Part shown: positions 1 to 64,000 of the stretch, piece after piece
How the letters are laid out: each line of letters begins with the position of its first letter
Position numbering within the stretch: the stretch's first letter is position 1
From: Naegleria gruberi
Taxonomy: Eukaryota
Assembly: GCA_000004985.1 (NCBI GenBank)
Contig: GG738917.1
Length of the DNA stretch: 64,000 nucleotides
Direction: 5' to 3' (one strand)
Notes under the pieces: model-generated
Database searches by the model: none
What the model was told of the DNA's origin: nothing
The model's input: only the letters and a program-made list of their open reading frames with translations
Program-made: the position numbers and the translations under genes

Positions 1-948
1 GCAAGCTCACCTAATATATTTAAACCTCAAAGTTTTGACGACAACAATTTTGGAAAGAAAATTCAAGATGTTACATTTAAGTGTTGGGGTTTGCAAAATG
101 TTGAGAACAAAAAAATTCACACCAGAATTTACAATTGCGATTCAGAGCAAATAATCAGCTACATTTGCTATGGTGAAGGCACATTAATAGATGGGACTAA
201 ACCTGTGTTTGTAAAGATTCACAGCGGTCATCCAATGGAAACCTATAATGCAGAATGTGTTACAAGTTTTGCATGTGACAGAATTCAAACAGATTGCTTG
301 GATGCTAAAAATACTATCAAAATCTACAAGTATTTCATTGAGAAAAGAAGTGTCCCTTATGAAATTTTTGGGGATATTTCCACACCATACAAGGGTTACA
401 TTACTGATGTAACAATATCAGAATTGTTAACTACTGTTGAAAATTCCATATTTTCACAAACAAAACACCTTGACGATAATGTCAAATTATTGACTTTGCT
501 CTATGTTATGGATGGGTGCATTAGGGGTATTAATTTTATGACTAATCATCTGAAATTGTTACACAATGATATTGCCTTTAGGAATGTAATGGTAAGGGAA
601 AATACAAACAAATCTGGCATTTCCTCTCTGATAGATCAATATTGTAATTTAACTCTTACAGACTTGGAGTTTAAGAACGACATGAAATGTTTAGCCAAGG
701 TCTTTATTGAATTTGTATCTTTTCTTTTTGGGAAAAATTCAAATGATTTGCAATTACTTTCAAATATGGAACCCCATTTTGATGGAGACTTTAAAATAGT
801 ACACTTGTGGATAGTACAAACTATTGAATCGTTACAAAGTAACTGCAAAAAGAGCTTTCTTTCAGAATTTCAGGATATTAACTTCCTAAAGGTCGTACAA
901 CCTTTGGATGAGATGGTGATTGCTTTATTGCTTCGTAGCTCTAATTAA
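1..948 (+). CDS. Protein kinase-like domain protein, 5'-partial (likely pseudokinase). Frame 1 is open from the window edge; the ORF track start at 91 is a TTG, not a real start.
   Basis: No stop in frame 1 from nt 1 to the TAA at 946-948. Kinase-fold landmarks are degenerate: VKIHSG (beta3 Lys-like), LKLLHNDIAFRNVMV in place of HRDxxxxN, LTDLEF in place of DFG. Confidence 0.45.
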   Translation, partial: ASSPNIFKPQSFDDNNFGKKIQDVTFKCWGLQNVENKKIHTRIYNCDSEQIISYICYGEGTLIDGTKPVFVKIHSGHPMETYNAECVTSFACDRIQTDCLDAKNTIKIYKYFIEKRSVPYEIFGDISTPYKGYITDVTISELLTTVENSIFSQTKHLDDNVKLLTLLYVMDGCIRGINFMTNHLKLLHNDIAFRNVMVRENTNKSGISSLIDQYCNLTLTDLEFKNDMKCLAKVFIEFVSFLFGKNSNDLQLLSNMEPHFDGDFKIVHLWIVQTIESLQSNCKKSFLSEFQDINFLKVVQPLDEMVIALLLRSSN

Positions 949-1144
949 TTGAAAAAGAGTAAAATTGTCTGTTTGTACCAATATACTATATTAACACTTC
1001 AACTTTAATGTTTGAAAATACTCCCTTTGGTTGGTAAATGGATGATTGACCATCCACTGGAAGGTGATATTTTGCGTTCTCCCTGACTGAAGATGAGCAA
1101 CTTATAAGTTGGTTTTGCTTTTGACTTGATAAAAATTGGATTAG

Positions 1145-1417
1145 TCATTGTTTGTTCTTGATTTTTTCAGCTTGCTTGACTAATTTACTTCTGACTTCAT
1201 TAATATGTTTTATAAGTTCTGATTCATCACCGTCTTCGAACCACACAATAACTTCTTCTTGTGCTTTATTTTCTCGTTTTTGTTCAAGTGGCACGGATTG
1301 TGTTGTGTTAGCAGATTTAATAGGAGTTAGCATTGTTTTGTTTTGTTTTGATATTAAAAATAAATCTTGAGGTGTCAATTTCCAGAAAATTTGATCATTA
1401 AAGGTCTTGCCACACAT
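1145..1417 (-). CDS. Hypothetical small protein (90 aa)
   Basis: ATG-initiated minus-strand ORF with a charged C-terminus. No recognisable domain. Overlaps an antisense ORF of similar size, so it may be spurious. Confidence 0.2.
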   Translation of the reverse strand: MCGKTFNDQIFWKLTPQDLFLISKQNKTMLTPIKSANTTQSVPLEQKRENKAQEEVIVWFEDGDESELIKHINEVRSKLVKQAEKIKNKQ

Positions 1418-1554
1418 CTCGGTTTCTAGTTGTTTTTGTTTCCTTCAGGTTTCTGGAAGCATTTTGAGATGAGTTAGACAATTGTGAAATTTAATGGATA
1501 CCTTTATTAGGTTAAACAATTGGAAAGGATTTCAAGACAGCACTTTACAAAAGC

Positions 1555-1832
1555 ACAATATTGGATTAAGAGAAGGAACTAACTAAGGATATAAAGAAAG
1601 AAGTCTATATGTAGTATCAATTATGATTACCGTGNNNNNNNNNNNNNNNNNNNNNNNNNNNNNNNNNNNNNNNNNNNNNNNNNNAGCAAAATATTGGATT
1701 AAGAAAGCCAAAGAAGGAAATAACTAAGGATAAAGAAAGAAGTCCATATGTCCTTATCAGTCCTTTTCTGTACACTTGTGAGATGCAGAGTGGAAAGATT
1801 ACATGTAGTATCAATTATGATTACCGTGTGTG
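1555..1832. repeat. Tandem repeat (~80-140 bp units) flanking and probably collapsed into assembly gap 1
   Basis: Unit 'a(c/a)aatattggattaaga..aactaaggata(t)aaagaaagaagtc(t/c)atatgt' occurs at 1555-1634 and again at 1685-1750. The 26-mer 'atgtagtatcaattatgattaccgtg' occurs at 1609-1634 and 1805-1830. Confidence 0.6.
1635..1684. other. Assembly gap (50 N)
   Basis: Run of N. Confidence 0.99.
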
Positions 1833-1892
1833 AAAAGATTCTTCACAAATAAAATTACAACAAATTATTCAATAATTATAAATTTAAAAAAA

Positions 1893-2738
1893 ATGGAGTG
1901 TTATGTTGTGGATGCTTTTACTGAAAATATTTTCGAAGGAAATCCAGCAGCAGTTTGTGTAATGAAAAATTGGATATCTGATGAATTGATGCAGAAAATT
2001 GCTGCTGAAAATAATCTATCCGAAACAGCTTTCACAGTAAAGGAAGATGATGGAAGTTATCACCTTCGCTGGTTTACACCACTCTCAGAGATAGATCTAT
2101 GTGGTCATGCAACTTTAGCCACTGCTTTTGTGATTAATAATTTCTATGATTCGGAAGTGAAAATTCTCAAATTTAAAACTATGAGTGGAGAACTAGTTGT
2201 GGTTAAGAAAGAAGACTTGTTTGAAATGGATTTTCCTAGTAGAATGCCAACTCCTTTCACAATCAGTGAACAACTAATTGATGCCTTAGGAATAACACCA
2301 ATTGAAGCTCATATTAGTAGAGATCTAGTTCTTGTTTTGGAAAATGAAGAGCAAGTTCTTAATGCCACTCCAAACTTTTCCAAATTGAGAGAAATACCTG
2401 ATGGTTTAGGAGTCTTGATAACCTCAAAGAGTGAGAAGTATGATTTTGTTTCGAGATGTTTCTTCCCAAAATTGAATGTTAATGAAGACCCTGTCTGTGG
2501 ATCTGCCCACACCAGCTTTATTCCTTACTGGTCCAATATTTTGGGCAAGAAGGAAATGATAGCCAGACAAGTCTCCAGCAGAGGAGGTAAGTATTATTTT
2601 CTTCTCCATAATACTCAATGTGTACTCTTAAAATTTCAAGGTACTCTCTATTTAAAACATGAGGGTGAAAGAGTGAAAATTGCTGGCAGAGCCGTTCTAT
2701 TTTCAAAAGCACAACTTCAAATCAAATTTAATAACTAG
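1893..2738 (+). CDS. PhzF family protein (phenazine biosynthesis-like / PBLD-type epimerase fold); join(1893..2586,2641..2738)
   Basis: ATG at 1893 (MECYVVDAFT..). PhzF-type motifs (VDAFT, NPAAV, TAF, CGHATLA). A 54-nt intron 2587-2640 (GTAAGT...TTTCAAG) restores a typical PhzF C-terminus (..SRGG|TLYLKHEGERVKIAGRAVLF..). The unspliced read-through is what the ORF track shows. Confidence 0.8.
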   Translation: MECYVVDAFTENIFEGNPAAVCVMKNWISDELMQKIAAENNLSETAFTVKEDDGSYHLRWFTPLSEIDLCGHATLATAFVINNFYDSEVKILKFKTMSGELVVVKKEDLFEMDFPSRMPTPFTISEQLIDALGITPIEAHISRDLVLVLENEEQVLNATPNFSKLREIPDGLGVLITSKSEKYDFVSRCFFPKLNVNEDPVCGSAHTSFIPYWSNILGKKEMIARQVSSRGGKYYFLLHNTQCVLLKFQGTLYLKHEGERVKIAGRAVLFSKAQLQIKFNN

Positions 2739-3429
2739 GTAACACAACCTCCGAACAAGATTATCACAACTCAATGGTGTTTTCATTTTTTTTTGAATTT
2801 TCTTCCGCCTTGTTTTTACAACTGTAAAATAAGGCGCCAGAATAAGGCTCTCAAGTCTACGTGTCACAAATCCCCACCTTAATAAACACTTTCTCTTCCA
2901 ACACCACACAAATCATCATCTCTTTCTCAATAGCAAATTCCATACTTCTTTTAAGGTTCAACCAATTGATTCAATATCTTCCTCTCATCCTTGTGACCAA
3001 ATTTTGATAATAAATGTGTTGCTGATGATGAAAAAATTATTTATTGAAAAAAACAGCCACCTTCTTCTTCATCCTCTCAACATTTGGACTGTCACACAAG
3101 GCTTGCACGACCGATACACACCATACTGTCGATACAACACACAAATTTAGGAAGACTTTTTTCATCACAACCAAAACGAACAGGATTCACTCTCTCCAGC
3201 GCAATAATAGTTACTTTGTGTGGAGAATATATATTTCATTGAACAGTAAGTAGATGAATGTGACAAGAAGTTTTCACACACACACTTGCTCCATAAATGA
3301 TGACCACTATTATACACACTACTATATACATCATCTCTCTTTATCAAATTGGAATGAATATTATCAATACAATGTGTATGCGTGACAAATTATTAATTGT
3401 GACACAATTTACAGCAACAACTTTTAATC

Positions 3430-4794
3430 ATGACAACAACAATGAATGATGAAACAACAAGCAAAATATTGATGTCATCAAACACAATAACAGCAGCTCC
3501 ACTCATAATAGATGCCAATCCACATGATCCTAATCTTGTTTTTGGTACTAATAATTTCACAATTCGTAAACCATTTCCATACAAGAACGCACAAGGTGAC
3601 ATATTTTGTATTGTTTGTTGCTTGCAAAAGGGTGAATTAGTTTTTCAACCAAAAGCTAATTTCAAGGTATGTGTATTTAATGGAATATTAATGTGTGTGT
3701 GACAATTTGAATATTATATTTGGTTCAATATTGTTGCAGATTTTCAGAGAAAGAGGAGCAGTGATAGGAGAGAATTCTGATAGGTCTGCTTTAGTGGAAA
3801 AGTTATTTGGTTTTAAGAATGTTTGTGGAGGTAGATTGTGTGACTCTCACTATCGATACAGTAAGTAATACACATTGTGAAAATCAATCTTAATATGAGC
3901 TACTCTCTTGATTTAATTACACACAAATTCAACTCTATTTTCACACCAATTTCACACAATGCCCTACTCGACCTCTCTGGTTAATAACAAATATTCGCAT
4001 GGACAATCCAACTTGGAAAACCATGGTTTGGAAATACAGTCATGAAATTCAAAAACAAATCTGCATCCAATAATGACTCACCAACCAGCAACTCAATAGA
4101 TGGAGAACCAACAACAAAACGAAAGAAGAGGAAAACAGATCTCAAGACCATCTCATCATCAACAGATATTGACTCTCTTGGTAACTCTGCATTGGGAGGG
4201 ATAGCAAGTGTGACCAGAAAGAAAAAGAAGGAACAACAACAGCAACAACACTATTCCGAATTGAATGATTCCTCAACCACTGTAGATATTGCCATCAATA
4301 ATGTGAATAATAACATACCCAGCAGCAATTATGGTATGAATAATAATGAAACAAACGAGAGGGAAATTGATGAACAATCAATTAATTCATCATCTTATCA
4401 AGTCATTGTGAGTGAACCAAATTCAACACAACCAATGATGAATAATTTGCATCACACAACTTATTCCAGCACCAGCACTACCAACAATAATCATCTGTAC
4501 AGAAGTAGGGATGAAATTGCACGTGAGGAAAGATATGCCACCAAGAGAAGATTTAATTTTCTTGTTCGGTTAGTAGAGGAAATGGTTGATGAAGAAGAAA
4601 TTCACTATCACTATCAACTCTATTTGAGACAACAAGAAGAACTCAAGAGAAATCCATCACTACGTTTTAATTCTACAACAACAACTACTATGCAAGGTGT
4701 AGAATATTTAGAGGAAGATGAAGATGAATCATCACTGTCATCTTCATCAAATAATCAAGAGGAAGATCAAATCATTACAAACGAGTACCGATAA
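3430..4794 (+). CDS. Hypothetical protein, possibly 3 exons: join(3430..3666,3740..3860,4040..4794). N-terminal Cys-cluster region (CIVCC..CGGRLCDSHY) followed by an N/S-rich region with KRKKRK.
   Basis: Exon 1 ATG at 3430 ends in phase 0 at GTATGT (3667). Acceptor at 3739. Exon 2 ends at GTAAGT (3861), phase 1. Acceptor ..atacag at 4039 joins in frame to the 4042 ORF (a+tc=Ile, then MKFKNK..). The second intron (179 nt) is longer than the others here, so 4042-4794 could alternatively be a separate gene. Confidence 0.4.
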
Positions 4795-4922
4795 AACAGT
4801 TTTGAATTAACTAATAATTATATATGAAAGGGAACAATAAATCAAAGGTTCCATCACATTATTAGAGGGCAATTGTCAATGCCACAACTCAACCATCAAC
4901 AAATCAAAAAAAATATTTGCTA

Positions 4923-5994
4923 ATGAAGAAACTAAAGAATACATTTCGCTCTTCTTCAGTTGATCCACTTGATCTTGTAGAAGCAAATGATGCTTCCATG
5001 ATGTGTAAGTTATTCTCCAAGATTTTCAATGTTAAATATTTAAAACATTGTAAACTGTGATGATAATAATTTACAACAACAATTAATCATAATTTAACAT
5101 ATTTAAATAGGTATGACATTGGATGAAGTAAAAGGAGAATTGGAAAAGTTGATTGTTTCCATGCATGTTGAAACTAAATCTGATAGTAAAAACTCAGAGG
5201 AAGAAGGAGATGATATCAGTTTTAATTATGATGTGATTGGTAAGGACGTTCCTAGATTGGTTGGAAAGACCTATGTGAATGGTGTGAAAATGTCAAATGT
5301 TCCACATTTTATTGTTTCACTTATTGATTTAATTTTAAATAGAGGAATTCCAACTGAATTACAACAACCAGGTGATAACTGTGCTGTTGATGTTCATGAA
5401 TATTATAATAATTTATATGCTCAATTGAGTTCAGTGATGAAACAAAATAATATTGTAGAGGATAGTGTTTCATTGACAAGTTATTTAAAGTCACTCTTCA
5501 TGGTCCACAATCCAGTCTTTCAACTTTTGAGATCATATAATCAAAATGCTATTTCTCAACCTGTTACATATTACAAATTAATTTTACAAACAGTTCACAA
5601 ACTTCAATTCCAAGATAAGGATTGGAATGTTTACTGGGACATTACAGATCATGACATGTATGGTAAAAAGAGAACTATTTCAGTTACACACGTAAGATCT
5701 GAAAAATACCTCTCAGATAGACAAATTAAATTTAGTTTTTCATGGAGTATTAAATTCGAATATGAACAAGTTGTTAAGAGTATTGAGGAGTATAATAGAA
5801 GTCCAGTTTCAAACTTGGAATTAATTGCCCAAAAGGATTACACTCCAGCTCGTTTAACTCAAGTCACCATGAGCTTTAATAATCTTGATGAATTCTATGA
5901 AAATGTTCCATGTGAAAATGCTTCCTTCTCCTCAAAGGAAAGTACCATTGCCTTCTTGGAATACATTTTCGAGAGCACTTCTATCAAGTTTTAA
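4923..5994 (+). CDS. Hypothetical protein; join(4923..5004,5111..5994)
   Basis: The 293-aa ORF from ATG 5113 has no recognisable domain. An upstream exon (ATG 4923, MKKLKNTFRSSSVDPLDLVEANDASMM) ends in phase 1 at GTAAGT (5005). The acceptor 'aaatag' at 5110 joins in frame (t+gt=Cys, then MTLDEV..). Confidence 0.45.
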
Positions 5995-6079
5995 ATGTAT
6001 CATAGAAAAACTTTTGATAAACAAAGGTTTATTTACAATATTTACAAATGTTATTGGATTTGATAATGAAATGAAGTAT

Positions 6080-6691
6080 TTAAATGATTGGTGGATTTTC
6101 GTAAATTTGGACACTATCATTATTGGCTTGAATCTTTTGTTGAATCAATGGAGGTGGTGGTTGAATGGAAATTGAATGTTGAATGGGGATAACTTCTGCA
6201 AGATGTGTTGCATCATTATTGTGGCAATCTGCTTGCTTACAATCTTGCAGATCAAAAGCTAAACTAATTTTATCTACTACAGCAATCAATTCTCTAATTT
6301 GAACTTGAAATTTAGTAAGATATTTAAAGCTAATGGTTGAAATGACATCCGTCATTCTATCGTAAAAGTGTTGTGATCTGAAACTTCTAATAAATATTTC
6401 AAGAATTCGTTGATTGCTTGCGGCAGTGAATAGTCCTTGCAATACTTTAACAATAATCTTGAGGAGTTTTGGTTTTTTCTTGCCTTTGCACTCTGCGATC
6501 AATCTAATAAATTGTTGTCTAAGACTTTCTGTGTACTCTAAATTGTCTTTGTGATCGAAGAATGTTCTAATGTACCTGCATATTCTGTTCACTTCCAAAT
6601 TGTAGCTTTTCTTCTCGATTGCTCTTTTCATGTGTTTGTTCAACTTTCCGACCAGTCTTCTAAATTCTTCTGAGGTTCCTTGCTGCTTCAT
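6080..6691 (-). CDS. Hypothetical protein (203 aa, starts MKQQGTSEEFRR..)
   Basis: ATG at 6691. The ORF-track N-terminal 34 aa reads through a probable 5' intron: the minus strand has GTAAGTGAAT at about 6790 and ..tcatcag at about 6712 just upstream of the ATG. No domain recognised. Pro/Gln-rich C-terminus. Confidence 0.45.
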   Translation of the reverse strand: MKQQGTSEEFRRLVGKLNKHMKRAIEKKSYNLEVNRICRYIRTFFDHKDNLEYTESLRQQFIRLIAECKGKKKPKLLKIIVKVLQGLFTAASNQRILEIFIRSFRSQHFYDRMTDVISTISFKYLTKFQVQIRELIAVVDKISLAFDLQDCKQADCHNNDATHLAEVIPIQHSISIQPPPPLIQQKIQANNDSVQIYENPPII

Positions 6692-6934
6692 TTTTTCAGG
6701 CTTGGAAAATGCTGCTGATGATGATAAATATAAAATTGTCTCCTTGCCAACAACAATAAAATTTGTTTTGAATAAAATGATAAATATATTCACTTACCCT
6801 TATTTGTGTGATAGTAGAAACAATGTAACGATATATAATTTCTAAACAATTACAATTGGGTATTGGCTGACATCAAGCTATTTAATCTTGTTGATTACTA
6901 ATATTAATAATTTAAAATATATTAAATTAAAAAA

Positions 6935-9175
6935 ATGTCTTTAAACGTGGACTCACAAACAGCATCACGTGTTTCGCAATTGTATGAAGATTTAAAAACC
7001 ATTCCTACTTTATCAGGTGGTTTAATTCTTCCATCGTCTTGTATTGAAATTAATTGTACAGTCTCCGATCATCAGAATGATAAGAATATTAGTCTTTCTA
7101 AACAATATCAATTAGTAAATGATCATCAAGTTGTTGGATCTCCATATCCATCAATTACTCCTGCTGATATTCATTTAGTTTCTACTTCTCCAAGTGGAAA
7201 GAGAAGGGCTGTTTTTAAATGTATTGCTTCTGATGGTAAACCAAATGCAAATACAGCAGCTTTAGATTATCAAATTGAAATTTATTCTAATCAAGTTTTG
7301 CAATTGAGAATTTTGGTGAAGGATATTCATGGAAAGGTATTTACTGATGAAACTTTTGGAAGAGTTTCTTGGTCTTCATGTGAAAACAAGTTACTCTACG
7401 TTGCTGAAATGAAACAAGAACTTGTAAAGCCATATTGGGAAAAATATAGTAGAACTAACGACAAGCTACCTGAAAATGATAATCCATATCAATATAAGTA
7501 TGATTATGAAGCTAAAGAGGATTGGGGAGAGCAAATTTTATTGAAAACTCCACATATTTATGAATTGGATATTTTGGTAAAGAAGGTAACTCATATTGAC
7601 TTGATTCCTGCTACTGACAGTGCTGGTTCTCCACACTATCTTCCAGGATCAACTAATTTTGTTTATACTGCTTTTGAAAGACCTGTCAGAAAGTTAGGTA
7701 TTAGATTTTGTGTTCAAAGAGATGCCAAATTATTTTACTGTGACAGAATTTCTGTAAAACAAATTGCCTCAGAATATAGAGGACCAAGAAGACCAGTCTT
7801 TTCTCCTTGTGGAACAAAGTTGGCCTTTTTAGCTATTGAAAATAGTGTAAATTATCACAATTCCACTTCCAAGTTGGTAGTGGTAAATTGGACAACTGAA
7901 GGAGCTAAGGACTCTCAAGTTATTGTAGATATTGTAGATGAAGTTAAATGTAATGATGAAATCGAGGCAATGAACACCTTCCCAGGATTGTATAATATTG
8001 ATTTGCCTCTTTCATGTTGGAGCTCTGATTCCAGATATATTGTTATGAATTCCACTTGGAGAAGTGTCCAATCTATTGTTGTAATTGATACTCAAAAGAC
8101 ATCCAACAATGTTAGAAGACTCTTCAACAGTAACACTTATGAATCCTATGTGCTACTTTCTCATGAACCACAATCAAAGAAAGTACTCTACTACAAGACA
8201 ACTCCAACTATGCCATATCAAATTTATGTTGGTAAATTGGATTATGATTCATTAGAAGTATCAAATATTACATTGATAGAAGATGCTCTCTCACTCATCA
8301 ATACAGAGCTCAATGATAGTGGTATTAAGGAAAAACTTGAATCAATTTCTTGGAAGGTATTGCATATTCCAATAGAAAAGGGATCCAAGGTTTACATGGA
8401 CTGTATCTTGTATATTCCAAAAGGTCCAAAGTCATTCGTAAATGGTTCTGGTAGTGATAAGCACAGCCTTTTATTAATCCCTCACGGTGGTCCGCATGGC
8501 TCTTGCTCAACCATCTTTGCTGCAAGATTTATTTATTTTGCTCTTTGTGGTTATGCTGTTTTGCTTTTGAATTATAGAGGTAGTGTTGGATTTTCTCAAA
8601 GTTTTGCTGGATGTCTTCCTGGAAATATTGGTGATATGGATGTTAAAGATTGCTACAATAGTTATAGATATATTTTGGATGAGAATGTTATTCCAGTTGA
8701 TGAGAATAGTGTATCTGTGTACGGAGGATCTCATGGTGGTTTCCTTTCAGGACATTTAGTTGGCCAATATCCATCTCAATTTAAAGCTGGCATTTTACTT
8801 AATCCTGTTATCAATCTTGCAACAATTTTCAGTGAATCTGATATCCCAGATTGGTGTTATAATGAATCTTTAGGAAATGATTACTATGATGAAGCTTGTG
8901 TCACAAAAGAAATGCTTACTCAAATGTATGATCGTTCTCCAATTGCACATGTATCAAATGTTACTGCAGCAGTTTTATTACTTGTTGGTGAAGTGGACAG
9001 AAGAGTTCCAAAAGAACAACCAAGAGAATTCTATCATTCTCTCAGATTATTAGGAAAATGTAAAGAAGCACGCATGCTTGTTTATCCTGAGAATGATCAC
9101 CCTATTGCTAAACCAAAGGATGATTTTGATTCGATGGTCAGCTCTGCTCTTTTCTTGTATAAACATTCTAATTAA
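6935..9175 (+). CDS. Acylamino-acid-releasing enzyme / acylaminoacyl-peptidase (S9C prolyl-oligopeptidase family)
   Basis: 746-aa single ORF. N-terminal beta-propeller-like region, then a C-terminal alpha/beta hydrolase. Ser nucleophile in GGSHGGFL, Asp in VGEVDRRVP, His in ENDHPI. Confidence 0.85.
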   Translation: MSLNVDSQTASRVSQLYEDLKTIPTLSGGLILPSSCIEINCTVSDHQNDKNISLSKQYQLVNDHQVVGSPYPSITPADIHLVSTSPSGKRRAVFKCIASDGKPNANTAALDYQIEIYSNQVLQLRILVKDIHGKVFTDETFGRVSWSSCENKLLYVAEMKQELVKPYWEKYSRTNDKLPENDNPYQYKYDYEAKEDWGEQILLKTPHIYELDILVKKVTHIDLIPATDSAGSPHYLPGSTNFVYTAFERPVRKLGIRFCVQRDAKLFYCDRISVKQIASEYRGPRRPVFSPCGTKLAFLAIENSVNYHNSTSKLVVVNWTTEGAKDSQVIVDIVDEVKCNDEIEAMNTFPGLYNIDLPLSCWSSDSRYIVMNSTWRSVQSIVVIDTQKTSNNVRRLFNSNTYESYVLLSHEPQSKKVLYYKTTPTMPYQIYVGKLDYDSLEVSNITLIEDALSLINTELNDSGIKEKLESISWKVLHIPIEKGSKVYMDCILYIPKGPKSFVNGSGSDKHSLLLIPHGGPHGSCSTIFAARFIYFALCGYAVLLLNYRGSVGFSQSFAGCLPGNIGDMDVKDCYNSYRYILDENVIPVDENSVSVYGGSHGGFLSGHLVGQYPSQFKAGILLNPVINLATIFSESDIPDWCYNESLGNDYYDEACVTKEMLTQMYDRSPIAHVSNVTAAVLLLVGEVDRRVPKEQPREFYHSLRLLGKCKEARMLVYPENDHPIAKPKDDFDSMVSSALFLYKHSN

Positions 9176-9215
9176 ACAATTTTTGATTCCAATTAAGCCA
9201 TCAAATTTGATCTGG

Positions 9216-10040
9216 TTACAGCTTTGAGTATTTGCTTGCATTATTAAATAGATCCCCCAAATGCTTTTTTCTATCTTGCAGTTTCTTATTCAAACTCTTC
9301 AAAAACTCATTCACTTGATCGAACAATTTATTCCACAATTCCACATTCTTGGATATTTTGGAAATAAACTTCGTTTCTTTTCTTCTGATTATTATTCCTT
9401 TTGAATATTTAGATTTCTTAAGCAATATCAAGCAAATTAATAAATGTTCTATTATTTCTTTTAGTTCCATTAAATTTTCTTGTTTTATGTATGTTTCGAT
9501 ATGTTGGGAGAAATTGGATTTTAATATCTCAAATAATCTTTGATTTTCTGACTTATCCAAAAACAAATATCCTCCCAAGTTGACTTGTTTCGTTTCGAAA
9601 TGAAGCTCCAAGAATGTAGATGCTGGTTGATTTATCATTTTTGAAAGTAAATTGATATTATCTGATTTTAGATAATTCATTCCAACTGTGAATGGGAATT
9701 CATCATCCAATTCAAAATTATTAGACATTTTCCCACCCCCTTCCAAAAACAGAATATTAATATTATCAAAACTAATTCTACTTTCTTTCAATTGTTGATT
9801 TATGTATTTCTCCAATATCTTTTCATTACTAAAATTCATATAAATAAATAAATGCTTAAAACTATCATTTCTTCCGATACTATTCACATCTAAAGCTGTA
9901 GGTTCGGAATTGTATCCAATAACATATTCCAACCTTGGTTCGTAATGAGAAATTAATTGACAAATTCTTGTTTGATTCCTCGCAAATTCCAATCCAACCA
10001 CATGTGGTTGTATGATTATAAATTTGGAATTTGGGAACAT
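9216..10040 (-). CDS. Hypothetical protein (274 aa)
   Basis: ATG-initiated minus ORF of coding-like composition. No domain recognised. Confidence 0.45.
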   Translation of the reverse strand: MFPNSKFIIIQPHVVGLEFARNQTRICQLISHYEPRLEYVIGYNSEPTALDVNSIGRNDSFKHLFIYMNFSNEKILEKYINQQLKESRISFDNINILFLEGGGKMSNNFELDDEFPFTVGMNYLKSDNINLLSKMINQPASTFLELHFETKQVNLGGYLFLDKSENQRLFEILKSNFSQHIETYIKQENLMELKEIIEHLLICLILLKKSKYSKGIIIRRKETKFISKISKNVELWNKLFDQVNEFLKSLNKKLQDRKKHLGDLFNNASKYSKL

Positions 10041-10238
10041 TGAGTGATGATTATTTTTTTTTCATTTTTTTTTAATTAAATTAATTTTAATATTTCAAAT
10101 AGGTATTAGATCTGATAATTATTTGAACGAGTATTTAAATTGAGAAATTTCTTATATTGCTCATCATCACAATATTGCCTTACTGTTTTGGAAGTATAAT
10201 TTTGGCGCCAACTTGCCTACAAATTTGCATTAAAAAAA

Positions 10239-12023
10239 ATGAGAGCAGTTGTGAGGTTATGCCCTCATCATACTTATCCGACCAATAATAATAATAATAT
10301 TAATAATTCATTGAAGACCGGAAGGGAAACATCAGAGGTTCCCTCACCAAACTATTATTATGAAGCAACGGATTTGGAACATTTTACAGTGTATGAAAAT
10401 AATGTTAGGGAAAATGGAAAAACCTTCGAATGTAAACATATTTATGATAGCAGTGCAACACAATTTGATATTTTTGCTAATGAAGTAGTTCCGTTGATTG
10501 AGAAATGCTTTCAGGCTCAGGATTGTGCTGTTCTTTATTTCGGAAGTGATTTTGCTGGAAAACGATTTTCACTAGAAGGATTACCTGAATATCCAGGATT
10601 TTTCTATAGAACTATTGAGCTTTTATTTGACACAATAGGTAGGATTAATAATCTATTTCTGTTAACTTATCATTTAACCAGCTGGTGAGGATCCTTCAAA
10701 CAAATGTAGACTATTTTACTCTTCCTTCACTATTGAGAAGGAAACGATATTCGACAACTTGCCTAGTGATTCCAGTTCTCAAATAAAATTGAGAGATGAT
10801 AAAAAGAAAGGAATAATAGCAGAGGGTGGAACCTTAATAGAACTGTACGATATTCAACAAGCTCTTCAAGTTTATTATGAATCAACGTAAGTGGATTTTA
10901 GTTTCAAGTTACCAAATTTCTTAGATCAAAATTTTATAAATCCCTCTCCATGGGTCAGAATAAGCATTTAGTTATAAATATCAGGATTGATATTAGCAAT
11001 GCTTGCAAATCTAATTTTACAAAAGGAGAATACGGCATTTTAAGCATGGTTTCAGTTGGGAGTCCTACAATTAAACCTCAATCTTCAGTGGAAAAGAACC
11101 AAGAAATGGAAGTAGCTAATTTTTGGGTTAACCACTTAGGTAGTTGCATGAATTCATTACACAATTCTGTGAATCCCTCAATTCCATTTCACAAATCAAA
11201 ATTTACTCTTCTTCTTAGAGATTTTCTAATGAGAAACAAGGACAGCACTTCATTGTTCAATCTTAGCCCTCTTCATGAAAGTTACAAGTTTGTTGTTCAA
11301 ACTTTAACAATATGCAACAGAATATGTAAGACAACGCCAGCTAGTGTTGAAACGAAAAAGACAATAACCAAGAGCTCTGCTAAAACAAGTTCAGCCACAG
11401 AAAGGAAAACCACTAATTCAGATCTAGAAAAGAAAACTCAAGAAGTTGACGCCTTAACAAGAGAAAACAGAGAACTTTCTGATAAGATGAAGGCAATAGA
11501 GGACCAATTAAGGAAGATCCAAGAAAAACAAGAAAAGCAAACGATTCAAATTAATGCTCTATCGCCAACAAAACCAAAAGACGATGATGGATTACGGGTT
11601 TCAAAAAAGATGGCCAGACCTTCTTCTTCCAAATCGATACTGAATACGAGTGCTAGCAGCGAACTAGACAGATACAGAGAGGTAATGGAAGGAACATTAA
11701 CAAAGTTAAAAAACCAAATTAAATCATTGGAGATTGAGAACTCTGAGGTAAAGAAAGAAATGACTAAACGTGAGAATACATACAAGAAGAAAATCTCAGA
11801 GCTTGTAAATGATGTCAAAAGAGATAGTTATCAAAAGCAAATTCAAGAATTACAAACTAGAGTTGAATCACTAACAAAAACTGTACACGAGCTGAAAGCA
11901 CAAAAGAAAAACTTAACAGAAGGAGAAAAAATATACAGAACTCAGTTTGAAAAATTATCAAAAGAAAACCAAGAACTAAAACAAAAACTAGGAATAGTCT
12001 CTCATTCAATTGCTTCTAGCTGA
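10239..12023 (+). CDS. Kinesin-like protein with a degenerate (probably catalytically inactive) N-terminal motor domain plus coiled-coil stalk; join(10239..10638,10682..10886,10925..12023)
   Basis: Motor-domain landmarks are aligned but mutated. The P-loop GQTGSGKT becomes GSDFAGKR. The 'YLEIYNE..DLL' motif becomes SFTIEKETIFDNL. Switch I NxxSSRSH becomes NACKSNF. Switch II DLAGSE becomes NHLGSC. Conserved HIPYRDSKLTRLLQDSLGG becomes HKSKFTLLLRDFLMRN. Two short introns (43 nt at 10639-10681, GTAGGA..CCAG; 38 nt at 10887-10924, GTAAGT..CTTAG) join three ORF-track fragments in frame. The C-terminal ~300 aa is heptad-rich. Confidence 0.7.
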
Positions 12024-12285
12024 ATGAGGAAGAATATGAAGTCCACAGCCTAGATGATGATAGTGAATTTATGAACGAGCCTAGTGAGCTACCTCCTGAA
12101 AAATCTGATCATGAAAGAAAGTTGGAAAGAGAAGTAATTTTACTGAAGGAGGCTCTGCAGTTTGCCCTCTCTCAAAAACAATCAAATCCAAACGCTTCAC
12201 AACAGGGATCTGGATCAGTCAATCCTTTCAGGATTTCTAATGTTCAACCTCCTTTCTTGAAAAAAAAATAATTTAATAATTAAAA

Positions 12286-15200
12286 ATGATTAACGACAAC
12301 AACCAGGAACCTCCATTAACACCTTCTCAAACGCAACATAGAAGAACACAATCGGAATTCATTCAAACTTCTCAATCATCTCCACCAGACAATATAATTA
12401 ATCCATCTCCAATTTCTACTCCGATTCATTCTTCATCAACCATTGAATCCATAGAATCCGACAATAATTTCGTAACGCCAACAACTCTTATTAACAACCA
12501 AGAATCAAGTCAAAAGTCAACAACCCATCACGAAAGAAAATTTAAATCAAAACATTTTTCATTATTCGAATTAAATGGAAAGGAAGATAATAGTCACATC
12601 TACACACCTTCTTCATTGATATTTTATACTCCATCATCAAGAAAGAAATCACTTGTTGTTTCGAATAATAACAATCCAAATAATGATATTGATAATAATT
12701 TACTTTTAACACCCCGAGCTACAACAACTTCGACCGAAATGAGCTTGTCACCAACACCCAAAATGAGAACAAGCTCACTTTTTGTAAAATCACCAAATAC
12801 CAAAGAGAAATCACCTCATCAGCAAACATTGTCATTGGAAGAGTTTCCATTGCCAGATTTTTCAAGTTTGAGAAAATTTAATCATATTACTTTTGATCAA
12901 TTTGAGATAAATCAAACAAATCAACAACAAACTAAACTAGAGAATGATACAGCGGGAGTAATTGAAGAAAGTGAACTTTTGATAGAGGATGGAAAGCCTT
13001 CAAGTGTGAGGAATGAGTTTTTTCAAAGCCCTTTGCCAAGCGTAAACGAACTATTAACTCAAAATGTAGAGAAGAAGGAAAATACTGTAAATATTGGTCC
13101 TTATTCGATTTATACAGACACCGAGTATCCATTAAAATCTAATTCTAAAACCATTGAAATGGTTTTCGGTAATATTACTAAGAATTTACCTGAGAATGAA
13201 AGTGGTATTACTGATAAATACTTTTATGATGGAATTAATACCATAACAAATGAGAAAGTGAATGTAATAAGTCAATTAGTTAGTGCAGAGTTTGTAGAAA
13301 CATACAGAGAAAGATCGAAAAAGTTACTTTTAATAGATAATGTAACTGGAATAATCAGATTTTTGGACGTTGCTGAAATCCAATTGAACAAAAATAATAT
13401 TGAGTCTATCGATTTCAATACTGGAAACATTTCATCAGCTGGCTCAATATTCTACATTTTCGTAGAGCCTTGTTTATTAATGTACAAAATTATTCAAAAG
13501 ACTAAAATAGAGGAAAAGAAATTTTCTTACCCAATTTTATTAGAATGGTTGAGCCAATTATCTGATGGATTAGCAAATATTCATGAGCAACTTGAGACTG
13601 TGCATGGAAATATTGACGTGAACTCTATATTTTTCTCCAAACTTGAAGAAAGTATGAAAATAGGAAACATGCTACTTATTACACCACAAATTCTTGCAAG
13701 TGCTGATCCAATGAAATCTCCAAGTATTGACAAACCAAGTGAGAGAATGTTTGAAGCCACTTCAAATAAGCCAATATATCACTCATTTACACCTCTAGAC
13801 TTGGGAGGAGACAGGTATGGAGGTGTTTGTAGGTATGATTTTAAAACTGAAGTGTGGTTATTTGGCATCTTGATGATTACAATCATCACTATGAAAAATA
13901 TGAATGTTATCACGCATAGCTTCTTAGACAATGACCAGTCTTTTGTTTCTTCTATATTCCAGTTGATAAGTAAGCAATATAATGATAGATTTAGTGCACT
14001 TATTTGGAGATGTTGTCACTATGACCCAAGTTGCAGACCTAACATGAGAGAATTATGTCAACAACTTGCTCTTTTAAAGAAATATAGAAGTATTTCTGGA
14101 TCCACAACAACCAGTTCAACTTTCAATACCTCATTTTACGAAAATGATGTTAATCAATATCAGAAAAGATTAGACGATATTCGTGTAAACATGGAATTGG
14201 GAAGTATTTTGAGCGATTTATATGAATGTGAGGATGGAGCAAGTGAAAAACAATCTGGTAACAGATTACCAACAAGAAATAGTAACAGCTACGACATTTT
14301 ACCACTATCAAGTATGGATGGCCCAGCTGTTCTTCCCTCTCTTATTTCAATAGGTAGAACAATTATGAGATACGTTAATAAGCACTACAAAATCAAAGAC
14401 AAGAAAAAGAAGAAACTAAAATTAGCAACTATGAAAACAAAACTAATGAAAATTGCACATATACAAGAAACAGAAGTTGATAACAGAAGATCTAGTAAAA
14501 AAACCTTGGAGGAAGAGTTGAAATTGAGAAACCACACCAGAGTCTTTGAACATCAAGAAGAGGTAGATCTCAAAATACTCCAAGCTAAAATTGCCAATCA
14601 ATACTCAATAATTTCAGTAATTGGGAGTGGTAGTCAGGGAACTGTCATCAAAGCATTCGATAGCCAAAATAATAGATTTGTAGCAATCAAACGTATTAGA
14701 ATGAAGGATAATAATGATACCATGTTGGCCTCCAAAGAAATTTCAGCCATGTTCTCACTCAATGACAATGATAACATTTGTAAAATTTACAACTGGTTTA
14801 TTTATTGTGAGAATAGAGAAGATAAGAAAATAATTACCTCAGAAAATCTTTCAGATAGTGAGGATGAGCATGATTTTGATGAGGAAGATGACGAGGAGGA
14901 TGAGTACGATTTCAAGGATTATGCTAACGAGACTTGGTACATTGGAATTGTAATGGAATATTGTTCTGAAGGAGATTTGAGAAAAGCCATGAGATACTGT
15001 AGAGAATGCAATACTTACTTTAAAAATTCAACAGTTAAAAAGTGGCTCAATGAGTTGATTTGTGCAACAGATTATATTCATAGAAGAAATTTAATGCACA
15101 GGGATATTTCTACAAAGAATATTTTCCTTCATAGCAACACTGAATTACAACCATCTAGCACATTAATTGGAACACCTCCATCATATTTTGACGCTTGTCA

Positions 15201-16421
15201 TGTAAAAATTGGAGATATGGGACTTTCCATAAAGTTAGAAGAACTCAATAGAAATAACTCGGCTTGGGGAACCAGACGATGGATGGCACCTGTAAGTAAT
15301 TATCAATTAATATTTCTAAAATCTCAATATAGGAGCAACGGTTGGGTAAAAGATATGACTCTACTGTGGATATTTGGAGTTTAGGATGTATTGCATTAGA
15401 AATGGTTTTACAATATTCGTATTCGATGGTTGTAAAGTCAAGTAATTCAATGGACAATATGGATCATGATATGAGACATGTGGACTATTATCAAGAAATT
15501 AAGAATAATCCTAACTTTTTGAATGATATACTAAGACCACTGGAGTCATACTATGATGACAATATAATAGAATTCATTAAAAAGTGCCTTGTTATTGAAC
15601 CATGGAAACGAGCCAAGGCTCAACAATTATATGGCCTACTCAATCAAGATATTAGATCAGTGGAGAACGCTGAGGTTCACTATGACCAGAGCCTTGAAGA
15701 GTTTCATCCATCTCCCTTCTCTGTGGAAAAGAAAGGATTGGAACAACTCCATGCAGCAACACCCACCGCTGCCAATATCCCTAACAAATTAATTGAAAAT
15801 GCAAGTCTAAGTAACTTGGCGCTCTTACAAAACGAAAGGGATAAAGTGAATGCATTGATAGAGAAAGTAGAAGAATCACAAAGTATTCGTAAAATATCCA
15901 ATCCAGTATTTATAGAGCTTGGAGCTGATAACAAAAAATATACTAAACCAGAACCAAAAGCAACCCACAAACTAACATCCACCATGACAATCGAAAGTAG
16001 AAATGTTCTCACAAGCCATGGATTAAGCACATTTTTCAAAGAAATTGAAGTTGAAGAAAATCATGAAAAAGAAAGCCAATCACTGAAAGACCACAATGAA
16101 TCCTCATCAAGCAATAATGAAATGCTTCCAGAAGAATTTTCCACACAAGTTAAAAGAGGTCATGAAAAGTCACTCCACAAACTCTTGCAAAAATCAATAT
16201 CTGATTGGACAACAAACGATGTAGGAATTTGGCTCATTTCAATTGATTTTAGCAAATTTGTTGAGAATTTTCAATCTCAGAATATTACCGGAAGAGCTTT
16301 ATTGTTAATAAGAGAAGAAGATATGAAAGATGTGGGTGTAGTTAAATTGGGAGACAAACTTTTATTGTGGAACATGATTCAGAATTTAAGACAACTTCAC
16401 GATAGAAAGCAAAAGAAATAA
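12286..16421 (+). CDS. Large Ser/Thr protein kinase: N-terminal low-complexity region, pseudokinase-like domain, active kinase domain, C-terminal SAM domain; join(12286..15291,15333..16421)
   Basis: Active kinase motifs: GSGSQGTV, VAIK, HRDISTKN, DMG, then GTRRWMAP|EQRLGKRYDSTVDIWSLGC restored by a 41-nt intron 15292-15332 (GTAAGT..TATAG). The upstream domain has a degenerate C-lobe (HGNIDVNSIFF, DLGG, KTEVWLFGILM, CHYDPSCRPNMREL). The C-terminal DWTTNDVGIWL..LGDKLLLWNMIQNL is SAM-like. Confidence 0.75.
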
Positions 16422-16442
16422 AAGTCCAGGCTATTCTAGAAT

Positions 16443-16469
16443 GGCGCCAAATATCTAATCTTTCCCGCC
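16443..16469. promoter_or_regulatory. Two E2F-like motifs (TTTGGCGCC on minus at 16443-16451; TTTCCCGCC at 16461-16469), ~180-200 bp upstream of the SMC3 ATG
   Basis: Both fit the E2F consensus TTTSSCGC, read from the sequence. SMC3/cohesin genes are classic E2F targets in other eukaryotes. Confidence 0.3.
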
Positions 16470-16646
16470 ACATTTAAAAAAAATTCAACACAAAAAAATA
16501 CCATCATATCAAACACCTGGATCATCTTTCCGCTTGTTAAAAAGACTATCATCATCTTTTGATAATCATCAATAACCTAGATAGTACGAGCGGCCCAGGA
16601 AAAACAACAACAACACTAATTTATTATTTAAACAACACATATAACA

Positions 16647-19600
16647 ATGCACATTAAATCTGTAACGATACAAGGCTTTAAATCATATCGTGATCAAACT
16701 TTCACTTCACAAGAATTTTCAGCCTCACAGAATATAATCGTTGGTAGAAACGGTAGTGGTAAATCCAACTTTTTCAGTGCCATCTCGTTCGTACTGAGTG
16801 AAAAGTTTAGTAAACTCAGAAGCGAAGAAAGACAAGCCTTTTTGCATGAAGGTACAGGTAGAGGTGTCATTTCTGCCTTTGTTGAAATTGTTTTTGACAA
16901 TTCTGACAACAGATTACCAACAGATAGCAAAGAAGTGGCTATTAGAAGAACCATTGGTTTAAAGAAAGACGAATATAGAATTGATGGCAAAGCTGTGACA
17001 CAACGTGAAGTATTTAATTTATTGGAATCTGCTGGTCTCAGTTCAAGTAATCCATACTATATTGTAGAACAAGGTAAAGTCTCTAGTTTGACAACTATGA
17101 AGGATGCGGAAAGACTTGAATTGTTAAAAGAAATTGCGGGAACTAAAGTTTACGATCAAAAGAGAGCAGAATCATTAACAATCATGAAAGATACTGAACA
17201 AAAGAAACAAAAAATTGATGAAGTTATTGAATATGTACAAGGTCGTCTTGATGAACTAGAGCAAGAAAAAGAAGAACTTAAAGAATTCCAAAAGCTTGAC
17301 AAGGATAGAAGATGTGTAGAATATGCCATTTTCGAACAAGAACTAAGCGAAGCAACTAAAAATTTAGAAGAAATAGAAAAAGCTAGAGAAAGTCAACATA
17401 CCCTCGCTAATCAATTGCATATGGACAAGATGCATTTACAACAAAAACTAAAGGACTACGAAAGGGATATTAAAACTGCTAAACTTCAAAAGGATACTAA
17501 GCAAAAAGAAAAAGAAATTTTAGAAAGTGAAAGACAAGACTTAATCAGACAAAGAACTAAGGTTGACCTAGAATTAAAAGACTACCAACAATTACATAAA
17601 GATGATGAAAGCACTCGTAATGACTTTGAAGAAGAACTTAGGGAAATAGATGAAAAGATCAATGATTTGAACTCACAATTGAATGATGAACTGATTCCAC
17701 AATTAGATTTATTGGTTAGAGAAGAAAAGGAAATTTCTGATAAATTACAACAAAGTGAAAGAAGAATGAACGAACTTTTGAGTATCCAAGGTAGAAAGAA
17801 TAAGTTTGATAATGTAAAAGACAGAAACAAATGGTTAACTGAAGAAATTAACAAATTAGAAAAAGTTAACGCAAGTTATGATGAACAAATTACAACAAGA
17901 ACTTCTGATGTTAAAAAACTTAAAGAAGCACTTTCTACCTATGAAAGAACTATTCAAGAAAAGGAAAAATCATTCTCTGACAATAGAAAGAAAATTGAAC
18001 AATACCAAAGAAATTATGTAAACTTAAAGGATCGTAGAGATAATCTTACCAATCAAAAGAAAGAATTATGGAAGGAACAAAATGATGTTGAAAAGGAAAC
18101 ACAAAGACTTCAAGACGAACTTGTCAGAGCTGAAAGAAAGTTAGATATGACTTTCCCAAAGTCTATTTCATCTGGTGTTCGTTCTGTAAATACTATCAAA
18201 AAGGAAAGAAATCTCTCTGGAGTTTATGGTACAGTTATTGAATTAATTAGATGTGATCCAAAATACCATAGAGCTGTTGAAGTTACTGCTGGAAATTCTC
18301 TCTACCATGTTGTTGTAGAAAATGAAAAAGTTTCTGGTGATATCATCAAAATTATGAATGAAAGTAATGCTCCTGGTAGAGTTACCTTTATCCCACTCAA
18401 CAGATTAAAAGCTTTGGACAGTGATGACAGTATTGGTACATCTGAATTCATTCCTCTTTGGAAGAAGATCGATGCTGATTCAAAGTTTAATGAAGTTGTC
18501 AAGAGTTTGTTTGGAAAGACTTTCTGTACCAAAACATTGGAAGATGGCGCTCAATTTGCTAAAGATCACAATGTAAACTGTGTAACTCTTGCTGGTGATC
18601 AAGCTAATAGAAAGGGTACTCTTACTGGTGGTTATATTGAACAAAAACAATCCAGATTAGATTGTTGGAAACAAATCAAGGATTTGAGAAAGACATATTC
18701 TGAAAGCTTTGATAAGTCCAAGAAGATTAAGGCTTCAATTGCCACTCTCGAAGAACAACTCAACAGTTGTATTACTGATTTACACAAGGTTGAATCTGAA
18801 GTTCACAACTCTAAGAATACCATTCAATACGAACAACAAGAAATTCACAACCTTACTGTAAGAAGAGATCTTATCAAGGACAATCTTCGTTCAAACGAAG
18901 AATTGTTGGAGAAGGTCAAATCTATCCTCTCTTCCAACAAGGAAACCATCGAATCATACACCAAGGAAAAGGATTTACCACTAGATGCTACACTCAACTC
19001 TAGAGAAAAGCAAGAACTTGAAAAGTTATCAAAGTCTGTTACTGAACTGACAACCAAGTTACAAGGTGTCTCCAAGAACAGATTAGAAAAAGAAACCAAG
19101 AAAGAAAGTCTTAGAATTCAATTGACTACAAACTATATTCCAAGAAAGTCCGAACTTCAAGTCTTGATAGAAACTCTCCCAACAGATAATTCTATTTCAT
19201 CCTCTCATCAAACTTTAATGCAACTCCAAACTGAGAAGCAAGTTACAGAAGAAAGAATTAAAGATACAACTGAATCAGTTAAGAGACTTGATCAAGAAAT
19301 TGATGAGTTGGGCGAAACCATCAGAAATAAGCAAGAACAATTGGAAACTGAAAAGTCTGAAGAAACAAAGAAATTACAAACTCTTCAAGAAAAGGCCAGT
19401 TCTCTTGAAAAACTTCTCAACAAGAAGAAGATTTGGTCTCAAAAGAAGGAAGAATGTATTAAACAAATCAAAGAATTGGGAACCCTTCCATCAGACTTTA
19501 GAAAATATCTTGAAACTGATCAAAAGTTATTGCTCAAGAAATTGCACAATACCAACGAAAAGCTGAAGAAATTCGGTCATGTCAACAAGAAGGCTCTTGA

Positions 19601-20339
19601 TCAATACGAACAATTCAGTAATCAAAAGGAAGAATTCCTGGAAAAGAAGAGTGAACTTGATAGCAGTGCTAAAGCAATTAATGAACTTATCCAAGTTTTA
19701 GATAAGAGAAAGGATGAAGCAATTGTAAGAACATTTAAGCAGGTACAAAAAAACTTCCAAGAAATTTTCCAAAATCTTGTTCCAGGTGGTCATGCTTCTC
19801 TGTCTATGAAATATAGAAATGGTGAAGATGAAGAAGAGGAAGAAGAAGAAGATGAAGAAGCAAAGGAAGTTGAACAATATGCTGGTGTTTCCATCAAGGT
19901 CTCTTTCATGTCAAGTGGTGACTCTGAAGAAGATCAATCATACCATCTCATGCAACAGCTTTCAGGTGGTCAAAAGTCACTTGTAGCTCTCTGTCTTATT
20001 TTTGCTATCCAACGTTGTGACCCTGCACCATTCTATTTATTCGACGAAATTGATGCTGCTCTCGATCCTGCCTACAGAACATCCGTTGCCAATATGATTG
20101 ATACTCTTTCAACGAAGGAAAAGATTCAATTTATTACAGCAACGTTCAAACCAGAAGTTTTAGAAACAGCTGAAAACTTTTATGGTATTTCATTCAAGAA
20201 TAAGGTTTCTTCAATCAAATTGATTTCAAAGAACGAAGCTCTCAAAGTTTTGCAAGAAGAAGAAAGACTAGGTGGCAATCCTCAAGAAATTGAAAGACCA
20301 TCGTCACCTGCAAAAGTTGATGAAATGGAAGATGAATAA
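16647..20339 (+). CDS. SMC3: Structural maintenance of chromosomes protein 3 (cohesin SMC3)
   Basis: 1230-aa single ORF. N-terminal Walker A (IVGRNGSGKSNFF); VEIVFDNSDNRLP; long coiled coils flanking a hinge; C-terminal ABC signature/Walker B/D-loop (QQLSGGQKSLVALCLIFAIQRCDPAPFYLFDEIDAALD); FITATFKPEVLE. Many segments match SMC3 rather than SMC1/2/4. Confidence 0.9.
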   Translation: MHIKSVTIQGFKSYRDQTFTSQEFSASQNIIVGRNGSGKSNFFSAISFVLSEKFSKLRSEERQAFLHEGTGRGVISAFVEIVFDNSDNRLPTDSKEVAIRRTIGLKKDEYRIDGKAVTQREVFNLLESAGLSSSNPYYIVEQGKVSSLTTMKDAERLELLKEIAGTKVYDQKRAESLTIMKDTEQKKQKIDEVIEYVQGRLDELEQEKEELKEFQKLDKDRRCVEYAIFEQELSEATKNLEEIEKARESQHTLANQLHMDKMHLQQKLKDYERDIKTAKLQKDTKQKEKEILESERQDLIRQRTKVDLELKDYQQLHKDDESTRNDFEEELREIDEKINDLNSQLNDELIPQLDLLVREEKEISDKLQQSERRMNELLSIQGRKNKFDNVKDRNKWLTEEINKLEKVNASYDEQITTRTSDVKKLKEALSTYERTIQEKEKSFSDNRKKIEQYQRNYVNLKDRRDNLTNQKKELWKEQNDVEKETQRLQDELVRAERKLDMTFPKSISSGVRSVNTIKKERNLSGVYGTVIELIRCDPKYHRAVEVTAGNSLYHVVVENEKVSGDIIKIMNESNAPGRVTFIPLNRLKALDSDDSIGTSEFIPLWKKIDADSKFNEVVKSLFGKTFCTKTLEDGAQFAKDHNVNCVTLAGDQANRKGTLTGGYIEQKQSRLDCWKQIKDLRKTYSESFDKSKKIKASIATLEEQLNSCITDLHKVESEVHNSKNTIQYEQQEIHNLTVRRDLIKDNLRSNEELLEKVKSILSSNKETIESYTKEKDLPLDATLNSREKQELEKLSKSVTELTTKLQGVSKNRLEKETKKESLRIQLTTNYIPRKSELQVLIETLPTDNSISSSHQTLMQLQTEKQVTEERIKDTTESVKRLDQEIDELGETIRNKQEQLETEKSEETKKLQTLQEKASSLEKLLNKKKIWSQKKEECIKQIKELGTLPSDFRKYLETDQKLLLKKLHNTNEKLKKFGHVNKKALDQYEQFSNQKEEFLEKKSELDSSAKAINELIQVLDKRKDEAIVRTFKQVQKNFQEIFQNLVPGGHASLSMKYRNGEDEEEEEEEDEEAKEVEQYAGVSIKVSFMSSGDSEEDQSYHLMQQLSGGQKSLVALCLIFAIQRCDPAPFYLFDEIDAALDPAYRTSVANMIDTLSTKEKIQFITATFKPEVLETAENFYGISFKNKVSSIKLISKNEALKVLQEEERLGGNPQEIERPSSPAKVDEMEDE

Positions 20340-20556
20340 CTTTGTTTTCTTTTACTTTTTAAATAAATTATTTGTAAATATTTACTTCAGTGATGCTCTG
20401 TCATAATCATATTTCTTATCCCGTTTCCATGATCAGTAAAATTCCAAGCAAACGACGCTTTTGGTGAATAAAATTACTAAGCTTTGATTCCAACAAATAT
20501 TTCTTGTTGAAGATTTAAGGCTCAACTTTTTCATTAACTCAAATTTTGTAAAAAAA

Positions 20557-20964
20557 ATGACTAGAAAACCAACATCTACTAAGACATGTACCATCAAAAA
20601 GAATAGACCATCATCTTCTCAAACTCTACATGATGAAAAGGTAGATATCTTCTTTGGTTTGGTATTTCCAAATGATTCACTCCCGTTATCAAGGGTTCTC
20701 TTGAATCAGAAATTAAAGATTCAGAAAAAAAGATCCAACAATTAGAACAAAAGGTTAGCCACGTTGCTCCTAAAGTTATAAGAGAATATATTCAATGTTT
20801 GCAAGCAGTACAACATATGTTCGTAAGGAAGATATTGAACATTTAGATGTTTTACAAAAAATAATTCCTTACTGACAGCTCTGTTTCAGGAGACGAATAT
20901 GTTGCATGGTTCAATTCATTGTTCTACCGTCAAACAGATTAACCACATACAGACATATTTGTAG
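20557..20964 (+). CDS. Putative small coiled-coil protein with ~3 exons (tentative): join(20557..20640,20694..~20820,20890..20964)
   Basis: ATG 20557. The candidate introns are GTAGAT..ATCAAG, and GTAAGG..TTTCAG containing a TTACTGAC branch-like motif. Alternative splice phases are possible, so the structure is unresolved. Confidence 0.2.
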
Positions 20965-21053
20965 CCCTTATACTTGGCGGTTAAATTAAATATTATGGAA
21001 AAATGCTCAGTACAAGATCATCTTACACCTTATGAAATTACCGAATATCTCGT

Positions 21054-21103
21054 NNNNNNNNNNNNNNNNNNNNNNNNNNNNNNNNNNNNNNNNNNNNNNN
21101 NNN
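21054..21103. other. Assembly gap (50 N)
   Basis: Run of N. Confidence 0.99.
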
Positions 21104-21208
21104 TTAACTCTTGAATGAATATGAATAAATTAGTCTTAGGATTCAGAAAATTGTTTCGTTAGTAAAATGTCAAAATTGTTTGTTTTTGAGGAGTAGGTAA
21201 CAATTAAA

Positions 21209-22360
21209 TTACTTCTTTTTGGCCTTCTTTTCTTTCTTTTTATAAATTGCTAACAGTTTCTCAAACTCCTTATCATACTTGATATCAAATCCATGAGCTG
21301 TATTCACAAAAGTTTGTTCAATCTTTTCCTGTTCTTCATCTGAAAATTTAATCTCAGAATCGCTAAAATCCAACTGTCCCACCAACTCCATTTTCACACT
21401 CTCAATCTTGTTTAAATTATGTGGACACAATTCAAAATAAAGTTTCCATTCGAATGTGTACAATTTTCTAATCATATCAGGCATGGAAGGTTTATACAGG
21501 GAACTAGTTGATGAAGAAAATTGTTTACTCTTTGAAGCCATTTGAGAAGTTGGAATGGAAGGTAAACTTGCAGAATGAGGAGTAAAATCAAAGAATTGAC
21601 CAGTCACTCTTTCCTTTCTTCTATGGCAAACAGTTACTTTTCCATTCGAAGGATCGATTATTATATCAATAAACCAAAATCCAGAATCTTTTATCATCAT
21701 ATTAATATATAAATTGAATTTTTGATTATATTTACCTTTGTACCTAAATAATTGTCCCAATTGTCTTTTAAGGGCAATTACACCAGGTGCTATTATAGAC
21801 TGATTGCAAAATTTTAAAATAGTTAGTACAGGTGATGCTTCTCCAAAATAATTAATTAGAAATGTTTCCAATGTTTGATAATTACTAAAATTGACATTAT
21901 TTTCTAATAATCGACAAGTAAATGATTGAATATTATTACCATTGACAAGACATGATTCAGAAAGATGCGGATCATTCATAGATTGTATCTAAATATAATT
22001 CATTTAATCAATTATATGAAATCAATATATTTACCTCACTGTACAATATTGAAAGTATTGAATGAATAACTTTGGTCAATTTGTTTTCACATTCAAAATC
22101 TTCTTCTTGAATATTAGAGTTGGGTATTGGATTCTTGGTATTTGGTTCTAAAACAGTTATCTTGTTACATAATCTTATCAAATCTTTAGCTACAGGTAGA
22201 TCAATGACTTTCCTATCATACAATGACACAAACAAATTATTTTAAAAACTTACTGTTGTGATATTCTTCTCACAGAATCGGCTGTTTCTACAAAATCCAA
22301 CAAATAAATTGGTGGTGATGTTGGTGAATTTTTAATGTCCTTTGCGTGTTTTGATCCCAT
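21209..22360 (-). CDS. Hypothetical protein (~354 aa) with N-terminal myristoylation-type motif (MGSKHAK); complement(join(21209..21988,22035..22212,22254..22360))
   Basis: Exon 1 ATG at 22360 (MGSKHAKDIKNSPTSPPIYLLDFVETADSVRRISQ). A 41-nt intron (GTAAGTTTTT..TATGATAG, 22213-22253). A 46-nt intron (GTAAATAT..ATATTTAG, 21989-22034). Both junctions keep frame and merge the ORF-track pieces 22008-22235 and 21209-21979. Lys-rich C-terminus. Confidence 0.55.
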
Positions 22361-23762
22361 TCTTATTTTTATTCGAAACTAATTTTACTAAACATAGAGT
22401 CAAAATACAACTTCCAATGATTGTTTTCTTCTTCCTGCCGATGATGATGATGCTGCTGGTGGAATATTCTTTGAAAAAAAAAAGAGTAATGAGTATCAAA
22501 GTTTGCCGTTTTTTTTTAGTTTTTGAAAATAATTGTTCTGAAAAGGCAGCATTTCTTCTTGAAAGGTCGAATGGCATACAAATTTAGAGAAAAACGTACG
22601 AAACAACTTTTTGTAAATGTGCACTGCAGTGATGATTCGATTCGATGGCTCAATATTTATCTCATTCAAACAAATCATATTAGACTATTAGATATCATCA
22701 TATAGAAGTCAACTGAAAATGAAAAAATGTAGTAACAAATACAATCATACGAAGAAAATGAAAACGTTTGTGTATTATGATAAACAGATGGATCATGTGG
22801 ATGATGAAAGTTCAGTATATCCACACAATCTAGCCATACAGTTAGAAGGCCTTCCCTTTGATTTTCAATGAAAAAACGCGGGTTTTCCTTAAATTAAAAT
22901 TGGAACAGCTTCAATTAAGGAAACCGTAGTGAACAGATGAAATTCATGTAGACACTGTGAAGGAAAATGATCCATGAAAATAAGAACTTGCTCCTTTATA
23001 TTAAGTTACTGCACGAATCAGAGGAAATGAAAAATTATTCTTTATTTCGAAAGGACATGATTCTTTTTTCACAAATCGGTGACAATTCGTTATTAGAACA
23101 AGTCCCTTTTGGGTTTCCCTAATATTCCTTCTTTTTACTTACTGGGTATCACCAATTAATTGAATTTAAATCATTTAATTCTTATCAGCTCGAGTTAGTA
23201 TTGGATTGCTGACAATTCAAGTCTCAGACATGTCTCATTGAATGAAGCAACGTTATTTTTCTAACGTCTTCTAAGCAATCGTACCAGAAAGCCTTGATCA
23301 TCAAAATTTGGTATCGAGAGCTCTTCAGACACAACACACGACAAGATTTAACATCGAGTTATGTTGTTGTGCTGTTTGCTTTCGACATCAACAATGTGTC
23401 TTCTCGTGTTGCTGTTGCTTGGTTCTTCATCAAATTACCAACTCCTTTTTCTCTTCTATTTTTAACGAGAAAAAAGGAACGCAACAAGTTGGCACCACAC
23501 AAAGTTGAAAAAAAACCACAACGATTTTTCTCTGAGAAGATTTTACTTTGCTTCCAATACCGACAGCACAAAGACGACAATTATTGGGAGCACATTACAC
23601 AAATAACAACAACACCACTTACATTCTGAACAATAGTGTTTTTTTGTCAAAAGCAACTATTTTATACTATTTAGCAAGAGAAATAGGTGTTCCATATAAC
23701 CTTTATATTTTGGAGTAACATACATATATTCATAATTAATAGATAAAACACATCAAGGAATC

Positions 23763-26306
23763 ATGTACACCACAATGATACCACAATCACAAACCACATC
23801 GTCATCACCATATAATGGGCATTCTCCTTCCTATTATTCTGATCAAAATAGTGGAAATTCGTCTAGTACATCAATTTCCTCCCCTTCCATGTACTCTTAT
23901 TCATCTTCATCTAATACCTCTCCAACTTCGATAACACACTACCCAATGCAGCAAACAATGCAAAATAATGGAATGGTTTCTAATATTATGGATTTTTATA
24001 TTCATGATGTAAACTTCTCCTTGCATACTAAAGCATCACCTGAATGCGAAATTCAATTGTACAGATTAACCAACCCAATGGATGCTCAAATTACTTTTGT
24101 CAACACTCACCCACAGTCAACACCTCCTCCACATCTCTCAACTGTTGTATATGCTTTACAAATCCAATTAGAAAAGTTCATGTCTCAAACAAATCAATGG
24201 GTACCTTGTACTAACGATACTCCTTCTTCAAACTTGTTTAAAGACTATGAAGCTAATGTTCTGTATAACCAAACTAATAATCAATCAATTACACAATTAA
24301 TTCAAACAGATGGAAAGTCACTTTATATACAGTTACCACTTCAATTAGGACTTTTCAGTAACCAATATACTTCTATGACTTTCCGTTCCAAGTTAAATAC
24401 AAGCAAGGAAAAACAAGGTTTTAAAAGAGGTGAAGTGGCAATCTTTAGAGTTGTTTTCACTCTTCTTAAACAACAACAACAATTGCATACCTATTTCCAA
24501 AATAAGTATGATTCTGTGCCGTTTGGAATAATTAACCATGGTAAAAACAGTACAGCTGTGGGAATGTATAAAAACATTAAACTGAGCTCTATCCCTGGTA
24601 CTGTTGAGTATAACATGCTCATCAAGCAACAACAACAACAAACTTACACACCTCAAATGCACAGTCCAAACAGCAGTATTTATACTACTCCGAACACAAG
24701 TGTTGGAACCAGTGATTATTCAAACAATTCTCCATATGGAGGAAATCAATATAGTGGATATAATGGCCAATCTATGGGTCTGGATGTAATTGATGAAAGT
24801 AGACAAATACAGGAAATGTTGGACATTCTGAATCAAGAAGAAGAAATGGCAAGACAATATTACAACTCCAATTCTTCAAATGATAGTGGATCTGGAGATG
24901 ATATGATGTACATGACTGACGACGAGGACATGTTCAGAGAAATTAACTCTATGGAAGATTACTTCTCTCAAAGTCAAGAAACAAACACAAGTCCTGGACA
25001 ATCCGATCAAAATTATGAAGATATCAAATGGGAAGATGACCCTAATGAAGATTTCCATGGCTTTACAACTCAATCAGATTCAGCCAATGTATTCTTATGT
25101 GATGATGAATGTGATGGAATGGACTCTTACTATGCTGACTATTCTGCTCCATCAACGCAACCCCAAAGCGCAACTTTGTCTTCTGCTTATAGCACCCTTT
25201 TCAAAAGCTCAGTTGTTCCACAACCATTGGCTAGTAGTGCTGGTAGAAGTGTTGAAAGAAGAAGTCTTTCTAAACAAATGGATTCATTTGCACCTCCTCC
25301 TCCAGTTATGAGAAGTAAGGAATCTTCATTGTATTCATTGCCTCCACCATCATCAGAATCAAGAAGTAGATCCTCCCTTGGTAATACTATTCAAGCATCA
25401 ATTACTCCATCTATTAATCAATACGAAACATGGAGCAGTCCTATTGTTTCAGATTCTCGCCAAGAACTCGTTCGTTCTGTTGCTTCTCAACCTTCTCAAC
25501 CTCCAAGAATGACCTTTGGAGCTCACTATATAAGATCTGATGTTGCAGCAGAGCTCAAACAACCTGTAGAAGAAAAGAAAAAGAAGAAGCTTTCACTTGG
25601 AAAACTTTTCAAGAAGAAGGATGAAAAAGCTCCAAAAGAAAAAGAAAATGAAGAAAAGGCCAAAAACCCACTGTCCAATCAATCTCATGCATCATTCTTT
25701 GCAAACTTTAAACCAAGCACTATGGTTACACTTAATACAAATCAGTTACCTGAAAATGTGAGACAAGTCTCTAAAGTTACTCAAGCACAACAAAAACCAA
25801 CAGAAGATTCTACAAGTACAGCCGAAGACGAACTTGCTGAAACACTTTCCAAATTGAATATCAATAACACTGCCCTCACCACTAAATTTGATCCAAAGAA
25901 GATTACTTTCACTCTTGAAAAGAAAGGAAGCAAGGAAGTTTATGACTTGACCAACCCTTCCAAAGAGAAGAAGTCCATTCCATCATTCAATCCAGGAGAT
26001 GTTATTCAATTTTCAGTTAAGAATAATAATGAGAAAGAATTTATCGAAAAGACAAACCTGATTGTGGGTACAACTATTCCAAGAAGGTCGATTGTCACAT
26101 TCTCTGACAAGTCAACTGGCTTTACTCAAATGAAAGAAACTGTTGCCACAAGTCAAATAGTACAAATTCCAAATATAAGAGTAACTAATCCAACATGCAA
26201 GAAGAAGGCAAAGATTGTCACAATTGTATTATTTGTTAAATTTATCGAGTCCGGAAAAGAAAGAATTTTCACAACCAAGAGAAGAATAATGGTTGTTAAT
26301 AAATAA
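23763..26306 (+). CDS. Hypothetical Ser/Thr/Asn/Gln-rich protein (847 aa)
   Basis: Single ATG ORF with coding-like composition and no recognisable catalytic motif. Antisense ORFs within it are low-complexity artefacts. Confidence 0.55.
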   Translation: MYTTMIPQSQTTSSSPYNGHSPSYYSDQNSGNSSSTSISSPSMYSYSSSSNTSPTSITHYPMQQTMQNNGMVSNIMDFYIHDVNFSLHTKASPECEIQLYRLTNPMDAQITFVNTHPQSTPPPHLSTVVYALQIQLEKFMSQTNQWVPCTNDTPSSNLFKDYEANVLYNQTNNQSITQLIQTDGKSLYIQLPLQLGLFSNQYTSMTFRSKLNTSKEKQGFKRGEVAIFRVVFTLLKQQQQLHTYFQNKYDSVPFGIINHGKNSTAVGMYKNIKLSSIPGTVEYNMLIKQQQQQTYTPQMHSPNSSIYTTPNTSVGTSDYSNNSPYGGNQYSGYNGQSMGLDVIDESRQIQEMLDILNQEEEMARQYYNSNSSNDSGSGDDMMYMTDDEDMFREINSMEDYFSQSQETNTSPGQSDQNYEDIKWEDDPNEDFHGFTTQSDSANVFLCDDECDGMDSYYADYSAPSTQPQSATLSSAYSTLFKSSVVPQPLASSAGRSVERRSLSKQMDSFAPPPPVMRSKESSLYSLPPPSSESRSRSSLGNTIQASITPSINQYETWSSPIVSDSRQELVRSVASQPSQPPRMTFGAHYIRSDVAAELKQPVEEKKKKKLSLGKLFKKKDEKAPKEKENEEKAKNPLSNQSHASFFANFKPSTMVTLNTNQLPENVRQVSKVTQAQQKPTEDSTSTAEDELAETLSKLNINNTALTTKFDPKKITFTLEKKGSKEVYDLTNPSKEKKSIPSFNPGDVIQFSVKNNNEKEFIEKTNLIVGTTIPRRSIVTFSDKSTGFTQMKETVATSQIVQIPNIRVTNPTCKKKAKIVTIVLFVKFIESGKERIFTTKRRIMVVNK

Positions 26307-26422
26307 TTTTCACCTTATTGATTTAACCATGCGTTATGTAAAACGCAATCAAACGAAATTCTACTTTGCCATGTTTAAGCTATTATTATTATACTAAGGA
26401 TATATTCTAGGATTTAATGAGA

Positions 26423-26494
26423 TCCCGTGTAGTCCAATGGCTAGGATACCTGGCTTTCACCCAGGAGGTCCGGGTTCAATTCCCGGCATGGGAG
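26423..26494 (+). tRNA. tRNA-Glu (anticodon UUC)
   Basis: Cloverleaf: acceptor TCCCGTG/CATGGGA; anticodon stem CCTGG/CCAGG with loop CTTTCAC; T-arm GGTTCAATTCC; discriminator G. Confidence 0.9.
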
Positions 26495-26578
26495 GATGAT
26501 TTTACTTTGGAACATTATTATCATAAATGTTTATTTCTCTCGTTATTAAAGGTAATTAGAGAAAATTTGTCATTTATT

Positions 26579-27550
26579 TTACAAGGATGGTTTGATGATT
26601 GGCTTTGATGGCTTCTTGCATGTCTTTCTCTTGATACAAATCTTCTTCTTAATTGACTTGCAACACTTCTTCTTTCCACCAACTAATTTGAATTTCTTAC
26701 AAATCTTCTTTCCCTTTGAACGTTTCAAACACTTCTTATAATACTTCTTCTTGATACATCTTGGAGGAATGACAATTGACTTGGCACAATACTTCTTCTT
26801 ATTATATTTAACACATTTAGAAAGAGTCTTCTTGTGCTTACAGAACTTGATGGTCTTATGTTTGGCACAGAAGTATTTCTTCTTAATGAGACAACATTTC
26901 TTGACTGATTTTCTCTCCTTACAGTATTTAACCTTCTTATACTTGGCACATTTCTTTGCCCATGAAACAATCTTACACTTTTTAACATATCTACATTTGG
27001 CAACCTTCTTATTGTAGGAATCAACAGTGTACTTGTCACAAATCTTCTTCTTTTCACACTTCTTGATTGGAACCTTCTTGAATTTCTTACAGACCTTCTT
27101 ATATCCATTCTTGAAACACTTGTTGATAATCTTATATTTGGCACAGAATTTCTTGAAACCCTTCTTAACACAAATCTTCTTAGTTCCATAAGAATCACAA
27201 ACTTTCCAGTACTTCTTCTTGGCACAACCAACAATCTTATATGCATGCAAGACACACTTCTTTGTTGGCTTGCTATACTTGTCACATTTGGAATATTTCT
27301 TATGTTTGAGACATTTACCAGCCCCTACAATTGCATATTGATCACAGACCTTCTTTTGACCAACAAGTTTGTGTTTCAAACACTTCTTAATCCACTTGTG
27401 CTTTAAGCATTTTCTCTTACAATGCTTTGGCTTGTGATACTTGTCAACAACAACAACTGGAGGTTTAGTTTGATAGCTGTCACTTGCTTGAACTGAGAGG
27501 ACTGCAAGTAAAAGTAGAAGTGCAATTGAAAAGATTAGATTTGCTTTCAT
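26579..27550 (-). CDS. Secreted hyper-basic Lys/Cys-rich repeat protein (~324 aa precursor from MKANLIFSIALLLLLAVLSVQA)
   Basis: ATG at 27550 followed by a canonical hydrophobic signal peptide. The mature part has about 30 Cys at a regular 8-12 residue spacing, embedded in Lys runs (recurring KKC / KYxKKC units). Roughly one residue in three is Lys. The ORF-track version (347 aa) starts at an upstream in-frame codon. The antisense ORF 26725-27285 is an artefact of the repeat. Confidence 0.7.
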   Translation of the reverse strand: MKANLIFSIALLLLLAVLSVQASDSYQTKPPVVVVDKYHKPKHCKRKCLKHKWIKKCLKHKLVGQKKVCDQYAIVGAGKCLKHKKYSKCDKYSKPTKKCVLHAYKIVGCAKKKYWKVCDSYGTKKICVKKGFKKFCAKYKIINKCFKNGYKKVCKKFKKVPIKKCEKKKICDKYTVDSYNKKVAKCRYVKKCKIVSWAKKCAKYKKVKYCKERKSVKKCCLIKKKYFCAKHKTIKFCKHKKTLSKCVKYNKKKYCAKSIVIPPRCIKKKYYKKCLKRSKGKKICKKFKLVGGKKKCCKSIKKKICIKRKTCKKPSKPIIKPSL

Positions 27551-27867
27551 TTTTTGTTGGATAGGATAGTTCAACCATGGTGCTAATTTAAACCATTTCG
27601 AATAATTTTTCATTTGGAACAAGCTTTAAAAAGTTGGTTGTAAGGTTCCAAATTTGGAAAGAAAATTGATTTCCCTAACCAAACCTTCAATGATTCAACT
27701 ATCAACTCATCATTCCAAAAGTATTCTTATTATCAACAGATATGTTGAATGATTTACAACCTGAACAATTTCAAGCACCTGTGAAAGACATTGCTAATGT
27801 ACAAGATGGTTTTATTACAATATGACATATAAATATGTTAATGGTGTGTCTACAATAATCAAATTGG

Positions 27868-29426
27868 TTAAACAATACTGTTCTTTAATTGAATGTCTCT
27901 AGAGAAGGAATACTTTTTGAATTCAGAAGTTTCTTTCAATCGTTCAAAAGTATCATTAAGATTTAACATTAACTCAGTTGTTACAATATTTCTAATGAGG
28001 GACAATTTGACTGGTTGTTGATTTTCATAGATAGATACAAGTTCCTTCTTTGCTGGCGATGGAAGATTGACTTCATATTTTGAAAGAGATTGAAAGTAAG
28101 TTTCAAATAAATGTTTGAAAGTTTCCACTGTCACTAATACATCATCCTTCTCTTTCAGATTTTCTAATTCTTCATATAAGAGTGCATTTTCTAGTGAAAA
28201 TTCCTTAGCGCAATACATTTTAAACAATTCCTTAAAAGTGTCATCTTTCATTAATTCTTCCAATCTAGATTCTTGTTTAATATTATCTGAAACTGCGTTT
28301 CTCCTCTTTAAAATAAATCTTCTCCATTCCAATACAATTGCTGTTCCTCCCCCAAGACCGTATGTACATAAGCATGCGAGAGATGACAACACAGAGGTCA
28401 CAACTTCCTCATAATCATACGTGAATTGAGAACAAATTGCAATCACAATGGTAATTAACATGATACACAAGAAATAAATCAAATCAATTCTCAACCCAAA
28501 TGGATCTTCAAAGGAAAGAAAATTCAACAGACCCTTATCCTTAATCTTTTTCCAGTTTAAGGCAATATCAATTAGAATTATCAAGGAACCAATATTGTTC
28601 CTAATAAAATTTGAACAGCATACATTATATTCAATTCGGCTTGTAAGGAGTATTGTTTTTGATCAACTATATAAGGAATGCAAATAATCATCCAAATACA
28701 GGCATAGGTAAATCCACTCACAAATGAACCAATGATACCAAACCAACTGGATACCAGAAACTTGTGAATCTTGATAGTAGTTTCGCTCTTTGCCTTTGAA
28801 AGAAATAGATAAAGATATCTGAGGTAGGAAAATCTTATTAGGGAAAATCCATAAATTCCAACAATGGCAGATAAAAAGCAAATACTCAATACATAATTGA
28901 CAGATCGACATGAAAGGGTATATGATGTAAAGCTAATATTAAATACAATTATCAAAATAGGTAATGCATAAGGAGCTGTCAATCTTCTTTTCACAGATTT
29001 GGTTTTACAAACTGTCAACAAGGCCAAATAGAATAGAAAACCAATAATGACAGTAGCCCAAATAACAGACTCATACACAATCTCTGCGTTTCTATCAACT
29101 TCATTAGAACAAACATTGTACTCGTCACTGAATTTTTCATAACAATACATTTCATTAATGGTCATGAATGAAGTTGACTGATTGTAATAATACTGAGATT
29201 GTAATTCATAATCTAAAACGTATTTTTCACTAGAAAATGGATAAAAGAGTGCATTGTGTTTTCTAACTAGTGGAATGTCATTGAATTGATTCAGATAATA
29301 GGTAAGAAACTCCTTTTGATATCCTGAAATGTTACCGAAACCATTTTGATAAAACATGTAACCAATATTTCTCTTGATTTCAAAATATTTCATTGTTGTA
29401 TTGGTACCAATGAAATACTCATTCAT
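27868..29426 (-). CDS. Seven-transmembrane protein with C-terminal RGS domain (7TM-RGS). Two ORF-track frames (28581-29426 and 27868-28584) need joining.
   Basis: Hydrophobic helices: ATVIIGFLFYLALLTVC, ALPILIIVFNISFTSYTL, VLSICFLSAIVGIYGFSLI, VSSWFGIIGSFVSGFTYACIWMIICI, IDLIYFLCIMLITIVIAICSQF, VLSSLACLCTYGLGGGTAIVL. The RGS domain is FKELFKMYCAKEFSLENALLYEELENLK... A -1 frame change occurs near 28600-28640 (unresolved: tiny intron, frameshift or error). Confidence 0.65.
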
Positions 29427-29465
29427 TCTCTTGTAGAGCGAATCAAGATGATTTTCAATTATTGT

Positions 29466-30146
29466 TTAATTTAAATTAGTTTCATTATAATAAACTGAAA
29501 CTGAAATAGGTACTTGAAATTCAGAAAGAAAAGAAAAGTCACTCCACTCATACAATCCATTCCATTCCCTTTTCCTTGGAAGACTTTGTACGAAACTACG
29601 TAGAAAATCTTCACTGCTCATCACAAACACATCATACAAGTCAATTGGATTTCCAAAAATACAATCAATATATAAATAATTAAAAGTCTGTACACTTTCA
29701 GGAATAATCTTTGATTGGTTACCATTCTTATTGTACATTTCTAATTGACTTTTGAAAACTGTTTCTGTCAAGACCAAATCACTAACAAGTATTTCACTTT
29801 CGTCTTGATTATACACATTTTCAGCAGGAGAGTATGGATGAATAATCACAATTCGTTTACCATGCAAATCTAGTGGTGAGGATAATGACATCTTTGGTGA
29901 GAAGGAAAAGACTGTCAAGTAATTTAATGATGAAATAATGGACGGATGGAGAGATTGTTTAATCATGGATTGTTTGATTTGAAGGAGAGAATGTTCTTGA
30001 AGTTGTGGGTGTTGTTGTGAGAAAGATCTATCTGTGTTAATGAGTGCTAGGAATGAAAGGATCAATAGGAAATGAACAAGAGTTCGTGTCATTTTTTTTT
30101 GACTATTCAGGTGGAATTTACCCGTGATTGTTGATATTTGTTTCAA
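29466..30146 (-). CDS. Signal-peptide-bearing ectodomain ORF, possibly the 5' part of the 7TM-RGS gene downstream
   Basis: Internal Met starts a signal peptide (MTRTLVHFLLILSFLALINT). The ORF ends at a TAA (29466-29468) that lies in the same frame as the next ORF's ATG (29424-29426), 39 nt away. A GTTTAT..CTACAAG 66-nt candidate intron would remove the stop in phase. The downstream ORF has an N-glycosylation-rich ~120-aa pre-TM region that would need a signal peptide. Confidence 0.4.
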   Translation of the reverse strand: MKQISTITGKFHLNSQKKMTRTLVHFLLILSFLALINTDRSFSQQHPQLQEHSLLQIKQSMIKQSLHPSIISSLNYLTVFSFSPKMSLSSPLDLHGKRIVIIHPYSPAENVYNQDESEILVSDLVLTETVFKSQLEMYNKNGNQSKIIPESVQTFNYLYIDCIFGNPIDLYDVFVMSSEDFLRSFVQSLPRKREWNGLYEWSDFSFLSEFQVPISVSVYYNETNLN

Positions 30147-30339
30147 TTAGTAGAGCTGCTGTTTGCCATCGTCTAATTAGAAATTTGAACTACTACCTTA
30201 ACAACTGTTGTTACATAAATTCTATTATATAATACATATTCTATTACTATAAATCAACATTAAAACATGAGAAAGGTTGCCAACACAAAGGTGCAATGGT
30301 TTAGTTACGAATTAAGGATACAATACTAGTGAATGAGAA

Positions 30340-30409
30340 GCGTCGATGGTTTAGTGGTAGAATACGGCGTTGCCATCGCCGTGACCCGGGTCAATTCCCG
30401 GTCGACGCA
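30340..30409 (+). tRNA. tRNA-Gly (anticodon GCC)
   Basis: Acceptor GCGTCGA/TCGACGC; anticodon stem CGGCG/CGCCG with loop TTGCCAT; T-arm CCGGGTCAATTCCCGG; discriminator A. Confidence 0.85.
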
Positions 30410-30972
30410 TTCAAAGATAACAATTTTTACTTTCTACATACAATATTATAATATTGTATATAATATTGGACCAAAGCCTTAATATCATTTGTATCATTCA
30501 TAAGCATTAGTTATTGCAATTCTTGATAAATATTCAATCCCTTTTTCTCCAATATTAATAAATTAGATCAAAGATTGGAAATTTCCTTTTATCCTTTCTT
30601 CTGACACATTTCTATTCAACGTTAAACATTCAGTTGTCGCAAATTTTGACAAATAGATCGACTTCCTACATCTTGAACCTATGCTGAAATCAAGTTTAGT
30701 TTCGTTAAAGTTGAAGTTTTTATTTGAAATTAAATTAGCTCCTTCACTTCCCAATTTTACATGTTTCATTTCATTTTGGAACTATATCTTAATAAATCAA
30801 AATTGAGATCAATCTTAAAAGGTTAATCTTTTCAGTTTCGAACACTTTGAAAGGTGTTTAACAGTTTCATCTCCTACCACTCCATTAATTCCCTCTATCA
30901 ATGCTAAACCTGAAAGTAATTCATTTTTTCTTTTCTTCATGGAACTTTGATTGTTGTTGAAAACGTTGTAAG

Positions 30973-31053
30973 GCGGTCTTGACCGAGTGGTTAAGGTGAT
31001 TGACTAGAAATCAATTGGGGAGACCCGCACAGGTTCGAGTCCTGTAGATCGCG
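30973..31053 (+). tRNA. tRNA-Ser (anticodon AGA), class II with long variable arm
   Basis: Acceptor GCGGTCT/AGATCGC (one G-U); D-arm CCGAGTGGTTAAGG; anticodon stem ATTGA/TCAAT with loop CTAGAAA; variable arm GGGGAGACCCGC; T-arm CAGGTTCGAGTCCTG; discriminator G. Confidence 0.85.
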
Positions 31054-31127
31054 ATTGTTTTTATTAAGGTATCACATGTTAAAGTGTGATATTATTTTGA
31101 TTAATAAACATATTGTTATTGGGAAGA

Positions 31128-31200
31128 TCCCCCTTAGCTCAGTCGGTAGAGCGTCAGACTGTTAATCTGCAGGTCGGTGGTTCGAGCCCACCAGGGGGAG
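31128..31200 (+). tRNA. tRNA-Asn (anticodon GUU)
   Basis: Acceptor TCCCCCT/AGGGGGA; D-arm GCTCAGTCGGTAGAGC; anticodon loop CTGTTAA; T-arm GGTGGTTCGAGCCCACC; discriminator G. Confidence 0.85.
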
Positions 31201-32559
31201 ATTAAGTTTTGCTTTGACCTTTTGGTAAATTGAGAGGGTGTTTTACACTATGTTATTGTTAACTAATAATTCTGCCTAATAGAGGTTGTTTGCTAACTGT
31301 TTATTTCAATTGCAATATCTCTTCTTGCTGGCTTGAATTTGTTCAACATATTTAGGACTCCAGAAAAGGCAAACATTATTGAAATGAACGACTTCGATGA
31401 AAAGTGGAGTCTAAATTGTTTCCTAAAAACATGATTGGCTTTGAGTTGTTTAGGTTGACTAGTAATAAAATCATCATTTGGAACTTGTTGCGCATTTGCT
31501 TAATACCCAAGTGTAGGAGACTTGACATAAACCTCTAGAATCCTCAACCCATCTATACTTTCCTTTCTGTATTTAATTTTGTTTTTTCATCATTGTTGTT
31601 TTAATATGTTTACCAAATTCTTCTTGTTCCATAGCTTTCAGATTTTTTCGATTTATGATTCCCAGAGTGTTTTAACAAATCCTCTCTTTTCTGATTGAAT
31701 AATGAATAGTTACCATGAATTTATTCAACCGAAACCTCCAGTCTCGATATCAGCATTAAAGTTGAAAATTTTAATGGTAGCAATGCTCCAAGCAAAAGCT
31801 TTCCGATCAATAAATCCATTTAGTAACAAGTAAAACCACTGGAAGATTCCTCCCAATTCATCTACCTACGCCTTCTCAAATTCTGAACCTTGTTCTTTAG
31901 AATTACTCCTCCAAAATATGAACCAACTACCAAGATCCATCATAAACTGATTCAAATATAATGAACATATCACATCATGTAGACTTTAAACGACATGCCA
32001 TAGATACATCACCACAACAAAAACATGTTCTCCTCCAATAATTCCTTATCGTTCCAACAAGTGTGTTTAAATTCAAGAGCATTGAATTTAAAAAGTAATA
32101 ACTATGGTCCACTCAGAATGTCTCTTGATGAGTATCCAATTTTCTTACATAGAGAAGGCAGAAACAATAACAATTAATTCCTCTATCACATCCGTAATAA
32201 ACTTCATCATACAAACATGAAAGAGGATGTTCCAAGATAATCATACAGGGTACTACAGAAAGAATGATGAAGATTTGTTTACCAAGTCACAGAAAGGAGG
32301 AAACAAGAAGAAGGAATACAAATGGAGGTTAAGAATACTTCCCTAAACTGTTCATAACAGTAATTATTATTATACTATTCAACATGTTGTTTTAAATTAG
32401 TTAGCGATCAACCTATCGATGCTGGTAATGGCTAAAGAATACGATGAAGCATTTTTAATTTTTACTGTTCAAAAATTAGATTGTAAACAACGAGCACATA
32501 ATGGTAAACCAAGTTTTAAAAATTTTGTTGAAAAAAAAATCCATTAATCCATATTCACA

Positions 32560-33102
32560 ATGCCAAAGGAAACCGTTGACAGAAAACTCAAGAAGGACAA
32601 TCCAATGAGAAAGGTCCAAATCCAAAAGCTTTGCTTGAATATTTCCCCTGGTGAAGGTGGTGATAGATTGCAAAAGGCTGCTAGAGTCTTGCAAGATTTG
32701 ACTGGTCAAGCTCCAGTTTTCCACAAGGCCCGTTTGACTATCCGTTCTTTCGGTATTAGAAGAAACGAAAAGATTGCCTGTTCCGTCACTGTTAGAGGTG
32801 AAAAGGCCTACGAATTGTTGGAAAGAGCTTTGAGAGTTAAGGATTTCGAATTGAGACAACGTAACTTCTCTGATGCTGGTAACTTCGGTTTTGGTATCCA
32901 AGAACACATCGATCTTGGCTTGAAGTACGATCCTAACATTGGTATCTTCGGTATGGACATCTTCGTCGTTTTGGGTCGTCCAGGTTTGAGAGTCTCCAAG
33001 AAGAAGAGAGCTCCAGGTAAAATTGGTGTTCAACACTTGTTGAGCGAAAAGGATGCCAAGCAATGGTTCGTTGATAACTTCAAGGGTACCATCTTGAACT
33101 AA
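32560..33102 (+). CDS. RPL11: 60S ribosomal protein L11 (uL5)
   Basis: 180-aa ORF: [69 protein letters not shown]. Codon usage is markedly GC3/optimal-codon biased relative to neighbours, as for highly expressed ribosomal protein genes. The antisense 229-aa ORF is an artefact. Confidence 0.95.
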
Positions 33103-33262
33103 ATTAAAAAATAAATCAAAACATAAAATTTCATAAATTGCATTTAAAAAACAATAATACAACAATATTCATCAACGAAGATCACCAACAAATACTCAAC
33201 TAATTTTTGTTAACTCTGATTAAAGAAGGTTGTCATCAAAATGTCTTCTTCAAGATTAAAAA

Positions 33263-33736
33263 ATGTCAAACAACAACTCCTTTGATGTCATTCGTTTTCG
33301 CTCCTTGCTCAAAAAATATGCTAAACCACAAAGTGAAGAAATTGAAACAAGTCAAGTTGTTGATTTATTAAAAGAATTTGATAAGAAAAGATTTGGAACA
33401 TTAACAATCAAAGATGTACAATCACAAATTGATATTGATAAATATGGATCTGTTTGTTTTTCATCAGTGGAAAACTTTGCTTGTCATCACACTTTAAACG
33501 ATCGTTCAACATTTGTGACAGATACCATTTCATTATTCTACAATAATTATTCCTCGGATAAAGGTAAAAGATTAGATAACAAATCCGATAGATTAATTGA
33601 AGAAAATGATATGATCAAATTAATAATTCAAATGTCAGACAATTCTCTTTCCACTGAAGATGCTTCTCGAATGATAAAGGAATTACAATCAAATCAATTG
33701 TACAGTGTAAAGAAATTAGCTGAAAAGCTTTTATAA
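33263..33736 (+). CDS. Hypothetical protein (157 aa), weak EF-hand-like loop (DKKRFGTLTIKD)
   Basis: ATG ORF with coding-like composition. The motif is degenerate, so the call is weak. Confidence 0.35.
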   Translation: MSNNNSFDVIRFRSLLKKYAKPQSEEIETSQVVDLLKEFDKKRFGTLTIKDVQSQIDIDKYGSVCFSSVENFACHHTLNDRSTFVTDTISLFYNNYSSDKGKRLDNKSDRLIEENDMIKLIIQMSDNSLSTEDASRMIKELQSNQLYSVKKLAEKLL

Positions 33737-34117
33737 TTTATTGATGATAAATTTCATTCAATTGATTACATTATTTAATAATAATAATAATATTCAATCT
33801 ATTATTTGATTATAAATATTGAGGAGAATGACAGCCACTTCCATTCATTCACTCACTCTCCAACATGAACCCATTAGGAGGAACAGTCCACACAACCATG
33901 TCTCAATTTGTATTTGGATCGAATTTTAAATGTAACGGTCATATTTTTAAACAAACATCCTCAGTTCGAAAAATTACACGAAGTCAAGTCCGCACAAGCA
34001 TCAAAGAAATGGCAATTTTCAATCGAACAACAAATTCAAAAAAAAGAGTACAACATATTGTTGCAATTTTCAAAATTTCAATCAATTGAAAACAGCTACA
34101 TTTAAATTCACTCCATT

Positions 34118-34939
34118 ATGAATAACCTTCTCAAAAGTATCCGAAGTCAAATCCATCAACATTTTACCTCCTCCAATAATAATAATAATACAGCTACTAC
34201 TTCATTACTTGGTAGTTATATGTTGAGTAGGAAAAGCTGCACAACCAAACAATGGAATGTTTTTGTGATTGCCTGTGATGGAAATATCGGAGTTGGTAAA
34301 AGTACACTCTGCAAGGTGATGCAACAATATATTCATAAAGAGTTTAGTAGTAGTATACTGTTGTGTCATATTGAAGAGGATGTTGAGAAGAATATTGAAC
34401 TCTTTAAAAAGTACTTGTCCAATCAGAGAGAATATGGTCTTGAATTTCAGAAATGGATTATTAAAGATAAGATTCAACAATTCTTAGATAAGGTTTCAAT
34501 ATGGGAAGATGAAAATGTTGAGCAGGATAAGATTGTTGTCATTATGGATAGATCATTGTTGGCAGATCGTTTTGTCTTTTTCAGAAATTTATTAGAAAAG
34601 AAACTAATGAGTCAAGAACAATTACAAGATTATGAACAAACATTTGAGAAAATGTCTAGAGAATATCCAGTTAACTTGTTTTATCCAGATTTTCACATCA
34701 TTTTAGAAGCTTCAATTGATGTTGCTATGGAAAGAATTAATAGAAGAAATAGAGTTGGTGAAAGTTCAGTTTACAATAAGAATTACTTACAAATGATTGA
34801 AGATTTCCATCTTGACATGTATAAAACCTTACCAGTGAGAGAAGGAGCAATTGTATATAGACATGATAACAGTATTAATCAAAGTATTACAAATATTGAA
34901 CAATTTCTTACAGAATCACCACACAATAGATTTGTGTAA
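34118..34939 (+). CDS. Deoxynucleoside kinase family protein (dCK/dGK/dNK-like) with N-terminal extension
   Basis: P-loop IACDGNIGVGKSTL; the family 'ERS..DRY' segment present as MDRSLLADRFVF (compare dCK ERSIYSDRYIF); Arg-rich lid region INRRNRVGE. Confidence 0.75.
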   Translation: MNNLLKSIRSQIHQHFTSSNNNNNTATTSLLGSYMLSRKSCTTKQWNVFVIACDGNIGVGKSTLCKVMQQYIHKEFSSSILLCHIEEDVEKNIELFKKYLSNQREYGLEFQKWIIKDKIQQFLDKVSIWEDENVEQDKIVVIMDRSLLADRFVFFRNLLEKKLMSQEQLQDYEQTFEKMSREYPVNLFYPDFHIILEASIDVAMERINRRNRVGESSVYNKNYLQMIEDFHLDMYKTLPVREGAIVYRHDNSINQSITNIEQFLTESPHNRFV

Positions 34940-34999
34940 TTATTAGTCAAACCTAATTTTGTAAATATTTCAACAACCATATTAAACAACCTAATTTAT

Positions 35000-37900
35000 T
35001 TAAAGCTTGAAGAATTTAGAATATTTGCCCATATTTAAGAGACCATTGTTTGCTTCAACAGTTGGATGTACAAGGAATGCAATTGAATTTTCAGCTTTGA
35101 GCACAACATTAACTTCTGGACAACACTTCTTAACTGTTTCAATAGTTTCTTGGAATACCTCTTCAACATTCTTAAAGTTAACAAATGAATAGCTTACTCT
35201 CTTGTCATTAGTTAATTGAATGCATTGTCTATTACTCATATTCCTCTTTCCAACCTTGGAGATCTTTACAAGTTGAGAGTATGGAAGTATCATCTTTAAA
35301 CATGAACCACTATTAACAGTTGTAGTGAAACATAGACAATCTGTGAAAATGTAAAATTCACCAATCAACTTGGTATCATAATCAGTACAACTGTACTTGT
35401 TGAATAATCTTGTTTCTGGTTTGAGATTAAATGTCTTTCTAACAACATCAGAGACAGGATATCCCTTCTTTGAGATAACCTTTTGTTGAGATGCAATATC
35501 AGAATCCTTATCATCCTCCTTTGTAGTGTTAATAAATAAGAGCTTGTTAACAAGTGATGAATCTTTTGCTTTGAATTCACTTGCATTCTTCAAGATGAAT
35601 GTTTGAATAACTTCAAATGCCTTCTCTCTATCTTTGAAACATGAAAATTGGAATTCCTTCTCAGATTTGGAAACAGTAATTGAATTATCGAGTGCTCCTG
35701 CACCAAATGTAGATCTGAATACACTCTTAATTTTACCTATAGAAATCTTGATATAATCAATTTGAGTGTTATATTGAGGTTCTGATGTGAAAAAGTTAGC
35801 AGTTCCTCTAATTGCAGTCATTGGATTCAAGTAATGTAGCATTGAATATTCCTTGTTTGTTGCTTCAATTGTAACATCAAGTTTAAATAACTTGATAAGG
35901 GATGATATTGGAATCCAACTGATACAAATATCAGGTGAACTCAAAATACAAATAAATCCGTCATTTCCTTTGTACATGCATCTGAAGAAATCAGTGATAA
36001 CTAATTTAATTTCTTCGTCAGCTCCAGTAATCTTTGTTGGGAACTTTAAAAAGTTCATGAATTCTTCGCCAAGTTGACCTGCAAGCCCTTTTCTACATGA
36101 TCTTACAAAAGCATCCAATCTAAAAACAATATCTTTCAAATAATCAGAGCTTTCCATTTCAAAGAATTCGGATTCAATCATCTTGGCTTCATTTTCCACC
36201 ATTTCTGTAATATTCTTCTTTTCAAGTTCAAGGATGGCTTTTTGATGAAGGAGAGATTCAATTTCCTTTCTCAAATCCTTTGCTTTAGATCTTGTTTGTT
36301 TTCTTTCATTTGTAATTACTCTCATAGATTTAACATGTTTGTATTTCTTTTTCAATCCATCAATTTCCTTTCTCAAATTATCCAAAGATTGTTTGGATTG
36401 TTGATAATTATCTTTAGCAGTTTTAAGTGCTTTTTGGAACATGTCAAAATCACTATTAATTAAAGCTTGATTACCTTCAAACAATGACATTTCTGAAGTA
36501 ACAAACTTGTTAGCATCAGGGTCATTCATTCTCTTATTTCTTGTTTCAATGGCTCTTCTGTGCAGAATAGCAAATATATAATTACTTGTTACAATAATCT
36601 TACTCTTAACTTCTTCTGCATCAGCAATTTGATCTTTCAAATCATGAATTTCTTCTTCTTTATCTTTTCTAGCTAAATCCTTATTCATTGTTTCTATGAG
36701 ATTGGCAACATCTTCAATTTGGATTGATTTTTCATTGTATTCATCAATTAGCCTCTTTGTAGATGTCAAACTCAATTGGAATAATTCAGAAATAAAATCA
36801 AAATGTTCCTTAATGTACTTTACATCAAGACCAGATCCATTTGCATTGAAATAATCCATGAAAGATTCAAATGTTGTTTTGAATTTTTCAATTTGAGATC
36901 TTGTTAGAGTTGGTCTATCAGCAGGAGGAATAGCACATTCCTTCAACTCATCAATTAACATGTTAAAGATATTTCTAAGAACAACCTCAAATACCCTATC
37001 ATTGAGGACACTATAAAGAGTAGCCAATTGATCATCCAAATAATCAAAAAGTGGTGTCATGAGCGAGTTGAGATCAATCTCAGAAACATTTGGTTGTAAA
37101 TTATTAACTGGTAGTCTATTGGATGATGTAGTTCTTGTAGGAGTTGAAGGATTACTTCTTGTAGGAGTTCCTGGAGAAGAAGGAACAGCACCAGGTTGAC
37201 TAATCTTTGTAATTGTATCAATTAAACTTTCCTTCATGGTCTTGAAGATTAATTGTGAAAGGTGGTTATTCATCTTTTCTTGGATCATTGACTTTAAAGA
37301 TGTTAACAATACTTTCATAGTATCGTGCATCATTCTCATACCTTCCAACAGGTCATCCTTCTTCTTTTGTGAATAAGATGAAGTTACGGATGTACTTAAA
37401 TCAATAGATTGAGATTCATCATCTTCATCCAAGGATCCTAAATCATAATCTTCGATTTGATTGGCAATTTCAGATTGTTGCTTCAGCAATTGTTTGTGAA
37501 TATCTTCAGAGAGTGATCTCACTTGATTAATAGTTTCTAAAATATTATTCATACATAAACCCATTTTAGAAACAATTTGTTTGTGAACATCCTTTCTAGT
37601 TTCTTCATACAAATCTTCTTCCTGTTGTTGTTGTTGAACAGTAGTTTTTCTCTTCAATAACATATCCTTATATTTGGCACTTGTTTTTCTATTGACATAT
37701 TCTTCTTCAATCTTTTTCATCTTTGTGGTATTATCAATAAATATTTCCAAATTCATAGTCGCATAATTTTCAATAACTGTTGCAATAACGTGTGTATAGG
37801 TTACATAGATGAGAGGAAGAGTTTCAAGTGAAGAGTTACCTGTTCCAAACTTGGAATTTGTAGACTCAGCCAAAGTTCTAAAAGAATCCAAAATTGATTC

Positions 37901-40900
37901 AGAGGCATATTGGGCAGGTGGTTGAATTTCTGATTTTAAGAATTGTAAACTTGTTTCTAAAATAATTAAACTTTGTCTTAATGATGTGAATGTATCAATA
38001 ACTGATGTAGTATAACTAACATCTTGAGTAATTGGTTTCCATTCACCATAGTCAACTGCCTTCTTACACCATGAAGTTGCACTCTTTTCAAACGTTTCAA
38101 TCCACTTGTAAACATATGGAATGAAGATATCTTTAAGTGCATATGGTTGAACATTAGCATGGTCAGCTAATAATTGATAAATCTTTTCAATCTTTGATGG
38201 TAAATCGAATAAACCTAAAGGAAGTTCTCCTCTATCAGTGTAATATCTAAATTTGCTTGATTTTAACTTGTGTAGTTCAATTTCAATACATGAATAGACT
38301 TGATTAGACACAATTTTCATTACACCAACACTTGAAGGGAAAGTAGGTTCGAAATGAGTTTCATATCGTGGTAAATGTTCATTTAAAACTTCAATGAGAC
38401 ATAATAATTGAACTGGATGAAGACCTCCACTCTCATCAGGTTGTAAATTTGGATCTTTCTCTGCTAATTTGTTAATAATTTTACCTCTATAATAATCAAA
38501 CAAATTAACCATACTATTTTCGATACCTTCCTTTGTTGCAATTGAAAGTGATTTGTAACCATGATTAATACCATCAGGATCTGCCATACATGAGAAGGCA
38601 TGAATTAAAGTTGAAACCTTAACAGCAAACATGATAATGGTATCCATAGTTTCATTTGCTGATTTCCAGTGATTGTCAATAATGAAACTCAACTCTCTAT
38701 TAATATTCTTTGCTGCTTGGGCAAAGATTCTCTTCTCAGAGGATGTCAAATAATATCTATCAATAACTGGATCATCATCAAGTAATTTGTCCTTCTTTTT
38801 CAATTTTCCTGCAGCAGAAAGATTTCTTGTAATAATGGTTCTTACCAAGTGAAGTAAACACTTGTAAATATTACCAATTTCAGAGTAGGAATGTTTGAAT
38901 TGTCTTGAGAGTTTTTCCAACAAGACCAAGAATGCAAAGACACCATCTCCATATCCATAAAAGTTAGAAACAGCTTGAATAACTTCGAGAGATTCATCTT
39001 TAAGTGTCAACATCTTAGTTTTAACTTTGGTTGATTTATCTTCTTCCTCATCTTCATCATCGCTATCAGCTGCTGAGCTTCTCTTTTCTTCAACAGTAAA
39101 AAGTGAATATTGAAGAATACAATCAATAAATTGTTGGATAATAACATGTCTATATCTAACATCTTCATCACCATTATCGTGCCTCTTCTTTACATCATCA
39201 AGTGATAAACTGAATTGAGAAAGTGCTTCATCAATATTCTTTGTTTCAGTTTCAATGAAATTGTCATATTCACGATCTGATTCAAAGTGCTTTTTAGCAT
39301 AGAATGGGTGTTCATCTTCAGAATCAACAAATCTGTGATATCTTGTTGTACATTCTTCTAAAAGTAGATTTTTAACTCCTAGTTTTTTCAATTCTCTCAA
39401 TTTGTAGTCTTTCAGATCATCTCCAACAAAACAAGCTTCCGCAACAATATTATACAAAATATTGAACTTTTCTGATGGCATACCAATATTAACATCAAAG
39501 TACATTACAAAAACAGCTCTAGCAGCAAGATTAAATGCTTCCTCACGTTGGGATTTCAAAATAGTAACAGAAGCTCTTGAAAATCCTGTTAAAACTGCTC
39601 TAATATTAGAAAATGGATCTCTCATAATGTTATTTTGTCTATCCATTTCATAGAGCTTTTTGGTAAATTCAACTTGTTCTTTTCTGTTTGAAATTTTGTG
39701 AATTTTAACAGATTTTCTATTCTTTCCAGTTGGGATCACAGGGCTGGTTGCTTCATCTTGAGTATTTTTGAGTAAATCTTCAAAATCTTCACCATCCAAT
39801 AATTCATCAAGACTCAAACTTGGAACATTGACATCTTGATCTGCTTCCTTCTTATTCTTTGTTGAAGGAGTATTAATGGTTCCAATAACATTATCCATAA
39901 TTTCATGACCTTCCAATTCTTCGAAAGCTGTAGCACTATCAAATGCCATTTCAGACTTGTCTTGAACTTTACCAAGTTTTTTCAAAGTCTTTGAATTCTT
40001 CATGATTGGAATTTCATAATTATCAATAATATTGAGAACAGTTCTAAGAATTTGAACAGATAAACCCTGCCTTTCTCTATCATGTTCTAAACCCATAACA
40101 GATAAGAAGAGTGACTCGTAGGTATTTCTGAATTTTTCTGCATGTAATTTGGCAGCTGTACAGAAACCGTCAGTATAGTTAGGGAACATTTTGATCATCG
40201 TTGCAGATTGAGTCATTGCTTCATCATGTCTTTCAGGGTCTTTATCGAGCATGAGTGATTCAATGTGGTGACGAAGATATCTCTTATTGTTTGGTTCCAA
40301 TAAGACAGCTTCAGAGAATAATTCTTGTGCCTTTTGAAGATCTTCATAACTGTCATCCTCTTCTTCAATTTCAATCTTTTCTTTCTTTCCACCATAACTA
40401 AAGACACTGAGTGCACTAAATATGGATGTGTAGAGACTTTCATCTTCTTCCTTTGAATTTTTAATTTCTTGTTTGATTTCATCTTTTTTACGTTTCAAGA
40501 ATGCTGTATAATTTTCAAAGAAGATTTGACCTTCTTCATCTTTTTCAGCTGCAGTAATACTCTTTGATTCTCTATCATAAATTTCATCTTTCAATAAGAG
40601 TAAGTTATCCATAGCTTCTTCATCGTCAAATGTTAAACTTTCTTCAATAATTTCCTTAGCCTTTTCATAATCACACAATTCCAAATAGATTGTTGCAAGG
40701 GTAGCATAAACTTCTTCACTAGTATCATGTAGGAGAGCTTCTTGAGCGTCTTTCAATGCAATTTCTGGTTGAGAAAGTTTAAGTAACACTCTGGCTCTTC
40801 TACATAAATATTGGGCACAATCATCGTGTAGGTGAATAGCACTAGAGTAGAGTTCAAGTGCTTGTTCATAATTTCCATTGGCATAACAATCTTCAGCATC

Positions 40901-43900
40901 TCTTGCTCTCAAATAGGCTTCATTCCATTGGCTTTCAATTCTGATTAATTTTTCCAATCTCAATCTCAAAGTTTGATCATTTGGATACATATCCATACCG
41001 TTTTGTAATAAGGTTTTAGCTTCTGAGAAATTTTTGAGTTCTAAATGGATATCAGAATGTAATCTAATAGCAATAATATTCTTTGGATCGAACTTTAAAA
41101 CCTTGGTGGAATCATCAAGAGCTTTTTTGAACTTTTGTCTCTCGAATAATGCTTTCGATCTTGCCAATAAATATTCAATATTATTTGGACGTAATCTGAT
41201 GGCCTTATTCAAACAATTAATAGCTACATCAAATTCTTCAGCTTCAATGGCTTCTCTTCCTTCTTCAAATTTCTTCTCTGCATCAAAACTAGCTGTTTGA
41301 AGTTTTACATTATGCCAAACATCATTGAGTGGTGTATTGAATGGAGATTGAGCAAGAGCACTATTACACAATTCAATACTTTCTTCAAGATTTCCTGTTT
41401 CCATCAATGATTTACACAATAATACATAAAAGTGGGGGAATGTACTTTCTAATTTAACAGCTTGTCTACAATCTTCAATAGATTTTTCAAATTCTTCATT
41501 CTCATAATAGCATTCAGCTCTTTCAAAGTATAATGAAGCATAATCTCTATCATCTTGAGTCTTTTCTTCACTATCTTCTATTTTCAATGAGAGAGCTTCA
41601 GTAAATTGTCTTATCGCTTCATAAAAGTCATTTTTGGACTTGGATTTCATACCTGCTTTAACAAGGAAATCAAACTTGTCTCTTGTTCGTTTCAAATCTT
41701 CTACTTTCTTTGTTAAATCTTCTAACTTTTCAATATGTTCAGATTGAAGATACAAGTGACGTTCATATTCTTCAATTTTTCTCTTCTTTTGTGCTCTATG
41801 TTTAAAAGTCATATCTTTAAGATAGTTAGTGGCAATATCGAATTGACGCATTGAGGTATAAGCTCTTGCACCAAGAGAAATAGCTTCATAAATGACGTCT
41901 ACATTAACTCTATCGACTGTATCTTCCTTCTTTTCATCATCAGTTTCTGCCTTTTTATATCTTTGACCAAGGAAGGAAAGATAGAGACCATCAGTAATTT
42001 GTCTCATCACTTCAATAGCCTCCTTAATATGCGATACACAATGAATATATTGTCTGAGTAAATATTTACATCTTGCTTTGGATAAATAAAAATCTGCACT
42101 GTGTGGATAAAGATCAATGGCTTCATCCAATAAACTGACTATTTGTTCAATTTGTGCAATGGTCTTTTGGGGAAGTTCTAAACTTGTAATATTAATTTTG
42201 TAAAGTGTAAATTTAGGATTTTCAGTGACAATTTCCTTTTCGACATCTTGGAAAATAAACAAGGCTCTTTCATATTTCATTTGGGCAAGTTGTTTCTTCT
42301 TATATAAATCCTTAGACTTCATGAATTGACTCTTAATGTTTGAGTTTTCAGGGAACATTCTCATGGCTGCTTCCAGAACTGTAATAGAATGATGGTATCT
42401 ATTTAAAAACTGTAAAGCAACACCCTGACACAGGTAACCTTCATAACTCTTTGGTGAGATTCTAGAGGCGAGAACGGCAACTTTCAAGGCATTCAAGTGT
42501 TTCTTCTTTCCTAACAAAATATCAACCTTATCTGAAAGATAGGAAATATTAGTTGGATCCTTTTCAATAACTTCATTGATAGTGAGTAGGGCGTCTTCAT
42601 AATTTCCTTGTTGGAATAACTGTTTGGCATAAATTGATAAGTTGGCTGCTTTTTGCATGGTTTCCTTCTTCTTTTCTGCGTCCTTGAGTGCTTGTTTTAA
42701 TTGATTGAACCCTTCATTAACTGAAACTCCATCCATTTCCAAGAATTCATCAGCAGCATTTACAACCTCACAGTTTTCAACACCTTGTCCAAAAAATTCA
42801 ATAGCCTTGGTAACCTTTCTTTTGGCCAAATAACATGAACCAATAATATAATAGGCTTTCCAATAGTCGACAGCCATTTCCAAAACTTTCTTTGCATATT
42901 TTACGCATTGCTTATAGTCTGTCTTGAGATAAAAAGCATCAGCCAAGGCAATAATGTACTTGACACCAAATGGCTCGAATGAAATAACTTTTTTTAACAA
43001 ATCAATAGCCTGATCACAATCAGATTGTTCCATATTTACATCAATTTCCTTAAATAAATATTCTTCAAAGAAAAGATCAAGAGTTTGAGATTCTTCTTCT
43101 ACAATTTCTTCTTGCTCTTTCATTCTAATTTCATCAATCTTATTAATTTTTTCTCTGTAAGATTCTAATAAATCCTTAGCTTTGTCAAACAAACTTTCAA
43201 CAATCATACTTCTATCCCTCTTTTCAGAGAGGAATCGTTCAAACTTTTCAAGTTTTTCTCTCAGATAAACATCTTGTGGTTTTTCATTTTTGAATGAAAG
43301 AATATTTGAAAAACTGAAATTAGCAGCCTTATTGGCCTTTTTGAAAAATTGTTGAATTTGCTCTTCAGCACTGTCAATGGTGGTCAAGCCAGTGTCATAT
43401 TGCTTCTTTCTTTCAAATGCTGTGGCCTTTACAATATATACAGAGGTCATCCAAGATCCAATTGAAGCGTAATCAATTGTTTTCTTTTCCTTGATATCTA
43501 TCATATCAAGCATTTCAACATATTTGAGGAATCTATTGGCATCATTGATTGCCTCATTAAAGTTACGTTCTTTAATTCTACACTTTGCTCTGATCTTGTA
43601 ACTCCTCAATATCAAATTGTTAGGGAATTTACCCTTCATTAATTTTGATTCTTCATCTGAAATTACATCTGTTAACATTAATCTGGCAGAAATATGATCA
43701 TTGAGTCTGTAAAAAATAATACCCTTCTTGGTTTTAAAATCACTATCATCGTGTCTGAGTTTCAGACCTTCCTCTACATCAATATTAGCCTTGTCCCACA
43801 TTTTCAATTTCATATAACACTCAGCTCTTGTTCTATATTGTTCTATATTCTTAGGATTCTTTCTAATTTTGATTGTTTCTGCTTCAATCAATTTTACAAG

Positions 43901-45741
43901 TTGATTCTTCTCTTCTTGTGTTTTATCAACTTTCACATCTTCATACAAATGTTTTTCAGTAGATTTCAATTCATTTTCTGCTTTCACGACAACATCATCT
44001 TCTTCACTAATATTCAAATCTCCAACACCAACTTTAAGTAAATCAATAACTTGTTTAACATCAACAGTAGCAATACCAGCTTGAATACCTTGTTTAAAAT
44101 TACTACCTCCATTTACATAAACACAATCATCACTTGAATCGTAAATCATGATGTGTCCTTTTCTTGCAGTTGGCCAAGAGTCATTAAGTTTAATCATTCT
44201 TGGAAGTGGAACAAATGATTCATTTACAAGATCCAAAATATGACAATCTCTTCTATGTGTGTAATCTCTTACACCACCAAATATTAAAATACATCCTCGT
44301 CCAATATTTACAGCTGCAGATGAATATCTTTCATCAGGAGGTTGGTCTAAAGTTGTTGCAACAGAACCATAACTTGTTGTGCTACTGTAGGAGTAAAAAG
44401 GTGTGAATCGTGCAATTTCTGACCAAGCTGTTTTACCAGAAATTCCCAATTGTTTACCAAAACCTTTCACTTGAGAAACTGTAGCATTTGTAACACCTTT
44501 TGTAACATCAACTACTTTTGTAATAATATTCTTATCCTTATCATCATAAATACTTTTTGATGGATCTGTCAAACAATGCCATTTGCTTGTTGTAAAACTA
44601 AATGACCAAACATCATTAAAACAAGTTCCACCAATATTTTTAGTATTCAATGCTTCAGTTATTTTACCTATATACATTGCATGAATATTTGAAAATCCAA
44701 ACATGATAACCATATGATGTTGATTCTTTTCGATTGTTGGCATTTTAATTTCACTCTTATCAATTTCTGATTTCATCATTTCAATATATAATTTCTTAGC
44801 TTGGGCTTCAAAAACAAGACTCATATCCATAATAACACCAGAATGTCCATATCTAGCTTCTGGTGCCTTAGTTCTATCAAAAGCAACTTGTGTCCAAATT
44901 TTAGTTTCCAAATCCAAACACCAAAAATCTGCCAAAGGCTCAGATCCACTATATCCACCAAATACCCACATACAGTCATTACTTTGAGTTCAAGTATTAT
45001 AATTATAATCAAAATTAGAAATCAATTATTAAGAGAGAAAAGAAATTATAATAAAGATTCAATAGATAACATACTAAACCATAGCTGTATGCATAGATCT
45101 TCCCATTGGACGACTTTGTTTTTCATCAATGTCACACCGAGTCCATTTCCATTCAGTTGTATCCAAAACCCAAACATCATTCAGATAATTACTTCCATTA
45201 TATCCACCAAATAAAATTACTTGTTCTTCCATAACATATTCCTCTGCTTTTGTTATTGGATTAATTTTCAATACTTCAGTTTCCCACACAGCAGTTGTTT
45301 GTCCTTCTCTTGATGAAGGAAATTGTGGTCCACTTGTTGTCAAGTTATTATTGTTTTTTCCTAATCCAAAAAGTCCAAGCATTGAACTCTTCTTTCCCTC
45401 GTATGAGTTTCCTTTAGAAACTATTGAATAGGTCCATTCTATCATTAAAATATTTTCAAATAATATAGTATTTAATTTGTTTCATCATAATTCAATTTCC
45501 GATATTGTCAATTTTCAAATCTACTTGCTTGACTGAACATACCAATATTATCGTGTTGAGGATTTTCATGTTTTTTAAATTGAACAACATCATTATATTT
45601 AGAGTACTTGGATGATCCTCCAAATATATAAAAACTTGATGGTGTTCTTTTTAAACTAAAACATGAATGATTTACTCTTTCTTCAAAAAAGACATGATCA
45701 TCATATTCAGGCTTTACTTCTCCTGATAATTTCCACTCCAT
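35000..45741 (-). CDS. Giant (~3500 aa) Kelch-repeat / TPR-repeat protein with C-terminal GRAM-like domain; complement(join(35000..44981,45075..45438,45543..45741))
   Basis: Three ORF-track pieces join in frame through a 104-nt intron (GTATGTTC..AATGATAG, 45439-45542) and a 93-nt intron (GTATGTTA..ACTCAAAG, 44982-45074). The N-terminus has Kelch blades (FYIFGGSS..YNDVVQF; LFGGYNGSNYLNDVWVLD; WVFGGYSGSEPLADFWCLD; ILIFGGVRD). The middle has >1500 aa of TPR-like helical repeats and coiled coil. The C-terminus (..FNLKPETRLFNKYSCTDYDTKLIGEFYIFTDCLCF..LVKISK..) fits a GRAM/PH-like fold. Confidence 0.8.
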
Positions 45742-46219
45742 TTTCTATTAAAACTCTCCGAAATATATAATATTCAACTCCAATATTATTGTTCTAATGC
45801 CAAACACACAAAGAAGCGAACTGACAAGTGTGGAGAGTGAAAGTGGTAATAAATTAAAAAGTTGTTTTGATGATTTTTTTAATCTTGTTGTTTGATGACA
45901 ATTATCTAAATGGAAAGGATTTGGAGCAAACAACGATTACTTTTCAATGCAAGTATCGTCATAAATTGTGAGAAGATCTTCCGCTTCTAATGAAGATGAC
46001 GAACAATTTAATAACAACGAAGTTGAGGCAATTTACAATTTTAGAAAGTCCAACACTATTGCAACATAGAAGAGAATTATTCTAATGAAGGCTACTGTAA
46101 ATACAAACAAATAATAGAAAATATTATTAAATGATAAATTAGTTATCAGTCATGATTGAAGTTTCTACTATATTACTCATCAAGAGGAATTACAATTCCG
46201 ATAAAAACAAAGCAAAAAA

Positions 46220-49200
46220 ATGGAACAAGATACATTGCTGGAGGAGGAAATAGATTTTGATCAACAACAAGAAGAACAGCAGCATTATCATGGAGAGGAT
46301 ATCCACTCGGATGAAAATATTTTGAATGAATCTACAAGTAATGATAATCAAGAGGAAATAGTCAATAGTGATGAACAAGGACAAGACGAGGCTTTGTGTA
46401 GAATTTGCAAACAGCCTGCAGCTGATGATGACCCTCTTTTCCATCCGTGCAAGGTATGTTTTAAATATATTATATATTAGTATTGATATTGTAGTGTTCC
46501 GGAAGTATTAAATACATTCACGAATCATGTTTAAATGAATGGATGAAACACTCTAACAAGGGAAAATATTGTGAAATATGTAAACATCAATTCAAGTTTG
46601 AAAAAGTGTATACTACAGATGCACCTATTAAATTGTCACCCTTGCAATTTATTTTAGGCTTACTTTCGGTTGTATTTAGTTATTTAAAATCAATTAGTAG
46701 AATTCTTCTTGTAGTATTCATTTGGATAGTTTTAGTACCTTTTATTACCTATCAGTTTTATAGGATTGTGAATATAACCTCATGGAGACAAATACTGTCA
46801 ATAGTTGAGTTTGAAACTCTATTCGAAGATTTTTCTCTCTTATTATTCATCAGGGATTGTATGTTAGGAGGAACAATTTGTTTATTTGTACTACTTTTAG
46901 ATTTGATTACTGCTGGAGTTTTAGAATTCATCAAGTCTAATTTGGAGTTGTTAGAAAATTATGTTAATCCTCAACAACAAAATCAAGTGGCAAATAATCA
47001 ACCACAACCTGTTAATGCTCAAGTAGCTAATAATGCTAATAATAATAACAATGAAGTTTTAACATTGAGGGATTTGCTGAACCAAGAGCAAGAAATGCAA
47101 GAAGAGGATGAAAATAATGGGAATGAAAACAATGAAGATCAGGAAGAAGAGGAAGAAGAGGAAGAAGAAGAGAATATTGAGAATGAAAATAATGATAATC
47201 AGCCAAACATTATTCAACCTCCTCAACCAATTGTTAATAATCAACCACCAAATAATCCTCCACAACAACAACAACAACCTAGAGAGGAATTGGATTTGGA
47301 AGAAATGATTGGTATCAAGGGAAAGATTTCTCATTTGATTGAAACTGTTGCTTTGGTACTTTTCGTCAATTCTCAACACATATTGTTGTTACTCTTCCTT
47401 CCTCTACAAATTGGAAGGTTTTTATGCACAACCATTGTTCAAGAATTGGATATTTCGTCAGTAATTTATCAAGTCTTGGCTGAACATAATTTATTGAAGA
47501 ACACAACTCAAATTATTTCCAATGTTACCCAAACCATGAATGAGGTATTTAATCAAACTATTACCACTAATGGAACCATGGCCAATGAACCTAAGGAATC
47601 TGTGGAATTGACTAGTATTATGGTGTTTGCCGAAAAGATAGCACATATTTTGACTGGTTATGCATTTTTGATAGGAATGATTTATACCTATGTAGTCATC
47701 AATTATTTGCTACATTATGGTATTTCTAAGAAGTACTTCCCAATAAGTGGATTGGCTAAGAAATTGGTTTATTATACCAAGTATGTGTTGCTCCTTGTCA
47801 AGATTGCTGCAATTCTTGCCACCAACTTTATTTTAGTTCCTTTCTTAGTAGGAATGTTACTTGTCTTTTCAACCATTGAATTCTTTAAAAGAAATGAGAA
47901 ATCAGTTCTTCCTCAAGACTTTACAACAACATCCAATTCTACAAGTTTCTCTATTGCAGACCAAGCTTCAATGATTTATAATAGTACTGCTCCAATAGTC
48001 CAGGAATTTACTGAGAAAAATGCTACTGAATTAGTAAGAGGTTTAATTATTGGTACTCATGCTTATTTCCAATCAGTGTCTGTGGAGTGGGTTCTTTCAA
48101 GAATGGTTTACATCATGAGTGTATCATTTATTTATTTCGTATTTGGTATCGTTGTAGTAGTAATTGCTAGTAGCTTTATTCAAATGCTTAGATCCTTCCT
48201 CTCAAAGAGAGTACTTTGGTTTTTGAGAGATCCAGACGACCAAAATTTCCACTACTTGAAGGAGCTAGTGACTCTTGGAGTTTTCACACATATGCGTAGA
48301 ATATTCTTCTCCTTTGTGTTTTTATCAATTCTTGTACTTGCATTAGTTCGTACTCCTTTGAAGCTTGCTAGATTTATTCTTCAAGATTATGATATTTTCC
48401 CTCTTAGATTGAGCTCTAACTTGAGTGAGTCTACCACAATAATTGAGCTTACAGTGGATGCTTCACTTCCAATAATTACTTTCAATTATATGCAACAAAG
48501 ATGGCTCAGNNNNNNNNNNNNNNNNNNNNNNNNNNNNNNNNNNNNNNNNNNNNNNNNNNGCTGAATTGAAAAATCATCATTTCTATACTTACATTGTTGG
48601 ATTTTACTTGATCAGTGGTGCTATTTATTTGGTCAATTATGTTTATACTCACAGATCACTTACTGAAGCTATCAAGTGGACTTTGGTTGTATTGAAATCA
48701 TTTATTATGGGAGTATTTTCTATTGTGTTGATCCCATTACTCATAGGTGGTGCTGTACATATGTCTGTAGTGGTACCAACCACTTTATTTATTAGCAAGC
48801 TTGAATCTGAGGATCTAGATGATAGTTTGAGTGGCTCTCAACCTGTTCTTATGTTGGCAGAGGTATGGTCAACTGGGTTGTTATTCACAATTGTAGCTTA
48901 CAAAGTGGTTAAGTTCTTGCCAGGTACGGAAGAAATATACACAGAAATTTCCCGCATCAAGACAAATGGATTCAGAAATGTTGAATTTATTAGACCTTTG
49001 AATCGAGTGCTTTTACCATTTGTGTATAATTTGGTTCTTTTCTTGACTTTACCATTTATTGTTTCCAAGTTAGTTGTTCCATTCTTTGTTACTCCATATG
49101 TTCAATATCAATTGTTTGTGTTGAGCTATCCTGCTCTTGTTTTTTGGATTGTTTCAAAACATATTTATTTTGTGTTAGCCAAATTATACCACAAACTTCA

Positions 49201-49270
49201 TGATTTAGTTATGGATCAACTATTCCTTTCACAAGAAAGATTAATCAATCACAGAGATCAACAACAATAA
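46220..49270 (+). CDS. Doa10/TEB4 (MARCH6)-type ER membrane RING-CH E3 ubiquitin ligase; join(46220..46453,46495..49270), interrupted by assembly gap 48510-48559
   Basis: A 41-nt intron (GTATGT..ATTGTAG, 46454-46494) reconstitutes the RING-CH finger CRICKQPAADDDPLFHPCK|CSGSIKYIHESCLNEWMKHSNKGKYCEICKHQF. It is followed by an acidic low-complexity insert and more than 10 hydrophobic segments. The frame across the N gap is undefined. Confidence 0.8.
48510..48559. other. Assembly gap (50 N) inside the Doa10-like gene
   Basis: Run of N. Confidence 0.99.
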
Positions 49271-49274
49271 ATTG

Positions 49275-50708
49275 TTATTGTCCATTCTTACTGAGATCTT
49301 TTTTTAAATTAATTTCTTTCCATTCTTGAACAATTCTTTTAGCCTCCATATTTTGAGATTTTAATCTTTCAAAACAATCTAACATATCATTCATACAATG
49401 AATTGAAATCTTATCAAACACACCACTTGAAATTGATTGATTTTGGATTGAGTTTAATATTTCATCATGAGTTTCAACCAATTTAGGATAATTTAACTCT
49501 AATGGTGAGCCGTGTTTTAAATAGGTATTTAAAATTTGTAAAGCAATTTTAACTCTATTCTTTTTAGCTGATTTTTTAAATGTTTCAATATGTTTATAAC
49601 ATAAAATACTTTCAGGTGCGTAGCTTCTTCTAGCGAAATCTAAAAGCATGTTAAATGTTTTTTTCTGAATTAGGAAATATTTAATTTCAGAATTTTCAAT
49701 AATTAAACTCATTTTTCTATCATATCTAATTGCATAAATAATTGGAAGTAAAACTGTTACAATTACTTCTGTAAATGAATAAATAATAAATAAATATCCA
49801 TATGGAATAAAAAAATCCAGTAAATATTTAAAAACTGGAATGAAGGCAAAAATTATAAATAATACTATTGTTAATATTTGAATAATTACTATAAATATTG
49901 CCTCCCTTTTAATAAAATATGTATCCTTATCTGTGAAAAAGTATAAAACTAGTCCAATCAATTCAAATATCATGTAAAATATTGTTGTAACTGCAACAAT
50001 GATTAAAACATTTGTTGTACTACTACAACCTCTATTGAATACAAAAATTCCACCTCCTTCTGTAGCAAATATCTTATCTTCCAAAGGAGATTTCTTCAAA
50101 CTCACTCCATATTCAATTCCACCCAATAGAATAAATATTAATATATGAACAATTGAAACCAATACATAAACTGGTATAATAAATTTGTAACTCACTAGAA
50201 AGTTCATAATTTTGTGAGATTTTTCATTGGAAAATCTATTGAAAATATTAAATTTTCCACCAACTTGTAAATTATTGTTTTGTTGAAAATCAAAAATTTC
50301 ATTTGGATGAATCCAAGAAATAGAATCTTGATCTTGTGCAGTATTTGTTGTTGATGTATCTTCCATATCCATTATATCATATATATTTTCCTGATGATCA
50401 TTTGGTATTTCATTAAATTTATCATTTCCAATATTATTAAAAGTGGTATCATTATCAATAGTATTAGGAGTATTATTGTTAGTGTTGTTGTTATTGGTAT
50501 TGGATGAATCTATTGTTGATAATTCTGATTCAGTACTTTGAATTTTTTGTAATGATTTTTCATTTTTTAAATTTTGAAATGTTGACTTTTCCATAATAAA
50601 TGATTTTTCCTTCTTATTTTCATTACTGTTAATAGTAAATATATTAGTTTTATGTAAATTCATCCAATGCATGTAATATAATCTGAATAATCTAAATATG
50701 GAAGGCAT
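49275..50708 (-). CDS. Multi-pass membrane protein with C-terminal RGS domain (second 7TM-RGS-type gene; this ORF carries 5 predicted TM helices plus RGS)
   Basis: Hydrophobic segments: FIIPVYVLVSIVHILIFILLGG, VLIIVAVTTIFYMIFELIGLVLYFF, IFIVIIQILTIVLFIIFAFIPVF, YLFIIYSFTEVIVTVLLPIIYAI. RGS domain: FNMLLDFARRSYAPESILCYKHIETFKK..ALQILNTYLKHGSPLELNYP. An N-rich insert sits in the first loop. Confidence 0.7.
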   Translation of the reverse strand: MPSIFRLFRLYYMHWMNLHKTNIFTINSNENKKEKSFIMEKSTFQNLKNEKSLQKIQSTESELSTIDSSNTNNNNTNNNTPNTIDNDTTFNNIGNDKFNEIPNDHQENIYDIMDMEDTSTTNTAQDQDSISWIHPNEIFDFQQNNNLQVGGKFNIFNRFSNEKSHKIMNFLVSYKFIIPVYVLVSIVHILIFILLGGIEYGVSLKKSPLEDKIFATEGGGIFVFNRGCSSTTNVLIIVAVTTIFYMIFELIGLVLYFFTDKDTYFIKREAIFIVIIQILTIVLFIIFAFIPVFKYLLDFFIPYGYLFIIYSFTEVIVTVLLPIIYAIRYDRKMSLIIENSEIKYFLIQKKTFNMLLDFARRSYAPESILCYKHIETFKKSAKKNRVKIALQILNTYLKHGSPLELNYPKLVETHDEILNSIQNQSISSGVFDKISIHCMNDMLDCFERLKSQNMEAKRIVQEWKEINLKKDLSKNGQ

Positions 50709-50744
50709 AATAACAGCAGAAGGTAAAGCAAAATAGGAAAGTAA

Positions 50745-51170
50745 TTAAATTCCACAACTGAAATATTTTCTTCCAATAGCAAAACGAAGACATAATGTTA
50801 TAATACACCATGAACTTGCAAATAAAGTCATTATCATATAAATTGGATGTCTTGCTTTGATATGTTTACTGTTTCTCTTCCAAAAAAGTCCAATTCCACA
50901 TAAAACTAAAACAATTAAATAAAGAGTTAGACATAAAATAGATATTGATGATGATAACCATGTTTCTGGACATATTCCATATTCAATTATTCCTTTATCT
51001 TTACTAAAATCTCCTAATTGACTTAAAATTGAATAACACAATGTTACGTTAGTAGTGGTAGTTGTATTACTGTAAGTATTATTGTATGCATTTTCATTAG
51101 TTAACGATATTGAATAGATGCGAAATGTATCAAATAGAATAGAAGATGATTCCAGAGCTTTTGTTGCCAT
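50745..51170 (-). CDS. N-terminal 2-TM segment (N-glycosylation-rich N-terminus, then 2 helices), probably the 5' part of the RGS gene downstream. Same frame, separated only by a TAA.
   Basis: The stop TAA at 50745-50747 and the next ATG at 50706-50708 are 36 nt apart in the same frame. 2+5 helices would give a 7TM topology. No frame-preserving GT..AG intron could be found that removes the TAA. Confidence 0.4.
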   Translation of the reverse strand: MATKALESSSILFDTFRIYSISLTNENAYNNTYSNTTTTTNVTLCYSILSQLGDFSKDKGIIEYGICPETWLSSSISILCLTLYLIVLVLCGIGLFWKRNSKHIKARHPIYMIMTLFASSWCIITLCLRFAIGRKYFSCGI

Positions 51171-51246
51171 AATTTGTTGTGTGATTGTTTTAAAATGTTG
51201 ATTATTAACAATAATGGAAGGTAATCATTTGTCCGGACAAAAAAAC

Positions 51247-51476
51247 TTATTTGCCACACTCGTTTTTGAAGAATGTTGGGGTGTTAATATGATGAACTTG
51301 GAATAAACTGAGGTTTCGAACAAGAAGCCGAAAGGGTGTTGAGGCAATTTTTTTAAAACTTTTCAATGGAAACCCAACAAGGCTCAACAACTCGTTGATC
51401 TTCCTGTGTGTGAAATATTGATCCATCATTTATATGAGTTCAACACAATACTTGGAAACTTTAATTGATCAAACAT
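51247..51476 (-). CDS. Small protein (60 aa; MFDQLKFPRKINELLSLVGFPLKSF..), 2 exons: complement(join(51247..51403,51451..51476))
   Basis: A 47-nt intron (GTATTGTG..CACACAG, 51404-51450) joins an 8-codon first exon to the ORF-track 51247-51429 frame. Exon 2 uses GC-ending 'optimal' codons (atc aac gag ttg agc ctt), as in highly expressed genes. No family recognised. Confidence 0.35.
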
Positions 51477-51691
51477 TTTGATGGAATTGAAATTAATCTA
51501 GAACGATATTCCCATCCATTATCCATTTCAATATTTGATAATTTGTGTGCAATTAACTTGTAGTGGGGTGATTTGTTTTCTAATAGAATAAATCCAGGAT
51601 GTTTCTGAATTGAAAAGTGAATGTAAATTAGATTTTCATCAAATAATTCATAATGAACACGTCCACCATTCTTACTAATTTCCCTATGCAT
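51461..51691 (-). CDS. Small hypothetical protein (76 aa, MHREISKNGGRVHYELFDENL..). May be the N-terminal part of the 51247-51476 gene if a -1 frameshift is present.
   Basis: ATG ORF whose 3' end overlaps the start of the next small gene in the -1 frame. The same frame is open a further ~40 codons upstream without an ATG. Confidence 0.25.
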   Translation of the reverse strand: MHREISKNGGRVHYELFDENLIYIHFSIQKHPGFILLENKSPHYKLIAHKLSNIEMDNGWEYRSRLISIPSKCLIN

Positions 51692-51825
51692 TGTTGGAGT
51701 AACTTTAACAATTACTCTATCAATTTCTTCATTTGTAATTTTAGGTCTAGTATTTTTATAATTGGAATTTAAGGGAATACTATTACTAGGTAGACTATTA
51801 TATCCAAGAATTATAAATGTATTTC

Positions 51826-52848
51826 TTAATAGATTAGAATTGGCACGTTAAAATTTCTTGAATTTAGTTTTAAATTTCTAACGTGAATTGGTAAATGATT
51901 TGTAATTGGTGTAAAATTACCAGATTCAATACTAAATTCATAAACATTACACAATTGAAGACTTTCCATATTATCAAAGGTAGAACAATTAATTGTAATA
52001 ATTGAAATATTAAATTCTTTACAAATTTCAGAAACTGGTTTAAACTTGTTTAAAAATTCAATTGAATTAACATTAAATAATTTAATATTAACATTAATTC
52101 TTCCAAAACTCAAACATTGAATTAATTTTGATAATAATTCATTATTTCCTATTAAAGGTTCACAATTTAAAGAGAATGAAATGTTTTTCAAAGTTGATTT
52201 TAAAATACATTCAATAAATCTTTGAATATGATTTTCTGTTCTTAATAAAATAGTTGAATTAAATGTTTGTAAAATTCCATTATTTAAAACTTGTTCACAT
52301 GCAGATAAAATAATATCAGCTTGAACACTATTACTAACAATTAATTTCAATACTTTTAAATGTTTAAATGTATTTAATTGTGAACATGCAAATTTAGCAA
52401 ATTCAGTATCTATGAATATACATATAGATAATTCTTGTAATGAATCTTTACTTGTTTCAATAATTTTCTTTAACAATTCAATTTGATTTCTATTAAAATT
52501 TAAATCTAATCTTTTAATTGTATCTTTATGATTAGTTAAATATTCAATAAATTCAATGGATCTCTTTTCTGGAATTATTGATTCTATAAATTTATTAGAA
52601 TCACTCATTTCAATAGTTTGAACTTTTGTATAGTATGGTTTAATTCTTTTTAATTTTTCATAATATTGTTCCGAGAATGTCCATACTAATCTATTATAAT
52701 TATAGGGTTGATGACATAATTTATTTAAATATTTACAAGTTAATGAAATAGTATCTAATACATAGGAACGTTCTAAAAATTCAAATACATTCAATAATAT
52801 ATCATCTATTAAAAGTGAGTGAAGTGTTGATGATTGTTTAAATGACAT
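51826..52848 (-). CDS. F-box-like / leucine-rich-repeat-like protein (340 aa)
   Basis: The N-terminus LLIDDILLNVFEFLERSYVLDTISLTCKYLNKLC fits the F-box pattern (LPxEIL..IF..L......VCK.W). The remainder has periodic L/I/N repeats typical of LRRs. Confidence 0.5.
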   Translation of the reverse strand: MSFKQSSTLHSLLIDDILLNVFEFLERSYVLDTISLTCKYLNKLCHQPYNYNRLVWTFSEQYYEKLKRIKPYYTKVQTIEMSDSNKFIESIIPEKRSIEFIEYLTNHKDTIKRLDLNFNRNQIELLKKIIETSKDSLQELSICIFIDTEFAKFACSQLNTFKHLKVLKLIVSNSVQADIILSACEQVLNNGILQTFNSTILLRTENHIQRFIECILKSTLKNISFSLNCEPLIGNNELLSKLIQCLSFGRINVNIKLFNVNSIEFLNKFKPVSEICKEFNISIITINCSTFDNMESLQLCNVYEFSIESGNFTPITNHLPIHVRNLKLNSRNFNVPILIY

Positions 52849-53103
52849 TTTTTATGAGCTATTTAAGTTTTGTTTCCTGAGTGCGAATTGTTTAGGAAAT
52901 AATCAATATTAATAGGACCTTTTTAGCAGTTACACTGAACTATGGTTCGAAAGTGAACTACAATTTACCATTGTTTTTCGTGTTCATTGGTATTTGGTAG
53001 GAGGGATGGAAACTCATTTGTAATAATAAAGCAAATGCAAAATGCTAAGGATGAAGGTAGCAGTTTGGCGCTAAATTTAATAAAAATTTAAAAATCATAA
53101 AAA

Positions 53104-53873
53104 ATGTTCTTCTTGCCATGGGGAGTGAGATGTTTTCTCGGATCATTCACATTGTACGTTTTCTAAAATAATGATCATCAACCTTTGAATATTCATCTAT
53201 TATTATAATAACAATAACAACATCATCATGATCATATTACTTTGGAATATTTGGAAATACATTTTATAGATTTAATTGTAACGTTTTTGCGAGTTATCAA
53301 AGTTACAAGGCTTTGTCTCAAAAGAATGCTAAAGAATCAGCTAGATGGTTAATGTATTGGTGCGTGATGGCAGCCTTCCTCTCATTGGAAAATATCTTCT
53401 ACTTTGTATTATATTCACTAGTACCTTTTTATCCGGAAATCAAAGTAGTTTCTCTTTTGATTTTAGTAGTTTCAAACTATGCACCAATCTATGTTTTACA
53501 TCAATGGGTTATTCCAAAATTAGAGAGTTTAAATATTCCTTATTACGTTAATCATGTATTCGTAAATCATGCAGTGACTTACCTTACATATGGAATTAGA
53601 TTCATTTTCAGTAAATTAGCAAAGAAGAGTGCTCAATTGAATAGAGATAATTTGGAACAATTGGATTCAATGATTGGAGCTATTGATGATATTTCATATG
53701 AATTGAAAAAGATTAGAAAAGAAACTCAAAGATTACATCAACGTGGAAGTTCTAATAGTTCAAGTGGAAAAGTTCTAACATCCACTACCAGTTCTGATGC
53801 CTTAAGAAGAGTAAGCTTGGGAATTGGTGATTTAATATCTAACTCCTCCCTGATTAGTTCAACCACACATTAA
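53104..53873 (+). CDS. Yop1/REEP/HVA22 (TB2/DP1) family membrane-shaping protein; join(53104..53153,53270..53873)
   Basis: Core family block ARWLMYWCVMAAFLSLENIFYFVLYSLVPFYPEIKVVSLLILV..YVLHQWVIP (compare REEP5 TQWLTYWVVYGVFSIAEFF..LSWFPFYYMLKCGFLLW). The ORF-track start is a TTG. A 116-nt intron (GTACGT..TTTTATAG, 53154-53269) links an ATG exon (MFFLPWGVRCFLGSFTL) in frame. Confidence 0.65.
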
Positions 53874-54170
53874 GAGTGAGTGGTTACAGAAACAATCATT
53901 CACATAAAGATATCTTCCCCTTTTTGAATAATAAAAATATTTCAATTTTTTTAAAAAAATATTTTAAACCATAAATGCTACCTTGAAACTGTTATCCAAA
54001 GTTAGCACAGAGAAAATAGTTATTGATAAGTTAATGATGATTTTGTTCTAACTAAATTGTATGAAGAGCGAGTGATTATTTATACAAATTCATGGTCTTC
54101 TATCCCCGGCTGATTAGCAATATTTTTATTCACAACAATCAAATGAGTTTTGTTCTTTTCCTTAAACATT

Positions 54171-56600
54171 TTATTGTTCTGCCTCCAAGTCTGGATTTAA
54201 TTTCAAGAATACTTGTTCTAATGTGGATTGAGTTACTATGAATGATTGCAAACCAATTTCATCCTTCTTTTCTGTTAATTGTTTAAAAAGTGTTGGGAAT
54301 TGTGGCAGTAAATCGTTTGATAGGGTACATTTACATTCATTTCCACTTGATTCAAATTCAAACTTGGTTGGATCTGAAATGAAATTAGAAATAAATTGTT
54401 CAACCTTTCTAATAGATTCACCTCCATCTCTACAAATCATATCAAGACTATAACCAATGCCAAAATGATTTTTCAAATACAAAGGACTTCCAGAAACTTC
54501 TAATTTTCCATTCTTTAAAATATGAATAATATCTGAAATAGCATCAGCTTCTTCCATTTGGTGTGTTGTTAAAAAGATAATTTTACCATTCTTTCTAAAC
54601 TTTTGTAAAATAGTCCAAATTAATTGTCTATTTTGAATGTCCATTCCAGAGGAAACTTCATCTATGAGTAAAATTTCTGGATTACCAATAATTGAAATGG
54701 CAAATGCAAGTTTTCTCTTTTGACCACCACTCAAATCTGATGCAATTTTATATTTAAAATCCATAAATTCTAATTCATTTAGAATTGAATCAATTATTTT
54801 ATCCATATCTTTAAAATTTCTAATAACACCATTTCCATTTAAACTTGTTTTAATAATTGCAAATATTCTTAAATGATCTAAAACTGATAAATTTTGGAAA
54901 ATTAAATCATCTTGAGGACAAATGCCTAATTTAGATCTAATATCATCAATATTAGTGTTAACATTTAAATTATTAATATAAATATTACCATCATTAGGTT
55001 TTAATAAACCAACAATTAAAGAAAATAGAGTTGATTTACCACATCCATTTTTACCTAATAAACAAGTAATTTCACCTTTTTTAATTTCCAAATCAAGTTC
55101 ATTTAAAACTGTTAATATTTCAGTTTTAGGTTTAAATAAATTTAGAATTGAATTTGTTTTGGAAGTATCTTTTTTAAATGTTTTTGTAATTTTTTCAATT
55201 TTAATATTTAATTCAGAATTATTTACATGTTGTTCTTGTTGTGTTATATTTTTAAAAAATTCAAAAATTGATTGATTTTGTCCAAATGTTAATTTATCAA
55301 ATAAAATTGCAATTAAAATATATAAAAATAAATCTAAAAATAAATATCCAATTAATAATCCAAAATTAGTTTGAATTAATTGATTAAATTCATGTTTAGA
55401 AACTAATTCATAAATTAAATCTGAAAATGTAATAGGACTAAATAAATAAACAAAATAACGTAAATAATTAAAAGTATTTTCTGATAAAATTGGTAAAACT
55501 AATCTAAAAATAACCCAAAGTATTTCTAAAAACATGAAAAATAACATTGAAACAAATAATGCTTTCTTTGGATCATTAAACATTGAACCAATAATTAAAA
55601 TTAAAGGAATTCCACTTGATAAATATAATGTTAATAAACTTGCAAATATAAAAATATTTAAATTTTTAAAAATATTTAAAATTAAAATTGAAGTACAAGT
55701 TAAAAACATTAAAATTAAAATTTCAATAAACCAAGACATAAAATAAGATAAAATATAACTAGTATTATTACATCCCATTAAAATCATAAAAGATTTAATT
55801 TTTGATTGTTTTTCTGTTACAATTGTAATTAAATTTGGATTAAAAAAATTTAAAATACTAAAAGAGAATAACATTGCATAGGTTATTGTTATTGTAAATG
55901 ATGAAACTGTTGCTTCTTGTGTATTTGGTAAATTTAATGAATTAATTTTCATTGAATTTAATGTTTTTTTAGTATTTTTAGAATTATAAACTGCCATATT
56001 TGTATATTTTTGTAAATCTAAATAATATTTAAAATCTTGATATTGATTTTGATATAATGAACTTGTTCTATTTGTAAAAATTACACTTTTAGATTTAATA
56101 TTTATAGAAAGTAAATAATTTTTATAATTTTCTAAATATTCTGCATTTGTATTTTCAATATTAAAATTAATTCGAGTTTTGTTTTCCAAAATTGAGAGTA
56201 AATTATTTTTTAAAACATCACTTCCACTATTAGATATGACATAAATAGAATAATCTTTTATATTTTCTTGTTTATCCAATATAATATTATTAATAGTTGA
56301 AATATTTCCGTTGTTTGAAGTTGTAAATAAAAAGTTACTTAAAATCCACAAAATAATTACTAATTGTATTGGAAATGTAAAGGCTGAAATGGTTTGAAAT
56401 GGTTTTTTAACTTTATATTTAATATTTTTATAACATAGAATAATTGTTTGTTGTATTACTGATTGAATAAATAGTTTCAGATAGGATGTTTGATTTGTTT
56501 CATGTAAATTATCATCATCATGATAATGATGAATAGAATCTTGTTGATCATCAATGATGGATGGTGTATCATCCTCTTCCGATAGTTGTTGTTGTTGCAT
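54171..56600 (-). CDS. ABC transporter, ABCA-type half transporter (TMD then NBD)
   Basis: 809 aa. The first TM helix is followed by a ~170-aa extracytosolic loop (an ABCA hallmark), then 5-6 more helices. The NBD has Walker A LLGKNGCGKST, the ABCA-like signature LSGGQKRKLAFAISIIGNPEILLIDEVSSGMD, and the H-loop. Confidence 0.85.
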   Translation of the reverse strand: MQQQQLSEEDDTPSIIDDQQDSIHHYHDDDNLHETNQTSYLKLFIQSVIQQTIILCYKNIKYKVKKPFQTISAFTFPIQLVIILWILSNFLFTTSNNGNISTINNIILDKQENIKDYSIYVISNSGSDVLKNNLLSILENKTRINFNIENTNAEYLENYKNYLLSINIKSKSVIFTNRTSSLYQNQYQDFKYYLDLQKYTNMAVYNSKNTKKTLNSMKINSLNLPNTQEATVSSFTITITYAMLFSFSILNFFNPNLITIVTEKQSKIKSFMILMGCNNTSYILSYFMSWFIEILILMFLTCTSILILNIFKNLNIFIFASLLTLYLSSGIPLILIIGSMFNDPKKALFVSMLFFMFLEILWVIFRLVLPILSENTFNYLRYFVYLFSPITFSDLIYELVSKHEFNQLIQTNFGLLIGYLFLDLFLYILIAILFDKLTFGQNQSIFEFFKNITQQEQHVNNSELNIKIEKITKTFKKDTSKTNSILNLFKPKTEILTVLNELDLEIKKGEITCLLGKNGCGKSTLFSLIVGLLKPNDGNIYINNLNVNTNIDDIRSKLGICPQDDLIFQNLSVLDHLRIFAIIKTSLNGNGVIRNFKDMDKIIDSILNELEFMDFKYKIASDLSGGQKRKLAFAISIIGNPEILLIDEVSSGMDIQNRQLIWTILQKFRKNGKIIFLTTHQMEEADAISDIIHILKNGKLEVSGSPLYLKNHFGIGYSLDMICRDGGESIRKVEQFISNFISDPTKFEFESSGNECKCTLSNDLLPQFPTLFKQLTEKKDEIGLQSFIVTQSTLEQVFLKLNPDLEAEQ

Positions 56601-57081
56601 TTTTTTAATTAGAAGACACTACTCGGTTTCATTAAGAATTATAAACAGTCTGTGTTATTTCAAGATTTTGAAGTGCATTTACACCACGATGCAGACATTG
56701 TATTTAAATTCTGGTTAACATTTTAACCCCACTAATATCACTATTACTAAGTTTCGTCAAGAATAGTTCCAAAACAAGTGTTTGTCTTTTGATTCAAAAT
56801 ATTCATCTATTCTTTAACAACCAAGATTAAGAAATCATAATGAAGAATCCAACCTGATTCTTAGGAGTTGTTAAAAAAAGGCTGGAGTTGGCACGAAGGA
56901 GTCACAATGTTTTTAATTTTAATAAAAAAATTTTTAAAAAACAAATAGCACTCCGACCACTAGCCTATTTTCCCGTTGTGGCCAGAAATTTCATCATCAA
57001 AAATCTCTTTTTCATCATCTTATAAATTTTGTAATAATAATTAAACTCTAGTAATATATAAATATAATTGTACTTTAGAAA

Positions 57082-58284
57082 ATGTTGAAAAGAATTCAAT
57101 CCGGTTCAAATTATGATTCCTCTCCAACTTCACCTACCTATCATTCAAGTGGTGGTAGTAATTCATCATCATCATCATCAGCCTCATCTTCATCAAATAA
57201 TAGAGATAAACAACAAGAACAATTTAGAAAAATTCTATCAGTTTTAATTAAAAAACCAGGAAATGGAGAATGTGCTGATTGTACAGAAGCAAGACCTGTT
57301 TGGTGTAGTGCTACTTTTGGTACATTTATTTGTTTGAGATGTGCTGGTATTCATCGTTCATTAGGATCACACATTTCATTTGTTAGATCTGCTGAAATGG
57401 ACAAGTGGGATGAAAAACATGTTAAAATTATGCAATTAATGGGAAATGAAAGAGCAAAACAATATTTTGAATGTAATTTACCAGAAGATAAAAAGAAACC
57501 AGCACGTATAGATTCTACTCAAGTTGTTGAACAATATATCAAGGAGAAATATGTTAATTTGAAATATGTCCCTAAAAAAGAAGATGGTAAAAAGATGACT
57601 TTTAAGGAATTTTTGGAATTGGCAAAACAACATGATGAACCTAATGAAGATGACACTCTTCCACAACAAAAGAAAAAGAAGGAAAAATCTGAAAAATCTG
57701 AAAAGAGTGAAAAGACAACTGTAAAGAAAAAGAAAGTTAAGAAAGTTGTTGCAGATGAATCATCATCATCACCAACAACAACCACTTCAAAGAAGAAGAC
57801 TGAAACAACAGTTGAAGATTTAATTGGAATTACAACCTTGTCACCATCAAGTACACAAAACTTGACAAGCATTGATGATTTTATGAGTGATATTATTTCA
57901 CCAATTACACCTTCAATGAATGAAATTCCAACACCTGTCTCTGCAACTGATAATACTCTTCTTGGATTTTTAAGTGACAAGTTTTCATTAATTGATTTGG
58001 GTTCATCCAATGCTGGTACTACTAAGGGTTCTGCCTCTCCAACTGTTTCACCAAACGTTGTTAGTAATAATACCAGCTCTACAATAACTGAAACAACAGC
58101 TCCAAAGAAAAAGACAGTCAAGAAGAGTGTTAAACCAATCAAGACTAAGAAACAAGAATCATCTGATAATGAAGATGAAGATTCTGCTGATGAATATGAT
58201 GCAATTTTCCAAAAGACAACCACTCAAAAAGCAGCTTCTCAAGATGAAAAGAAGAATGCCATCTTGGATTTGTGGGGACATTAA
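57082..58284 (+). CDS. ArfGAP domain protein (SMAP/AGFG-like) with low-complexity C-terminus
   Basis: C4 zinc finger with Arg finger: CADCTEARPVWCSATFGTFICLRCAGIHRSLGSHISFVRSAEMDKWDEK. The antisense ORF 57519-58223 is a low-complexity artefact. Confidence 0.85.
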   Translation: MLKRIQSGSNYDSSPTSPTYHSSGGSNSSSSSSASSSSNNRDKQQEQFRKILSVLIKKPGNGECADCTEARPVWCSATFGTFICLRCAGIHRSLGSHISFVRSAEMDKWDEKHVKIMQLMGNERAKQYFECNLPEDKKKPARIDSTQVVEQYIKEKYVNLKYVPKKEDGKKMTFKEFLELAKQHDEPNEDDTLPQQKKKKEKSEKSEKSEKTTVKKKKVKKVVADESSSSPTTTTSKKKTETTVEDLIGITTLSPSSTQNLTSIDDFMSDIISPITPSMNEIPTPVSATDNTLLGFLSDKFSLIDLGSSNAGTTKGSASPTVSPNVVSNNTSSTITETTAPKKKTVKKSVKPIKTKKQESSDNEDEDSADEYDAIFQKTTTQKAASQDEKKNAILDLWGH

Positions 58285-58460
58285 CTCTGTGTGCTATCCA
58301 ATTAGTAAAATTTATCGTGTCCGTTCATTCCTTTCATCAAACAATTTTATTATCAAAAAAAACAACGAAACATAATAACAGTAGTTAATTCTCATCATTA
58401 TCACTATATTTAATCATCATTATCATTATATTTAATTTATTATATACATTTATTAAAATC

Positions 58461-60087
58461 ATGATTGAAATATCATCACGTTATCCACTCAATCATATCA
58501 AGACACTTCTCGTCAATTCATCCACAACAACAAATTTATCATCACAAGAATTAAATCAATTAATTAATAATATTAATAATAATCTTTATTCCGATCATCA
58601 ATCTTCTTCATCCTCACAAAATAATAATTCTTTCCATATTGATAATAATTCTAATAATATAAATAATTCTAATATAAATATAAATAATAATATAAATATA
58701 AATAATGAAATAATACAAATAAATAATTANNNNNNNNNNNNNNNNNNNNNNNNNNNNNNNNNNNNNNNNNNNNNNNNNNNNNNNNNNNNNNNNNNNNNNN
58801 NNNNNNNNNNNNNNNNNNNNNNNNNNNNNNNNNNNNNNNNNNNNNNNNNNNNNNNNNNNNNNNNNNNNNNNNNNNNNNNNNNNNNNNNNNNNNNNNNNNN
58901 NNNNNNNNNNNNNNNNNNNNNNNNNNNNNNNNNNNNNNNNNNNNNNNNNNNNNNNNNNNNNNNNNNNNNNNNNNNNNNNNNNNNNNNNNNNNNNNNNNNN
59001 NNNNNNNNNNNNNNNNNNNNNNNNNNNNNNNNNNNNNNNNNNNNNNNNNNNNNNNNNNNNNNNNNNNNNNNNNNNNNNNNNNNNNNNNNNNNNNNNNNNN
59101 NNNNNNNNNNNNNNNNNNNNNNNNNNNNNNNNNNNNNNNNNNNNNNNNNNNNNNNNNNNNNNNNNNNNNNNNNNNNNNNNNNNNNNNNNNNNNNNNNNNN
59201 NNNNNNNNNNNNNNNNNNNNNNNNNNNNNNNNNNNNNNNNNNNNNNNNNNNNNNNNNNNNNNNNNNNNNNNNNNNNNNNNNNNNNNNNNNNNNNNNNNNN
59301 NNNNNNNNNNNNNNNNNNNNNNNNNNNNNNNNNNNNNNNNNNNNNNNNNNNNNNNNNNNNNNNNNNNNNNNNNNNNNNNNNNNNNNNNNNNNNNNNNNNN
59401 NNNNNNNNNNNNNNNNNNNNNNNNNNNNNNNNNNNNNNNNNNNNNNNNNNNNNNNNNNNNNNNNNNNNNNNNNNNNNNNNNNNNNNNNNNNNNNNNNNNN
59501 NNNNNNNNNNNNNNNNNNNNNNNNNNNNNNNNNNNNNNNNNNNNNNNNNNNNNNNNNNNNNNNNNNNNNNNNNNNNNNNNNNNNNNNNNNNNNNNNNNNN
59601 NNNNNNNNNNNNNNNNNNNNNNNNNNNNNNNNNNNNNNNNNNNNNNNNNNNNNNNNNNNNNNNNNNNNNNNNNNNNNNNNNNNNNNNNNNNNNNNNNNNN
59701 NNNNNNNNNNNNNNNNNNNNNNNNNNNNNNNNNNNNNNNNNNNNNNNNNNNNNNNNNNNNNNNNNNNNNNNNNNNNNNNNNNNNNNNNNNNNNNNNNNNN
59801 NNNNNNNNNNNNNNNNNNNNNNNNNNTGTTATGGTAAATTATTTATTTGGAATGTACATACTAAACAATTATGTGCCATTTTAAATGATCATTCAGAACA
59901 TGCCTATATTAGAAATACACTTGTTATTAATCAATTTGATAATATGAATAATACTAATAATAATTGTAATGGATTTTATTTATTTACAAGTGGAGATGAT
60001 AGTATTACTAATATTTATGAAACAACAATTAATAATAATAATAATAACTTATCAACCCAAAGATTGGATCAAGTTTATAATAATTAA
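58461..60087 (+). CDS. Asn-rich protein with C-terminal WD-repeat-like segment, spanning the 1.1-kb assembly gap (internal sequence unknown)
   Basis: The 5' part has ATG 58461 and N/S-rich sequence up to the gap. The 3' part (59827-60087) encodes ..CYGKLFIWNVHTKQLCAILNDHSEH..GFYLFTSGDDSITNIY.. and ends at TAA 60085-60087. The ORF-track entry 58461-59837 is an artefact of translating N. Confidence 0.4.
58620..58729. repeat. AT-rich low-complexity (AAT/ATA)n tract abutting the large gap
   Basis: Runs of aataat/ataaat immediately before the N run. This likely caused the assembly break. Confidence 0.5.
58730..59826. other. Assembly gap (1097 N)
   Basis: Run of N. Confidence 0.99.
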
Positions 60088-60355
60088 TAATAATAACATG
60101 ACCCTTACATCTTCAAGAAAGAAATAAAGCCTTTCTTTTTTTTTAACATCATTGAAGCATTCTATGATTATTACATATCGGATCATGAAACATCATCCTC
60201 TTCAAAATATAAACAATTGTAATATTACCGAACATTATCACTTCATCAAATAATTAAATTGTTATTTGATGATAATTTTGATGGTGCAATAAAATTTTTG
60301 AAATTTTGCTCTTTGAAAAAAAAAACAACAAACCACTCCTACACAACTTTAAAAA

Positions 60356-61755
60356 TGCTCACTGATACTGCATTTGAAAAATTATATCAATCTGGTAATG
60401 ATGCTTCATCAACATCAAATGTTATTTCATCCATCTCTTGGGTACCTAAAGGTGCTTTTAAATTAATTCCAACAATTTTAGCAGATTCCATGACAGAACC
60501 ACCAAAAGATCCAAAGGAACAACAAGATGATGATGATGAAGATAATGAAATGGAAGATTCTGAAATGAATGATGATGAACAAGTAGAAGAAGAAGAAACA
60601 AGTAAAATTGGAGGATTGGAAGAAATTTCACTTGAAGAATTATTATATAAATCAGTTGGAGGTAAAAATTTAACCATGTATGAAAATAATGAACAAGATC
60701 CATATTTAAAAGGACGAGGATTGAGTGATTCAAGTGAAGAAGAAGATTTTGAATTAAAAGCAACAGATTTACCACTTGTTGCTATTCATAATGAAGAAGA
60801 TGGATTAACAACACTTCAAGTTTGGATTTATGAACAAGAAGAAGATAATTTATTTATGCATCATGATTTATTATTAGGAAATTATGGTCTTTGTACACAT
60901 TGGTTAAATTTATCATCAATTTCACAACCATCAAATTGTATTGCAATTGGTACATTTGAACCACAAATTGAAATTTGGGATTTAGATATTGTTGATCCAA
61001 TTGAACCTGTTATGATTTTAGGAAATGAAACTGATTCTAAAAAGAAGAAATCACAATCAATGGGACATAAGGGTGCAATTTTATCAATGTCATTCCGTTC
61101 TTCTGATTCAAAATTAGCTTCTGGAAGTGATGATAAATCAATTGTTATTTGGGATTTATCAAATCAAAAACCTTTTTATCAAGTTAAAGGTGCAGGTGCT
61201 TCTCCAATTCAATCAGTTCAATTCCATCATACTGAACAAAATATTTTATTAGCATGTCCAATTTCTGATCATGTTTGTAAAGTTTTTGATGCAAAACAAC
61301 AAAATTCAAAACCAAAATCATTTAATTTGCAAAAATTCAATAATGTATTCCCTGATATTGAATCTGCTATTTGGAATCCAAATAATCCTTATGAATTTGT
61401 TTGTGCACAAGATAATGGTTTTATTACTTGTTTTGATATTAGAAATGAAAAGACTCCAGTTTACAATATCAATGCTCATTCAGGTGCTTCATGTAGTTCA
61501 ATTTCATTCTCCAATTTGAAATCAAATTTAATGGCTTCTGTTGGTTCAGATTCCTGTGTTAGATTGTGGAATACAAAGACATCAACTCCTGAATTAGTTT
61601 ACACAAAGAATGTAAAGAAGAGTATGTCTGATATTTATAGTTGTGCTTTTGCTCCTTCAACCCTCAATGATGATATCATTTTAGCTTATGGTGGTTCAGG
61701 AGGAAATTTGAGTGTTTTGAATATTTCTCTATTGACTTCCCAATCATACAACTGA
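60356..61755 (+). CDS. PWP1: Periodic tryptophan protein 1 (PWP1)-like WD40 protein
   Basis: ATG at 60356 (the ORF-track start at 60259 is a TTG). Acidic N-terminal region, then blocks matching PWP1: LFMHHDLLLGNYGLCTHWLN; NCIAIGTFEPQIEIWDLDIVDPIEPVMILG; KKKKSQSMGHKGAILSMSF; SGSDDKSIVIWDLS. Confidence 0.8.
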
Positions 61756-61886
61756 ATCATCTTCAACACCATCTCAATAAATCATTACCTTATTTAAATT
61801 ACTAAATCATTGTAAGGGAGGCGAAAGTAATAAATTCAGAATCAATTCATTTGTATCTAAAGTTAAAAAACAACTGCAAAAAGTCA

Positions 61887-61958
61887 TAGCAAATCTAGGT
61901 TTCGATCCTAGGACCTATGGGTTATGAGCCCATCGCGCTTCCGCTGCGCCAATTTGCT
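61887..61958 (-). tRNA. Initiator tRNA-Met (anticodon CAU)
   Basis: Minus-strand reading: AGCAAATTGGCGCAGCGGAAGCGCGATGGGCTCATAACCCATAGGTCCTAGGATCGAAACCTAGATTTGCT + A. It has A1:U72, three G-C pairs in the anticodon stem, and the GATCGAAACC T-loop (A54/A60), all typical of eukaryotic initiator tRNA. Confidence 0.85.
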
Positions 61959-62100
61959 TTACGATTATGTTTTTCAAAAAAAATTTATTTCGCTGGTTAC
62001 ATCTTGTAATTATCTGGCATCATTAAAGGTTTTATAGGGTTCATAATGTAATAATTTAAACTTAATATAAGTACAAATAGGATTATACCGAAGGAGCTAA

Positions 62101-62383
62101 NNNNNNNNNNNNNNNNNNNNNNNNNNNNNNNNNNNNNNNNNNNNNNNNNNNNNNNNNNNNNNNNNNNNNNNNNNNNNNNNNNNNNNNNNNNNNNNNNNNN
62201 NNNNNNNNNNNNNNNNNNNNNNNNNNNNNNNNNNNNNNNNNNNNNNNNNNNNNNNNNNNNNNNNNNNNNNNNNNNNNNNNNNNNNNNNNNNNNNNNNNNN
62301 NNNNNNNNNNNNNNNNNNNNNNNNNNNNNNNNNNNNNNNNNNNNNNNNNNNNNNNNNNNNNNNNNNNNNNNNNNNNNNNNNNN
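62101..62383. other. Assembly gap (283 N)
   Basis: Run of N. Confidence 0.99.
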
Positions 62384-62795
62384 AAATAAATAGGAGAGAT
62401 TTGAAATCTAGAATTAAATAATAATATACATATCAAAAGTTGCAACCCTTAAATAAATCCTTAATTAAATAAATTGTTTATTTTTAATACTCTAACAAAG
62501 TTCCAGACAACAATAGAATAAGATCTTATTATTGTTGAGGTACAAGTATCTAATAATTTATGGTAGGAGTGGAAAATCTCTGTTCGATTTTACAAGTTTT
62601 TCAATTTTATTGTGGAATGCATGTCGGGTCGGGACTGAGAAGAAATGGATTTAATCGGAAGAGGGAAGAAGGAAGAGGAAATTACTATAGGAGAGTTATC
62701 TTGGATATCTAACAAAAGTGTTTGCTGATTAAAATTTGTTTTGCGTAACGCTGTGGTAGAGGTGGATATTGTTATTACATATTGTTCACATTAAT

Positions 62796-64000
62796 CTATT
62801 CAAAAAGACCATCTGATTCCCATATTTCAAGTAAAATTTGAATCATATCATTTAGAGGAATAGGTTTTTGAAAAGCAGGTTTTTTAGGATTGACTAAATG
62901 TTCAACAATTGAATCAACATCCGAAGGTTGACTTGATGGATCTCTAATAATTGTTTGTTTATCTGATGCAAATGCTCCGGTTACCCAAGCATTTCTGATG
63001 GCTTTCCATCTTTCATAACCAACACCTAATTCAGGTGCCACAGAATCATACCTTGTCATTGGATCATTTGGATCATTACCACTGCTTTTATAATCAGCAT
63101 GTTGTTGACCATTAATATTTGTGGACATGATAAAAGATGAAATATGAGGTGGAGGTGATGATTGATAATGTTGTTGTTGTAACAATTGATTCGGAGATAA
63201 ATATTCAATCTTTTGTCCACTCGTGGATGAATGTAAAGATGAGGATTGGCAAGTTGAGTTGCTGTTAATTAACTCTGAGGAATTTTGTTGAATATTTTTT
63301 GAATTGTTTTTCTTGTTTTGTTGTCTTGTTGTTGTTTGAAGGTTCGCAGCAGTATTCGAGTTGTTTGGATGATGATGATGAGTATGACCAGTAGTAGTAG
63401 CAGCACCCATCATTATACCACCGACAAGACCACCACTCACTGTTTGTAGTGATGGTACGGATGTGGTTGGATTGATTATTCCACCTATTGTTGTAGCTTC
63501 TCCACCACTGCCACTACTTGTACTCTGTCGACGGAAGAGATTAGTATTATTACTTTGTGTTGTTGTGTGTGATTCATCTTCGTTAAATCTTGGTATTGGA
63601 GTGGCATCTTCTTCCTCATCTCTTCTCTTTCTTCTTCCATCTTCATCTGAACTTGAATATTGAACAGATTGTAAATTATTGTTATTTGAAGATAATTCAT
63701 CATCACCACTTTCATGATGATTATTAGTATCTTCTTGAATATTGGAAGTGTTAACAAATAAACGATGAGTCTTTCTAGTTGAAGAATTATTATTATTACT
63801 ATAATTATTTGTTGTTATTGTATTATTATGCTCATCATCCATAGTAAGATTAGATTCATCAGAAGAACTATATATATTGTATTTTCTTCTTCTCAGAGAA
63901 TGATTAATTGTAGGAAGGTTATGATGAAATTCCTCACCTATTGAAGCATCTCTTAAAATACCACCTTCTCCTATAAAGTAATCACCAATTGTGTTATCTT
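62796..64000 (-). CDS. Hypothetical N/S/T/H-rich protein, 5'-partial (ORF open to window end), with a conserved-looking C-terminal block (YERWKAIRNAWVTGAF..IVEHLVNPKKPAFQKPIPLNDMIQILLEIWESDGLFE)
   Basis: The minus-strand frame is open from the window edge through the ORF-track Met at 63842 to TAA at 62796-62798. No domain recognised. Confidence 0.45.
   Translation of the reverse strand, partial: DNTIGDYFIGEGGILRDASIGEEFHHNLPTINHSLRRRKYNIYSSSDESNLTMDDEHNNTITTNNYSNNNNSSTRKTHRLFVNTSNIQEDTNNHHESGDDELSSNNNNLQSVQYSSSDEDGRRKRRDEEEDATPIPRFNEDESHTTTQSNNTNLFRRQSTSSGSGGEATTIGGIINPTTSVPSLQTVSGGLVGGIMMGAATTTGHTHHHHPNNSNTAANLQTTTRQQNKKNNSKNIQQNSSELINSNSTCQSSSLHSSTSGQKIEYLSPNQLLQQQHYQSSPPPHISSFIMSTNINGQQHADYKSSGNDPNDPMTRYDSVAPELGVGYERWKAIRNAWVTGAFASDKQTIIRDPSSQPSDVDSIVEHLVNPKKPAFQKPIPLNDMIQILLEIWESDGLFE

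Follow-up and report, generated by a model that had tools for sequence, protein, structure and literature searches.

A giant Kelch-TPR-MUN-GRAM protein of Naegleria gruberi is a probable Munc13/CAPS-like membrane tether

The locus NAEGRDRAFT_59745 of Naegleria gruberi is a real three-exon gene encoding a protein of 3,514 amino acids, which combines a Munc13-type MUN domain with two C-terminal GRAM/PH-like domains. The domain identities and folds are established, and the product is probably a soluble, peripheral-membrane tether of the Munc13/CAPS kind, acting in tethering and fusion priming. From the N-terminus onwards the chain runs through a Kelch propeller, a TPR superhelix of ~1,300 residues, the MUN domain, a charged helical linker and the two GRAM/PH-like domains. 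The original prediction of a Kelch-TPR-GRAM protein overlooked the MUN domain and the second, upstream GRAM-like domain. As the MUN domain is the one most informative on function, the protein is better read as a vesicle tether that takes part in SNARE assembly than as a generic membrane-contact or scaffold protein.

The gene lies within a window of 64,000 nucleotides, the whole stretch of DNA that was analysed, whose ORF listing contains a single minus-strand ORF of 3,323 codons at 35000-44971; in host DNA of 31% GC an ORF of this length is not explicable by chance. Joining 45741-45543, 45438-45075 and 44981-35000 gives a CDS of 10,545 nt with zero internal stops, and an in-frame TAA TAG is found immediately 5' of the ATG at 45741. 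The gene is composed as follows:

45543..45741, minus strand: exon 1, CDS nt 1-199, amino acids 1-66 plus 1 nt, with the start codon and the first Kelch blade
45439..45542, minus strand: intron 1, 104 nt, GTATGT...TAG, phase 1
45075..45438, minus strand: exon 2, CDS nt 200-563, with the end of blade 1, an insertion and blade 2
44982..45074, minus strand: intron 2, 93 nt, GTATGT...AAG, phase 2
35000..44981, minus strand: exon 3, CDS nt 564-10545, including the stop codon

Exon 3 read from its first ATG (44971) is identical to the public 3,323-residue model XP_002670322.1, from which the first 191 residues are missing; an extension of the public N. gruberi gene model by these 191 residues is called for. 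Exon 1 on its own matches Kelch_4 in Pfam (22.9 bits, E=8e-5) and is kept in the orthologues of N. fowleri, Willaertia and Pharyngomonas as well as in a metagenomic orthologue (L001), while leaving intron 1 unspliced leads to a stop 11 codons on. The orthologues of N. fowleri (P0070, 3,519 residues, starting with MEWKLSGE...) and Willaertia magna (P0071, 3,501 residues, starting with MEWKITNE...) align without gaps across both exon junctions, and within the added N-terminal stretch of 191 residues 139 of 190 positions are identical. Exons 1 and 2 also have a collinear counterpart in the Pharyngomonas orthologue, which derives from a transcript. In L001 a 30-nt GT..AG intron occupies the site and phase of intron 1, 2 nt before a W codon; at the site of intron 2 it has no intron and equal spacing (HTA-9 aa-FGG), reading HTAVVHEDKMYIFGG as compared to HTAMVYNDCMWVFGG in spliced N. 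gruberi. The exact intron coordinates put forward in the original prediction are thus borne out by the open spliced CDS, the gap-free orthologue junctions and intron 1 of L001. Other in-frame acceptors for intron 1 (45421, 45412 and others) were rejected, since 'EWTYSIVSKGNSYE' is kept gap-free in N. fowleri and Willaertia.

Within the gene no RNA families were found with Rfam, and plus-strand ORFs of 88-137 amino acids were taken as chance. A dictyostelid origin, suggested by the 31% GC together with genes for dNK, an RGS protein and an ABCA transporter of half size, was rejected on the exact match of the protein to Naegleria gruberi. A block at 58-60 kb with an apparent GC content of 11.7% is an N gap and not biology.

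The domains of the spliced protein are located as follows:

43985..45741 (both introns included), minus strand: predicted Kelch beta-propeller, aa 1-520, six blades with long insertions
39995..43867, minus strand: TPR solenoid, aa ~560-1850
36710..39577, minus strand: MUN domain (Munc13-homology, CATCHR-fold), aa ~1990-2945, with MHD1 at aa ~2440-2540, MHD2 at aa ~2820-2945 and low-complexity insertions
36140..36709, minus strand: charged helical linker, probably coiled-coil, aa ~2946-3135
35570..36004, minus strand: GRAM-A, aa ~3181-3325, an upstream, divergent GRAM/PH-like domain with an insertion of ~40 residues
35060..35467, minus strand: GRAM-B, aa ~3360-3495, a canonical GRAM domain

The N-terminal region matches the Kelch family PF24681 (E=2.9e-39) and additionally Kelch_1/3/4/6 in Pfam. 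Six Kelch-like blade motifs, where at least five had been noted, are counted in the sequence at aa ~40, 143, 195, 282, 422 and 477; such repeats in the usual number of six blades point to a propeller. The Pfam alignment is unbroken across aa 137-248 and spans the intron-2 junction at aa 188, in agreement with the proposal that the introns leave the Kelch register intact. The solenoid that follows is matched in Pfam by TPR_2 (E=6.8e-38), TPR_19, TPR_16, TPR_1, ANAPC3 and others. The very long TPR-like solenoid with coiled coils originally proposed is therefore retained as far as these TPR families reach, whereas ~1,000 residues of it are a MUN/CATCHR domain of the Munc13 type.

This domain is recognized by the Pfam family PF06292, which scores 48 bits over two stretches (gathering score, 24.2). 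A profile of the family compared with the MUN domain of Munc13-1 gives E=2.5e-22 in two collinear stretches that span MHD1 and MHD2, and the motif of MHD1 is retained. An AF2 model of the region, of moderate confidence and built from a six-sequence alignment, displays an elongated, all-helical rod of the CATCHR type. A CATCHR-type fold is shared by the myosin V globular tail and M-Sec, and the protein could be a scaffold of this type that does not serve SNARE priming, e.g. a cargo or motor adaptor, with the Kelch and TPR parts bringing together partners from the cytoskeleton or from signalling at a membrane bound through GRAM. This reading is unlikely, as the likeness extends to the sequence level and specifically to MHD1 and MHD2 of Munc13, and as the nearest relatives of the MUN core outside the family are C2-MUN proteins of the Munc13/Ync13/PATROL1 type. 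These include non-neuronal proteins from fungi (Ync13 of S. pombe), plants (PATROL1 of Arabidopsis) and protists (the C2-MUN-GRAM proteins of Diphylleia rotans and of Protostelium). Among ten of the nearest MUN matches that were looked up, fungal, choanoflagellate, amoebozoan and Diphylleia proteins are present and none is from Naegleria.

The Munc13/CAPS-like tether preferred here departs from Munc13-1 in its details. In Munc13-1 the NF pocket (N1128, F1131) engages the syntaxin-1 linker (PMC8728020). The Munc13 segment 'YMNLHFKV' aligns to 'LFDLPSKI' of N. gruberi, so that N1128/F1131 are replaced by D..S, and across the family N is changed to D/E/Q and F to S/G/P/A/E. The pocket is not conserved, and therefore a syntaxin-opening mechanism identical to that of Munc13-1 is not supported. 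Neither C1 nor C2 domains are matched in Pfam, even at E<=10, in the whole protein or in aa 1900-3514. The K/E-rich linker behind the MUN domain contains 1 Pro per 190 residues, weakly matches coiled-coil families only and is predicted by AF2 to form long helices at both ends; it is probably a coiled-coil.

At the C-terminus, GRAM-B reaches 40.8-43.2 bits in Pfam against a cutoff of 23.6 (E=4e-11 at 43.2 bits), while the divergent GRAM-A lies exactly at the GRAM cutoff with 23.6 bits (E=4.7e-5). Both are modelled by AF2 as a seven-strand beta-sandwich followed by a C-terminal helix; the core pLDDT is 85-96 in GRAM-B and 80-89 in GRAM-A. The top PDB match of GRAM-B in Foldseek is the PH-like/GRAM domain of Lam6 (5yqr, E=4e-6, 26% identity), and further fold matches of the GRAM region are Leishmania 4tyz, BBS5, the tandem PH domain of Rtt106 and MTMR2. 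The C-terminus thus scores as GRAM by family, fold and closest structure, as had been foreseen.

The membrane-contact or scaffold function suggested originally would, in its specific form, place the protein alongside LAM/Ltc and GRAMD1 (Aster) as a scaffold at contact sites or a lipid-transfer protein; its GRAM domains would dock one membrane, the remainder would keep two organelles together, and no SNARE-related activity would be involved. The resemblance of GRAM-B to Lam6 and the great length of the protein with its repeat scaffolds speak for such a role. LAM/GRAMD1-type lipid transfer is nevertheless distinctly improbable: a VASt/StART-like lipid-transfer domain, sterol-transferring in those proteins, is not matched in Pfam, and no convincing transmembrane anchor, C-terminal or other, is present, the maximum Kyte-Doolittle mean over 19 residues being 1.77 and the only 19-mer above 1.6 being located in a helix of the MUN domain. 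Moreover, the presence of a genuine MUN domain speaks for a role in the tethering and fusion of vesicles, and the general notion of a scaffold is best replaced by that of a vesicle tether involved in SNARE assembly.

In order to place this putative tether among known MUN proteins, it was compared with Munc13/UNC-13 (Munc13-1/2/3, Munc13-4, BAIAP3), CAPS/CADPS and the C2-MUN group. It shares MHD1 and MHD2 with Munc13, but is about twice as large and lacks the calmodulin-binding region, the C2 domains flanking MUN (C2B-MUN-C2C) and the C1 domain of the neuronal forms. Instead, its N-terminal half consists of the Kelch region and the ~1,300-residue TPR array, and its C-terminal membrane module is a tandem GRAM placed after a helical linker of ~190 residues. 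CAPS/CADPS (C2-PH-MUN-like DAMH) links a lipid-binding PH domain to MUN-type SNARE priming (PMC3849599, PMC3923642). The Naegleria protein resembles it in pairing a lipid-binding domain of the PH superfamily with a MUN-type domain, and recruitment would likewise occur via lipids and not via C1. The order is reversed, however, with GRAM C-terminal to MUN and the PH domain of CAPS N-terminal; the domains are GRAM and not classical PH, C2 and the dense-core-vesicle binding domain are lacking, and at the sequence level CAPS is matched only marginally (6a68, E=0.68). Several C2-MUN proteins carry GRAM domains after or before MUN (P0019, C2-MUN-5xGRAM; P0016, 2xGRAM-C2-MUN-C2). The proteins of the C2-MUN group comprise 1,000-1,650 residues, keep at least one C2 domain in all cases but PATROL1, and in none is a Kelch propeller or TPR array found.

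The whole architecture is conserved across Heterolobosea. Four further heteroloboseans or assemblies have collinear orthologues of full length, one of these being transcript-derived; identity to N. fowleri is 73% over the whole length, and GRAM-A is the segment most conserved towards that species (84%). That the window belongs to a draft scaffold containing N gaps and that the spliced model differs from the public one could suggest an artefact, in which adjacent genes or a pseudogene are read as one ORF or upstream exons arise by chance, but the 3,323-codon ORF is uninterrupted, no N gap falls within the gene, and the orthologue evidence refutes this for practical purposes. The domain combination, originally called uncommon, is indeed so, yet not unique to the N. 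gruberi gene, as it recurs in other Heterolobosea and other protists also have MUN+GRAM proteins. Existing labels within the family are 'predicted protein', 'TPR repeat protein' and 'Flp pilus assembly protein TadD'; the whole family is better annotated as MUN-domain proteins.

In the proposed mechanism the MUN rod would bridge vesicle and target membrane and chaperone the assembly of SNARE complexes. The tandem GRAM would take the place of C2C of Munc13 and provide lipid-dependent membrane attachment, and the Kelch and TPR parts, in place of the C2A/C1/C2B regulatory region, may recruit protein partners. As C1 and C2 are absent, control is expected via lipids and partner proteins and not via Ca2+ or diacylglycerol. 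It may act in the discharge of the contractile vacuole, in secretion, or in the fusion of phagosomes or endolysosomes. A bolder and rather doubtful proposal is that heteroloboseans have in it their main and perhaps sole fusion-priming factor of the Munc13 family, independent of Ca2+ and DAG, in which GRAM reads the lipid identity of membranes and Kelch-TPR integrates partners, and which could control regulated fusion.

MUN-domain proteins such as Munc13 and CAPS are central in regulated exocytosis and, to our knowledge, have barely been studied beyond animals, fungi and plants. In the literature searched no paper was found that mentions Naegleria together with Munc13; papers naming both Munc13 and the GRAM domain describe no protein combining MUN and GRAM domains, and searches on combinations of MUN, GRAM and Kelch domains returned none on such a protein. 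In this strongly conserved protein of 3,500 residues, Kelch, TPR and GRAM replace every canonical regulatory module of Munc13 (C1, C2), which provides a natural experiment on what is indispensable in the Munc13 mechanism. The protein is also a candidate factor for trafficking in N. fowleri, the brain-eating amoeba. Should it indeed be the main priming factor, regulated fusion, e.g. contractile-vacuole discharge or the secretion of cytolytic factors, could be under its control, including in this pathogen, and it would demonstrate that MUN-based priming can be rebuilt on wholly different regulatory modules.

An ORF of 3,323 codons runs without a break along the minus strand of the window (35000-44971); given its length and the 31% G+C of the DNA, a chance origin is impossible. 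Two shorter coding pieces are located upstream of it, and splicing yields the following gene:

45741-45543, 45438-45075 and 44981-35000, minus strand, spliced coding sequence of 10,545 nt (3,514 aa, no internal stops)
45439-45542, minus strand, intron 1, 104 nt, GTATGT...TAG, phase 1
44982-45074, minus strand, intron 2, 93 nt, GTATGT...AAG, phase 2

An in-frame TAA TAG is found immediately 5′ of the ATG at 45741. Short GT(A/T)(A/T)GT...AG introns of the same kind occur in other split genes of the window, for example in the divergent neighbour gene (41 nt, GTATGT...TAG, 46454-46494). Exon 1 by itself matches a Kelch repeat (Pfam Kelch_4, 22.9 bits, E=8e-5), and the Pfam Kelch alignment is unbroken over residues 137-248, spanning junction 2. 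The orthologues from N. fowleri (P0070, 3,519 aa, starting MEWKLSGE...) and Willaertia magna (P0071, 3,501 aa, starting MEWKITNE...) match the spliced model in length and align gap-free across both junctions ('...DNIEWTYSIVSKGNSYE', '...MHTAMVYNDCMWVFGG'), with 139 of 190 residues of the added N-terminal segment being identical (P0070/P0071 comparison). The Pharyngomonas kirbyi sequence P0011, which is transcript-derived and hence intron-free, aligns collinearly with exons 1 and 2. In the metagenomic orthologue L001 (JGI metagenome 3300037860, contig Ga0401357_00661, region ~2450-3000) a prokaryotic gene finder had placed the start at an internal ATG ('MYIFGG'). The true first exon (MQWSVCEVGG...) lies upstream of this start, and after it comes a 30-nt GT..AG interruption, at the exact position and phase of intron 1. 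At the intron-2 site this orthologue is intron-less and reads HTAVVHEDKMYIFGG, with the same spacing as spliced N. gruberi HTAMVYNDCMWVFGG. These independent comparisons indicate that both introns are genuine, and since Kelch scores, gap-free orthologues, P0011 and L001 agree, the intron coordinates of the original prediction appear to be exact.

A full HMMER search against 1.84 billion representative proteins retrieved a 100% identical entry of 3,323 aa (Naegleria gruberi EFC37578.1 / XP_002670322.1 / NAEGRDRAFT_59745 / UniProt D2W0A1), named merely 'predicted protein'. It corresponds to exon 3 from the first ATG of that exon and therefore lacks the 191 N-terminal residues recovered in the original prediction, which are present in the N. 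fowleri and W. magna models. The giant gene is already in public databases, yet only in this truncated form. Metagenomic relatives are mislabelled 'TadD' or 'TPR repeat protein', the IMG name of the L001 protein being 'Flp pilus assembly protein TadD/...'.

The surroundings of the gene contain the following features:

12286-16421, plus strand, protein kinase gene with a GTAAGT intron from 15292
16647-20339, plus strand, intronless SMC (SMC3-like) gene, 1,230 aa
26423-26494, tRNA Glu-TTC
30340-31200, tRNA cluster Gly-GCC/Ser-AGA/Asn-GTT (<900 nt)
34118-34939, plus strand, convergent deoxynucleoside kinase gene (PF01712, E=6e-26)
46220-48564, plus strand, divergent neighbour gene, exon 1 46220-46453, intron 46454-46494, then a long ORF
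54171-56600, minus strand, half-size ABCA-type transporter gene
61887-61958, tRNA Met-CAT, the fifth tRNA gene

The stop codon of the deoxynucleoside kinase is just 60 nt from that of the giant gene, which leaves room only for very short or overlapping 3′ UTRs. In the divergent neighbour, a RING-CH-like cysteine/histidine motif straddles the exon junction; its second ORF alone has no Pfam match, and the gene is broken by an N run (48510-48559). Further draft-scaffold gaps are found at 1635-1684, 21054-21103, 58730-59826 and 62101-62383. The 1,097-nt gap among them accounts for two artefacts: a GC content seemingly as low as 11.7% in the 58-60 kb bin, and a sham 458-aa 'ORF' (58461-59837).

The N-terminal half of the protein bears out the Kelch propeller and the long TPR array that had been proposed: the propeller is recognized by Pfam (PF24681, E=2.9e-39), with six blade motifs at residues ~40, 143, 195, 282, 422 and 477 and long insertions between them, and the TPR array extends from residue ~560 to ~1850 (TPR_2, E=6.8e-38, and many other TPR families). 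The solenoid-to-GRAM layout of the original prediction holds for the TPR array and the C-terminal GRAM domain, while a MUN domain (Munc13-homology, CATCHR fold, residues ~1990-2945) and a second GRAM-like domain had been overlooked. Residues 1900-3000 scanned alone give a significant MUN match (PF06292, 48 bits, E=1.3e-12, two stretches), and the Munc13-1 MUN structures in the PDB are already found with the single sequence as query. A profile of residues 1950-3010 aligned with five distant members of the family matches these structures with E=2.5e-22 in two collinear stretches, corresponding to MHD1 and MHD2, and Munc13-4 with 6e-11. The AlphaFold2 model from the same alignment is all helical (mean pLDDT 66.7, cores 75-90).

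Behind the MUN domain follows a K/E-rich, helical linker of ~190 aa with one proline, probably a coiled coil, and then the two GRAM domains. The C-terminal one (GRAM-B) scores 43.2 bits in Pfam against a cutoff of 23.6, and the divergent upstream one (GRAM-A) exactly the threshold of 23.6 bits. AlphaFold2 modelling of residues 3135-3514 from an 11-sequence alignment depicts two seven-stranded sandwiches with one capping helix apiece and pLDDT values of 85-96 in the GRAM-B core. The top Foldseek match in the PDB is the Lam6 PH-like/GRAM domain (5yqr, E=4e-6, 26% identity), followed by a Leishmania PH-like domain, BBS5 (tandem PH/GRAM), Rtt106 tandem PH, Exo84 PH and myotubularin-related proteins. 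The assignment of the C-terminus as GRAM/PH is upheld by score, fold and structural match.

Full-length collinear relatives comprise P0070, P0071, P. kirbyi P0011 (2,758 aa, Kelch-TPR-...-GRAM by Pfam), a Logan assembly (2,712 aa) and JGI metagenomes (2,972 and 3,035 aa), whereas an Acrasis kona model of 873 aa (UniProt 'MHD2 domain-containing protein') and several fragments match the C-terminal part only (for A. kona MUN end, linker and GRAM). Given these relatives, the Kelch-TPR-MUN-GRAM architecture is kept from Pharyngomonas, the deepest heterolobosean branch, to Naegleria. The N. gruberi protein is 73% identical to that of N. fowleri and 61% to that of Willaertia. The very few indels and the even conservation of the modules (Kelch 78%, TPR 72%, MUN core 74%, GRAM-A 84%, GRAM-B 71%) argue for purifying selection on all of them.

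Beyond this family, the MUN domain has its closest relatives in C2-domain proteins of fungi, choanoflagellates, Amoebozoa and Diphylleia. Smaller protist proteins (P0019, P0016, P0014 and P0035) carry between one and five GRAM domains together with C2 and MUN, namely C2-MUN-5xGRAM in P0019 (Diphylleia rotans), 2xGRAM-C2-MUN-C2 in P0016 (Protostelium nocturnum) and C2-MUN-GRAM in P0014; no description of this Munc13-family architecture was found in the searchable literature. As judged from the domain orders of P0019, P0016 and P0014, MUN and GRAM form a recurrent pairing; peculiar to the heterolobosean protein are the loss of C2 and the gain of a Kelch-TPR portion of ~1,850 residues. Compared with Munc13, the tandem GRAM behind its helical spacer takes the position of C2C and the Kelch-TPR half that of the regulatory N-terminus, whereas the C1/C2 domains and the NF pocket are missing.

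The gene, its domains and its conservation are demonstrated. By analogy with the established roles of Munc13 and CAPS (PMC3849599, PMC8728020), a vesicle-tethering and SNARE-assembly function is reasonably probable. The MUN rod would tether a vesicle to the target membrane and promote SNARE-complex assembly, the tandem GRAM domains would fix one end of the protein to a lipid-defined membrane, and the Kelch-TPR half would bind protein partners. With neither C1 nor C2 detected in Pfam scans, control through Ca2+ or diacylglycerol is not anticipated. In Munc13-1 the NF pocket (N1128/F1131, 'YMNLHFKV') contacts the syntaxin-1 linker (PMC8728020); here the motif aligns to 'LFDLPSKI', and the pocket is unconserved across the family. 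It is therefore not expected that the protein opens syntaxin through the very contact used by Munc13-1, and the SNARE-directed step may differ. That the protein is instead a CATCHR scaffold with a role outside SNAREs seems rather unlikely. Slightly less likely still is a contact-site protein, as originally proposed, or a lipid-transfer protein, a reading which is disfavoured by the lack of both a VASt domain and a membrane anchor: Pfam finds no VASt/StART-like domain in the protein, and there is no convincing candidate for a transmembrane helix. An annotation artefact is effectively refuted.

The searchable literature contains no paper on Naegleria and Munc13 together, and the few on Munc13 and GRAM domains do not concern a MUN-GRAM protein. 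The giant protein, favoured here as a tether, represents a new architecture among MUN-domain tethering/priming factors, not a new kind of system, and holds no mechanistic surprise so far. The analysis corrects the gene model of a very large protein conserved in Heterolobosea, among them a human pathogen, and offers a functional hypothesis for it that is well supported and testable.

What the first reader, a model, noticed from the sequence alone, without database searches (positions are those of the whole stretch)
49275..51170. Second 7TM-RGS-type gene B, again split by a single in-frame TAA (2 TM + stop + 5 TM + RGS)
ORF 50745-51170 (N-glycosylation-rich N-terminus plus two helices) and ORF 49275-50708 (five helices plus RGS) are in the same reading frame, 36 nt apart, separated only by TAA. 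Together they give exactly seven helices before the RGS domain. I could find no frame-compatible GT..AG intron that removes the stop. Two independent 7TM-RGS loci in one 64-kb window, both with the same kind of in-frame TAA interruption, is a pattern worth testing. Candidates: recently pseudogenised paralogs, programmed stop-codon readthrough, or a recurrent assembly or basecalling error in AT-rich context. TAA itself is clearly a genuine stop in this genome: SMC3, RPL11, APEH and others end with TAA at conserved C-termini.
Basis: partly seen in the sequence, partly recalled or inferred. Interest (0 to 1): 0.6.

Follow-up and report, generated by a model that had tools for sequence, protein, structure and literature searches.

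The report
Broken receptor gene in Naegleria gruberi
This is one copy of a large, already known family of Naegleria membrane receptors that switch off G proteins. It carries a single premature stop codon, most likely a recent disabling mutation or less likely a sequencing error, so it is an ordinary finding.

Summary
On the minus strand, ORF 50748-51170 and ORF 49278-50708 share one frame and are separated only by TAA (50745-50747) plus 12 sense codons. Read through, they give a 631-residue protein with seven hydrophobic helices and a Pfam RGS domain.

The window is Naegleria gruberi NEG-M. The gene belongs to a large Naegleria family of seven-helix (7TM) RGS receptors that is already described and tested biochemically in N. 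fowleri (28 members).

In an alignment of 61 homologues, the TAA sits in the first turn of helix 3, three residues after an invariant Cys. That column is Tyr 30, Phe 16, Leu 7, so the stop is one nucleotide from TAT/TAC or TTA.

- No plausible intron removes the stop.
- Its context, TAATTA, is identical to a genuine terminator in the window.
- No RNA structure follows it.
- None of 82 homologues that carry the conserved motif just upstream ends there.

Both halves of the gene are otherwise well conserved. The only coding lesions found in the 64 kb are this stop and the stop plus frameshift in the other 7TM-RGS gene (gene A).

Best reading: a very recent nonsense mutation (young pseudogene or null allele) in a fast-turnover receptor family, about 0.65. 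A base-call error is about 0.25. Programmed readthrough is unlikely. I found no independent reads covering the site. Interest is low.

The parts
50748..51170 (-). N-terminal open stretch of gene B, codons 1-141. It holds a presumed extracellular N-terminus with 3 N-x-S/T sequons, helix 1 (about 50883-50951), helix 2 (about 50781-50843) and the conserved motif GRK-x-F-x-C.
   Evidence: The family profile scores this stretch at E=6e-43 (gene B is one of the 62 sequences that built the profile). It aligns with 61 homologues.
50745..50747 (-). In-frame TAA at codon 142. It lies in the first turn of helix 3, three residues after an invariant Cys.
   Evidence: the homologous column is Y30 F16 L7 H3 I2, and Cys at -3 is present in 62 of 62 sequences. 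In the AlphaFold model of homologue P0001, helix 3 starts at that Cys.
50709..50744 (-). Twelve sense codons (LLSYFALPSAVI) between the TAA and the first ATG of the downstream ORF. They form part of helix 3.
   Evidence: this stretch aligns without a gap to homologues (for example CGLLTICFFTFPPAVSLP in P0001).
50211..50708 (-). The end of helix 3 followed by a low-complexity, Asn/Thr-rich loop (about aa 165-320). By topology it is presumably cytoplasmic.
   Evidence: The equivalent loop in P0001 is longer and has low model confidence.
49728..50210 (-). Helices 4 to 7 (about aa 321-481), including the conserved 'GC' of the loop between helices 4 and 5.
   Evidence: (G545 and C546 of P0001 are nearly invariant).
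49383..49673 (-). RGS domain (aa 500-596).
   Evidence: Pfam PF00615, E=1.4e-6, 29.1 bits against a cut-off of 23.9. The family profile matches RGS10, RGS2, RGS16 and RGS4 chains in the PDB, best E=3e-12. The fold of the homologue matches RGS16, RGS1 and RGS8.
49275..49277 (-). Terminal TAA of gene B. It lies 4 nt from the end of the convergent MARCH6-like gene.
27868..30092 (-). Gene A, a distant member of the same family, used for comparison. It has a signal peptide, a large ectodomain, the helices and an RGS domain. It is disrupted by TAA at 29466-29468 and by a frameshift within 28583-28662.
   Evidence: The family profile aligns to aa 435-728 across the frameshift, E=3e-22. The 208-aa N-terminal fragment is publicly annotated as NAEGRDRAFT_74780.

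Best explanation
Gene B is a member of the Naegleria 7TM-RGS receptor family. Intact relatives have an extracellular N-terminus, a seven-helix membrane bundle and a cytoplasmic C-terminal RGS domain. That domain speeds GTP hydrolysis on G-alpha subunits, which has been shown for N. fowleri members.

In this copy, codon 142 is TAA. The same position is Tyr, Phe or Leu in relatives, so one nucleotide change from TAT/TAC or TTA accounts for the stop. Translation would end after helix 2. The 141-residue fragment would lack helices 3-7 and the RGS domain, so the copy is a null.

Everything else in the gene is intact and well conserved, so the mutation is very recent. It may be a young unprocessed pseudogene, or a null allele of the (possibly heterozygous) laboratory strain NEG-M.

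Shown here: family membership, position of the stop, absence of an intron, and absence of readthrough signals. Inferred: that the TAA exists in the organism's DNA, and that no full-length protein is made.
For: Source of the window:
- It is N. gruberi NEG-M: five window ORFs are identical to public NEG-M proteins on a 223,047-bp scaffold, and the SMC3 exons are 100% identical.

Family membership:
- A profile search finds 427 relatives, 93 of them at E<=1e-30.
- These include intact annotated N. gruberi paralogues of 631-661 aa and N. lovaniensis members.
- Single BLAST alignments run from aa 45 to 618 across the stop.

Position of the stop:
- It lies in a conserved motif at a Y/F/L column.
- 0 of 82 homologues that carry the motif end there.

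No rescue of the stop:
- All 135 frame-restoring GT..AG pairs delete at least 78 residues, including conserved helix 3, and have non-consensus donors.
- A real intron in this window is 41 nt with GTAAGT..TAG ends.
- Homologue P0001 is encoded by a single exon.

Lesions are confined to this family:
- In the scan of open stretches of at least 90 codons, the only coding lesions in the 64 kb are the three in the two 7TM-RGS genes.
- Randomly placed sequencing errors would rarely give that distribution.
- It is expected for a large, fast-evolving receptor family: 28 members in N. fowleri (PMC9283941).
- Gene A has two lesions, so disabled family members do occur.

Why both stops are TAA:
- TAA makes up 51% (gene B) and 46% (gene A) of possible one-step nonsense codons.
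Against: No independent reads or assemblies of this site could be found, so the TAA rests on one draft assembly.

The gene shows no other sign of decay. Both halves are 55% identical to the family consensus and rank 38 of 43. That fits a sequencing error or readthrough as well as it fits a very recent mutation.

No close orthologue is available; the best match is 40% identical. Selection after the stop arose therefore cannot be measured.
Confidence: 0.65

Rival explanations
1. Base-call or consensus error in the draft Sanger assembly. The real genome has TAT/TAC (Tyr) or TTA (Leu) at 50745-50747, and gene B is an intact, functional 631-residue 7TM-RGS receptor.
For: The gene has exactly one lesion, one nucleotide from the residues that homologues use at that column. 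It is otherwise among the most consensus-like members in both halves. The assembly is a draft with five N-runs in the window. Neither gene B ORF matches any public protein, so the annotators produced no model identical to either ORF.
Against: The site is 2,186 nt from the nearest gap. No other gene in the window shows a stop or frameshift lesion among open stretches of at least 90 codons. All three lesions fall in the two members of one family, about 4 kb of roughly 45 kb of coding sequence by my estimate. That distribution is unlikely for random errors. An independent metagenome contig covering 1,379 bp of this window shows 0 substitutions against the reference.
Confidence: 0.25
2. Programmed stop-codon readthrough. 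The UAA is decoded at some frequency as a sense codon, so a full-length receptor is made at a regulated low level. The same might apply at gene A.
For: The reading frame is conserved on both sides of the stop. Two family members in one window carry an in-frame TAA.
Against: The context TAA-TTA is the same hexamer as the genuine terminator of NAEGRDRAFT_74783, and other true stops here are TAATTT. From general knowledge, UAA is the least leaky stop in eukaryotes. The 120 nt downstream fold less well than shuffled controls (z=+2.3). No homologue has a stop at this column. Gene A also needs a frameshift correction, which readthrough cannot supply. No suppressor tRNA gene lies in the window.
Confidence: 0.03
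3. Two separate products. A 141-residue two-helix protein is made, and a 477-residue protein starts at Met154 by re-initiation or from an internal promoter, giving an RGS protein with fewer helices.
For: An ATG lies 12 codons after the stop. RGS proteins with fewer than seven membrane helices exist in many lineages (PMC3971589).
Against: Met154 lies inside conserved helix 3, so the product would begin with half a helix and lack the invariant Cys. The 12 codons between the stop and the ATG are conserved as coding sequence. None of the 82 homologues that carry the motif ends at this position.
Confidence: 0.04
4. An unrecognised intron removes the stop codon.
For: 135 GT..AG pairs restore an open frame. 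N. gruberi has short introns.
Against: The shortest candidates (234-249 nt, with donors GTTGTGGA or GTGGAATT) delete at least 78 residues, including helix 3. Homologues align through that region without a gap. P0001 is encoded by a single exon across this region.
Confidence: 0.02

Closest known systems
Naegleria fowleri 7TM RGS proteins (28 members; Nf 7TM RGS1-4 studied; Bosch et al. 2022, PMC9283941)
   Same: Same genus and same architecture: extracellular N-terminus, seven helices and a C-terminal RGS domain. Both belong to large, diversified families. The RGS domains of the N. fowleri members act as GTPase activators on N. fowleri G-alpha subunits.
   Different: Gene B is an N. gruberi copy with a premature TAA at codon 142. 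I did not establish sequence orthology to any particular N. fowleri member. Gene B has a short N-terminus, without the EGF, lectin or GPS modules described for Nf 7TM RGS1-4.
Annotated N. gruberi and N. lovaniensis paralogues (NAEGRDRAFT_62211, _74512, _58380, _75602; C9374_011232, _011233, _006186, _005666)
   Same: Homologous over the full length. They share the motif GRK-x-[FY]-P-C-x-[LI]-[YF] before helix 3, the GC loop and the RGS domain.
   Different: They are only 30-45% identical to gene B, and none is a one-to-one orthologue. All are uninterrupted at the column where gene B has TAA.
Arabidopsis AtRGS1 and Trichomonas 7TM-RGS proteins
   Same: Same domain logic: a seven-helix receptor fused to an RGS domain that deactivates G-alpha. 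The architecture is reported in many bikonts (PMC3971589, PMC9283941).
   Different: I found no detectable sequence relationship of the membrane part. These proteins did not appear among the named hits I examined.
Unprocessed pseudogenes in expanded receptor families (for example vertebrate olfactory receptors, nematode chemoreceptors); comparison from general knowledge
   Same: A single disabling nonsense or frameshift mutation in an otherwise recognisable member of a large, fast-turnover receptor family.
   Different: Pseudogene frequency in the Naegleria family is unknown. This copy shows no further decay, so it may be a segregating null allele rather than a fixed pseudogene.

Membership tests
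7TM-RGS receptor (Naegleria family) | C-terminal RGS domain | tested here: met
   Pfam PF00615 scores 29.1 bits against a cut-off of 23.9 at aa 500-596. The family profile, which includes gene B, matches RGS10 at 3e-12 and also RGS2, RGS16 and RGS4. The model of homologue P0001 matches RGS16, RGS1 and RGS8 with target TM-scores of 0.68-0.79.
7TM-RGS receptor (Naegleria family) | Seven transmembrane helices N-terminal to the RGS domain | tested here: met
   Met only if the TAA is read as a sense codon. There are seven hydropathy peaks. They are colinear with the seven confident helices (pLDDT above 90) in the AlphaFold model of homologue P0001.
7TM-RGS receptor (Naegleria family) | Full-length homology to recognised family members | tested here: met
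   Single BLAST alignments cover aa 45-618 to P0126 (40% identity) and aa 32-619 to N. gruberi P0132. The profile search finds 427 relatives. Named Naegleria members are listed.
7TM-RGS receptor (Naegleria family) | Uninterrupted reading frame | tested here: not met
   TAA at 50745-50747. No plausible intron removes it.
7TM-RGS receptor (Naegleria family) | Residues that contact G-alpha, and GTPase-activating activity | tested here: inconclusive
   I read gene B against the RGS10 alignment by eye, with RGS4 numbering taken from memory. Gene B keeps the Glu of SYAPES, the Asn of LELN (RGS4 Asn128 equivalent) and the Asp and Arg of LDCFER. The Asn88 equivalent is Ser, as in the family consensus. 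Activity itself cannot be tested with these tools.
Unprocessed pseudogene or null allele | Disabling lesion in a copy homologous to functional genes | tested here: met
   The stop falls at codon 142 of 631, before helices 3-7 and the RGS domain.
Unprocessed pseudogene or null allele | Lesion present in the organism's DNA and not an assembly artefact | not testable with these tools
   No independent sequence of the site was found.
Unprocessed pseudogene or null allele | Signs of relaxed constraint (further lesions, loss of conserved residues) | tested here: not met
   There is only one lesion. The N-terminal and C-terminal blocks are both 55% identical to the family consensus, rank 38 of 43. 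If the lesion is real, it is recent.
Programmed stop-codon readthrough | Leaky stop context or a stimulating downstream RNA structure | tested here: not met
   The hexamer TAATTA is the same as at a genuine terminator in the window. The downstream 120 nt are less structured than shuffled controls, z=+2.3.
Programmed stop-codon readthrough | Stop codon conserved at the same position in relatives | tested here: not met
   All 61 aligned homologues have a sense residue at this column. None of 82 homologues with the motif ends there.
Variant genetic code (TAA as a sense codon) | TAA frequent inside conserved genes and not used as a terminator | tested here: not met
   TAA ends 22 of 31 long open stretches. 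It also ends all 7 ORFs checked, six of which match public proteins. The whole window holds only two single-stop splits.

The most novel reading that the evidence does not exclude
The in-frame UAA codons in both 7TM-RGS genes are real and are partly read through, or are maintained as heterozygous null alleles. In that case Naegleria would tune or diversify its receptor repertoire through premature stops rather than simply losing genes.
Probability: 0.03. Interest if true: 0.55.

Novelty: new member of a known kind. Interest (0 to 1): 0.12.

Why it matters
It matters little beyond annotation. It adds one apparently unannotated and apparently disabled member to the known Naegleria 7TM-RGS family. 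It also shows that NAEGRDRAFT_74780 is the N-terminal fragment of a second disrupted member.

If the stops are real, they suggest gene birth-and-death in this receptor family. Relaxed selection in the long-cultured strain NEG-M is another possible cause. A genome-wide count of disrupted members could test this.

If the stop is an error, the correction restores one more intact receptor. Neither outcome changes how 7TM-RGS signalling is understood.

Tried and rejected
- **Word-indexed homologue search.** For gene B it returned one protein, P0001. For gene A it returned nothing, although the exact 208-aa fragment is in the collection. That tool therefore has imperfect recall, and its silence is weak evidence.
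- **P0001 as orthologue.** I first treated it as the orthologue of gene B and then rejected that. Its N. gruberi orthologue is P0123, and gene B has no close orthologue among the sequences found.
- **Exact look-ups.** I looked up the 141-aa ORF, the 477-aa ORF, two versions with alternative starts, and six one-nucleotide 'repaired' full-length proteins (Y, L, K, Q, E, S). All were negative.
- **Metagenome scans.** One used the protein and one used a 24-base DNA pattern around the stop. Both found nothing.
- **Profile search input.** I used an alignment of the two window ORFs with P0001 instead.
- **Single-sequence search of the RGS region against the PDB.** It gave only spurious leucine-rich-repeat matches to the stretch NQSISSGVFDKI. 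The family profile was needed to reach RGS structures.
- **Synteny with the N. lovaniensis locus.** None beyond the RGS genes themselves.
- **Intron rescue of the gene A frameshift.** Many chance GT..AG pairs exist, but none is convincing. The family profile aligns straight across the shift.
- **N. gruberi genome paper.** It is not held in the library.

Full report
**What is in the sequence.**
On the minus strand, ORF 50745-51170 (141 codons plus TAA) and ORF 49275-50708 (477 codons plus TAA) lie in the same frame. The 36 nt between them read LLSYFALPSAVI without a stop. The only interruption is therefore the TAA at 50745-50747.

Hydropathy places two helices before the stop (about aa 74-96 and 110-130). 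A third begins at the stop (about aa 141-160). A low-complexity loop follows (about aa 165-320), then four more helices (about aa 321-481). Pfam RGS matches aa 500-596 above its curated cut-off.

A six-frame scan of the whole 64 kb finds only two places where two open stretches of at least 90 codons are split by a single stop. These are this site and 29466-29468 in gene A, and both are TAA.

**Source of the window.**
The SMC3 ORF at 16647-20339 is identical, exon for exon, to the public N. gruberi SMC3 model. Five other window ORFs are exact matches to proteins of N. gruberi strain NEG-M on a 223,047-bp scaffold. One of them is the F-box gene NAEGRDRAFT_74787, directly upstream of gene B.

The window has five N-runs, so it comes from a draft scaffold. 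TAA is the usual genuine terminator. It ends 22 of 31 long open stretches. It also ends all seven ORFs checked, six of which match public proteins.

**What the gene is.**
I built a profile from the two window ORFs plus the first hit, P0001 of N. lovaniensis. Searched against 1.84 billion representative proteins, it finds 427 relatives, 93 of them at E<=1e-30.

Named members include intact N. gruberi proteins of 631-661 residues (NAEGRDRAFT_62211, _74512, _58380, _75602) and several N. lovaniensis proteins. Two of the N. lovaniensis genes sit in tandem. Gene B aligns to many of these in one piece from about residue 45 to 618, across the stop.

Gene B has no close orthologue in the data. Its best matches are 35-40% identical. 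P0001, which I first took for the orthologue, pairs instead with N. gruberi P0123.

An AlphaFold model of P0001, made with a 40-sequence family alignment, is confident (pLDDT above 90) over seven membrane helices and the C-terminal helical domain. Its best PDB matches are RGS16, RGS1 and RGS8. The family profile matches RGS10, RGS2, RGS16 and RGS4 by sequence.

The architecture is already known. N. fowleri has 28 7TM RGS proteins, and the RGS domains of three of them accelerate GTP hydrolysis on N. fowleri G-alpha subunits (PMC9283941). 7TM-RGS proteins are reported in many bikonts (PMC3971589).

**Where the stop sits.**
In a MAFFT alignment of gene B with 61 homologues that cover this region, the stop lies in a strongly conserved motif, GRK-x-[FY]-P-C-x-[LI]-[YF]. 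The Cys three residues upstream is present in all 62 sequences.

The column under the stop is Tyr 30, Phe 16, Leu 7, His 3, Ile 2. TAA is one nucleotide from TAT/TAC (Tyr) and from TTA (Leu). TAT and TTA are the common codons for those residues in this gene.

In the P0001 model, helix 3 begins at that Cys, so the stop is in the first turn of helix 3. Of 82 family proteins that carry the motif, none ends at that position. The stop is therefore specific to this copy.

**Explanations tested and found wanting.**
The shortest are 234-249 nt with poor donors, and every one deletes at least 78 residues, including conserved helix 3. The one verified intron in the window is 41 nt with GTAAGT..TAG ends and restores the kinase motif WMAPE. 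P0001 is encoded by a single exon.
- *Readthrough.* The hexamer TAATTA at the internal stop is identical to the terminator of NAEGRDRAFT_74783. The 120 nt downstream fold less well than shuffled sequence (z=+2.3). No relative has a stop there. The window holds no suppressor tRNA.
- *Variant code.* Excluded by how TAA is used elsewhere in the window.

**Real mutation or sequencing error.**
I could not find independent sequence of the site. The following all returned nothing:
- exact look-ups of both ORFs;
- look-ups of two versions with alternative starts;
- look-ups of six 'repaired' full-length proteins;
- two metagenome scans.

The gene is otherwise pristine. Its N-terminal and C-terminal conserved blocks are both 55% identical to the family consensus, among the highest of 43 members. 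That fits either a very recent mutation or an error.

The distribution of lesions favours a real mutation. Among open stretches of at least 90 codons, the only stop or frameshift disruptions in the window are three, and all lie in the two members of this one family. Those genes occupy about 4 kb of roughly 45 kb of coding sequence, by my estimate.

Gene A carries a TAA and also a frameshift. The family profile aligns straight across the shift, so disabled members do exist. The site is more than 2 kb from the nearest gap. An independent metagenome contig that overlaps 1,379 bp of the window shows no substitutions against the reference.

That both stops are TAA is unremarkable. About half of all one-step nonsense changes in these AT-rich genes give TAA.

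**Verdict.**
Gene B is a member of the known Naegleria 7TM-RGS receptor family. No public protein matching it was found, so it appears to be unannotated.

| Reading | Probability |
|---|---|
| Recent nonsense mutation at a Tyr/Leu codon, truncating the protein after helix 2 | about 0.65 |
| Base-call error in the draft assembly | about 0.25 |
| Readthrough, re-initiation or an intron, together | below 0.1 |

The finding is ordinary. Its main practical value is to correct the annotation of this locus and of gene A, whose N-terminal fragment is annotated as NAEGRDRAFT_74780.

Noticed in passing
window 27868-30092 (- strand): Gene A is a distant member of the same 7TM-RGS family, with a signal peptide and an ectodomain of about 315 aa. 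It has TAA at 29466-29468 and also a frameshift within 28583-28662. Its 208-aa N-terminal fragment is publicly annotated as a separate protein, NAEGRDRAFT_74780. The ectodomain has no detectable homologues.
   Followed up: partly
window 16647-20339 (+ strand): SMC3 is one uninterrupted 1230-codon ORF. It is 77% identical over its full length to the 1235-aa N. lovaniensis protein. The public N. gruberi model (936 aa) skips about residues 249-541, so it appears to contain a spurious intron.
   Followed up: partly
window 15292-15332 (+ strand): A 41-nt intron (GTAAGT...ATATAG) lies in a kinase-SAM gene (12286-16418). Removing it restores the kinase motif WMAP|E. It serves as a local example of how short and canonical N. 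gruberi introns are.
   Followed up: yes
window 21106-22482; locus L002 (ENA ERZ929261, run ERR1078381, project PRJEB11402): A metagenome contig matches the reference with 0 substitutions and three small indels (3, 2 and 2 nt). All are outside the 256-aa ORF or in frame. The contig stops next to the reference gap at 21054-21103. N. gruberi DNA of the same or a near-identical strain is therefore present in that metagenome. The indels look like allelic differences rather than errors.
   Followed up: partly
window 46543-49270 (+ strand): A MARCH6/Doa10-like E3 ligase gene is interrupted by the 50-N gap at 48510-48559. Its stop lies only 4 nt from the stop of convergent gene B, so the two 3' untranslated regions must overlap.
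   Followed up: no
locus L001 6001-8391 and 8518-10855 (N. lovaniensis PYSW02000004.1): Two family members (C9374_011232 and _011233) sit head-to-tail 127 nt apart, a tandem duplication. The flanking genes show no synteny with the N. gruberi window.
   Followed up: partly
window 26579-27622 (- strand): A 347-codon ORF encodes an extremely Lys- and Cys-rich repetitive protein (KKC, CxK and KYxK repeats) behind a signal-peptide-like start. Its function is unknown.
   Followed up: no
window 26423-26494, 30340-31200, 61887-61958: Five tRNA genes are present. They include a cluster of Gly(GCC), Ser(AGA) and Asn(GTT) just upstream of gene A. None is a suppressor.
   Followed up: yes
window 49395-49430 (gene B aa 581-592): The stretch NQSISSGVFDKI inside the RGS domain mimics the leucine-rich-repeat consensus NQLQSLPNGVFDKL. 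It produces spurious PDB hits to repebodies and LRRTM, which is a chance resemblance.
   Followed up: yes
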